A stretch of DNA of 64,000 nucleotides, taken from NCBI GenBank assembly GCA_965153355.1, contig OZ231126.1:24800001-24864000 (forward strand), in the 5' to 3' direction. Below, one piece after another: positions 1 to 64,000 of this stretch. The position numbers were made by a program, and so were the translations under genes. Under the pieces are notes generated by a model. That model was given only the letters and a program-made list of their open reading frames with translations. It did no database searches and was not told where the DNA came from. Within the stretch, counting starts at the first letter, position 1, and each line of letters begins with the position of its first letter. The stretch comes from Flaccisagitta enflata (taxonomy: Eukaryota).

Positions 1-1723
1 TTTTTACACAAAAAATTGGAGCTCAAGTGTTTTTTGAATCTTTTTAGGAATGGTTTTTACATTTTTAGAAGCAGAATGGCATTATTTTCTTATATCTAAT
101 TTGCCATGAAACACCCTGTATATGAGGATGAAAAACGTAACCGTACATGTGCATAAGTGTATGGCGGGGAATGTCAAAGGGCCATTGGCAACCAGTTTCA
201 AGTCCGACAGAGCTTCAAGCCCGACAGGCTTTCTCACTTGTTCTTTCTTTTAAAATCTTAGATAACATTCTTATCTAAGAAATAACGGCCTAATTTGCAA
301 GAAAAACACACATATTCTCTTATTCATCCCCTGAATATGCCCTTTCTTCTCCTGTTTTCTTGTCCTTTATTTTTTTCCCATTTTTTTCCCTTTTTTTCTA
401 CATAGGCTTGAGTCCGACAGGGGTGTAAGTCCGACATACAGGGACGTCGGCCGACGTCCCTGACGTCCCTCTCCGTACATCCATGTACATGTGTGAGGAA
501 GTAAATCTGAAATTGCAAGTGTAAGTATGAGAGAGGCAAAAGTGCATATGTTATGATAAGAAATGTAAATATACTTGGATAAAAAAATGATATGCAAAAG
601 GGAATGTGTCAGGTTGAGACTTGAGAAAGATAGACCTGCAAAAGTGAGAGAGTAAAAGGCAAAACTGCAACTGTGTGAATGAGAAAGGTAGGTTTGTATG
701 GGTGGGAAAGTGAAAGAGAAAAAGTGCATGTGTGAGGATGAGAATGTGAAGGGCCGGGGGAAAGAGACAGAAGCCTAACCCCAGGACCAGGGGGGGTGTA
801 GAGAAAGTATCCATATACAATATATCTGCCTAAAAGCCCCCAAAAGAAGAAGGCAGAATCATAAATAAATGCCCTGTAATATAAATATATATAATAAAAT
901 GACACCAAGTGACCCATGACGGCATGACAGAATGCATGACATGGCAAGAGCCCAGAACAAGGTAAGAGACATGGTTATAAAGGCGAAAAATGGCAGGAGA
1001 GAATCATGACAACCAATGACAAGGCAGGGATCTATCACGAGCGTGTATCAGCAGCAACGGTGCCTCTCATTGGCTCTATCATCAGTCTGTGCTTCTCAGA
1101 GGGTCGAGGAAGGGAAAGCCGCGTAGAGAAGGGCAAGGGCAACCAGGAGCTGGGAAGCTGGCACAACAAATGAAAATGTAATTGCGAGGATGAGAAAGGT
1201 AGACCTGCGCGCAAAAAAGAAGACTTTCAAGAGAGAGAAAGTGAAAGATGGAATGCGATTGTGAGGAATAGGAAGGTAGACCTAGATGGGCCAATGTGGA
1301 TGTGTCAAGATGAGAAATGTGGACATACATGGGTAAGGAAGAGAAAGGCAAAAGTACATGTGCTAGGATCAGAGAGGTACTAACTTGGGAAAAAAATCGC
1401 TTTAAATCTCCTGAAAAACTAAAAAAATCCTAGAAAAATTGGAGAGATAAAGGAAGCCCTTCAAATTTGCAAGCCATTTACGCAAATCGCATCTTGCTAT
1501 CTCAATGGGTTTAGAAGTTATCTTACTTTGAATGAAATTCTTTCTTTTGAATGTTTCATAATGTTCAAACTGCCATAACATGTTTGTTTCTTGATGAATT
1601 AACCAAAAATTGATGACCAAAATGTAGAATTTTTCAAGATGTATCTTTTCATTTTTTTGAAGAAACGAAATTGGTCCAGCCATTAAAAAGTTATGGTCAG
1701 TTGAAGATAAACAAGGCCGGATA

Positions 1724-2329
1724 ACAGGGTTTGCAAAAAGTTTTGCACAAACATATGAATACAGAAACAGCACTTTCAGGTGTCTTGAGAAAGTGAAATT
1801 TAGATCATAACCCCACAACTAGTTCTATCGCACAGTAGTATGGGCCGTTATTCACTTTTCCAATTGCTGTTCCCATTAGAAGGTATAAAAGTTGAAGCGG
1901 ACTGTCAGATTTTGCAAGAATTTTACCGGCTTAATTTGAAGAGATGGAATCTCCACTTAGTCATGTATTTTTTTCATGTGTTGTGTCTTCTGCTAATCAT
2001 TGTCATACAAAACATGTTACCTTGATGTCAGATAGTTATACCAACTGATGATTGGGTCAGGGGGATCAGAAGTGTCTTATAAAATAAAGAAAAACCAATG
2101 CCACTTGATCAAGAGAATAGTCAAAATCATGGCACATAAACTACATGTGACCATCATGATAATTCAATTTCCAGACCTCATCTATTGCCTAAAGCCAACA
2201 ATAATGGCTCATTAGTATTCTAAATTACCAAAATAAGATATTTGATTCATGTCATGATAATATTTGCCGTGCATTGTAATATTTTTGAATGTTTTATCAG
2301 AGTTGTGCAAAATTTTTTGCTCACCCTGT
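1724..2329. mobile_element. MITE family M1 (TIR ACAGGG(T)GAGCAAAAAATTTTGCACAA), TA TSD, nested in a HINE-A copy
   Basis: TIRs at both ends. The empty site ggaTAcacggc is seen in other HINE-A copies. Confidence 0.85.
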
Positions 2330-3434
2330 TACACGGCAATCCAGTCGCGGACAGTTGGGCAGGAGCTGTAATGCCGAAACTGCTCAAAAGTAAAAAATGT
2401 GACCTACCGACCGACGTGGCAAGGTGTAGAGTCCATGTCCGCGACTAAAACGAGAAGAAGTTTCTCATTGCTTCAAAAATCTTGAACACCCTTACTCCAG
2501 AATCTAGAGTCCAGATTAACTCAAGAAGCTCTAAAATCGCTATCTGGACAAATACAGACCATCCTCCACTCTAAAAGAGTTTATACAAATGTCAAATGAT
2601 TTGAAATTGACTGATATTGATTTTACTTGTTTATAGATGCATTTATGTTGTTAGGTGAACGATTCTTTTTTTTCCCAAGATAGTGAGAAAGTGAAAGATA
2701 AAATTGCTATTGTGTAGAAAAGCAGAATGTGAGAAAAACATGAGCCCGCGGAGTTTAAGTGTGTAAAATGTACCAAGGTAGGCTCACCCCTATGGATGTA
2801 TGGGAAGATTCTAAGTTCCACGCTACTGAAGTACTTCTAGGAAACTTCTTGGTCCACCGGCCGGTAGAGAGCTTCTTTAACTCAATCCTTCGCTTCGGAA
2901 CTGCAAGAGTAAGATGTTTATTATTTCTTCGCTGTAAAAGTTTGGAAAGGTTTACTCTCCCAACCATAGGTATATGGGAGAATATACTAACATTTACCCA
3001 TCAACAAACAAGGACAGGGACGCACGATGGCTCTATTATCAAATGCATAACCAAGAATCGGACCGCACGACGACGGTAGACCGACGGACGACTTGTAATG
3101 TAAAATAATGCTTGAGCCCATATTCAATTTTTAGATACAAATTGGAACTGGTTTGGGAACATTGCCTGTGTCACACCAGACATGACACTTTGTCTTTGTC
3201 TTTGTCTTTGTCTTTGTCTTTGTCTTTGTCTTTGATATTGTCTTTGTCTTTTGTCCTTAGTCTTTTGTCTTTGTCTCTCTTTTACTGCTCCACTTCTTAG
3301 AATCGACTTTTTGCCCCCACTACAATGTCATACAATGACAATTTCCGCTTCGGTTTTGCCTCTTATTCTCTTCCACGGGAAACGACTCGCGATAACCGTA
3401 ACTACGTAGCGCGAGCCAACTCATTGTTTGCTCA

Positions 3435-3894
<460 letters not shown>

Positions 3895-4124
3895 ACGACG
3901 GATGCAGAGACGACAGAGACAGAGTCAGACTGATTAATGAATCCGAAGTAGAAATCGCCTCACCGCGCTTCACCGTTGGCGAGGTCGACCGAGGAGTAGG
4001 ACGAAGCTGAGCGACGCGGAGGAAGGGGAGAGAAAGAGGGTGGGAGAGGGTGAAGAGAGAAGTGAGGTACGGAGTGAAGAGAGGTAGAAGGGGGATGTAA
4101 GAGAAAAACAGGGTGAGAGAAAAA

Positions 4125-4160
<36 letters not shown>

Positions 4161-4166
4161 AACAAA

Positions 4167-4328
<162 letters not shown>

Positions 4329-4978
4329 AAAAAAGAAAAGGGGGGGGGGTGAAAAAGTTGAGGTTTGAAAAAAGAGTAAAAGAGTACTGAAAGGGAGGAA
4401 GCAAGAAAGGAATATAACAAGGTCATTAGACCAACGTCGCGTGCGGCATAACTTCCAGAAGAAGAAGTACAGACAGAAAGACTGACAGACAGACAGTCAG
4501 AGAGACAGACAGACAGACCAACAGGCAGACCAACAAAGACTTTCTAAACGATCATGCAGGGTTATTCATCTCAAATGGCAAAAAGTATCAAGCTTTTATC
4601 CCCAAATGTATCTTCAGACAGTTATAAGACTTTTTTTACTCTATAGTACATCGTTTGACGGTTTTTGTGTCAAAATTCCTTGGTCTAGGTCAAGTAGTTG
4701 GGCCACAACATCAATTTGAAGTAAAATGAATATTCACAACTTGAGCTCAATTTACAATGAATTTGCAACAACCATTCTTGCTGTAATTGCAGTTATTTCT
4801 TGACCAATTAAGCATGAGCGTCAAATTTGCCTTGAACTAAAGAATAAATTGGAGATACAGTACAATGGGAGCAAGGACGACCTAGACTGGAGGGTAGATT
4901 TAATGTATCTTAATTTTATTTGATTTATAAAAAGATGGGTTCTGTGCTAATTGAAGGTTGCTTGATTGCTGGAATATA

Positions 4979-5584
4979 ACAGTATGAGCAAAAAATTTTG
5001 CACAAGTCTGATAAAGCATTGAAAAATACTGCAATGCAGGGCAAATATCGTCATGATAATAATCAATTACCTAATTTCAGTAATTTGGAATACTAATGTG
5101 CCAATACTGTTGGCTATGGTCCTTAAATGAGGTTCGGAAAATGAATAATTATGATGGTCACTTGTAGTCTATGTGCCATGACTTTGACTGTTCCTTTGAT
5201 CAAGTGGCATCAGTTTTTCTTCATTTTGTCAGAGAATTCTAATCCCCCTGACCCAATCATCAATTGGTCTGACTATCTGACAAAACGGTAACTTGTTTTG
5301 TACGACAATGACTAGCAGTGGATGCCTAGCAAGAGAAAAACACTTGACTAAGAAGAGTTTTGATCTTTCCAAATTTGGCCAGTAAAATTCGTGCAAAATC
5401 TGGTTGTGCTGTCCAACTTTGATGCCTTCTAATGGGAACAGCAATAGGGAAAGTGATTGACGGCCCATACTACTGTGCAATAGAACTTGTTTTGGGGTTA
5501 TGATCCAAATTTCATCTTTTCAAAGCACCTAGTAGTGATGTTTCTACACTCATATGTTTGTGCAAAATTTTTTGCACATGCTGT
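4979..5584. mobile_element. MITE family M1 copy (opposite orientation)
   Basis: Same 606-bp length, TIRs, TA flanks, and internal homology to 1724-2329. Confidence 0.85.
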
Positions 5585-6913
5585 TATTTGCTTCCCTCAT
5601 CTTTCAACTTGTGACTTGATTTCATAAGGATTTAATTTTTCAATGTTCTAACCTAGCTTATCAAATTGAGCTGAAAATCTTTAAAGATTTAGAAAAAAAA
5701 TCAACTTAATTGGTCTATTTCAACAGGTTTTATGCCTGTTTTAAGCTTTGCCTAGATATCAATTTACATAACTATTCTGTTTAGAAAATAACTGTAAAAC
5801 CGGTAAAAATAGTCCGATTGAGCTGTTTCTTTTTTTGAATTATATAAAATTTTTAGCGAAATCTAATGGGCTAAGTCAAAACATTAAAAAATGAAGTCCT
5901 GATGAAGTAAAGTCACAAATTGAAGAATAAGAAAAGTCAACACATTCAAGCAATAGAGCAACATTTAATTAATATAGATTTCAATTCTTTTAGAAATCAA
6001 ATGAAATTAAGATACCTTAAATCTATCCTCCAGTCTGGGTTGACTTTGCTCCCATCGTACTGTAATAATTCTTTATTGCTTTTTTTAGACTGGCATCTGC
6101 AGCTTGAACTGTTTGAAAATAACTTTTGCCTAATGAATGATTTTGTTTTTTTGAATAAAGAGTTTTTTTGTGGATACTTGTCATTCTTCAAATTGATGCT
6201 GTGGCTAAACTATCTAACCCAGACCAATGAAATTTTACTACATACAGTATGATTTATCTCAATTGTAACATTTTATGATGGCATAACTCAAAAACTAATC
6301 AAGATAATCCAAATCTGAAAAAGTCTCTTGTAGGTATTGGTTTGGCATTTTATGATAATTGGTGTCCAGGATTTTTAAGAATATCTGATCCCCTAAACAA
6401 ACAATTAAACAAAACTCACGCCATACAAAACAAACCATTTTATCCTTTTGTGAAATCTTTTTTTGAGATTGCTTTTTTTGGTTTAAGCTTTTGATGTCAA
6501 ATAGGTCTCAAATACAGGGGTGTATATAACTGAGCGGCTTTTGATTTTATTCCCCCCCCCTGCCTTTGATTTTCTTCCCCGCGACGCGTCGCGTTGCGAT
6601 ACAAAATCTATGATTTTCTTCCCTACAAAGCAATAAAACAGTATATTATAGGTTTAAATGGTGTTGAAATGTGTTGTAGTAATCAAATTTTACCTTTTGG
6701 TACTACCATAAGTGTTGAATCTTCAAAAATTTTCTTTTTTCTTTTTTTCAAGTTTTTGATTTTTTTCCCCATCTCCAAACCTTTTGATTTTATTCCCCCC
6801 CCCGCCGGGGGGGGGGGGGAATGCTCAACTATATACAGGCCTGCTCGAATATAAAGTTTATTGATGTGGTTCATGATAAAAGTGAGAAAAAATTGCACTT
6901 GATTACAATTTAA

Positions 6914-7153
6914 AACAAGGCCGGATACATGGCTACCCCAGTTGCATGCGGGTGGGCAGGGACCGTATTTGAGGTCACTTGATCACTTGGGCAGGAGCAG
7001 TGAGGCCATAGACAGCAAAAACCAAAAAAAATTAAAGTGTGACAGACGGACCGACGGACAGACCGACGGACATACCGACGGATGGACCGACAGACGGACC
7101 AACGGACGGACCGACAAATTGGGGTGTAGAGTCGCGTAGCACGCGACTAAAAA
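6914..7153 (-). mobile_element. DINE-1/Helentron-like non-autonomous element, family HINE-A
   Basis: Termini aacaaggccggatac... and gtcgcgtagcacgcgactaaaaa; internal (GACG/GACC) microsatellite. Confidence 0.75.
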
Positions 7154-8097
7154 AGAAAGAGAAAAATAGCCTTTTTTGGTAAAATTTGCCATAAAGTCTC
7201 TTCTATGTAAAAAGTACTAAAATTTCGAAGAAAATCCTGAGAGATGGTTCTTCATAAAATGCTAAGTAATAACTTTTCATATATTTTTTTCAGAATCAAA
7301 TTATCTCATTAACTTCTTTAGCAATGCCGTCATGAAATGTTGCAGTCGAGCTCGATCATACTGTAAAACGTCAAACAATGTGCTTTTAGATAAAAGAAAT
7401 TCCAGACCTGACAGATTATTAATTTTGGCATAGGAGCTTGATACTTTTTGCCATTTGAGATGAATGACCGTGTAGAATAGTTGGTAACACCCTTAGAATA
7501 TTGAAAATAGGTACCTTTAAAACAATTTTGTGATGGATGGACTGACGGACCAATGGACTAACGGACCAACTGAAAAGTGGCTTACACAGAGTCACATACG
7601 CGTAGCAAGCGACTAAAAATGTAATGAAAAAATCAAAGAAAGAAGAGCGACAGTAAATAAGGCTATATATACACGGCTACCGAAGTCGCGTGCAGGTGGG
7701 CAGGGGCAATGATAAAAAAGGCTAATCAAGCACTTGGGCAGGAGCAGTGATGTAAAAAAAGCCCATAAACACCGAAAAAAGCAAAACAAGTGTTACAGAC
7801 TGACGGACAGAGTGGGTTATGGAGTCGCTGCACTAGACTAAAAAGAGCAAATAACGTATGAAGGAAGTAACGGCTGAGGAACGGGCGAGACAGGAAATAA
7901 CAAGAAGGATAGATTAAAACAGAGAAGACCCAGACTAAAACATGGAGGAAGGGAGGAAAAAGGCATGTAGTGGAGAGCTGGTCATTCGAAGAGAGGAAGA
8001 GCAGGTCGAGACTGATGATGAGAGGAGATGAGGGAGAAGGAAGGGGAAAGTTAGAAGAAGTAGAGAGGACGAACGAAAAGTGGAGGAAGAGATCGTA

Positions 8098-8690
8098 CTA
8101 TCTAAGAAAAAAGTTTGGCGACACTTCAGGTTGGCAGCATGTTTCCCCCCTCATATGCACAAAACTTGTGTATCTGATCGTTTTTAGTTATTTTTATATC
8201 TAAACTAACTAGAACAAAGGAGAAAAACAATCTTCAATCCAATTAAGGGACAGCGAGTTTGGTTTGTTTATTACAACTAAGAGGTGGTTGTGGTAATGAT
8301 AGTAGATTTTGGTCATTTTGGCTCTAAATTTGAGCTACTCCCCTTCCAAAATTTGACTAAAAATCCATGAGATTATAAAACTAGAGGTCAAGAGCTAACC
8401 AGTGGTGCAATCCGCATGTTTCTGTTATATTTTAGTAAAATTTGAGAGCATTTCAAAGATGGAAGGGTATAGGAATAAATAGATTCTAATTTTTTTGCCA
8501 TTTTTGAAAGTACATGAGCAACTTCAAACATATGTCATTTCTAAACGGTTTGACGCACAGAGACGAGATTGCGCTCAGATTGTAGATTTTTCGATGTAGA
8601 TTAAAATGCTCATAAATTTTGTTTACTTATCTCAACGGGAAGTTGAGCTATCTCTCATTAAAGGTGTCGCCAAACATATTTCCTAGGTAG
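8098..8690. mobile_element. MITE, TIR CTATCTAAGAAA..GTTTGGCGACAC, TA TSD
   Basis: Imperfect ~27-bp TIRs flanked by TA. Related termini at 46814-47341. Confidence 0.65.
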
Positions 8691-9263
8691 TAAAAGGGAA
8701 AGCGGCCCAAGTACAGTATATGGTCAGCGGTACCCGTATCCTGGTTGAGTGGTTTGTTAGTAAAGTTGAGGGGAGAGCAGGACCTAACGTCACGAGGCTG
8801 AAGTCCCGAGGGGAACAAATCTAAGACTCAGTGGGGCTTAAATGGAAACGAGTGAGAAAAAATCCTCCATGGTAGTGACTTGTGTAAGAAGGTACATCGT
8901 GTAGTGGAGAGTTGATGTTGAGCCTCGTAAAAAAATTTCCTTTGAAACTTTTTTTGTAAAAATCACTGTGAAGTTCTAATTCTTTTGTATATTTGATACA
9001 AATCATAGGGATTTATGTTTTGTTTTGTTTTTTTATTGAAATTCTGATGCAGGATTCATATTCCTGGTAGAATTTCGAAATGTTTTTGTAAGTCTTCATG
9101 AGATGGTGAAAGGGGCAGTGGCCCAAAAGGGACACATGACCTACGCTTTGGCTCATTGTGAATTATGAGGAGCATTTTGGCCTTTGCAGTCAAGATAAAG
9201 GTCTTTAATGTTTTGTTTGGATAGAAGTAGTTTATACATGAATTTGTTTGCTCTGCCTTACTA

Positions 9264-9667
9264 CATGAATTTTAAAAAAAGACGCACCTTTGTGTAAGTT
9301 GATAAAACATACATAAAACCTCATTTGAATATTTATCGGATTAGGTGATTTTGAAGATGTTCAAAAGATCTTTCATTCTATACCAATCCCAGGTCTGTAT
9401 CTCAAACGGTTTAAACGATACAGCCTGTCAAAATGATCAACCATTTTGCTAAATTGCCTCTTTTTCTGTGAGACTACAAAAGCAGATTTGGTAATGTTTT
9501 TATTCAGACTAATGCCATTATTAAACGAATAAAGATAAAACTACCAGATTGGCGCCAATGAAAGAATTTTTAAAGGGCATTCTAATGGTCTAAAACTTAA
9601 ATACGTTTCTTTGAGTTTTAATGGTTACATCAACCATTCAAAAGTGCGTCTTATTTTTAAATTCATG
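9264..9667. mobile_element. MITE, TIR CATGAATTT(T)AAAAA..GACGCAC
   Basis: Inverted termini flanked by TA. Confidence 0.65.
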
Positions 9668-10163
9668 TAGCATATCATATTTTCATGCTACAATTTGGCC
9701 CAAGAAGCTAGCGTTAGGGTCAGGCAGCTAGGATTTAAGCTCTTAGCCCAGGATTTTCGTCAGGAGGCTGTGATTTGGGCCTTAAGACTGGAATTTAGAC
9801 TAGGAATTTGGGCCGCTGCTAATGCAAGACTGAGCAATGAGCATGGTTTGATAGGTAGAAAATACAGGAGACGATCAATTGTAGGCTATGGAGTATAGTT
9901 TTGCAGGAGAGAAGGACTAGGAGAAAGGCGAAAGCATAGGAAAGACACTAGGAAGAAGATTATGAAAAAAAGCGGGGTGTAGAGTCGCGTAGCACGCGAC
10001 TAAAAAGCATGCTGGTGCAGAATTCAATCTACAAAATTCAGGTCTATAATCATTTGTTGCACGTCCTGCGCACATGTATTAATAGACGCACATTTCCAGA
10101 CTCCCTCGGGACCATCGTCTGACACTTTCGTCTGGACTTCATTCAGACGCTCTTTCATGAGTA

Positions 10164-10265
10164 ATGAGCGGGGCGAAGCGCGCACGACCAAGATGCGCGA
10201 TGAGCGGCCGGCAGCGCGCACCACCAAGATGCGCGATGAGCGGCCGGATGCGCGCACCACCAAGA
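10164..10265 (+). repeat. 36-bp GC-rich tandem repeat, ~2.8 copies
   Basis: ATGAGCGG..GCGCGCACCACCAAGATGCGCG repeated. Confidence 0.85.
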
Positions 10266-10457
10266 CTGTCCGTTCCGGTCAGACGCCGGCGTGCGGGGCA
10301 CTCAGACGTTGAGAGCCTTTACGGAGGTCCCGTCAAAATCACTGATTGGGTGAGTGACTTTAATGAATGATTTACACTTTGATGGCAAAACAAATCCAAC
10401 GATGGTTCATTCGCGTTGGCTTCTACAACGAGAAACGATGGCCGTGACCGTCACAGA

Positions 10458-11061
<604 letters not shown>

Positions 11062-11396
11062 ACAGTGGACAAGACCTCTTGATTATGTTGCAGCGTGCAG
11101 CGCCGCTGCTCGGAAGGAAAGGGGGCATGTCAGAAGGTTTTGGAGGAAAAAGGAGAGAAGGTAAAGAAAGAAGAAGGAAAAGGAGAAAAAGAAAAGAAGG
11201 AAGAAAAAGAAAAAGAAAAAGAAATAAAGAGAAAAAGAAGAGTAGGAAAAAGATTACAAAAAGAAAAGAAGGCATTTTTTTTTATGAAATCATGGAATGG
11301 AAACTTTCAAAATTGCATTTTGAAAAAAAAAAAACAACATGATCCACAGGCCAACAGTCACGTGCTCTGTTTTACAATTACACACATAATCACATA

Positions 11397-11573
11397 CAGT
11401 TGAACCTTGCTCTAACGTACCTGCCACCAGCGGAATTCCGCCTAGAATAGATGCAAATTTATGGCTCCTTTAAGATATTTTTTTTGATTTCCTTTGTTTG
11501 CAATAACAAAAGTCCACTTATAACAGAAGAAAATTGTTAGTCCCTTGAAATCCGTTAGAGCGGGGTTCAACTG
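11397..11573. mobile_element. Short Tc1/pogo-type MITE (CAGTTGAACC TIR, TA TSD)
   Basis: TAcagttgaacc...ggttcaactgTA. Partial relatives near 56800-56872 and 61450-61520. Confidence 0.7.
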
Positions 11574-12908
11574 TATATACAAATTCCTTCCTCCCCTCTT
11601 TCCTTCCTCCCTAGTCCCTACCTCATTTCATTCCTTCCTTCCTCCCTCCCGTCCTGCCATTGCTTCCTTCCTTCCTTCCTTCCTCCCTTCTTTCCTTCCT
11701 TCCTTCCTTCCTTCCTTCCTTCCTTCTACCAACTGACCAAGAGATTAACAATAACAAATTTTACTTTAGAAACAACCTATTTAACCTTGAAATACCCAAA
11801 ACAGTCAAAAATTTGATAATCTGACAAATGTATGGACTGGCAGATGGACGGACAGATGGACGGACTGACAGAGAAACATTTTGAGTCGCGTGCACGCGAC
11901 TACAAATGTATCAACGATCCAAGTACCATCAAACTCATTTAAGGAGAATCAATGATGAATTCCAGTGTGTTTTTGATAGCTGAAACCCCGTTTTATGGTA
12001 ACCCTTTGTTTGGTGTTAGTCAAGATGGTCTGTCGGAAGATCTTAAAATACAAATCCTGCTGCCCGGAAGAAAATCATAATCAAGAGGTCTGCAGTGAAC
12101 TTTTGTGATTTGATGATGTCGGTCCAACCATAAATTTTCTAGTCGCGTGCATGCAACTCTTTCCCCTGTTTTGTCCATCCGCAACTGGCTTTGTCCATAT
12201 GTACCTCTGTCCGTCCATCTATCCATCCGTCAGTTTGTCCATTCATCTGTCTGTCCGTCCATCTGTTTGTCCATTGGTCTGTTGGTTATGCACATGTCGA
12301 AAGTGGTTCAAAATGGAGAAATTTGATGTTTATGCAAATAATTTAATGTTTTTAGTCAGTTATTGAGTCGGAACGTGAACTTGTTTTCGTATGTTCAGAA
12401 TTGCTAAGTCACTCCTTTAGAGACGGCCTTTTGTTTTTATTGGCACATGTTGAAATGGTTTGCGGCCTCTGTTAACAAAACTTGGAACTAGCATACGAAT
12501 GGAAACATAAGTTGTCCTAATGATGAATCTCCCGCGAGTTTTGCAACTCATTAATATTATGATATCTGACATTACATCTTTCTTGGTCGCGTGCATTGTT
12601 GGTCCATCCATCCGTATAGCTGTCCGGCCGACCGGCTGTCCGTCCATCCGTCCATCCGTCCTTACGCCTATCTATCCATCCGTCTTTCTCTACGTCCATC
12701 TATCCATCCGTCCATCTATCCATCCGTCCGTCCGTCGGTCCGTCCGTCCAACCCCTTTTGAGCAGCGGCCTCACACATCCCAGGAACAAACCTGAGGTGG
12801 AAAAAAGCTTAGTGTTGTGAACCCCATAAGCACATTGTACTTTGTATAAGGTAAAATAAGAGCAAAAAAGAAAAACTGACTCGGAAGTATAGTACATATA
12901 GTCTTATA

Positions 12909-13307
12909 CACTCTTTTTTTTTTAGTAAGGACATGAGGCTGAAATCTTGCTAAAAATTAAGGACATTTTAAGAACAAAGCCCAGCCTCAGATTTGAAGAA
13001 TAATGATTTTTGATTTATAGTTTTAACTGTTTTTATATGAATTCTTTGAGAAAATAGTCGCATTCATAAAAAATAACAATTTGTTTTATGAAATAAACTT
13101 TTATTTTGCTATGATCAGCAGTCACTGTCATATGTAACTTGTATTACCTTATACTGTACATAAATTATATCAATGTATAAAATCATAAAGAAATTACAGA
13201 AAAGTATTAAGAATATATTAAGAACATTTCAGCCTGGAATTTGCAAAAATTTAAGGACATCCCAGCCTCAGAAAAAAATAACTGGTCCTTATAAAAAGAA
13301 AAGAGTG
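12909..13307. mobile_element. MITE, TIR CACTCTTTT..TAAGGAC, TA TSD
   Basis: Inverted termini flanked by TA. Confidence 0.7.
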
Positions 13308-13547
13308 TAATAGCAAAAATAAAGCATATTTCAGAATTTAGAAGTTAAAAATTGTTGCTTTATGTTCTACAACTTTAAGAAATAACTGAACTGTGTAACA
13401 ACTATTGCTGTAAAAATGTTTTTACCAAATTGAGTTAGTTTGGCAGGATATTTAACAAATAAGCCCAAAAATCAGCTAAAAAAAGACCAAAAAAAAAGGT
13501 TCATTTTTCAGCTAAATATTATCAGTACTGTTTGTACTATTTATTTT

Positions 13548-14893
13548 ACCAGTAATGGCGGCTGTCGCCATGAGGAAAAAAGTCATAAGCACTGATGACT
13601 TTTCACCATGCTTTTTTCTTCAGTCACTGAATTTTTTTTATTTGTCAGATCAAATCAAAAGCAATTGTTTGCATTGGTTGTACTGAAAATCAGAGAGTAA
13701 TAGGACTGAGCCAAATGAGCTAGATGAGCTGAAATATTCAAAATAATTCAACCAGACAACCAGCTTTGCTCACTGACATGCTTTCTTGTATTTGTATGCT
13801 TAAATCAAAACATCTTTTTAATCCTGTTTAAAATCAAAGAAAAATAGTCGCAAAAGCGTCAGATGGTCAGTGGTACCCGTTGCCCCTATGTGAGTGTATG
13901 TGGGTGGGTGGTGGTTAGAGGGGCAGCGGCCCCGAAGGGGCCGATGACCTATGCTGTTTTTATTTGAGCTTCAAGGCTGGAATTAGGGCCTGAAGGCTGG
14001 GATTTGGGCCTCGAGACCAGAATTTGGGCTTTGAGACCAGGATTTGGGCCTCAAGACCAGGAACTGGGCCTCAAGGCTGGGATTTGAGCCTCAAGGCTGG
14101 GATTTGAGCTTTGAGGCTGGCGGTTGAGCCTCAAGGCTAGGATTTGAGCCTTGAGGCTGAGATTTGAGCCTCCAGGCTGAGATTTGAGCCTTCAGGCTGG
14201 AATTTGAGCCTGCAGGCTGGGATTTGAGCCTGCAGGCTGGGATTTGAGCTTCGAGGCTGGGATTTGAGCCTCCAGGCTGGGATTTGAGCTTCTAGGCTGG
14301 GATATGAGCCTCAAGGCTAGAATTTGGGCCTCGAGAGTAGGATTTGGGCCTCGAGAGTAGGATTTGGGCCTCGAGACTAGGATTTGGGCCTCGAGGGGGG
14401 GGACGGAGAAGAAGAAGAAGAAGGAGAAGAAGGAGAAGGAGGAGAAGGAGAAAGTTTCCCATATGTGTGAAAGCATAGGTCATCGGCCCCTTCGGGGCCG
14501 CTGCCCAAAAGCAAGCTAAGTGAGCTGAATGAGCCAAAATGCTCAAAGACGCCCTCACAGATGAGCAGCTGTGCTCGTAAACATCTTTTTTTGTATTTGT
14601 ATGCTCAAGTAAACATAAATACACTCCTTTATTGATCCTACACAAAATAGAAAAAAATTCTATTCGAATTTTTTGTAAATAAATTTTTAAAAAATCATAG
14701 CGCGAAAAGTATTTGTCGTAGAGCATTCTGCTTGGCGCCAAATGAAAGAGAATTATCAAATTTACTTACCCTATCAATTTCATTGGAGGGCCCATTCGCC
14801 CTTAGGAGAGCCGGAATTTCCGCATAAGAAAATGAAAACCCTGTTTCTCTCGAATATGTCAAAAAGTCGAAGACAGACTTCAACTTTTTTCCC
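13548..14893 (-). mobile_element. Helentron-like element family HINE-B with a nested HINE-C
   Basis: One end accagtaatggcggctgtcgcc..ggaaaaaagtc (hairpin + subTIR); other end aaaagtcgaagacagacttcaacttttttcc. Homologous to 17700-19288 and 31073-34737. Confidence 0.65.
13843..14510 (-). mobile_element. Family HINE-C element (GGGCAGCGGCCCCGAAGGGG subterminal IRs, central 20-bp minisatellite)
   Basis: ~35-bp inverted repeats flank GGCTGGGATTTGAGCCTCAA tandem units; T-rich ends. Confidence 0.75.
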
Positions 14894-14899
14894 GACTAT

Positions 14900-15560
14900 T
14901 GAAGATTTTTGAATTCTGAAAAAAATTCCTGAAAGCTTATGGTGATGCATTTTATGATGTGCAACTCCTAGGAGTTTTTTAAAAAAATCTATACCTTTTG
15001 ACATATGAAGAAATGTTGATGAAAAAGAGCAAAAAACATTATGATTTCAAGTCATCGACTGAACAGTTCGTGTTTAAGTTGCTCTCATTTTATAACGAAT
15101 GAAGCCACTGATACCAGATTGGTCTTGAATTAAAGCTTATTTGCAGTAGTTTTAAGAAAAGCAAAGAGGGAAGTTTTTCTTTAATTGTATATCACATTGG
15201 GCATGAAAAAATTGGTCCCTTGATGAAAATTTGGATCAAGAGTTGATTCACAGCTCAAAAATCGATTTAAAACATCAATTGAACATTTCATCTCAAGCAT
15301 TCCCAAAAACTACATCAAAATAGCTTTCATTTGAGACCAATCTGGAATCTATAGCTTAATTCGTTTAGAAATGAGAGCAATTTAAAGGGAAACAGTCAAA
15401 ATGAGAACTTTATGCTAAGAGATAATTTGAATATGATGACATCTCGTTCCATATTAGTTCCAAGGCCCAAATTATTGTAGAAAAATCCTGGGAGTTGCTC
15501 ATCATAAAATGCATCACCATAAGCTTTCAGGAACTTTTTTCAGAATTCAAATATCTTCAT
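14900..15560. mobile_element. MITE-like element with ~80-bp inverted arms
   Basis: gaattctgaaaaaa..cctgaaagcttatggtgatgcattttatgatg matches the reverse complement at 15480-15560. Confidence 0.6.
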
Positions 15561-15886
15561 TACTCTTGAAATTATGTTGTCATAGAATATTACAAACGTG
15601 AAAAATCATACTGTATAAGCTAACTCTTATTCAAATCAAATATGAGATTTCAGCACGCTCTTATTTCATACAGAAAAACCCCGCTTCCTTTACAACGCCG
15701 TTAACAGTGACCCGCCATCAATGTACAACAAGATGTGGTGTAAGATTTTTTCTGGCCTTTTGTAATGCTAAATTGCCCTTAGATAACATACACGCCTTTA
15801 ACGATGACACGCCAATATCGGTCAAATATTTTTGGCCTAAATGACCCAAAACTCTTTGTTAGCGGCAAACTTACTATAGCCCAGGG

Positions 15887-15944
<58 letters not shown>

Positions 15945-16743
15945 AAATTCACAAAAGGAGCATTTGATAGTAATCAAATCATTCCTTCTTGTTACCCCAG
16001 CACAAAAAAGGCATCTCTTTGTTGAATATAGCACCACTTAACGAAGAATTCATTGCATTTTACACATATTTATTGTCAAGTTTAGATGCAGGTAATGAGC
16101 AAGATGGATGCGCCACATATTTTTAGCCCGAGTCTAGTTTTTGCTGAATTTCTGCAGTGCTTTACATTGAAAGAACTCCCACCCTAATGATTTAATGGCA
16201 CATTCATGTTTTTATTCTTAGATCCGTCTATTAGTCTATCTTCCACTATCTTTCTGTCAGACTGTATTGCTGCATGTTTTTTTTCTTATATTTTCAATCA
16301 GATTATTTGTATTAGTCTGTCCTTATCATTATGTTTTGCCGTCATTCTGGTTTGTTTTTTTCAGTCTGTCTGGTTCGTGCACAGATGAGGAGTGGTAATT
16401 TAGCATGCCAAATATTCATTTATATTTGATAATGCACACCACTATGCATACATCTTATCCATCATTGAAATAATCAATAATTATTATATTAAATAAAGGC
16501 AGACACATTCAAACACCAGTAAGACTAGGAAGTAGTGGATGCTATAGTATAAAAAATCAGCTGGCTAAGTTGCTTTTTGGTGCCCCGCAAAAAGGGACAA
16601 ATTTGAAGGATTCCCATGGGGCCGTTATCAAGGGTCAGGGATGTATCATTTCAAAATTCCAATGACATATTTAATAGTTACATATATAAAAAAACTATTT
16701 AGTTTACTTTCCTCTTTCTTATCATTTATAAGTAATTCATTAT

Positions 16744-18873
<2,130 letters not shown>

Positions 18874-19481
18874 TTAATTCATTTATGTCGTATTTAAAAT
18901 CAGAAAGAACAGACTGAGCTAAGTGAGCTAAATGAGCTAAAATGCTCAAAGAAGCCCTCACAGATGAGCAGCTGTGCTCATAAACATTTTTTTTTTGTAT
19001 TTGCATGCTCAAGTAAACATGAATAGACACCTTTATTGATCTTACACAAAATAAAAAAAAAAAAAAAAATTCCATTTGAATTTTTTGTATATAAATCTTT
19101 AAAAAATCATAGCGGGAAAAGTATTTTTCGTAGAGCATTCTGCTTGGCGCCAAATGAAAGAGAATTATCAAATTTATTTACCCTTTCAATTTCATTGGAG
19201 GGCCCATTCGCATTCCGCATAAGAAAAGGAAAACCCTGTTTCTCTCGAATATGTCAAAAAGTCGAAGACTGACTTCGACTTTTTTCCCGATCATGACATT
19301 TTCTTTTATCTTTTTTACTCTTTGTATCCAGGTTATTTTCTCTTTGTCCATCTGTCTAACATCTGCCTGTCTACTTTTCTGTCCCTCAATCAATATTTTC
19401 CGTCTCTCAATCAATATTGCTAGTGTCAGTACTTTCATCAGAACATTACACTACATAATTTTAGGTGAGAATGAAACCCGT

Positions 19482-19566
19482 GGTATGCTCGGGTATGCCT
19501 GAGTATGCTCGGGTATGCTCGGTTCAGCTCGGGTATGCTCAGGTATTGCTCGGGTATAGCTCAGGT
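19482..19566 (+). repeat. 10-bp tandem repeat (GGTATGCTCG)n
   Basis: About 8 imperfect units. Confidence 0.85.
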
Positions 19567-20570
19567 ATAAATCTCGCGTTTTTTTATTACAGATTATGTG
19601 GTGCATTATTAATCTTTGATTGTAACTTGGTAAGATTTTTTGTGTATACTAGATGGTAAAGGCCTGTCCGACCCTAACTATGGCAAAAAAAAACAAACCA
19701 AACAACATGTTTGTCAGTGTTTTTCACCCAAGTAATAAAAAGAACATACCAAAATCGGTGCCCATTTTGAAGCTCTTTTAAAGATCTTTCAAATGAGACC
19801 TCACTGGCTGTCCTTGCTTTATCCGTTAGAATGAAGACAATTTGTCAGGAATTTGAGATTCACAACAGGATTTTCATGTTATGAACTTATCGTAACATAT
19901 AAACTAAACGCATTAAGTCAAAAATTTGCTGTTGGCGCTAATTCAAAGAAAATATGAAGCTCTTTTATTTGATCATAGATATCATGTTGCTGTGACGATT
20001 TTGAGTCGTATCATTAAAAGCAAGGCCGGATACACGGCAGGACAGTCACGGACGGTTGGGCAGGAGCCGAAATGCAAAAAACCACTCGCAATTCAAAAAT
20101 GTTACGGACGGACGGTCAAACGGATGGACCGACGGACCGACCAACACGGCAAGGTGTAGAGTCGCGTGTCCGCGACTGAAAATATTCGGTCTGAAATTAC
20201 TTGTAACCCTGACAAAAAAATAACAAATTGGACACCATTTTTGATCAAGGATTACTCAGTAACTAAACAAGATAACCTCTTAGAATCCATGACGGTTTCA
20301 AAGAGCTTCATACAATCTTTCATTTGAGCACTCACAGAACATTGTAGCTTTAGAAGTTATGATGCTTTGAAGACAGCCATTCAGAAATCTCAAATCTGGT
20401 TTCTCTCTTTGCAGAGTTATTTGATTCATTCTACAGAACATTTACAACAAAAAGTGTCTTGTTGTCAGGCACAGGAATTTGCTTTCCTTCGCAATCAAGA
20501 AAATGGGTGCCAAACTTCATTCTTATGTTAGTTGAAAACGACTTATACGCATAGTATCCAGTTATCTTAT

Positions 20571-22935
<2,365 letters not shown>

Positions 22936-23577
22936 TCTCTATCTCTCTCTATCTCTCTCTCTGTCTCTCTGCACGTCTTTTCCTCTATGAGAGAGTCTCT
23001 CCCGCTCTCCCGAAATGGGGGGCCGCACCATGAGACCCATCTCGCTACCATTCCTCAAAGCGGGCGAGAAGGGAGAGTCAAGGAGAGAGAGAAGTGAGAA
23101 AAGAGAGGCATTCTCACCGACCTAGCCGTGACTTCGCCATTGACCTCCTCTCCTTCTCCCTCTCTCTTTCTTTCTCTCTGTGTCTCTTTCCCACTCTTAT
23201 TTTGATGTTACCGATATATGATCACCCGATCTACTAACAATATAGGACATTGGTTTGTCCGTGTCCATCGAAATTCGATCTTAACAATTTAGCTTCAAGA
23301 AAAAATAAGCCAGATAGGGCATCCTTACTACGCATTGGAAGAGATGTGACGGACGCGGACGGACCAATTGACACGCTATCTCAGGGAGACATGATGACCC
23401 ATTAAAAATTTCTTTAAATAAGACCTATCTGGGATAAGTCGCTAAATATGTTTAGCCACAGCACCTTTCCGATGTTCGCAGGAAAAAAAAGTGAATGAAT
23501 AGCCACAATAATAACTTCGAAATTAATTTACCATACAACTATCAACGTTTTAAGGGTTCGTTGAACGAATATAGAGT

Positions 23578-23696
23578 CTTCTTCTTCTTCTCCTCCTCCT
23601 CTTCTTCTTCTTCTTCTTCTTCTTCTTCTTCTTCTTCTTCTTCTTCTTCTTCTTCTTCTTCTTCTTCTTCTTCTTCTTCTTCTTCTTCTTCTCTTC
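23578..23696 (+). repeat. (CTT)n microsatellite
   Basis: Directly visible. Confidence 0.95.
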
Positions 23697-24828
23697 TTTT
23701 CTGGTAAAGATTGAAACTATTTGACATTGGGCCTTTTAACTCAATGTACTCCGATCCTTTATGTTCGCATGCTATGTGCACCGTTTGATGGGAGGAGACA
23801 CCCCCAAAAATTTCAGACCAATTGGATAATGCAAAAGCTGGGCTGCCACCCCCCTTATTTCCAATAGGAAATGCACAGGAAGGAATTTGACTCATCTTCC
23901 TCGCTATGATTTACTACGGGAATGGGGGTGGGTGGCGGCAAAGGTTTTGCAATGTCCGACGGGTCCATGATTTCAAAAAGGAGATTTTGACCATCAAATT
24001 GTACGCGTAGCCCGCAAAGGATCTGAGCACTTTGGGTCAAACGGCTTCCAGTTGATACCCACTTATACCACACGTATAGACGCAGTTTTTAATGCTAATG
24101 AATCTTAAGAAAGCTACGTAAAATCTTAGACCATTTTAAATAGTAAGGGGATGCTCAAAAATTCTTTGTCACTTTTTGGGAAAACATTTTTAAAACAGGC
24201 TTTATTAGACATTTCTAAAACTAATTGTTCAATGAAATATTAATCGCGTTCATTTCTGATGTAAAAAACAGTTTTTATTAGACAGAAATTGGGTTTTAAT
24301 TATTGTTCATTTCCGCGAATGTCTTTCTGAAGCTTTTCAGCTGCTTAGTAGTTTTTAGTCGCGTGCACGCGACTCTACACCCCGCTTTGTCCGTCTGTCT
24401 GTTGGTTGCTCGGTCACACTTTATTTTTTTATGATTTTTATTTTTGGATCTCGCTGCTCCTGCCCAAAGGACCTCAAATATGGCTCCTGCCCACTCACAC
24501 GCAACTTCGGTAGCCGTGTATCTGGCCTTGAAATAAAGAGATGTGATTGCTAGAAAGGGTGCGCATTGGAGAAAATATTTTTTGAAAATAGTCTCTGGCA
24601 GCATTAAGTGTCCTCTGTCATATATGTATGAAGGACGCAGACGGAATTAGATATTTTTGGCACTTTCTTGAAATCGCGTTTATAGTTTTTCGTCGCTTTT
24701 TTTAAACATTTCCTAATCGTCTCAGGTGTGTTTAAGCACTGTCTTGCCGTGTATCCGGCCTTATTCTTCTTTTCCATATCCTCCATCCCTTCTTCATCAT
24801 TTTCTTTGTCACTTTAATGTTCAAATTA

Positions 24829-25286
24829 CTCTTCTTCTTCATCTTCTTCTTCGTCTTCTTCTTCTGCTTCTTCTTCTGCTTCTTCTTCGTCTTCTTCTTC
24901 TGCTTCTCTTTCTTCTTCTTCTTCTTCTTCTTTTTCTTTTTCTTTTTCTTTTTCTTTTTCTTTTTCTTTTTCTTTTTCTTTTTCTTCTTCTTTTTTTTCT
25001 TTTTCTTTTTCTTCTTCTTCGTCTTCTTCTTCGTCTTCTTCTTCTTCTTCTTCTTCTTCTTCTTCTTCTTCTTCTTCTTCTTCTTCTTCTTCTTCTTCTT
25101 CTGCTTCTGCTTCTGCTTCTTCTTCTTCTTCTCTTCCACCTTCTTCTTCTTCTCTTCCTCCTCCTCCTTCTTCTTCTTCTTCTTCTTCTTCTTCTTCTTC
25201 TTCTTCTTCTTCTTCTTCTTCTTCTTCTTCTTCTTCATCTTCCTCTTCTTCTTTTTCTTCTTCTTCTTCTTCTTCATCTTCCTCTT
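24829..25286 (+). repeat. Compound (CTT)n/(CTTTTT)n tract
   Basis: Directly visible. Confidence 0.95.
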
Positions 25287-25902
25287 GGGAAAAAATCAAT
25301 TTAGAAGCAGAAGTAGAAGAGAAATCAGAGGGAGAGGATGTAAGTGATGAAGGACCAAAGACGATGACTTTGACCATATTTTTTTTCCTCAACAATTTCG
25401 ATGACGATTCCGATGACGATGCCAATGCCAATGATAAGGATATAGGGAAAAGGTGAAAACGTGTTTCAAAGACAAGACTGGCTGATAACAAATACCAATG
25501 AATCCCGATGAAATGTTCTACTCGATGATGGTGATGACCACAGCCGCGGAATCAGCTGACAAAGCAGCATCGATCGATTGTAAAACGATTTTAACTCATT
25601 GCTCATTGCTCATTTTGGGGGGAAGGGATTTGACTTTGTTTAAATCCATATCGTCCTTTTGTACATGTCTTTTTGCCTGTACAATAAACGCCAATCAAAA
25701 AATTATTGCTTGGCCCGAGCACCATGATTCTGATCTAAAGATGGATTGAAATACAACTATCACGTATGTAACCAGACTACTATCAAATAAAAGAAGTTTT
25801 AGATTAGACTTTCATCAATACTATCTTCACAAAAATAATCTTTCTACACCTGAAAACTACCATCAACTTGAGAAGAATTCTGCTCCTAAACGGATAAAGC
25901 TA

Positions 25903-26465
25903 CAGTAGATCTCGTCTAGACTTGAGATAACGGGGGCAAGCACTATGGAAGAACAAATGAAACTAGAGGGCTGATATTTAGAATATAAATTAATAAAGGA
26001 ATGATTTATTCCCCATGATACTTGGTTGCCATGGAAACGCATTTCCATGTATTTATGCTACAATATCAATATTTTGAGAAATTTTTTGAGGGAACATTGC
26101 TTAGAATTAAATTTGCTACAACTTTCCCACAGTATGTTCTGTAAGAATATCGCTCGTTTGGCCGTTGCTAGGGAGCGTATCCATGTGTGACAACCCCTAG
26201 CAACCGCTAAACGAGCGACATTCTTACAGAACATACTGTGGGAAAGTTGTAGCAAATTTGATTTTAAGCAATGTTCCCTCAAAAAATTTCTCAAAATATT
26301 GATGCTTTAGCGTAAATACATGGAAATGCGTTTCCATAGCAGCCAACTATCATGGGCAATAAAGCATCATTTTATTAGTCTAGGTTTCAAATATCAATCC
26401 CCTGGCTTCATTTGTTAATCTACAATGCTTGCCCCCGTTATCTCAAGTCTAGACGAGATCTACTG
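25903..26465. mobile_element. Near-fully palindromic MITE (CAGTAGATCTCGTCTAGAC TIR, TA TSD)
   Basis: Arms are complementary almost to the centre (~26180). A half-copy relative lies at 55006-55187. Confidence 0.88.
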
Positions 26466-26666
26466 TAAAACAACCAGATTAGTTCCATTTGAAAGAGTTG
26501 TTTACTTGTGAAGATAGTATGAAGGCCTGAGCTTTTTCATCGGAGAGTTGGGAATCGATAGTAGACTCGGCATTGATCACAGCTGATTGCACCATCATCG
26601 CCATCATCGATGAAGATCATTGGTTATCGATCATCGACTATTGAAAGTCTTACGACATGGCAACAC

Positions 26667-26930
<264 letters not shown>

Positions 26931-27059
26931 ACTTGCTGCATTTGATAAATTCAGAATAACAGGTCTCACAAAATTAGGCGGAAAAGTAAAATGATCAATA
27001 TAGACAGTTAAAATGCTCTCAGCATTATGAAATATGACATGGAGATAGCTGAGACCTAG

Positions 27060-27304
27060 TTTTTTAGTTGCGGACACGCAACTCTATAAGAGGCTTTGTC
27101 CGTCGGTCGGTCGGTCGGTCGGTCGGTCCATCGGTCGGTCGGTCGGTCCATCGGTCGGTCGGTCGGTCCGTCGGTCCGTTGGTCCGTGGACACGAGTCGA
27201 AAAGTGAGGAAATGAGCGTTTTAGAACATTTTTAGTTGCGGACAGTTGCATTTCCGCCCCTGCCCACCCGTCCGCAACTGATGGCCGTGTATCCGGCCTT
27301 GTTT
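27060..27304 (+). mobile_element. HINE-A-like element
   Basis: tttttagttgcggacacgcaact..., (GGTC)n, ending gccgtgtatccggccttgtt. Confidence 0.7.
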
Positions 27305-28070
27305 GACATTTAAAGCTGTGACGGCGACTTTCCTGCATGAAGGGCGGGATGGATGATTTATCGAAAGTGACGCGTCAGATTATCGCTGATTTCTACGGAA
27401 ACAAAAATGCTTTTTTAAGTGGAAGATGAATACCATCGGTCATTTTAAGGAAATGGGATGCAGAAAAAAAAAACAAATTATCGTGTGATGCAGTTAGTTT
27501 ATGCAAGAGAGTCAATCATGCAAAAAAAAAAAAAAGAGGCCGTGCAACTAAAAAGAACGTGTCAATCCCATATGTTGTTATGTTCTACTAATTTGCATAA
27601 TTACGTTCATGAGGACATAGCTGATTAATATCTTCTTGCATTTTTCGCATCATGTCGATAAAATGAACACAATTGGGCAATTTTCATCATTTGTGTGTTA
27701 AAAATCAGTTGGAAAAATTGAGAGAAACAAAAGAAAATTAGCCTGCATTCATTGACCTGTCTTACGTGAAATTCTTAATCTGTCTCTGAATGCATAGATT
27801 TGCATTTCTAAAAACATGGCCCTGTTCTAAAGACATATAAGAAAGGGGCCATGTTCTTAGAAATGCATATTTTGCATTCAGAGAGAGATTAAGAATTTCA
27901 CGCGAAATGCTTTTGCAAATTTGTTGTTCCTGTGCACTGCAACATATATACATTGCTTGGATTGATTATATTTACATTTTTTAACGCCTTTTACAATGAG
28001 TTTTCATCTCTTTCTTTTTTTGAGACCTGTTATGCCAAAACAAGGGTAATCAACCAATTTTGGCGATCTT

Positions 28071-28300
<230 letters not shown>

Positions 28301-28944
28301 AAAATAACAGGTCGCCCAAGGGCAATGTGTGGTCAGTGATACGCATGATTGTGAATTGGAGTGAGGGGAAGCAGGGCAGCGGCCCCGAAGGGGTCGAAGT
28401 CCTGTAGAACACAGGGGACTTCTGTTCATTCGTCCATCTGTCCGTCAATCCGTCCGTCCCCCCAGGCCCTCTCAGGCCTGAAATCGCCCTACCAGGGCTG
28501 ACATCTAACCTCCGGGCCTGAAATCCGCCCTCTCAGGCCTCATCATTACCATCATCATCATAGTTGGAAACACCCTTAAAACATGAAAATGCCTTTAAAA
28601 CAACTTGCGATGGACCGACCAACCAATGGACCGAAAAGTGGCTCAAAAAGGTTCATATGGATCTTAAGATAGTATATGGCACTTTTTTAAACTAAATATG
28701 AAGTCATTAAACCACAATTAGGCCTCCCCCCCAAAATTGAAGTCATTATGCAAATAAGTGATTCTTATATATCCAGAACAAAAGACAAAACATCTTTGCA
28801 GTTCTTTTATATAACGTCTTGTTTTACGGATTCTTCAGCCAATGAGGGCTCGAGTCTAACAGAGAATCAACCAATCGCAGTATTCTCACTTTTCCAGAGG
28901 AAAAAAAATCGAATCGGCACCCCCGTTTAAGCGCTTTTGCGTTT

Positions 28945-29428
<484 letters not shown>

Positions 29429-29807
29429 AAACCCATTTTTCATTAGTTTCGAATGTAATCATGCTGCTCGAGCCAATCAATGTACAAGAAAATGAATGAA
29501 TACTGAAAATATCATATCTGCTTTCTTTGATTTTTCATATTTGATGATTGTAAAACTTATGAGCTGAATTGGACTTGTAACCATGTTGATAGATGTGTAA
29601 AAATCTTTTATGTGATAATGGACATGTATACAAAAAAAAATTGCAGGATCTTGTTCTGCTAGAACTTGGTCAATTTTTCTCTGGATTTTAAATTCTTCGA
29701 TCGATCGATTTTCTTTGCTCTGACAACCTGACTCGCCGTGTCAGCTGATTCCGCGATCACTGCCATCAGCGAAATGACTGTTTCATCGATATCCATTGGT
29801 ATTTGCC

Positions 29808-29913
<106 letters not shown>

Positions 29914-30207
29914 GATGCCAAGAACATAACATGACTCAGTATACTCTTAAATGACTTAAAATGACTCAAAGAAAAAAATTGATAAAAAATGTAAAAGTGT
30001 GACGGACCAACAGACTGACCAACCAAACGACTGACCAACCGACTGATGGACGGACAAAGCGAGGTGTAGAGTCACGTGCACGCGACTAAAAATTCATAGC
30101 TCAAAAAGATATTAATTGTACAGACTTTTAGTTAGTGCCATCTATAAGAAACACCTGTAAGTCGCGTGCGAGACTTACATTTAGGATCACTAAGAATGAC
30201 TTAACAC

Positions 30208-30793
30208 CCCTCTCAAAATTAAACGAACTGGGAAAGTGATCAAAATTGAGAGTAAAAATGTATTGAGAGGGCTGAAATTTGACACAGATGTAGCAAAAAC
30301 ATAGTATTTTCGCAAACTGAGGCCAAATAGACCATTCGCACTAGTGTGTGGCCCTGATTGTGTGCTATGTCAAAAATGTGGTAAAAGATTTCGACTGGTT
30401 TTGACAAGAAATCTTCTTATGAGGAGACCGCAAAAACTTACTTAAATTTTCCCCTATGAGTGGGGCAAAAACTGCCATTCCCGAGTTGTTAAATAACTAC
30501 CAAGTAACGATGACGCATTAGGAATAAGGAACAGCCCCACAAAGCAACTGAATCTACTGACAAATAGGTTGGTTTCACCTTTCAACTTTGAAAATCCATC
30601 AAAAATACATTAGTATGGCATCAATCGAAAGAAGAGATTAGGAGCAATTGGTTCACATTCTTTAGACGATTTTTGTTTAATCCTGCCGGAAATTACAGAT
30701 TTTAAATTTACCTAAACACTCAGATTCTTGATAAGTAATTTACAAAGCATTTACAGACTTGTTCTGATCCCAGTTCGCCTAATTTTGAGAGGG
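30208..30793. mobile_element. MITE, TIR CCCTCTCAAAATTA..CGAACTGGGA
   Basis: Inverted termini; interrupts a HINE-A variant. Confidence 0.65.
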
Positions 30794-31072
30794 ATTATCC
30801 TACTCTTATATGACTTAAAATGACTTTAAGAAATAAAATTGATAAAAAAGTAAAAGTGTGACGGACCGACAGACAGTCCAACTAACGGACGGATGGACAA
30901 TGCGGGTTGTAGAGTCACATGTACGCAACTAAAAAGTGAGCTCTTCCTTAGCTGTGAATGTAAACAAGGCAAGATATACGGCGCCTAAGTTGCGGACGGT
31001 CGGGCAGGGGCAGTAATGCAAAAAAATGCATGGCAAGGTGTAAAGTCAAGTGTCCACAACTAAAAAAAATGT

Positions 31073-34000
31073 ACCAGTAATGGCGGTGGTCGCCGTGAGG
31101 AAAAAAGTCGTAAGTATTGGTCATTTTTCACCAAACTTTTGTCTTTAGTTACTGCAAATCTTTTTTTCTATCAGATCAAATCAAGAGCAATTGTATGAAT
31201 TGATTGCACTGAAAATCAGAAAAAAAGAGGACTGAGCCAACTGAGCTAGATGAGCTAAAATACTCGAAATCACTCAAGCAGACAATCAGCTATGCTCACT
31301 GACATGCTTTCTTGTATTTACATGCTCCCATCAAAACATTCATTTATCCCATTAAAAATCAGTAAAAAGAAAGACTGAGCTAAATGAGCTAAGTGAACTA
31401 AAATGCTTAAAAACACTCTGACAGATGAGCAGTTATGCTCACTGATATGCTTTTTGGGCAGCGGCCCCGAAGGGGTCGATGACCTATGCTTTCACACATA
31501 TGGGGAATTTTCTCCTCCTCCTCCTTCTTCTCCTTCTCCTCCTTCGTACACCCCCTCTCCCCCTTAGTCTAGGATTTAAGGAGAAGGACTCGGCGTTTTT
31601 GGGGCAAAGCATACGGGGTCAGTTTTTGGGCAGCGGCCCCGAAGGGGCCGATGACCTATGCTTTCACACATAGGGGAAATTTTTCCTTCTTCTCCTTCTT
31701 CTTCTTCTTCTTCTCCGTCCACCCCCTCCGAAGCTCATATCCTGGCCTTGGGGCCTAAACCCTAGTCTTAAGGCCCTATTCCTAGTCTTGAGGCCCAAAT
31801 TCTAGTCTCGTGGCCCAAATTCTAACCTCGAGGCCTAAATCCTAGCCTCAAGTCTCAAATCCCAACCTGGAGGCTCAATTCCTAACCTTGAGGCTCAATC
31901 CCAGTCTGGAGGCCGATATCCCAGCCTCAAGGCTCACATCCCGGCCTCAAAGCTCAAATCCCAGCCTCAAGCCTCAAATCCCAACCTCAAGCCTCAAATC
32001 CCAGCCTTGAGGCTCAAATCACAGCCTCAAGGCTCAAATCCTAGCCTAAAGCCTCAAATCCCAGCCTAGAGGCTTAAATAACAGCCTCATGGCTCAAATC
32101 ACAGCCTAGAGACTCAAATCCCAGCCTCAAGGCTCACTTCCCAGCCTAAAGCCTCAAATCCCAGCCTCAGGCCTCAAATCCCAGCCTTGAGGCTCAAATC
32201 ACAGCCTCGAGGCTCAAATCACAACCTTGAGGCCTAAATCACAGCCTCATGGCTTGAATCACAGCCTTGAGGCTCAAATCCCATTATCTATGCTCAAATT
32301 CGATCCTAGAGCTTCAAACCTTACTAAGCATAGGTCATCGGCCCCTTCGGGGCCGCTGCCCCTCTTACCATCTTACACTTACATATACTCGCAAAGGGGC
32401 AACGGGTACCGCTGACCATCTAACGCTTTTGCGACTATTTGTGCTGAACAAGACTAGAAGGGGTACACGTCTGATTTTTTAGTGTACCCCTTTCAAAAAC
32501 GCGTTATTTTGCCCAAAAAACACTTTGAAATGGCGCTGACGCCAAACCAATTGGCGGATGACTATAAAATTTTAGGTGAAGAAAAATATACTTTTTTTCT
32601 ACTTGCATGCAAAATTTCAGCAAAATCGGTTCAGTAGAAGCGAAGATATTGCCGTTTAAAGTTTAGGCCTATTTTCAAAAAAAGGGCTATGTTTCAATTT
32701 TGGGGTAAAATTGTGTTTTTTTGAGCTGGAAGTCTGAAATTGATTTCACTTGCGTATATTACCCTAATTTACTCTAAAAACAAAAAAATTTGAAAAAATC
32801 CCATGTTTTTTTCATTTTATGGCCAAAAAACCACAAAATTGGGTCTCAAAATTTTGGCCTGATTTTCAAAAAGGGCTAGTGCAAGGAAAATATTAAAATC
32901 ATTGGCGCCCACTCGGGGAATCTATTGTCATAAAGTGTACCAACTTATTCCCAAACTTTCAGAGGGGTACATTAACCCAAAAAGACAAAAAATCATTTCA
33001 AAGTCTACAGCAAAAATACCAAAATTCAGCATTTTTTTACCCTTTTTGATATATGGAAAAATTAAATGTTTGATTAGTAAGCTGAAATTTGGCTCAGATA
33101 TGCCCCTAACATATTGGGACTTGCATGCAAAATTTTAGGCAAATCGGTTGAAGCGTTTGGCCGTAGCGTTACCAAATGTCCCTGGGGGTCTAAAAATGCG
33201 AAGTTTTGGGTCGTTTTTTTTTAATTCTTTGAAATTAAATTTTGTCCTTTTGGGTTAATGTACCCCTCTGAAAGTTTTGGAATAAGTTGGTACACTTTAT
33301 GACAATAGATTCCCTTAGTGGGCGTCAATGATTTTCATATTTTCCTTGCACTAGCCCTTTCTGAAAATCATGCCTAAATTTTGAAGGTTGATTTTTTGTT
33401 TTTTTGGCCCAAAAAATGAAAAAAACATGGATTTTTTTCAATTTTTTTTGTTTTTAGGGTAAATGAGGGTAAAATAAATGAGTGAAATCAATTTCAGACT
33501 TCCAGCTCAAAAAAACACAATTTTACCCCAAAATTGAAACATAGCCCTTTTTTTGAAAATAGGCCTAGACTTTAAACGGCAATATCTTCGCTTCTACTGA
33601 ACCGATTTTGCTGAAATTTTGCATGCAAGTAGAAAAAAGGCATATTTTTCTTCACCTAAAATTTTATAATCATCTGTCAATGCATTTGGCGTCAGCGCCT
33701 CTTCAAAGTGTTTTTTTGAAGAAAAAACTTCGTTTTTGAATGGGATACACTAAAAAATCAGAAGTGTACCCCATCTAGTCTTGTTCAGCACAAAAAACTA
33801 ACCCTGTATGCAAATTTTCACGCTTTGCCCCAAAAACGCCGAGTTCTTTTCTTTTATTCCTTTAAGAGACGGGACTACCTAGCGTCCAGGCCCATATCTC
33901 AGCCTGGAGGCCCATAACCCAGTCTTGAGGCCCAAATCCCATTCTTAAGGCCCAAATCCCACCCTCAAGGCCCAAATCCCAACCCCAAGGCCAAGATTCC

Positions 34001-34737
34001 AGTCTCTAGGGATTTGGGCCTCAAGACTGGGATTTGGGCCTCGAGGCTGGGATATGGGCCTCCAGGCTGAGATATGGGTCTGGAGGCTGGGGGGAGGGGG
34101 GAGAGGTGCGGAGGAGGAGAAGGAGGAGGAGGAGGAGGAGAAAATTCCCCATATGTGTGAAAGCATAGGTCATCGACCCCTTCGGGGCCGCTGCCCTGCT
34201 CCCCCTCAACTTCACCCACAACCCACTTAAGCAGGGCACGGGTACCGCTGACCATCTAAAGCTTTTGCGACTATTTCTATCTGCTTTCCTAAACATGTAT
34301 CAAAATATCTATTCATTTATCACATTTAAGATAAAAAAAAGAAACTGAGCTTAATGAGCTAAATAAGCTAGAATCCTCCAAAACACCCTCACAGATGAGC
34401 AGCTATACTCATAAACATGTTTTCTTGTATTTGCATGCTCAAACAAACATGAATACACTTCTTTTTTTATCCTATTCAAAGTCATAAAAAATTGAAAAAA
34501 TTCAATTCACAATTTTCATATATAAATCTTTAAAAAATCATAACGTGAAAAATATTTGTCGTAGAGCATTCTGCTTGGCGCCAAATAAAAGAGAATCATT
34601 AAATTTACTTACCCTATCAATTTCATTGGAGAGCCCATTCGGTCGGTGGAGATCCTCAACTTTCCCATAAGAAAATGAAAACCCTGTTTCTCTCAAATAT
34701 GTCAAAAAGTCGAAGACTGACTTCGACTTTTTTCCCC
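31073..34737 (-). mobile_element. HINE-B element hosting nested HINE-C > foldback > HINE-C
   Basis: HINE-B termini at both ends. HINE-C at 31452-34278, foldback at 31565-33877, inner HINE-C at 31623-32440. Confidence 0.7.
31565..33877. mobile_element. Foldback element with ~600-bp inverted arms
   Basis: 32440-33000 is complementary to 33240-33795. Outer ends tagtc..ctcggcgtttttggggcaaagc / gctttgccccaaaaacgccgag..gacta; CCT flanks. Confidence 0.8.
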
Positions 34738-34864
34738 ATCATCTCAGGCTGCAAATCAAAAATGGAAAACCTGATTTCTCCTCTACCAGGCGTGTATATT
34801 CTTTCATCCTGCCGAGTAGCATATATTTTCCCACTGATATCTGCCGACATTACCAAACGCCTAC

Positions 34865-35157
<293 letters not shown>

Positions 35158-36334
35158 CTAAAATGGCGTGTCCACAACTGAAAAGTGGAAAATGAAGTCA
35201 AGATATCATTTGCATATTGCAGTCATATGATGACTGCTCCATTGAAATTTTGATAGATCGTCATTTAGTAATTTGAGTAAAAGAATATGACTTAAACTAA
35301 ATTTTTGTTTTATATAGATAAAAAGAGAAAACTCTCTAGACGTTTTAGAGTAATCAACATCTTTTTGTGTTCCACGTAGCTTACCTTGGATCAGATTTAT
35401 TTGGATAAAAAAAAAACTAAAAAATCTACGTCCTTGGCTTCAGCACTTCGAGCTATGAATAACTAGCAGGCCCAGCGGCAATGTTGGTTACAAGCAATGG
35501 CGGCTGCTGTGAAGATAGGACAGCAAGAGAGACAGAGAGAGAGAGAGAAAGAAAGAAAGAGATAAAGAGGTATGTTTATTCTTTCTTTTTTCTGCGCTTT
35601 CTTTCTATAGTTATTTCTTTCATTGTTCATTGTTTTTTCTCCCTTTGCTCTTCTTTCCTCACTCCTCTCTTCTTCTCCGTCTTCTTCCTCTTCTTTTTCT
35701 TTTTTTTCCTCTTCTACTGTAAGTTGCCTCTGTCCTGTCGAGTAGCGGCGCTACCCGCTTCCCCAAAATCTACATGCATGTCCTCTACGTTTGAACCAGT
35801 TTCAAGGGCAATATGTGGTCAGCGATACCCATTGCCCTGCTGTGTATGTTGGTGATTGTAGGTGATGGGTACCATTTCCGCCCCTGCCCACCCGTCCGCA
35901 ACTGATGGCCGTGTATCCGGCCTTGTTTTCTCTCTTTCTCTCTGTCTTTCTTTCTTTCCTTTTTCTTTTTTCACCTTTTTTCTCAATCAAATTATAGCTT
36001 TACAAGTTTTTCTTGAGACTCGAGATATTTTTTCTTCATGTGCACGAAATCACCTTCTAGACTTTATGTCTGTCCATGGGTATGTCTGTCCCTCCGGCTG
36101 CCATTTTTGAGCGAGCATGATCAATTTTGAGCTGTTTTCCTCCCAATCGCCGCTAAACTGAGCCGAGGGACTCCCGAACTCCCTAATCTTCGGCTCCAAG
36201 GTGCTCCAACTCTCCCAGATCTCTCCTTTTCCCACGAATTCATGAGGAAGTCAGGAAGAGGAGAGAAACCATCGCTTCGCTCGTTCGCTCATTGCGCGCG
36301 AACGAGCGAGTGGCTCTCGCCGCAGTGCAATTAA

Positions 36335-36961
<627 letters not shown>

Positions 36962-37079
36962 TTTTTGGGCAGCGGCCCCAAAGGGCTGATGTCCTGTAGG
37001 ACACAGGGGCTGAAAATTATGTACGTCCTTCCGTCCTTACATACCCCCCCCTCTGAAGCTTCTCAAGCCTCTCAGGACT

Positions 37080-37104
37080 GATTTGATTTTGATTTTGATT
37101 TTGA
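37080..37104 (-). repeat. 3' tandem-repeat tail of the LINE, (TCAAAA)n
   Basis: Plus strand gatttgattttgattttgattttga directly abuts the left TSD. Confidence 0.85.
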
Positions 37105-37640
37105 ACTTTTAATTGCAATATGAGAAGCAGTATCCAATAAAGATGCAATATCAAGTACAAAGCCGTTCTAAACAAACACTGGATTCTAAGTCTGAGTATA
37201 CGACAGAACCGGCTAGGAGCGTTGCCGAAGACGAGGACATACAAGTGCCGAAGCCATATCAGAGACATATGGTCATGCCCGTATACAAGTTAAAGATACA
37301 ACCGGAGTTAGACAACTACATCCTACGTCTTTGCGTAGCGCGGATCGGCTGCGAAAATTATAATTGAAAAAAGGGGGAGGGAACACGGAGATGGGAGGAA
37401 AACAAAGTTCGCAGTTACCGGGTGGTGAGCTTTCGCACCTCAAAATAAACATAGGAATGAGTAAAGTCAATCACAGGGACAATTTGTTTTCGGCGGTTTT
37501 CTTTCTTCGCCTGTTTATCACAGCTAAACCTACTGCCGCCATGGCTTACGCGTTATGAGGTAGTGTCAAAATTAATATGTCTTCTCTCGTGGTTTGTCGA
37601 CGATACAGTTGATCGGGTGCAAGTTTGGCATCCCACATAA

Positions 37641-39224
37641 TCAATCATCTGATTCTTCTTCGTCGGAGTTATCACGGTCGCGTTTCGGATCGCTGTTTTC
37701 CTTTTCTCGTGTGTTCCCTTTGGCGGGCTTCTTTCCACGTGGGACGCTGAGCGGGGCGTTGTCCAGCTCTTCCTCGGTCATATCCCTGTAGACGATTTGG
37801 CGATTTTCTCCTTCGCCGAATTCCCAGACCATCGTTCCTCGTGAAGCATTCGCACCCGTGACGCGGTCTGCCGCGCTGCTGTGATAGGCGCAGCATCCGA
37901 ACGTCAGGACGCTCGCCACTGACGCGTCCGGGCCCAGGGCGCCGCCTTTTTGGACGAGGGCGGCGAGCGGATGCAGCTGGAGACCCGATCTTTTCTTCTT
38001 CTTAGGCTCATCCATCTTCTTATGAGCTTTGATGGAGGAGGCTCTTGCCGCGTCGATCTCGCGGTTCAGTGCTTCGGCGCTGGAGTGCAGCTCGTTGATT
38101 TGGCGTCTCATCTTTACCGTACCTTGGCGAGCTTCCTCGAGGAGAACTTCTTCGGCGCTGTCTCCTATCGAGCTAAGAGCATCGGGGTTGCTCGCGACGA
38201 CTCTTCGCTGGGGCGGCGGTGAAGGAGACGACGACGTCGCTTGTTCGAGCGGGACGTATCTGCTTTCCCCACGTGGATCGGCTGGTGATAATGGGAGTGG
38301 AGTCGCAGTCTTTCTTGCAGTCCTCTTCACCTCCGGCGCTTTGAGGGCTTTTTGGATGATTCCAGCAGCTGCCTCTCTCTTGCTTCTGTGTTTGAGGTCC
38401 GCAGTTAACGCGGCACTAGCGGCTTTGACCTTGCTAGACGGCGGGGCATGTCCGGCGGTTGGTGACCGGATGTGGGAGAGAAGAACGCAGTCGTCATCTG
38501 CGTTTGCGTTCTCTTCTTCCCCCTCATCTTCTTCTGGGCTGATCTCCTCCAGTTGACTGGGAGGAGAAGGAGGCGGCGGCGGGCGGGCGGCGTCTGGGTG
38601 ATTGCGGAATTCCATTCTCTCCGCTCTAACTCGCTCTGCTCTTCTCCATGCTTCCCAGTCGCTGACGATCCATCCGACGGGCTTCTTGGAGAGATCTTGT
38701 ATCTTGGAGAGTTCAAGACGTCTTTTCTTTAGGAACGCTTTCCAGGCTTCGTCGTCCTGCTTTTGTTCCTCCTGATCCCGGTCAAACGGATCTTCGGGAT
38801 CAGGAGCTTGCTCGTCCTCGTCGATCCCTCTACGACTGGCGGTGCGCCTCGATTGGTCGGCACGATCCTGACGGGAGGTATCTGGAGACCGATCTGATCC
38901 ACGAATAGAGCCGCGGGGTTCCACTCGGGTCTCGGCGCGCGTGTGGCGTCGATCGACACGAGGCTCGTTGCGATTGTCAGCGCGAGTGTTCTCACGCTGG
39001 TCGGTACGAGATTCGGCGCTGCGTGGTTGGCGTTCAGGAGATCCGGCCGGAGTGTTGTGGCCAGCGGCGCGTCGGCTGCTTCGGCGTCTCGAACTATCGC
39101 GTGACGGCGGCAACGATGGAGCGGTCGCGCCTTCCTCTTCGTTGGCGTCAGTGCGGCAACTTCCTCGCTCTCGATCGCCTTCGGCGTCCGCCTCCCGATT
39201 CTCTCTGTTCGGACGTTTTGCCAT
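37641..39224 (-). CDS. LINE ORF3, protein of unknown function (527 aa from ATG 39224; frame open up to ATG 39587, 648 aa)
   Basis: Long stop-free, non-microsatellite, GC-rich frame inside the TSD-bounded element, on the same strand as ORF1/ORF2. R/E/S/P-rich, with NLS-like KKRR and PKKKKR and a coiled-coil-like segment. Confidence 0.8.
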   Translation of the reverse strand: MAKRPNRENREADAEGDRERGSCRTDANEEEGATAPSLPPSRDSSRRRSSRRAAGHNTPAGSPERQPRSAESRTDQRENTRADNRNEPRVDRRHTRAETRVEPRGSIRGSDRSPDTSRQDRADQSRRTASRRGIDEDEQAPDPEDPFDRDQEEQKQDDEAWKAFLKKRRLELSKIQDLSKKPVGWIVSDWEAWRRAERVRAERMEFRNHPDAARPPPPPSPPSQLEEISPEEDEGEEENANADDDCVLLSHIRSPTAGHAPPSSKVKAASAALTADLKHRSKREAAAGIIQKALKAPEVKRTARKTATPLPLSPADPRGESRYVPLEQATSSSPSPPPQRRVVASNPDALSSIGDSAEEVLLEEARQGTVKMRRQINELHSSAEALNREIDAARASSIKAHKKMDEPKKKKRSGLQLHPLAALVQKGGALGPDASVASVLTFGCCAYHSSAADRVTGANASRGTMVWEFGEGENRQIVYRDMTEEELDNAPLSVPRGKKPAKGNTREKENSDPKRDRDNSDEEESDD

Positions 39225-39493
39225 CTGGGGGGAGCAAAGTGGATATGGATTGGTTTTATAGAAGTGAGAAGACCTGCGAGTACCTGCAGCATTCCATGGG
39301 TTATTTGAATATATAAACGAAGAACCAAACAAAGAAGAGTATGGATTGTTAAATATGAATGTCACCATGTTGTCACTGGTACACATGCTGTACTGGAGGA
39401 ATCTTACAGCTTTATCGATAATGAAACCGATATCAACCCCACAGATCTTTGGGTATCTTTCTCTCAGGATAGCTTTGGCTGCCCAAGCACAAA

Positions 39494-42442
39494 TTAGGAT
39501 AAAGTTGTTGGCCTGTGTAAAGAACATAGTTTGTGAGTAGATGGTCGTGGCAGTGGTTTCGTCATGCCGTCTGGAGTGTAAGTACATATAATGCAGTTGG
39601 TATTTGTTAAGCGGTCGTCAAGTCCCGAGATGGTCGTCAATTTTTCAAAAGGACTTTTGAATTTGTTCCTATTGCTGGTCACACAGCGTGTTTGAAATTT
39701 GGTCATGTTCGGGTTGTTGTTATTCATTGCACAAAATCTGTTTGCTGCTCGAGATTGAATGATCTCCTTGAAGGAGGGGGTGTTTATTATGTTGAATACC
39801 GCGTGGTCGGGTGTTCGTCGGGGTACGTTGAGTATGCCTTTGAGCGTTCTCATTTGGCATTGGTGTATCTTATTCCAGTGGCAAGTTGCTGCATTTATCC
39901 ATGCGACTGAGCTATAATCGAATAGTGAGATGATTAAGCTGTTGACCAATTGCAAGATGAGCCCGTTGTCACGTCCGTATAGGGCAGAGGCTAATCGTCT
40001 TATTTGGATGCTGCGTGGGGTTGCTTTTTGGATGAGCTTGTTTATGTGTTTAGCCCATGTCAACCCTTGGTCGAAGGTCACGCCGAGGAAGCACACTTCT
40101 TTAACTGTTCTCAGTCGTTGGCCGAAGAGTTGTAGTGTTGTCTCGTGGTTTCTATTTAGCGTGGAGTCACTGAAGATCATTACCTCCGTTTTAATAGGGC
40201 TTGGGAGCATGCGCCACTGACTCCCCCACCTTTGGAGGGCGTCAAGGTATTTTTGGATTTCCACTTCAGCTATGCGGAGGCCTGATTTCGTTTTTAGGAA
40301 GGCCCTCCACTCGGCGTTGTCGTCGGCATAACCCGATCCATCGCTGCGAGTACAGACGACGTCCATAGTATCGGATCCAGGCACGTCAGCGATGAAATAT
40401 GTGAAGATCGGAGGGCTCGACGTGCCGCCTTGGGGGGCCGATGCGCCCAATTCCCTAACTGTCGAGAGGATGTCGCCGTCCTTTATCTGGAAAGTGCGGT
40501 TCAGAAGAAAGCTTGCTATTATTTTTATGAGCGGGAGTGGAGCTTCGTCTTTGAGGAGTTTGTAGAGGACACCGTTGTGCCATAATTTGTCGAACGCTTT
40601 TTCGAGGTCGATAAAGACGCCGATGACGTGCTGTCCCTTCTTAAAGGCATTTGATATATCGTCGGCTAGCTTTATGATCGATTCCTGTGCACTTCTGCCT
40701 TTGGCGAATCCACATTGGCGAGCGCGTCTTTTGTTTTTTTCGTCTAGGAATCTGTTGAAGGATTTTAGGTATATTTTTTCGAGGATTTTCCCCATTGTGG
40801 CGCAGAGTGAAATGGGGCGATAATTACCACTTTTTGTCGAATCTTTTCCTGGTTTCGGGATCATTGTAACCCAACTGAGCTTCCAGGATTTCGGGAAGTA
40901 TGACGTCGCTACACAGGCGTTGAAGATGATCACCAGTCTTTTGATGGCAAGATTAGTAAATCGCTTAAGTAGGTAGTGATCAATACCATCGGGGCCCGCC
41001 GCCCCGGTTGGTTTAATGGCTTTGATTAAATTGGTTGTTTCCTCTTCAGTTGTCATCATGAAGGTTCTCTCATCATCGAATGCGATCTCGTCGATGTTGT
41101 TGCAGATTGTTGGTTCTCCTATGTCACAATAATCACTAGTTAGATGGTTGTCGACGGCTTCTGTGAAGGCGCTGTCGATACGGGGATCGTCGTCGAGGTT
41201 GCACGTTTGCTCGAGGCGATTGGCGTGTGTCTCTACATTTTCTTGCCGATTTTGACATTTGCTCCCGTCGTCTCGTGTTAAGGCTTTGAAGGATACACTT
41301 TTGTTGTTCCGGTTCATGATCGCATTCATTTTTTTCCACCGTTTCTTCGGACAACTTTCTTTTAATACTTCCGTTCCTTTAAGTTTGAGGTGTTGTTCTT
41401 CGTCTTTTTTGATTTGTCGCTTTATTTCATGTTCGAGGTAGTTTGATCGTTGGCGTTCAGGTGATGTGAAGTTGGCTCTGTTACGAGTGCGTTTCCTTAT
41501 TAGGCGTCGTCGTTCTGCGATTAATGCGTTGGTTTCGGCGCTGAGTACGACGCCGTCGTTTGTTCTAAGGCGTTTGGTGTGTGTCGCGTCTTTTTTTCCT
41601 TTTATGATGCACTCGGTGAAGTTCACAATTTCCTCGTCGATCATTTTAGCGTCGAAACGTTGGTCGAGTTTTATTTTACTTGGGTTCTCCAGGAGGTAGC
41701 GGTCGATGTTTTCACATAGTTGTTCGTTGTTCACTATGTCGATATACACAGGCTCATTGCGTTGGCGCATTTTTAGATGTAAGGAGATCGGGAGGTGATC
41801 ACTTCCGACGGGATCGTCGACACTGTAGCACATAAGGATTTCGTTTGCCTTTTTATTCACAAAACACATGTCGAGGACGTTGTCGTCGCCACGTTTGTTG
41901 TTGATATATGTTGGAATTTTATTTTTCACGTATGAGAAATCGTTTGATTCTGTTAGAATGCGGAGTACCTCACCATTCGTTGAGTCAAAGTTGCTTCCGA
42001 AAGAGCGTAGGCTTGAGTTGAAGTCGCCGAGTAGTATCGCTGGATTTTCCGCCCCCGCGATGTTTGTTAGGGTGGTGATTAGTGAATCATCGATTTCATC
42101 TCCGGGATGCACATATTGGGTTCCGACTATGATGTTTTTGTTTCCGATCACTATTTTACATATCATAGATTCTTTATTCCTGGTGTCGATGGGAGTAACG
42201 AAATATTTTTTTGGGATGGCCATTGCCACCCCCCCGGCGTATCTTTCACGTTGTGGGTCGTTTTTAATTATGACATTGTGGTTCTTAAGTGTCGTTTTGT
42301 CTTCGTCTTCTGCGTGGAGTCGGCAGTCGTTTATAATAAAGATATCGTTTGTACATTCTTTACAGTTTATTCTATTTACAAGTTGTGTCAATCTAGTGAA
42401 GTTACCATTGCTATTGATGGCGGTGCATCTGATGTTATCCAT
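39494..42442 (-). CDS. LINE ORF2: apurinic endonuclease-like domain + reverse transcriptase (no RNase H seen)
   Basis: APE motifs INSNG, GGVA, YVHP, LLGDFNS, PTY, LDMCF, GSDHLPI. RT motifs AAGPDGI, WK..V..IPKPGKD, NYRPISL, QCGF, FIDLEKAFD, PQGG..SP, YADD, FLGVTFD. Possible Cys/His motif at the C-terminus (CIIC...HKLC). Confidence 0.97.
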   Translation of the reverse strand: MDNIRCTAINSNGNFTRLTQLVNRINCKECTNDIFIINDCRLHAEDEDKTTLKNHNVIIKNDPQRERYAGGVAMAIPKKYFVTPIDTRNKESMICKIVIGNKNIIVGTQYVHPGDEIDDSLITTLTNIAGAENPAILLGDFNSSLRSFGSNFDSTNGEVLRILTESNDFSYVKNKIPTYINNKRGDDNVLDMCFVNKKANEILMCYSVDDPVGSDHLPISLHLKMRQRNEPVYIDIVNNEQLCENIDRYLLENPSKIKLDQRFDAKMIDEEIVNFTECIIKGKKDATHTKRLRTNDGVVLSAETNALIAERRRLIRKRTRNRANFTSPERQRSNYLEHEIKRQIKKDEEQHLKLKGTEVLKESCPKKRWKKMNAIMNRNNKSVSFKALTRDDGSKCQNRQENVETHANRLEQTCNLDDDPRIDSAFTEAVDNHLTSDYCDIGEPTICNNIDEIAFDDERTFMMTTEEETTNLIKAIKPTGAAGPDGIDHYLLKRFTNLAIKRLVIIFNACVATSYFPKSWKLSWVTMIPKPGKDSTKSGNYRPISLCATMGKILEKIYLKSFNRFLDEKNKRRARQCGFAKGRSAQESIIKLADDISNAFKKGQHVIGVFIDLEKAFDKLWHNGVLYKLLKDEAPLPLIKIIASFLLNRTFQIKDGDILSTVRELGASAPQGGTSSPPIFTYFIADVPGSDTMDVVCTRSDGSGYADDNAEWRAFLKTKSGLRIAEVEIQKYLDALQRWGSQWRMLPSPIKTEVMIFSDSTLNRNHETTLQLFGQRLRTVKEVCFLGVTFDQGLTWAKHINKLIQKATPRSIQIRRLASALYGRDNGLILQLVNSLIISLFDYSSVAWINAATCHWNKIHQCQMRTLKGILNVPRRTPDHAVFNIINTPSFKEIIQSRAANRFCAMNNNNPNMTKFQTRCVTSNRNKFKSPFEKLTTISGLDDRLTNTNCIICTYTPDGMTKPLPRPSTHKLCSLHRPTTLS

Positions 42443-45400
42443 TCTTGCTGATGTCTTCCAGGCCGCTCGCCGACATCGTCGGGATATGGACTGCCTCGGC
42501 CAAAGGATCTTGGGGGCTTTGGCTTGACGATGCTTGTGTCCACGATTCTGGGATACCGGATATGGTTTTTGTATTGATTACTAGCAGGTTGCCCATGTAA
42601 GCTATTTGGGCGTTCGATAGGTCGACTTTTTTTAGCCCCATTGCCTGACCTGTCGTTGCTTGCAGCTTCTTCAAGTCCTGCGGATCCAACTGCGGCATCA
42701 TTGGCATCGTTGGCGGTGATGACCTGCTCTCTGTATCCTTCGAGTTGCCCGTCGCTGTAACGGATGTCCTGACTTCCGAAGCAGGGACTTCTTGGCCTTC
42801 GTTGCTGACACCTGTGCGAGAATTCCCAGTCGCAGGTTGTATATAGCTAGCTTGTTTTTGGTTATCGCCTACCAACTTACTAGCTGCCAACCTGCTGCTG
42901 GAGGAGGAGTTATCTGGCACTTTGGGCGCTGTGTTGTCCTCGTCACTCGACTCTGAAGACGAGTCTTCCTCTTCATCCCCTTCTGTATCGGATTGATCTT
43001 GATTCCCCGGATTCTCGGGGTCTTTCCAGTCCCCCAACATCGACCCTGCGTCATTCGGGGCAATGTGTTGAGTAAGTTTTGATAGGAATTCTTTGAGGTT
43101 CTTATTTTGGATGTCAATTTTCCTTTCAATTGCAGTCATGCGCTTTTTCTGCCCCTTTTTTGTGGCCTCCTGCTGCTCTTGGAGGGTTTGTTGACCTTTC
43201 ACTAGTTCGCTTACAGTTTTCTCTAGTGATGCTATTCGAGAGTCAGTGTCATTTATGTACTTCTGAGCCTCTTCAGTCATTGGTCTCTGTCCGTTCCCTC
43301 TTAGCCTTGGCCACGCTGTGCCACTTCTGTTAGGGAGACTTATTTCTTCTTGTGTTGCAGGGGTTATATCTGCCCAGGATGCTGAGGTTGCTGCTGTTTC
43401 TAAGGTTACCTCGGGTTGTAGTGCCCTCCCGTCCATTTGGGATTGCGGATTTATGTTGTTACCTTTATTGTTACCTTGATTGTCTGTGGCGCCTTGCTTA
43501 CCGCCTCGCTGTTCTCTTCTCCTTTGGAGCATACTCTTCCAATTGATGTTTCTTGGGCAATCTTTTGAGTTGCTCCTATGGGCGCCTCCACATCCGGAAC
43601 ACTTGACGTCATTGGGGCATATGTTGCTTTGCCACTCGGAAGGTATGTTCGTAGCGCCTTCTGGGTACTTCTCGTGATGGCCCGTTTGTCCACATTTGCG
43701 ACAGCGTCGGTCGTAGACACATTGGGCCCCGTGATGCCCGTACCTGTGGCATTCGCGACACTGTCCCGTGCGGAAATCTCGAAAGATATCGCATGAATAT
43801 CTTCTGACGCCGATTTCGATTGTGCCTTCTGCAACGCCGCCTCCCGGGTTGATGATTTTGCGAACATTTTCTTTGCTCGTAGTTGTAATTTTCACATCGC
43901 GGGACAGGCGATTGGCGTTGGTGGGGTCAGATGCTCTGGTGACGGTGATTACTGATGTGACTTCGATGCCCATGGCTTCCAGGTATCTTTGTATAGCTTC
44001 ATTCCTAAGACTGCTGAGAACGCGGAAGAGAATCACCTCGAATGTCGGAGTATTCGGGGCGTCGAGTTGGGCGTTGATGGGCCCATGTTCAAACGTTGCC
44101 CAGGCGTTTTGGTCGAGCGCGACGTTCCTAGATCGGTCGTCGTGCATATGAAGGATGATGGAGTTCTCATTTCTTTTGTCGAAGTAGCAGGATGTGCAGC
44201 TTATACCGGATTTGAAGGAGCGGAGTTGGCGAATGAGACTTGCTCCAATGCGATGGATGCATCGTTCCATATCCGGATTGTTAATGAGATTGGGGCAGTG
44301 TACCCTCACCCGTCTGTACGATTTCGTCCTCGGATCCACTTCGTCATTTCCCTCAGATCCTCCCGGGATGCCTCCAGACAGACCGGCGTCTTGTTGGGAG
44401 CTTGCGCCGTCTATATTGTTATTATTACTTCCGGTTGGCAGACCGAGAGTTGCGACGTCATTGTCTGCGGTAGCTGGTGATGCAGACGTAGCGGTTGTCA
44501 AGGTGGCAGCGGGGGTGGAGGTGGCGTCGGTATTGGTGTCGGAGTGTGCGGCGGCGGCTGCGATCACTGCGACGGCAGCGGCAGGGGCGATTGGCATGTT
44601 GTTATTAGGAGGTGCGACAGAGACTCGCCTTGTGCTAGTCGCGTGGATCGAGAGACTTGTGTCGATGTCCATTGGTTGCAGATCGTCATCGGCGTCTTTC
44701 TCGTTAATCCTGCGCTGTGCTTCTTTGGCGCAGTCTTCGTCACTTTCCGACAGATCCCGGTCGGCTTCTCCATTTCCCGCGGCGGCCGGCGGGAGCACTA
44801 CACCATTCTTTGCTTTGGTTTTTTTCTTTCTACTTTTCCTACCGCTTTTTGTGGGAGAGTCTGGGTTGTCAGATGTTTTGTGTCTGTTTTCGTCATTTCC
44901 GTCGTCGGCCATTTTCGCGTGATCGATGTTAACTTCAACGGTAGAGGATGTGGAGCTTACCGTGTCAACTCTTTCACTCGCTGCGTGTGTTGTCGATGTT
45001 GCGGTGTCGCTCCCGAAGACGAATACCGAACCAATCTCCTCGAATGACGACACTAGTGAAGCTACTTGACCGGTTTCGGGTCTCGTTGACGACTTGGGGC
45101 GCTTGTTTTCTTCCTCCGAATTCGGGTCGCTGAGAACACGTTTATGATTTCTTTTGGCGTTTTGTTTTTCGTTATCACGGGTATTGTTAATCTCTTTATC
45201 TGCAATGGAAAGAGAAGGGGGTATGATTAGACGGTGCGTGGTTATATCACAATTTTCGTATACAACTTGATTCTCGGCACTAGCATTAGTTGGGTAATTT
45301 GGCAGCCTCCTGCCTGTGCCCCTTTTCCAATCCGCGAGTCGGTGCTTTCCGGTTTTATCTATATTTTTTTCAGATTTCGTAGATTCATCCGTAGATTTAT

Positions 45401-45797
45401 TCGACAGTGTGATGATCTTCGAGCTCAGTTCCTTTAGTTTCGATAAGTTCGATGCGATCTGATTGGCGCTTTTTGAATTCGGCGCTTTAGAAACATGGCC
45501 GCCTCCTTCGTCGTAGCTCAATTGTAGGGGTTTAAGTGTGCGTTGAACCCCGGCTTCTATTTCCGCGCGAGTTGCCGCCTGCCTGCTTCCGATCGAGCCG
45601 ATGCCGCCGATTGAACCTGGTGGCCTGCCCCGTGGTAGACTTTTGGGGCTGTTTTCTGCCGCTTTTGTCGAATTTAAGCGCGATCTTGTTCTCATGCCAC
45701 TCGAACTTTGTGGCGGCGAGTATACATTTGCGTCGACGTTTTTTCTTCGCGATGCGTTGAGTTGTTTTTGCGTTTTCTCCGCGTTTTTATTTACCAC
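42435..45797 (-). CDS. LINE ORF1, gag-like nucleic-acid-binding protein with three CCHC zinc knuckles and a C-terminal coiled coil
   Basis: 1120-codon frame. Knuckles CRECHRYGHHGAQC, CRKCGQTGH..C and CSGCGGAHRSNSKDC (~43557-43760), preceded by an RRM/pre-C2HC-like segment (FEVILFRV...). The track start is GTG; the first ATG is at 45695, so the start is uncertain. Confidence 0.9.
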   Translation of the reverse strand: MVNKNAEKTQKQLNASRRKNVDANVYSPPQSSSGMRTRSRLNSTKAAENSPKSLPRGRPPGSIGGIGSIGSRQAATRAEIEAGVQRTLKPLQLSYDEGGGHVSKAPNSKSANQIASNLSKLKELSSKIITLSNKSTDESTKSEKNIDKTGKHRLADWKRGTGRRLPNYPTNASAENQVVYENCDITTHRLIIPPSLSIADKEINNTRDNEKQNAKRNHKRVLSDPNSEEENKRPKSSTRPETGQVASLVSSFEEIGSVFVFGSDTATSTTHAASERVDTVSSTSSTVEVNIDHAKMADDGNDENRHKTSDNPDSPTKSGRKSRKKKTKAKNGVVLPPAAAGNGEADRDLSESDEDCAKEAQRRINEKDADDDLQPMDIDTSLSIHATSTRRVSVAPPNNNMPIAPAAAVAVIAAAAAHSDTNTDATSTPAATLTTATSASPATADNDVATLGLPTGSNNNNIDGASSQQDAGLSGGIPGGSEGNDEVDPRTKSYRRVRVHCPNLINNPDMERCIHRIGASLIRQLRSFKSGISCTSCYFDKRNENSIILHMHDDRSRNVALDQNAWATFEHGPINAQLDAPNTPTFEVILFRVLSSLRNEAIQRYLEAMGIEVTSVITVTRASDPTNANRLSRDVKITTTSKENVRKIINPGGGVAEGTIEIGVRRYSCDIFRDFRTGQCRECHRYGHHGAQCVYDRRCRKCGQTGHHEKYPEGATNIPSEWQSNICPNDVKCSGCGGAHRSNSKDCPRNINWKSMLQRRREQRGGKQGATDNQGNNKGNNINPQSQMDGRALQPEVTLETAATSASWADITPATQEEISLPNRSGTAWPRLRGNGQRPMTEEAQKYINDTDSRIASLEKTVSELVKGQQTLQEQQEATKKGQKKRMTAIERKIDIQNKNLKEFLSKLTQHIAPNDAGSMLGDWKDPENPGNQDQSDTEGDEEEDSSSESSDEDNTAPKVPDNSSSSSRLAASKLVGDNQKQASYIQPATGNSRTGVSNEGQEVPASEVRTSVTATGNSKDTESRSSPPTMPMMPQLDPQDLKKLQATTGQAMGLKKVDLSNAQIAYMGNLLVINTKTISGIPESWTQASSSQSPQDPLAEAVHIPTMSASGLEDISKNG

Positions 45798-46813
45798 CGT
45801 TTTCGATCTATCTCCGTTGAGACCAGCGTCTTCATGGTCTTTATTGTTTTTAGAGCCGCCTGCTCTCGGCTCCGTCCGCTTGCTTGTTTGCCCGCTTCTC
45901 GTCAGCTTTTACGATTTGTATGAAAGTCACATGTTTAGATTTATAATGATTCCTTCGTCGATTGAATGTTGTTTGTGTTGGTGAACGGCACTTGGGGAAG
46001 CTTTTTCGGGTATAAGTTTTTAATGTTTAATGTTAATAGTTAAAGACTAGTTTTTGCCAAGGCGTTCTGTGTTCGATTTCGACGTTGGTCGCGCAGAAGT
46101 CCGCCGCCCACCGTCGAGAGCGATCCCGGAACACCTTTAAACAAGTGAAGTAGTAGAAATTAGCTTCAGGACTCAAATCCAGCCTCTCAGGCCTCAAATC
46201 TGGCCTCTCAGGCCTCGAATCTGGTCTCTCAGGCCTCAAATCTGGCCTCTCAGGCCTCAAATCCATCCTCTTAGGCTTAAAATCCAGCCTCTTGGGACTC
46301 AAATCCAGCCTCTCAGGCCTCAAATTAAGCCTCTTGAGCCTCAAATCCAGCCTCTTGGGCCCTAAATCTAGCCTCTCAGGTCTCAAATTCTCATTGAATA
46401 ACAAGGCAAATTGACAAAAAATTAAAAAAGAATTCAAAATTCCCAATGAATATTATGTAAAATTACCCCAAATATGCCCTCTCAAGACTGATGGAAATTC
46501 ACCCCTGTGTCCTACAGGACATCGGCTCTTTGGGGCCGCTGCCCTGCTCTCACTCCACTTTTTCAGCTCATCACTCTAAGTAGGGCATCGGGTACCGCTG
46601 ACCATGTGCAATCCTTGGATGACTATTTCTCTCTCTGTCCCTCTCTCTCTCTTTAACCTCTTCTCTTTCTTTTGAATATACCAATGAACACCTGCGTACA
46701 TCACATGATTTTTTTGGCCCAGGATTGATTCTAAGTGAACAACGAACTTCCTGAAAACATTGATCTCTTTCAGGAGCAGTTGGTTGGTCAATCTGAAAGG
46801 AGCAAGACTCATA

Positions 46814-47341
46814 CTATCTAGGAAATAGATATACGGACAGCTGGAGAAAAGTCAGTCTTATCACTCAGTGAATGAAATGTATGTTCAAATGAATCAATTT
46901 CTAGTCATATTATGGTATTTTGATCTATGAACTGCTTCTGTTTTGAGTTTTTATGAGATTGGTTTATGATTTTTCAACCTATATCAGTGTATCCTTAAAA
47001 TCTCAACAAGCACCAAAAAATCATTTAATCGATTTGGTTTTGTATTGATATTAGAAAATATAAAATGATTTTGGTCAATCCATTTAGATTTGAGAGCTCT
47101 TTCAAAATACGTTGTCCTTTGTAGATTTGAACAGGAAACCTCAAATTATGATCTTGATAAAATGACAGTTTCTCCTCAAAACACTGTCAAATAAAAACAG
47201 TTTGAGCTATTGACCTCCGCTTGGTCTTGAATGGAAGATATTTTGTCATAATCTGTTGATCTTCTTTCATTTTTGAATTGGTTGTTGCAGTTTAGCTGTT
47301 ATAATGATGGTTAGGTGTCCATATATTCATTTCCAAGATAG
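46814..47341. mobile_element. MITE, TIR CTATCT(A/T)GGAAAT..ATAT..GGACA, TA TSD
   Basis: Inverted termini flanked by TA. Confidence 0.6.
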
Positions 47342-48485
47342 TACATCTCAAAACCTGATTTTATACATTTTCAAAATACAAAAGGAACTAGATGATCCAG
47401 TTATGTCATAAATGAATACATGAATTAGGGGGCGAAAGCCAAGGCAATGAAAAAGCCCTCTCAAAATAGATTTTCAACCTTATAAATAAAGTGATGATGC
47501 TGAATAAAACTGAGGAAGTCAAAAGTCTTCAGTGTTACTAGTTCAGATGATATACAAACTTTTCTTTCTAAAAAAAAAGAGAAAAAAAGTAACACTTATC
47601 ATACAATTATCTTTTAAAACTCGTTTCCTCTTACATCAGAGTTAACCTTCCAATGTATCATTGCGCGCCAAGAGAGAAAGACAAACAGACTAAAACCAAC
47701 AAGTAAATGGACAAACAGATACGCTGATACACGGACAGTGCATTGTTTCACTTAAAGTGGCTCTGACTGAATGCAGCTGTCAGTGTTACGCAATTTTGCG
47801 CTATGAAAAAGATGTTCCTGTAAGAGCTGACACCTGTGCGTAACTCACTATAGCATAGTGAGACAGCAACGATGACAAGGAAAATCGCACTTTAAAAATC
47901 ACCTTTACATATGTGCGAGTAAAGAAGTAGATCTAAAAAGAAAAATGAAATATCGTCCAAACCTGATGAGTGCATCAATGAAAAAAAAATTGACTGTTAT
48001 ATACATGAAATACTTTAGATTGAAATCCAACTTGATTGTTTGCTCTTTAGTTGACCATTTTGTCCCCGGACTTTCACTTTGAGCATAATAACAGGAAATA
48101 ATGTCAAACATTATGTCAGTAATATCAATGTTAAAAATTGTAGTTGCTTTTATCTATTGTTTTTCCAACGCTATTCAAAGCAGAATTTCAAGCTCTTTCA
48201 ATTGGAGCCCTTACAGCACCCTCGATTATAGGTGGAAATACAATGGAGTTTGTAAGGCAACTCCATAAATGCGGATGTTAATTTTAGGCCATAGGGTCAA
48301 ATCAGTGTTTCATGAATTTCAGTCTTAGTTTTCTATCACAACATCAAGAGTAGCATTTGAAAGCGGGTGCAATGCATGGAGGCACCAACAGACAGACGGA
48401 CCAATGTAGAGACCAACCATTGGAAACTATAACTTCCTAAAAAGTTGCGAGATTGCATTTGAAAGCTAAATTGTGGGGGCTAAAT

Positions 48486-49613
48486 TGTGGGGGCCTTGAG
48501 CCTGTCCTGTTTGCGGATGACACCAATATCTTTGCAGAAGGGAGGGACCCCGCTGAGCTTGCTGGGAGGGTGAACAGGGGGTTGGGTATGCTCAGCGAGT
48601 GGTTTAGATGCAACAGACTGACTCTGAATCTGAAAAAGACAGAGTACGTCTACTTTGGCCGACCTGGGGGGGGTGGGGACCTACCAGGGGGTATAGTGAT
48701 AGGGGGGAGCAGGTGAGGCGAGTTGGGGAGGGTAGGTTCCTGGGGGTGTGGGTGGACAGGGGGCTGAAGTGGGCGGGCCAAATAGATAGGGTTAGGACAA
48801 AGGTGGGGCAGCTTCTGGGGGTGATGGGGAGGGCGGGGCGGTTCCTTAGTGGGCGGTCTCTTCTTTCGCTCTACAATGCGTTGGTTCTCCCCCACCTTCA
48901 GTACTGTCTGATGGTGTGGGGTGACTTCAAGGGGGGGCGGAACCTGACAGTGGGGGCATCACTGCTCAGGTACCAGAAGCGCTTTGCGGGGTTGATAGCT
49001 GGCTACAGGGGGACCTACCATGCGGACCCGCTTTTTGCGGAGCATGGGATGCTGAAGGTGGGGGACCTCTACCGGCAGCAACTCCGGGTCCATGCATGGC
49101 GCTTCTGGAGGGGTAGGCTGCCGGAAAATCAGGCTGCCATGTTGAGGAGAGTGGGGGGTGTGCATTCCCATGCCACAAGGGCGGCGGGCTCGTCGCTGTT
49201 TCTTTCTACACGGGACCACGGGTCGGTTGGGTACAGGGTCCCAAAGGAGTGGGCATCTGTCCCGGTGGAGCTGAGGGGGGTTCCTTCCCTTGCGGCCTTC
49301 AAGCGTAGGTCCAGGGGGGCCTTTCTGTCTGAATATGCCCAGTTTGTCTGTACGGCGGCGGGGTGCCGCGTTTGTGCCTGGCAGGACTCGCAGCATGGAC
49401 AGGACTAGGGTGGTCTTTGTTTCTTGTGTTTGTCTCTGCTCATCTGAAACTTTTAGTGAATTACTGATTTTGCTTCCCGAGTTAAATGGCTGTGCTAAAA
49501 ACTTTTTTACTGTGTGCAATCGATATGCGTAATTCTAATCACAAGCAGCAGGAGAGAGTCATTGGAAAAAAAAATAAGAAATAAAAAAATAACAAAAACG
49601 ACCAAAAATTGAC

Positions 49614-49641
<28 letters not shown>
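48486..49641 (+). mobile_element. 5'-truncated LINE (CR1/L2-group-like RT C-terminal half) with poly(A) tail
   Basis: LFADDTN, LTLNLKKTEYVYF in one frame; FLGVWVDRGLKW and LYNALVLPHLQYCLMVWG in the next frame (frameshift near G-runs ~48670-48710). Stop at 49408; A-rich tail 49567-49641. Confidence 0.88.
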
Positions 49642-49644
<3 letters not shown>

Positions 49645-50236
49645 GGCTGCTTAATTACTGAAATAGTCGCTTATCTACAAAGCGAAGCCTTTCTCTCGTA
49701 CATTCTCTCGTTCATTCCCTCGTTGAACTGAATTGTTATTCTCATTGTTATATTGATTGAATTATTGTATCGCAACTGCAAAGAGATCGAATTTATTGGT
49801 CTATCCATGCTACTTGTTGCTGCTACCTTTCCATTTACAAAAATTGGGTTTTGCATAGAAACTTGATTTCAATCAAACGCTAGATTCCTGTAGGCCATGC
49901 GACCTTACAGACGCAGCACCATTTTGTTATGTTTTCTCTATGAAAAAGCTCTCAGAGATAAATTTCACTCAAAAAATGAACTTTTGACCAAAAAACAACC
50001 AAATAACATCAAAAGACATCCGCAGTAATGGAGTTTTGCTCAAACTTTATTCTATTTCCATAAAAAAGCCAAATTGAGAAGCGTGACAGGCAATGTAGAT
50101 ACTGGCGTCAGGCCGTGGTGGTACTATCTTACACGCAGTTGAATTCAAATTCAGAGCAAAACTGCAAGTGTTTCATGCGACGAGCAATACTTTTTCAAGC
50201 CCTATATAAAATAATAAAAAATGATTTCAAAGATTA

Positions 50237-50799
50237 ACAGGGTGAGCAAAAAATTTTGCACAACTCTGATAAAGCATTGAAAAATATTGCAATGCAGTGC
50301 AAATATCCTCATGATATGAATCAAATACCTTATTATGGTAATTTAGAACACTAATGAGCCATTACTGTAGGCTATAGGCAATAGATGAGGTCTGGAAAAT
50401 GAATTATCATGATGGTCATATGCAGTTTATGTGCCATAATTTTGACTGTTTCCTTGATCAAGTGGCATTGGTTTTTCTTTATTTTGTCTGACAATTCTGA
50501 TCCCCCTGACCCAATCCTCAGTTGGTATGACTATCTGACATTAAGGTAACATGTTTTATATGACAATGACTGGCAGTGGACGCCATGCATGAGGAAAATA
50601 CTAGACGAAGTGGAGATTTCATCTCTTCAAAATAGGCCGGTAAAATTCTTGCAAAATCTGACTGTCCGTTTTAACTTTGATGCCTCCTAATGGGAACAGC
50701 AATTGGAAAAGTGAATGACGGCCCATACTACTGTCCAATAGAACTAATTGTGCTGTTTCTCTACTCATATGTTTGTGCAAAATTTTTTGCTCACCCTGT
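50237..50799. mobile_element. MITE family M1 copy (internal deletion)
   Basis: Perfect TIRs, TA flanks, homology to 1724-2329. Confidence 0.85.
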
Positions 50800-50865
50800 T
50801 AGTTGAAAGGTATAGAATAAAAGATTTTTTCATAAATGAAGAAGGAAAACTCAGGGGTGTATATT

Positions 50866-51082
50866 ACCCGATTCAAGAACACTCAATTTCCGATTATGAT
50901 GGCGACAATGGGCTAAATTTGTTGATTCTTGTTAGCATAACATTCCCTGAAAATTTTATGGTCCTTAATGAAGTAAACCAAAAAGCATATTGGGTTTGAA
51001 ATTCTAAGAAATATGGCAAATATGAGAGATATTTTTTTTTTAGTTTCAATCTTGGCTTAGAGTGTGTGTATGTTTGTGTGTA

Positions 51083-51126
<44 letters not shown>

Positions 51127-51194
51127 CATTGGTACCTTTGAGTGTGTCATTATTTAGAAGCCTCAAATCAGCCCTTCTAAGCATTTAATCAATT

Positions 51195-51277
<83 letters not shown>

Positions 51278-53320
51278 CTCAATGGTGCCTTTGAGTGTGT
51301 CATTATTCAGTAGCCTCAAATCAGCCATCCTAAGCATTTAATCAGTTCTTTCAGGCCTAAAAGTACTCTCCACTTGGCTCTCTTACATAGGGCACAACAG
51401 CAAATTCTTTTATTTACCATCAACTAGCTGGACAATTTTTGACCTTGCTATGAGTTTCTGTTTCAAGCAATTAAGATTCAATAATACTTGTTGGATCCCA
51501 AGAATCAGGTCCTTTAATCAAAATGGGACAGACCTCTCAAGCACGGGATGTTTTAGATTTTGTTGTCTTTCTGGACCTCCTAAACCTCAAATCCGCTTTG
51601 AGCCCTCTAGCCTCACCAAAATCAGCCTTCAGGTTTTTGGGCAGCGACCCCTAAGGGGACAAAGTCCTGTGGAACATGGGGGACTTTCGTTGATACTACT
51701 GTCCGTTCTTTTGTTACTTCTTCCCCCCAGGCCCTCTCAGGCCTGAAATTTGCTTTCTCAGGCCTAAAATCTGCCCTCTTAGGCCCGATATATGCCCTCT
51801 TAGACCTTGAATCTGCCCTCTCAGGCCTGAAATTTGCCCTTTCAGAGCTGAAACCTGTCCTCTCAGGCCTTAAATTTGCCCTCTTAGGACTGAAATATGC
51901 CCTCTCAGATTCAACTTTGTTGCTGCTTTTTGGGCAGCGGCCCCGAAGGGGATGAAGTCCTGTAGAACGCAGGAAGACTTTTGATCATCCATTCATTCGT
52001 TTGTTTGTCCAATCATTTGTAAGTCCCCCCAGACCTTCTCAGGCCTGAAATCTGCCCTCTCAGGCCTGAAATCTGCCCTCTTAGGCTTGGAATCTGCCCT
52101 CTCAGGCATTAAATCTGCCCTCTCAGGCCTGAAATCTGCTTACTCAGGCCTGAAACCTGTCCTCTCAGTCCTTAAATCTACTTTTGCAGATCCAAGGTTT
52201 GAGAGGGCAGATTTCAGGCCTGACAGGGCAGCTTTCAGGCCTGAGAAGGCCTGGGGGACTACTAAATGAATGGACTAACAAAAGTCTCGTGTTCTACAAG
52301 ACTTCATCCCCTTTGGGGCTGCTGCCCTAGTTCCTCTCATTCTAATTTACAATGATGCAAAGCAGGGTAATGGGTATCGCTGACCACTTATTGCCCTTGG
52401 GCGACCTGTTGGCTCTTACATATTCATAATTACAATATCTTTGCATTCAAGCCATATTTTGGACAAATTTGATCTATTTTGAACAGTTATCTAACGGTTC
52501 ATTGGACTTGTGCCAAATTTCCTGCTCAGGGTGTTCATAGGCTTCTCAGGCTTCAAATCAGGCCTGAAATTAGCCTTCTCAGGCCTCATATTAAGCTTCT
52601 CAGGTCTCTTAGGACTAATTCAACCCTATCAGACCTCAAATTAGCTCTTTTAGGGCTAGAATCAGAACTAAGGGGAATCAGCCCTCTCAGGCCCGGAATC
52701 AGTCCTCTCAGGCCTGGAATCAGCCCTGATAGGTCTCTAACAAGCCCTTGCAGGCTTCTTATTATCCCTCTTGGATTCCAAGGCCACAAATTATAGATGG
52801 AGAGGACAGACAAATGAACCCCTGCTGCCTTGCTTCCCTCCACTCAAATATACAGGCAAACAAAGCAGGGCAATGGGTATCGCTAACGGCACATTACCCT
52901 TATCAGCTTTCTTGTACCTCAACCAGGTTTGTTCCGCCCTGAAGCAGATCTGTGGTCTTAATAAGGCCTTGAAGCAGCGCTCTCGCCATCCATGATTGGA
53001 GGCCTTGGTCTGGATAGGAGCTTTAGGTGTAAGAGAAATGACGAGATTGAAAGAAATTTCAGGCCTATGGTGGTTATTTAAAAGACTGTAAGAGCTGATT
53101 TCAAGCATTAGTATGTTGAATGAGGGTAAGCCTAGGGGGACAGATAGATTGACAGAAGTGTGAAAATTTCCCCCCCCCCCCATGTCCTACAGAACATCAT
53201 GACCTAGACAGTAGATTTGGGGTTTGGAGGTACCCCAAATAGCTGGGATTCTTGAAAGGTCTGATTTGAGGTTTGACAGGAACTCACCTAATACAATTAC
53301 ACAAATACACGCACACACAC

Positions 53321-53395
<75 letters not shown>

Positions 53396-53620
53396 AACAC
53401 ACACACACACACACAAACACACACTCTAAGCCAAGATTGAAACTGAAAAAAAAAACACAAAAAAGATCTCTCATATTTTATATATTTTTTAGAATTTCAA
53501 ACCCAATATGCTTTTTGGTTTAGTTCATTAAGGACAATGAAATTTTCAGAGAATGTTATGCTAACAAGAATCAACAAATTTAGCCCATTGTCGCCATCCT
53601 AATCGAAAATTGAGTGTTCC
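50866..53620. mobile_element. Element with ~250-bp inverted arms and an 8-bp flanking direct repeat TGTATATT
   Basis: 50875-51120 is the reverse complement of ~53310-53620. The flanks rejoin into the element family seen intact at 6515-6843. Nested HINE-C copies at 51634-52900. Confidence 0.65.
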
Positions 53621-54278
53621 TGTATATTCTTGAGTGGCTTTTGATTTTTTTCCCCCCCTGCCTTTGATTTTCTTCCCCGCGACACGTCATGTCGCATGAT
53701 TTTCTTCCCCATATAGGAATAAAACTATGTGGTTAAGGTTTAAATAGTGTTTAATTGTGTTTTACTAATTGAGTTTTATGATTTAGTACTGTAAGAAGTT
53801 ATATTTTCCCCAAATTTCCTTTTTTCCTCTTTTTTCCCCCTTTGATTTCCATCCCCATCTCCAGAATATAAAGGCCTGTAAAAACTTATTGCAATAACTA
53901 ATGACAGCTACAAAATTATATCAATATCTATATTATCAATTTTTGTCATGAATAAACTTTTGTATGACTTGAATAAGTGTTGTAGTGAAATACTCAACAA
54001 TGTAGAAGCGGAAGCGGAAGTGGAAGCGGAAGCGGAAGCAGAAGCTGTGCCCTCTAAAATGGTGGAAGCGGAAGCAGAAGCGGAAGCTATGCTTTTTGAA
54101 ATAGTGGAAGCGGAAGGGGAAGCGGAAGCTGTTAATTTCTGAATATGCCAATTGGCAGTGGAGGCGGAAGCGGTCCAAAAATCTACCGCTTCTGCATCTC
54201 TAGTGGAAAGAGATAGTATGGAAAAGTCGCTGTGACACTCAAAAGTTTCTTTCACCAGGAACTTATTTGTTTCAATGA

Positions 54279-54322
54279 TATAAATTCTGATAGAGACATT
54301 CTTCAACGTCGGGAGCTCATTC
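54279..54322 (+). promoter_or_regulatory. Candidate TATA box and Inr for the lectin-like gene
   Basis: TATAAA at 54279-54284 and TCATTC at 54317-54322, ~90-130 bp upstream of the ATG. Spacing is somewhat long. Confidence 0.3.
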
Positions 54323-54407
54323 ATTCTTTCACTCGAATTGGTCTACAGTAGCCTAAAAGTATTATTGCTAGCACTAAAAGTTTCTACTCGACATTGTGGG
54401 TGCAAAA

Positions 54408-54468
54408 ATGTCTTGTGCGGTTGCAATCTGTTTCATCGTCATAGTTTTGACATCAACCTCCAGTTATG
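54408..54468 (+). CDS. Exon 1 (signal peptide) of a secreted coiled-coil + F5/8C-like lectin gene
   Basis: AAAAATG context; MSCAVAICFIVIVLTSTSSY(A); phase-1 donor G|GTAAGT. Confidence 0.75.
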
Positions 54469-54500
54469 GTAAGTCTGAAAATAGTAAGCAAAATGTTTGA

Positions 54501-54747
54501 GAACAAGGCCGGATACACGGCTACCAAAGTCGCGTGCGGTGGGCAGGGGCCATATTTGAGGTCGCCAGACCGTTTGGGCAGGAGCAGTGAGGTCAAAGAA
54601 CTAAAAACAAAAAGAAAGTAAAGTGTGGCCGGCCGACTGACCGACCGACCCACCGACCCACCGACCCACCGACCCACCGACCGACCGACCGACCGACCGA
54701 CCGACGGACAAAGCAAGTTGTAGAGTCGCGTGCACGCGACAAAAAAG
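54501..54747 (-). mobile_element. HINE-A copy in intron 1 of the lectin-like gene
   Basis: Family termini and (GACC)n. Confidence 0.75.
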
Positions 54748-54828
54748 GGGTTCGAATAGTATAAGACCGTGATTGCGTTTGTTAGGCTTTGGTTGCGTGT
54801 ATTATGACTTCTTGAATTTTTTTCTTAG

Positions 54829-55002
54829 CCGGGCGAGTGAACGACGGTGTCATCATCGACCAAATATTTGAGCAACTTGGAAAAATGGCAACAAACACGA
54901 AAGACAAGTTCGAAAATATGGATAAAAAGTTGAAACAAGTGAATGAAAACTTGGATGACAAATTCAAACAATTGGATAAAAAACTTGAAGAATTGAAAAA
55001 AG
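54829..55002 (+). CDS. Exon 2 (coiled coil) of the same gene
   Basis: Acceptor ttttttcttag|, phase 1/1; heptad-like KFENMDKKLKQVNENLDDKFKQLDKKLEELKK; donor G|GTACAG. Confidence 0.75.
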
Positions 55003-55693
55003 GTACAGTAGATTCCGTCTAGACTTGAGATGGGGGGGGCGGGGGGGGGGGCAAGCATTATTGGGAGACAAATGTTACCAAGACACTAATATATAGAATA
55101 CAGACTTATTAAAACGTGTTTTATTCCCTATGATTGTTGGTTGCTGGAAACACCTGTCCATGTATTCCCGCTAAAATATCAAAATTTATAATAGAAGACG
55201 CAAAACTGAATATGGAAACGATTTTAGAACGGACACGTGAACTTGCCGTGTCGGTTGGTTGGTCTGTCAGTCTCTCGGTCTGTCGGTCCATCAGGCACTT
55301 TTTTGTATTTTTAGGTTTTTCGCCCCTGCTCACCCGTCCGCGACTGAGGGGGGGGGAGTGTATATGGCCATGTTATTTAATCTTATGCCATTTCTTAACA
55401 AAGCTAGAATGACCAGCAACGTCGCATTTGAAAGATCACAGAGCTTTCAAACGGACATGGGTTTTCTATAGATTAAGCCTTGAGTAATGCCTAAATTAGC
55501 CTAACAAGTTGTTCCGTATTTTCTCTTTTTTGCTAAGGTTACATGGATTGTTTTGACTGAATTGTTACAACCTCGAGTATGAACATTTCATATGACTAAT
55601 TCACCTCCAATATGAATTTGTCGTGAGCACTAAAATCGCGCAGATAACCAAGATAATAGCACTCTCACCCTCTCTCTTTCATGTCTTAACCAG

Positions 55694-56160
55694 CTTCATG
55701 CGGCATGAATGCAAGCCTCATTGAATATGAAGGACATGCCGATGCTGATAGCATTTGGCATTCAAGTCATGGTGCCGCAAACGCTTTCAAACCGCAAACC
55801 AACAACTCACCTTACGCGAGCGCTCGAAACCGGGTCCCGGCAACGGTTTGGTACAGATTCAACGACAAAAAGGTTGTATCAAGGATATCCATCACGTCTA
55901 GAAAACATTCGGGCCACTGGAGGGATCAATCACCCAAATCGATCACCGTTGTTGCGTCTGATGATTGCATAGCATGAAAATACCTTGGATATTGGGATGA
56001 TCTTGGATTTAGTGCCCCTGCACAAACCAAGACCATCAACATCCCATGTGATCGTCAAGGATCCTACCAGTGTTATGGAATCAAGACGGTACAAAGACGA
56101 GGAGGTTGTGGTGTTGGTTGTGGGTGTGTATCGTTTGTGGACGTCAAGATGTACGGTTAA
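55694..56160 (+). pseudogene. Exon 3: F5/8 type C (discoidin/F-lectin-like) domain with in-frame TGA at 55975-55977
   Basis: Acceptor ctttcatgtcttaaccag|, in phase with exon 2. Translation ...ADSIWHSSHGAANAF...ATVWYRF...VSRISITSR...QSPKSITVVASDDCIA*KYLG...YQCYGIK...VSFVDVKMYG*. AATAAA at ~56212. Confidence 0.7.
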
Positions 56161-56903
56161 AGGCATGATAATAATGTTTTTAGAGTTGAAAATTTGAGGG
56201 TAAGGGCTTTGAATAAAATGAATGTTTTTAGGGGCAAGAGAATCACGTCTCCAAACTACTCGTTATTTACATTTTTGTTTGAAACTTTCATTGGTCTGAG
56301 TTGAGCATTTTATTTACAACATCAAGGCCGGATACACGACGACCCCAGTCGCGTGCGGGTGGGCAGGGGCCGTATTTGAGGTCAGTGGAGCATTTGGGAA
56401 GGAGCAGTAAGGCCGAGAACCCCGTAAACGCCGAGAAAGTAAAGTGAGATGGACGGACCGACGTACCGATGGACCGACGGACCAACAGACCAACGGACGG
56501 ACCGACAAAGCGGGGTGTAGAGTCGCGTAGCACGCGACTAAAAAGTTATTTCAGCTGGACCTCAGATCAATTGATTGTTTTCTTTCTTTTATTAAGACGT
56601 TTTTATTTGTCTCATCTGCATCAAACTGTTTGAGCTCCACATGACAGATTGGTCTGAAGTGGACCATAATTTGATACTTCTTATTTGAGACAACGCTAGG
56701 ATCTGTAGTTAAGGTGATTTAGAAATGAGAGCAAATAGAAAATGATTTCAAGGGATTTTGTTACAGTCAATATAGAAAATGAACAGAAACAAGTAAAAGG
56801 GATTATAAATTTGCATTCATTATAGGCGGAGTTTCGTTAGTGGCGGGTCCGGGAGAGCGGGGTTCAACTGTATAAATTTGAAACCAATCGCATAAGCGGT
56901 GGA

Positions 56904-57118
56904 TTTTTAGTCGCGTGCTACGCGACTCTACACCCCGCTTTGTCCGTCCGTCCGTCCGTCGGTCCGTCGGTCCGTCGGTCCGTCCGTCACACTTTACTTT
57001 TTTTGGGTTTTTGGGATTTTTGGCTTCACTGCTCCTGCCCAAATGATCTGGTGACCACAATTATGGCCCCTGCCCACCCGCACGCGACTGGGGTAGCCGT
57101 GTATCCGGCCTTGTTTTT
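56904..57118 (+). mobile_element. HINE-A copy (clearest example)
   Basis: TTTTT-AGTCGCGTGC(TAC)GCGACT 5' subTIR/palindrome; (CCGT)n; 3' GCACGCGACT subTIR + GCCG..CGGC hairpin + CTTGTTTT. An opposite-orientation copy lies at 56322-56544. Confidence 0.8.
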
Positions 57119-57459
57119 CTGCTAGCAGAGAGCAGAAAAAATATTTTTCTGCTAGCACTACTAGCAGTACACCGTCTTCGGATCGGACTGTAGAATGCAA
57201 AACCTTTATAGCTCCCAAACCATTTGGAAAAAAATCATGAAATTTTCAGTGAATATTGGTAAAATGTGATAACGGGCACGCCTTTAGCGGTAAATCGGCA
57301 ATATCGGTCAAAAATGTTGGGCCAAAATGACTTTAAGCTCCTTGTTAGCGGTGAACTGACTGTAGCCCATCGAGGTTAATCACTAATCCCCACTTTGATT
57401 TTGACCGGAGACACCCAAGCAGTTTCGGCGAAACACAAGTGGCGGAGAGAAACTCAGGG

Positions 57460-57532
<73 letters not shown>

Positions 57533-58254
57533 CAACCCACGATTGAGGAATTTTTCAGCAATTCAATCATTTTTTTCCATAGCGTGGAAGATGCATTTCT
57601 TCCACGATCAGCCATCTTTTTAGTCGCGTGCACGCGACTCTACAACCCGCTTTGTCGGTCCGTCCGTCCGTCGGTCCGTCCGTCCGTCCGTCTGTCCGTC
57701 CGTCACACTTTACTTTTTTGTAATATAACGTCAACTCTTAGGCCATTTTAAGTCATTTAAAGTCATTTATAGTTATTCTAAGTCATTTTGAGTTATTTTA
57801 AGTCATTTTAAGTTATTTTAAGTCATTTTTGCTCATAAGGTTTTTTAGTCATTTTAAGTCAATTTTGGTCATTTTAGGTCATTCTAAGTCATTGAAAGTC
57901 ATTCTAAGTCATTCTAAGTCATTCTTTGTCTGTAAGTCTCGCACGCGACTTATAGGTGTTGGCCTTGTTTTTCTCTTGCCAATTTCAAGCAATGTATTAC
58001 AATAATAGAACTCCAACTTAACAGAAGTAATGCAGCGTTCATGTTTTTAGTCGCAGACACGCAACTGTACACCTTGCCGTGTCGGTCGGTCTGTCTGTTG
58101 GTCCGTCCGTTGGTCAAATTTCTGAATTACGAGCGGTTTTCGCATTACTGCTCCTGCCCAACCGTCTGCCACTGGATTGCCATGTATCCGGCCTTGTTAT
58201 TCCTAATTCTATCTTTTGGTCTTTCTGTTAGTCTGTCTTTCTCTGGTATATCGT

Positions 58255-60997
58255 CCCTGATTTTGGCCATGGTAATTAACAGTACTTTAACGCCGTTAAT
58301 TAACACTATATAGGTCCCATAAAATTAACTAAGAAAAATGTTTTTTTATTTTTGAGAAATTCAATGCAAATAAGTGCTAAAAGCTGTTGTTAATTATCAG
58401 GTACCTATATGCTGTTAATTAACATGCTATTTTTGATGTTAATTAACACCCCATTTTATGCGTTAATTAACACAAAAAAAAAAGATTATTAACAATTTGT
58501 TAAAAATATACAATTTTTTTGTGTTAATTAACAGGTGAAATGTGGTGTTAATTAACATCAAAAACAGTGTGTAAATTAACACAAAAAAATATAGATTATT
58601 AACAATTTGATCAGGTACCTATATGCTGTTAATCAATATGTTGTTTTTTATATTAATTAACACCAGATTTCATGTGTAATTAACACACAAAAAAATATAA
58701 ATTATTGAAATTGCTGTTAATTAACATGCTGTTTTTGATGTTAATTAACACTACATTCTACCCGTTAATTAACACAAAAAACTTAGATTATTAACAAATT
58801 AATAAAGATATACAATTTTTTAGTATTAATTAACGGGTGAAATGTGGTGTTAAATAACATCAAAAACAGCCTGTTAATTAACACAGAAAAAATATAGGTT
58901 AATCAACATGCTGTTTTTGATATTAATTAACACCAAATTTCATGCGTTAATTAACACCAAAAAAATATTGATGATTAACAAATTGTTAAAGATAAATACA
59001 ATTTTTTTGTATTAATTAACGGGTGAAATCTGGTGTTAACTAACAGCATAGTAGTACCTTATCAATTTGTTAATAATCTATAATTTTTTTGTGTTAATTA
59101 ACACACTGTTTTTGATGTTAATTAACACCACATTTCATGCGTTAATCAACACAAAAAGAATATGGATTAAAAACAAATTGTTGAAAATATACAATATTTT
59201 AGGGTTAATTTAAGAGTGAAATATGGTGTTAATTATCATCAAAAACAGTGTGTTAATTAACACAGAAAAAATATAGATTATTAATAAATTTATCAGGTAA
59301 CTCTATGCTGTTAATTAACACCATTTTTTACCCATTAATTGATACAAAAAAATTGTATATCTTTAACAATTTGTTAATCATCAATATTTTTTTGGTGTTA
59401 ATTAACGCATGAAATTTGGTGTTAATTAACATCAAAAACAGCATGTTGATTAACAGCATATAGGTACCTGATCAATTTGTTAATAATCTATATTTTTTCT
59501 GTGTTAATTAACAGGCTGTTTTTGATGTTAATTAACACCACATTTCACCCGTTAATTAACACCAAAAAATTGTATGTCTTTATTAATTTGTTAAAAATCT
59601 ATGTTTTTTTGTGTTAATTAACGGATGAAATGTGGTGTTAATTACCATCAAAAACAGCATGTTAATTAACAGCATAAAGGTACCTGATTACTTTTTTTAT
59701 AATCTATATTTTTTTGTGTGTTAATTAACGCATGAAATCTGGTGTTAATTAATATAAAAAACAGCATGTTGATTAACAGCATATACCCTGTGTTCAAAAG
59801 CAAGTGATACCAGCAAAACCTTTATTGCGCCTTAAGTATTCTTTTTGAGAATTTCGGATTGGTTCTGCCTGAAAGCACATTACCTACCATTTATTCATAC
59901 ATAATTTCATAGCAGCGGCTCTAGCGGTTGAGCTTCCACATAGTTATGAATGAAATTGTGGATAAACCATTAGAAGATTCCTAATATAACGATGGACTGA
60001 CTGATGTAGCTTAGAATCAATGGCATTCTTAAATGAATCATGCAAAAATAGCCAGATTGGTCCAGAAAGCAGGATATGAGTTTCAGTTTACATATTTCAA
60101 GCCATAAATACCAAATCGCGGAAATTCAGGTGCAAAATTTTTAATTTTTCTTTGATTTTTTGAAGTTTGAATAGGTTTTTCATCACATTGCTAGTCATAA
60201 GGTTTCTAGTTTTTTCCAAAATATTGACAAATCAAATCATATGAAAAAGAAGGGTCAAATACTAATCATTCACGACCAATCTGGTGATTTTAGCTCAATA
60301 CATGCAAAAATTACAAGGGTTCATTGATGTAAAACAGTTTAGCAATGCAGTTTTTGTGCAAAATTCCTGGAAACTTCATGAATTTTCAAAATTTTATGGA
60401 AGCTGAACTTTTAGACCCGGTGCTATGAAATTTTTCATGAATAAATGGTAGGTTATATGCTTTCAGATGAAACCAATCTGAATTTCTCAAAATGAATACT
60501 TTAAGCACAATAAAGGTTTTGCTGGTATCACTTGCTTTTGAACACAGGGTAGGTTCCTGATCAGATTGTTAATAATCTATATTTTTTTTTAGTTAATTAA
60601 CACACTGTTTTTGATGTTAATTAACAACACATTTCACCCGTTAATTAACACCAAAAAATTGTATATTCTTAATAATTTGTTAATAATCTATATTTTTTTT
60701 GTGTTAATTAACGCATAAAATGGGGTGTTAATTAACATCAAAAATAGCATGTTAATTATCAGCATATAGGTACCTGATAATTAACAACATTTTTTAGCAC
60801 TTATTTTCATTGAATTTCTAAAAAAAAAAAAAATTTTCTTAGTTAATTTCATGGTACCTATATACCGTTAATTAACAACTGTTTTTTAAGTGTTAATTAA
60901 CAGCATAAAAACTACCGTTAATTAATGGTACTTTTTTGCCTTTTATTAACAATTTTGTTAATTAGAGGCGTTAATGTGCCGTTAATTAACGCAGGGT
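58255..60997. mobile_element. Foldback-like element built from GTTAATTAAC-containing subrepeats
   Basis: Dozens of TTAATTAA-cored units in both orientations. 58290-58620 mirrors 60550-60880. Confidence 0.7.
59786..60549. mobile_element. MITE (TIR CCCTGTGTTCAAAAGCAAGTGATACCAGCAAAACC, TA TSD) nested in the foldback
   Basis: Long perfect TIR. The empty site agcataTAggtacctgatc is present elsewhere in the host repeat. Confidence 0.88.
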
Positions 60998-62899
60998 AAA
61001 TCGCTCACGATATATCTCGTCTTTCTGTCAGTGTTTATCAGTTTGTATGTGTGTCAGGGTCTTTCTGTCTGTGACTTTCTGTCAGTGTCTTTCTGCCAGT
61101 CTTTCTTTCTGTCATTTTTTTTAGTCAGTTTGTCTCCTTTTTTCTTTGGTTGTTCATCACACTGGCTCGTATAAAATCTCCGTCATTCACCTAGGCCGTG
61201 TATAAACGATCGATCGATTGACCTGCTCCAGCTGTTTAGACCTTAGTTTACCTTTGATAATCGAGATTTGTTGCCCACACGCTTCCATCGCTTCCCACAA
61301 TCCAATCTCGACGTCAGAGGCATTGCAAAAAAAAAAAAAAAGGCTTATTCCTAGCAACTTGAAAATGTCACAGATGATTCTTTTTCCCACCTCTCTTCCC
61401 TCGAAGCACATCATGTAATCTTTACCTTGTGTACAGATGTGATAAGTACAGTCAAGCCTCGCTATAGCGAACCCGCCAAAGAGGCACACCCGCCTATAAA
61501 GCATGACATTTTTAGTCACATAAGAAATTTCATAATTTTTGTCTATTTGCAAAACAACACTATAAAGCATAAATTTGCTCAGTCCCATGGTATGTGTTTA
61601 ATGTAGTAATTTAGTGTGCTGAGTATTTATTTGTATGTGATATTGCACACCACTATGCATACTTTTTATCAAATATCTAAATTATGCAAACTTATTCATT
61701 GAAAAAAAAAAACATTCAAACATCAAGGGAATTAGGAAGTAATGAATGCTGTGGTAAAAAAATCAACTAGCAAAAAAATGTTTCATGATAACGGTGCCCC
61801 GCGATAAAGGTCAAAATTAAGGGGTCCCCATGGGGCCGTTATCAAGGGGCAGGGCTGTATAAAAAAGGTGAGGGAGAAAAAAATATTGAAAGAAAACCCA
61901 TTTTTTAATCAAGATCAATTTTTCCCCATTTCCTTGGGTAGGAGTTGTCTTTGTCTGCTTGAAATTGCTTTGCATTTCAACAAAAACTTAAGGATTTATT
62001 TTTGGTGACAGATTTTAACTTATGTATTATCTATTTGCAGCATAATCTGAGAAAAAAACAACACCTTCCTAAAAAAACAATTTTTCTTAAAAAATAGATG
62101 TTCTTTCAATATTTTGTTTTCCCCTCACCTTTTCCATACTATGATCTGAGCTTTGACATGCAAAAACCGTCACATATTACCAATATTCACTGAAAATTTC
62201 AGGACTTTTTTCCTAGCGGTTTAGGAGCTATAAAGGTTTTGCATTTTACAGTCCGATCCGAAGACGGTGTAAAGAGCAGTACTACATTTATGTATAAGCT
62301 AACTGTTATGCCTTTTTACCGACCAAAAATGGTAAAAAACTACCAAAGAAGAGAAAGTATAAGGGACTTTTAACACATTTGCATCAATCAAGGCAGCAAC
62401 AAGGCCGGCAACAAGGCCAGCAACATGGCCAGCAACAAGGCCAGGTAGTCTTGGATGGCTCCACAGGGACAGTAATGCAAAACAAAAAAAAAAACACACA
62501 CACACACAAATCAACAGTGTTACAAACAGACGGACCAAGCAACTGTCTAACAGACAATGAGTCCTCTGTCTGTGAAAAAAGTGGTGATTTAGGTGGGGAA
62601 GGAGAGAGTTTCAGTATCTTGCCATCATTGGTGTATGAGGAGTATGAGAAGGTGCCTAGATGGATATGAACTCTATCAGGCCGCCATATTCATCGGGTGT
62701 TTTCTTGTAGTCTGTATATCTCTGTGGTCTGTGTTGACAGGAAATGGTTACCCTTTCTTTGCAGTGGGAGTATTTTCTGAAAAAGTTTGATGAGGCCAGA
62801 TTAAGAGCTGCAAAGGCTCTTGTCCTTTTAATGGATAATTTTGGTGGTAATGTTATCCAACTTTTATAACAATCACTTACAACATGGCATATTGTAGTA

Positions 62900-63120
62900 T
62901 GAATTACTTTATCAGCAATCATTGCAATAAGCATCCCAGCTGCACTTGATGCACATTCTGCCTCAACCAAAGTTGTTGTTGTTTTTGCTGAAAAAGGCCT
63001 TTAAAAGTAACTTATCTAAAGGTATTTTTGTGAAGTCTTGAGTCAAATAGATATTTCCAATTCAGCATGTGTCTTTGATTCTGGCTGTATCCCATCAGTT
63101 CAAGGTAATTGTCATGAACA
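62900..63120 (-). pseudogene. Possible decayed hAT transposase dimerisation-domain fragment
   Basis: TTLVEAECASSAAGML resembles the hAT motif PxTSVxxERxFSxAG; the surrounding frames are broken. Confidence 0.35.
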
Positions 63121-64000
63121 GCTTTTACATATTTATATGTATAGAATTAACATTTTCTGAAGATTTTTTAATCATCCAAATCAAAAAAGAGAAGAACAAA
63201 AGCTTTGTACATACTTGATATGGATATTCCTCAAAACTGGACAAAAAATGAAGAGAAATGTTAGAATTTTCACTGCTACTTACTGCTAGCAGCTCAAAAT
63301 CTTCTGCTAGCAGAGCAGTTTCAAATTACTGCTAGCAGCTCTGCTAGCAAATTGCCTGCTCGTGCGAACACTAATTCTGTAGTTAAAGTGATTTATAAAT
63401 GAGAGCAACTCTAGTAAAACAAACGAATGCATTCTTGAAAAAAAACTGACTGCAAAAGTCAAGAGTTGGAGACGTTACAGGGGGTGAATCCTGGAATATC
63501 TGAGCGAAAGTTCAAAATTTTAGCATGGAAAAGAATAGCATGATAAAATGCCCGTGGATGTCAAATTGGTGTCTCAGTAACCTCTACATTGGACTTTAGC
63601 AAAGCCGGTTCCATCAATTCCCGTTAACTTTGTTAAACAAATATTCATGAAATTATTTCAGCTGTACCGCGCTTTGTCATTTACACTTTTTCGATGCCTT
63701 TGATGAAAGAGATCTGCAGATTTCCCTATTCAGTGTTCGCTATAAAGCTCTTTTTATGGAAAAAGATCAGAGGGCATTCAAATATAGGAAGGGTTTTTCT
63801 TTAATCTAACATCGCTAAATGAAGTCAAATGATAATCATCACTGCAATTGTAGTGCTCATTGTCTTAAAGGTCTTCATTGTCAATATTATCATCACCAAT
63901 GACGTCCAATGAATTCTTTATACTGATTTTCTTTAATAATGTTGAATCTCCCTTGTCTGGATCGGCGTCGAGACGAACTGGATGTGTAGAAATTAAGAAT

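Follow-up and report, generated by a model that had tools for sequence, protein, structure and literature searches.

On the minus strand of a 64-kb stretch of Flaccisagitta enflata DNA (hereafter the window) lies a LINE with three large open reading frames, the third of which, ORF3, follows the reverse transcriptase (RT) gene (Table 1). The element is an APE-type LINE, with an apurinic-type endonuclease (APE) and RT in ORF2, no LTRs, a target-site duplication (TSD) and a simple-repeat 3' tail. The 5' TSD copy sits in a 21-nt satellite array (46166-46388). A preliminary description of the locus had placed ORF3 inside the TSD, which is where it lies; the 3' tail, put at 37104, in fact spans 37080-37104, and 37080 is therefore taken as the end of the element.

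Table 1. Features of the LINE and of its third open reading frame in the window.
Feature	Position	Strand	Remarks
Whole LINE	37080..46165	-	9086 nt (~9.1 kb); both ends read directly, between the two TSD copies
TSD, 5' copy	46166..46173	-	AGTCCTGA, 8 nt
Leader-like 5' end	46136..46165	-	first ~30 nt, resembling the host's trans-spliced leader (SL)
5' UTR	45696..46135	-	
ORF1	42435..45695	-	1086 aa; gag-like with CCHC-type knuckles (CRECHRYGHHGAQC and others)
ORF2	39494..42442	-	982 aa; apurinic-type endonuclease and RT (Pfam)
ORF3 from first ATG	37641..39587	-	648 codons plus stop; -1 frame relative to ORF2
ORF3 head	39390..39527	-	from ATG 39527 (M21, MFFTQA...); motif ERYPxICGVDxGxIID
ORF3 linker	39225..39389	-	unconserved; ends in a pyrimidine run and CAG immediately before ATG 39224
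ORF3 body	37644..39224	-	from M122 (MAKRP...)
3' UTR	37080..37640	-	includes the (AAAATC)n tail
TSD, 3' copy	37072..37079	-	AGTCCTGA, 8 nt

In ORF2, Pfam places the endonuclease (Exo_endo_phos_2, 1.5e-13, residues 109-219; Exo_endo_phos, 2.1e-6, 12-216) N-terminal to the RT (RVT_1, 9e-24, 528-790) and detects no RNase H. Against PDB sequences ORF2 matches human L1 ORF2p (2e-14) and R2 structures, and the closest relatives that bear a name, at 30-34% identity, are polymerases auto-named 'jockey' or 'BS'. ORF1, whose stop overlaps the ORF2 start by 8 nt (ATGGATAA), has no Pfam family at E≤0.1. Taken together, the ORF2 layout without RNase H, the CCHC gag and the auto-names of the distant matches point to the Jockey/CR1/I group. 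Rfam gave no match on the 64-kb window. The LINE is multi-copy: in DNA run X1, from the source organism, the entire element is covered at high multiplicity, with 1798 contigs on it, many variants and a summed depth in the thousands along its full length.

At its 5' end, the element starts with ~30 nt that resemble the trans-spliced leader of the host. They are pyrimidine-rich, end in AAAG and occur as a pattern once within the window, and the X1 summed word depth reaches about 169,000 in the last bin (45905-46180) versus 2,000-7,000 over the rest of the element. In 62 X1 contigs the leader-like stretch is followed by a shared GTGAGTA-type sequence, as it would be by the intron of an SL RNA gene. 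Seven contigs of the RNA run X16 carry it joined to unrelated sequence, at the contig end in six and at most 7 letters away in the other. A literature search for the leader sequence found no paper.

A third open reading frame and its relatives

From stop to stop, ORF3 runs over 658 codons (37641..39617). The preliminary description had noted a stop-free frame of 527 codons from ATG 39224 and of 648 from ATG 39587, on the strand of ORF1 and ORF2 and distinct from a microsatellite; the list of open reading frames agrees on both lengths and puts all three ORFs on the minus strand, and the frame is indeed no microsatellite. None of 5000 first-order Markov simulations of the ORF3 region (2514 nt) reached 658 codons (mean 133, maximum 323), and a chance origin of the frame is excluded.

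The conserved start, ATG 39527, precedes the ORF2 stop by 33 nt, and seven homologues begin with Met and then F or L (P0004, P0005, P0008, P0009, P0155, P0158 and P0162). The head is identical at 21/46 and 22/46 positions to the 36% and 35% lineages (P0008 and P0009, respectively), exceeding the whole-protein figure, and the linker at 6/37 to 7/37, with gaps, to the distant lineages. The body consists of an Arg-rich disordered region, Trp-rich helices, an acidic/hydrophobic motif, a basic helix, an RYVPL..SSSPSPPP..RRVVA block, a coiled coil, a basic cluster, a C-terminal domain of ~80 aa and an SDEEESDD end. AlphaFold renders the full-length protein (ORF3p) as mostly disorder with a few helices, at low confidence (mean pLDDT 43.0), and the C-terminal 124 aa at a pLDDT of 54.8, too low for a meaningful fold search. 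A comparison of ORF3 with ORF1 gave no similarity (best E 0.51).

Homologues of ORF3 were found in marine ENA contigs, where seven of 8000 scored candidates passed E≤0.01 with identities of 83, 67, 66, 42, 36, 35 and 39%. They represent 31 member sequences, grouped in clusters that comprise as many as 14 nearly identical sequences from different contigs, and a frame of 600-650 codons stays open in at least five of the lineages, the most distant at 35% identity. A profile search adds nine fragments, including the more divergent C-terminal pieces P0156, P0159 and P0160, all ending in EEESDD. The conservation is mosaic, with linkers that are not conserved between the blocks that are, and with an invariant SDEEESDD at the end: against the 35-42% lineages, the window's ORF3 retains 45-48 of 78 residues in the C-terminal domain, 17-19 of 25 in the RYVPL/SSSPSPPP block, 8 of 9 in the tail and 7-10 of 56 in the coiled coil. 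Where the body begins, QMAKR forms an invariant island, its Q-M being unchanged in all six homologues that cover the site.

All of the motifs pointed out earlier (KKRR, PKKKKR, DDDCVLL, a Trp-rich helix and CCAYH) are in the ORF3 translation. The RR of KKRR is invariant among homologues, and the basic cluster before the C-terminal domain is present in every lineage seen. A SUMO-interacting motif (SIM) binds SUMO and has a hydrophobic V/I-x-V/I-V/I core flanked by acidic or phosphorylatable residues; in ORF3 a SIM-like acidic run plus hydrophobic residues, followed by SP, is kept in four lineages (ADDDCVLLSHIRSP, EEDDVEVLSIINSP, EEDDEVEVVDVIKSP and DIDDDDVIFAGETKSP). As for CCAYH, the His and the surrounding domain are conserved and the cysteines are replaced in relatives (FGLLGIH, YGFLGIH, FALSAIH); a zinc-binding reading is unsupported because the cysteine motif is not conserved.

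That ORF3 had no recognisable homologue holds outside its own family. An exhaustive profile search of 1.84 billion protein representatives gave 11 matches, family members only, with no homologue in another organism's proteome and none longer than 604 aa. Pfam assigned no family to ORF3 (P0001) at E≤0.1, the best E among eight members being 0.069; the best E of the ORF3 profile against PDB sequences was 1.7, i.e., noise; the ESM Atlas contained no usable match; and a JGI metagenome scan with the ORF3 alignment produced 265 pattern matches, none of them confirmed. As judged from these sequence comparisons, ORF3p matches no described protein family.

Linkage to the element and origin of ORF3

Is ORF3 part of the LINE or of this one insertion? 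X1 depth over ORF3 (3,000-6,300) is like that over ORF2 (3,600-7,200), so ORF3 is not absent from the genomic copies, and an 881-nt X2 contig spans the ORF2 stop and the ORF3 start. The 83% lineage has two independent contigs on which a full-length ORF2 is followed immediately by ORF3, and stop and start overlap by 33 nt as in the window: the contigs that encode the ORF2 proteins P0176 and P0182 (982 aa) measure 7260 and 6199 nt, exactly as do those that encode the ORF3 proteins P0004 and P0011 (630 aa). One DNA can encode the tails of the former and the heads of the latter over 11 overlapping codons, which is the window's geometry; as a control, three of three mismatched tail/head pairs were not dual-coding compatible. 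In P0161 (67% lineage), an upstream extension in the ORF3 frame resembles the window's ORF2-overlap region. The depth, the bridging contig and the two sister contigs stand against a one-off 3' transduction or a nested insertion, and this explanation was rejected.

Between the window and the same sister contig, 950 of 982 residues are identical in ORF2 and 522 of 626 in ORF3, the latter diverging about five times faster at the protein level; the 16.6% amino acid divergence of ORF3 may be compatible with near-neutral evolution over that short span. Among the 40 of 377 differences between genomic copies that were listed, the ORF3 indels amount to net 3 nt and those in the 3' UTR to +6, +1, +2, -1 and -1; 8 of 16 ORF3 substitutions in this list are synonymous (7 of 12 from codon 122 on). 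Beyond these listed differences, stops may occur in some genomic copies.

ORF3 might be passive cargo, open by accident and without function for the element: either an expanded UTR or the product of an old 3' transduction. Its fast evolution, its largely low-complexity and disordered nature and the absence of RNA support would suit such an origin; the long frames that stay open in at least five lineages (35% identity in the most distant), the invariant motifs, the indels that are in frame only (among the listed differences) and the simulations, which exclude a chance frame, do not. We consider this explanation largely refuted already and very improbable.

The body of ORF3 might instead be a gene captured by the LINE from the host or from another element, the distant homologues being that free-standing gene. 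Composition jumps at M122, where GC rises from 0.40-0.41 (head and linker) to 0.59 (body), ORF2 having 0.45; the invariant QMAKR directly follows a pyrimidine run and CAG; and the searches did not tie the 35-42% lineages physically to an RT. For P0007-P0010 and other distant ORF3s, no ORF2 fragment was found on a contig of matching size, and none of 48 ORF2-tail/ORF3-head pairs was dual-coding compatible; likewise, no size-matched ORF3 partner was found for the P0036 cluster (55%-identical ORF2, 6.1-8.7-kb contigs). Against a captured gene, the distant homologues, too, begin with the conserved head (21-22/46) that in the window overlaps the ORF2 stop, the homologues form clusters of near-identical members on different contigs, the exhaustive search returned nothing from other organisms' proteomes or above 604 aa, and a search for an SL relic upstream of ATG 39224 gave nothing significant, 636 of 5000 shuffles scoring at least as high. 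Capture seems to us quite unlikely.

In our view, with a probability of roughly 60%, selection maintains ORF3 as a genuine third gene of the element, which belongs to an APE-type LINE family that is active or was so recently. ORF3 is intact here and belongs to the repeated unit, and relatives with as little as 35% identity keep it open and show the mosaic conservation. It looks like a real, so far undescribed accessory gene because it is kept intact in related elements and matches no known protein. The three-gene LINE family proposed in the preliminary description is borne out in that homologues keep ORF3 open and sister contigs carry ORF2 together with ORF3; a small three-ORF family, defined by ORF3, is supported.

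Expression and possible role of ORF3

RNA coverage is thin: the polyA run X21 gave no read on the element (about 6% of the run was read, with no control stretch for the organism's presence in it), and the metatranscriptome X16 gave one 159-nt contig in ORF3 at depth 2.2. All three ORFs would be read from one RNA. Ribosomes ending one ORF would most likely restart on the next by termination-reinitiation coupling, because ORF1 and ORF2 overlap by 8 nt and the ORF3 ATG precedes the ORF2 stop by 33 nt. Two other routes were rejected: a cis-intron from GCT/GTAAGA (39407) to CAG/ATG (39225), because relatives differ at the donor residues (IIDRIT...), and a -1 frameshift from ORF2 into ORF3, for which no X XXY YYZ slippery heptamer was read in the overlap.

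A possible second route is the splicing of the host SL onto the CAG before ATG 39224, giving a separate ORF3 mRNA. Put more strongly, ORF3 would be translated from its own mRNA, trans-spliced there or near 39570, and not by reinitiation. This concerns the mechanism only, as for downstream genes of operons, and ORF3 would still be a LINE gene. The host appears to use an SL, the element itself appears to begin with it, CTTTGCTCCCCCCAG directly before ATG is a good acceptor and the Q-M at this site is invariant in all six homologues covering it. However, the in-frame head upstream of the acceptor is conserved and starts with a conserved Met, and the SL joint appears in no RNA contig or read, RNA coverage being essentially nil. 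An own mRNA is a doubtful substitute for reinitiation.

ORF3p looks like no enzyme; we infer an adaptor that is rich in arginine, largely disordered and oligomerising and carries short motifs for docking, which would be the NLS-like basic cluster, the SIM-like acidic-hydrophobic motif, Ser/Pro sites and an acidic C-terminus of the CK2 type. Such a protein may travel with the LINE ribonucleoprotein and connect the LINE to the host nuclear or chromatin machinery. The basic cluster, the SIM-like motif and the invariant RR fit, but do not demonstrate, a nuclear or chromatin role, and a host-facing role fits because the ORF3 protein diverges about five times faster than ORF2. A bolder, joint reading, which we hold to be unlikely, is that ORF3p is a fast-evolving anti-host factor (e.g., for anti-silencing or nuclear/chromatin targeting) in an element without its own promoter, whose RNA gains the host SL; ORF3 would then be, with the same low likelihood, the LINE counterpart of a retroviral accessory gene. 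Read-through transcripts could in that case be re-trans-spliced at the same point, because each new copy starts with the leader.

Comparison with known elements

LINEs are usually regarded as having one or two genes. A conserved sense gene that lies 3' of the RT and has no known relatives would extend the biology of non-LTR retrotransposons by a layer of accessory genes, and ORF3 would be a concrete candidate for LINE-host dealings, i.e., import, targeting or silencing escape. The SL 5' end, if general for the family, would bear on how 5'-complete LINE copies regain expression.

The element shares with two-ORF APE-type LINEs a CCHC ORF1, APE and RT without RNase H, a TSD, a tandem-repeat tail and an ORF1/ORF2 overlap; such LINEs with a gag-like CCHC ORF1 we take to be of the I/Jockey/CR1 kind, to use the clade names. 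Unlike them, it has a conserved third sense ORF of ~600-650 codons, which here follows ORF2, an unusually long ORF1 and an SL-like 5' end. The LINE SART1 reportedly uses stop/start translational coupling via UAAUG. Overlapping stops and starts between consecutive ORFs are likewise found here, whereas the 33-nt ORF2/ORF3 overlap exceeds the classical case.

The literature consulted, with Repbase reports and subscription journals outside its scope, described no sense ORF 3' of a LINE RT; the cases it did describe were the antisense L1 ORF0 and ORF3s in LTR, DIRS and Penelope-like retroelements. Primate L1 ORF0 (Denli et al. 2015, as described in PMC5203782) is, like ORF3, a protein-coding ORF in a LINE beyond ORF1 and ORF2. 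In that description it is antisense, upstream of ORF1, 71 aa long and primate-specific, whereas ORF3 here is sense, 3' of the RT, ~630 aa long and conserved to 35% identity. Bdelloid rotifer LTR retrotransposons and Penelope-like Athena elements carry ORF3s, as described by Rodriguez, Kenefick and Arkhipova (2017, PMC5408684), which are also extra ORFs acquired downstream of the polymerase gene; they belong, however, to other element classes and encode, according to this source, env-like, GDSL esterase or DEDDy exonuclease domains. As to the 5' end, dinoflagellate SL-tagged retrogenes are described as DNA copies that begin with the SL, indicating that trans-spliced RNA was reverse transcribed (PMC12014239, PMC5585692). 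The element here likewise begins with its host's SL-like sequence; unlike those host-gene retrocopies, the tagged RNA is that of an autonomous LINE, and the leader is a different one of ~30 nt.

The element and its insertion site

By every feature tested, the element is an APE-type LINE. The CCHC-type knuckles of ORF1 were recognized by reading of the sequence, a Pfam search with ORF1 gave no match, and the ORF1 stop codon overlaps the start of ORF2 in ATGGATAA. ORF1 is also unusually long for a LINE gag, with long low-complexity regions at both the N- and C-terminal ends. The ORF2 sequence matches are L1 ORF2p and R2 structures. The long third frame after ORF2, proposed in the preliminary description, is real: its stop-free run of 658 codons exceeds chance, since first-order Markov simulations of this 2514-nt region, 5000 in number, gave runs of 133 codons on average and 323 at most.

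Features of the element and its surroundings
Feature	Position	Strand	Remarks
Non-LTR retrotransposon	37080-46165	minus	9086 nt; target-site duplication at both ends
Target-site duplication	46166-46173 and 37072-37079		8 nt, AGTCCTGA; flanks the element
SL-like first ~30 nt of the element	46136-46165	minus	GC-poor; ends TTTAAA
ORF1	42435-45695	minus	1086 aa
ORF2	39494-42442	minus	982 aa; Pfam Exo_endo_phos_2, Exo_endo_phos, RVT_1
ORF3	37641-39587	minus	648 codons; -1 frame relative to ORF2; frame open from 39617
3' UTR	3' of ORF3	minus	537 nt, then (AAAATC)n tail
Inverted repeat, 43 nt	36967-37009, 46502-46544		95% identical; encloses the LINE and its satellite flanks
20-21-nt satellite	31752-32283, 33888-34091, 46166-46388, 51731-51908		unit about GGCCTCAAATCCAGCCTCTCA
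Long (CT)n and (AC)n microsatellites	including 36335-36962		628 nt of CT at this position
Open frame, 266 codons	48608-49408	plus	product similar to the C-terminal portion of LINE reverse transcriptases

The LINE sits at one border of an array of a 21-nt satellite, and it seems to have landed within a foldback- or MITE-like structure; (GA)n tracts lie immediately outside the inverted repeat on both sides. The 266-codon frame shares 33% identity over 75 aa with ORF2 of the element (tblastn, 48704-48919) and is part of another, fragmentary LINE with a higher GC content.

The first ~30 nt look like a spliced leader (SL) of the host; in two RNA contigs the SL-like match extends to 46167. Summed depth of this stretch is about 169,000 in the DNA run of the source organism (X1) and 1,700 in a marine metagenome run (X2), vs thousands and about 12, respectively, elsewhere in the element. 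Seven contigs of a metatranscriptome (X16) carry the stretch at one end (6/7) or within 7 letters of it, fused to non-LINE sequence, and 62 contigs of X1 run on from it into a shared sequence starting GTGAGTA, a splice donor. Taken together, depth, contig-end joins and this continuation are the marks that a trans-spliced leader and the gene encoding it would leave. Because the target-site duplication encloses the SL-like stretch, the RNA copied into this locus was apparently trans-spliced and leader-capped. We found no precedent for a LINE starting with a spliced leader in the literature searched, which yielded only trypanosomatid elements that have internal promoters or target SL genes, and dinoflagellate retrogenes tagged with an SL.

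ORF3 in sibling copies and related lineages

There are 1798 contigs of X1 on the element, with summed depths per bin of about 3,000-6,300 over ORF3, 3,600-7,200 over ORF2 and 2,100-4,200 over ORF1, i.e., similar for ORF3 and ORF2 and slightly lower for ORF1, as expected for 5'-truncated LINE copies. With eight differences, an 881-nt contig of X2 (38853-39733) spans both the stop of ORF2 and the start of ORF3. ORF3 is thus not missing from sibling copies, as a one-off 3' transduction would have it. The indels listed within ORF3 are one 3-nt deletion and one -2/-1 pair in a single contig (net 3); those in the 3' UTR are +6, +1, +2, -1 and -1. Among the 40 listed of 377 substitutions in genomic copies, synonymous and nonsynonymous changes number 8 and 8 in ORF3 (7 and 5 from codon 122), 12 and 1 in ORF2, and 5 and 3 in ORF1, the other three being non-coding; two changes in codon 98 co-occur and give Gln, not a stop.

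A word-indexed search with ORF3 residues 120-648 scored 8000 candidates, of which seven proteins reached E<=0.01 (83, 67, 66, 42, 36, 35 and 39% identity; 31 member sequences, all on ENA contigs of 1.1-7.3 kb). A family profile scored against each of 1.84 billion representative proteins gave 11 at E<=0.001, all of them members or fragments of the family and none above 604 aa, including the more divergent C-terminal pieces P0156, P0159 and P0160; the early impression that ORF3 has no recognizable homologue thus holds outside its own family.

The suggested check, whether ORF3 always lies 3' of a similar reverse transcriptase, gave support for some of the lineages. Two contigs of the 83% lineage, 7260 and 6199 nt long, encode the ORF2 proteins P0176 and P0182 (982 aa), and the ORF3 proteins P0004 and P0011 (630 aa) are on contigs of exactly these sizes. 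By script, a single DNA arranged as in the window can hold the final 11 codons of P0176 (or P0182) together with the initial 11 codons of P0004 (or P0011), and none of three mismatched control pairs (P0035/P0004, P0176/P0005, P0002/P0004) was compatible; ORF3 therefore directly follows ORF2 in this lineage and overlaps it by the same 33 nt. In the 67% lineage, the fragment P0161 has MYHMYLHPRRHDETITATINSQT ahead of the conserved Met, which resembles MYLHSRRHDETTATTIYSQT, the translation of the 3' end of ORF2 in the ORF3 frame of the window, suggesting that ORF2-tail DNA precedes ORF3 in this lineage too. For the 35-42% lineages, no partner was found: no ORF2 fragment is on contigs of the same size as the ORF3 contigs, and 0/48 ORF2-tail/ORF3-head combinations are compatible with dual coding. 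ORF2 relatives show parallel identity steps (95%, then 55, 52, 51 and 52%, then 34% or less). For the 55% cluster, no ORF3 protein is on a contig equal in size to any of its 6.1-8.7-kb contigs.

Start, conservation and character of the ORF3 protein

Seven homologues from different lineages start at the Met that the window has at 39527 (M21, MFFTQA); it begins a conserved 46-aa head with the motif ERYPxICGVDxGxIID. Its ATG precedes the ORF2 stop by 33 nt, which, together with the ORF1/ORF2 overlap, suggests termination-reinitiation coupling along one RNA; SART1 is reportedly a precedent. An SL-ORF3 mRNA of its own, with translation from M122, must be taken seriously as an alternative or as a further isoform, because the host appears to trans-splice: codons 121-125 (Q-M-A-K-R) are invariant within an unconserved linker, and the DNA at Q-M, CTTTGCTCCCCCCAG|ATG, reads as a good 3' splice acceptor immediately before a start codon. 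Near M122, GC content also steps from 0.40-0.41 in the head and linker to 0.59 in the body, so that the body may have been acquired; no relic leader was found upstream of it, and the profile search of 1.84 billion representative proteins found no donor gene.

The 600-650-codon frame is open in five full-length lineages, and conservation against the 35-42% lineages is mosaic. Identities are 45-48/78 in the C-terminal domain, 17-19/25 in the RYVPL..SSSPSPPP..RRVVA block, 27-30/63-66 in the Trp-rich helices and 21-22/46 in the head (P0008/P0009; 9/20 for the N-terminally shorter P0007), vs 6-7/37 in the poorly kept linker and 7-10/56 in the coiled-coil segment. The last nine residues are 8/9 identical, SDEEESDD being terminal in every sequence that reaches the end. 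At these divergences silent sites must be saturated, and such a pattern is the one expected of purifying selection on a protein. Between the window and a single sister contig, 950/982 residues of ORF2 and 522/626 of ORF3 (six gap positions) are identical, so that the ORF3 protein changes about five times faster than ORF2; over this short span, in a protein-level comparison, dN/dS of ORF3 may be high. Intact frames and in-frame indels argue against neutral evolution.

The protein has no Pfam family, no PDB sequence relative and no Atlas neighbor. It is predicted to be largely disordered, as proposed earlier: AlphaFold with a 35-row alignment gave a mean pLDDT of 43, with helices at 267-328 (block pLDDT 52-77), 384-415 and 477-519 in an otherwise disordered chain; the C-terminal 124 aa alone (54.8) are modelled as a pair of helices plus a beta hairpin. 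In the body, Q121-D648 with 528 residues, Arg and Ala each make up 12%, Glu and Ser 10% each, and Pro and Asp 8% each. Conserved motifs are the RR of FxKxRR, the three Trp of GWIxxDWEAW, an acidic run and hydrophobic triplet followed by SP, KTARKT, SSSPSPPP, a basic cluster immediately N-terminal of L-x-[LM]-HP-[LF], and the terminal SDEEESDD, whose serines match the CK2 pattern (S-x-x-E/D). From these sequence features we infer that the protein would act as a multivalent adaptor without enzymatic activity in the LINE ribonucleoprotein, its motifs serving nuclear and host docking.

Comparison with known elements

No sense ORF3 in a LINE was found in the literature searched, which covered openly accessible journals. 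Additional ORFs of non-LTR elements are stated to be upstream, ORF1-type genes (PMC7140322), the numbered "ORFs" of a shrimp element are fragments (PMC3849965), and ORF3s are known from LTR, Penelope-like and DIRS elements (PMC5408684, PMC7998251, PMC5006619). Primate L1 has an ORF0, which is antisense (PMC5203782), whereas ORF3 of the present element is sense.
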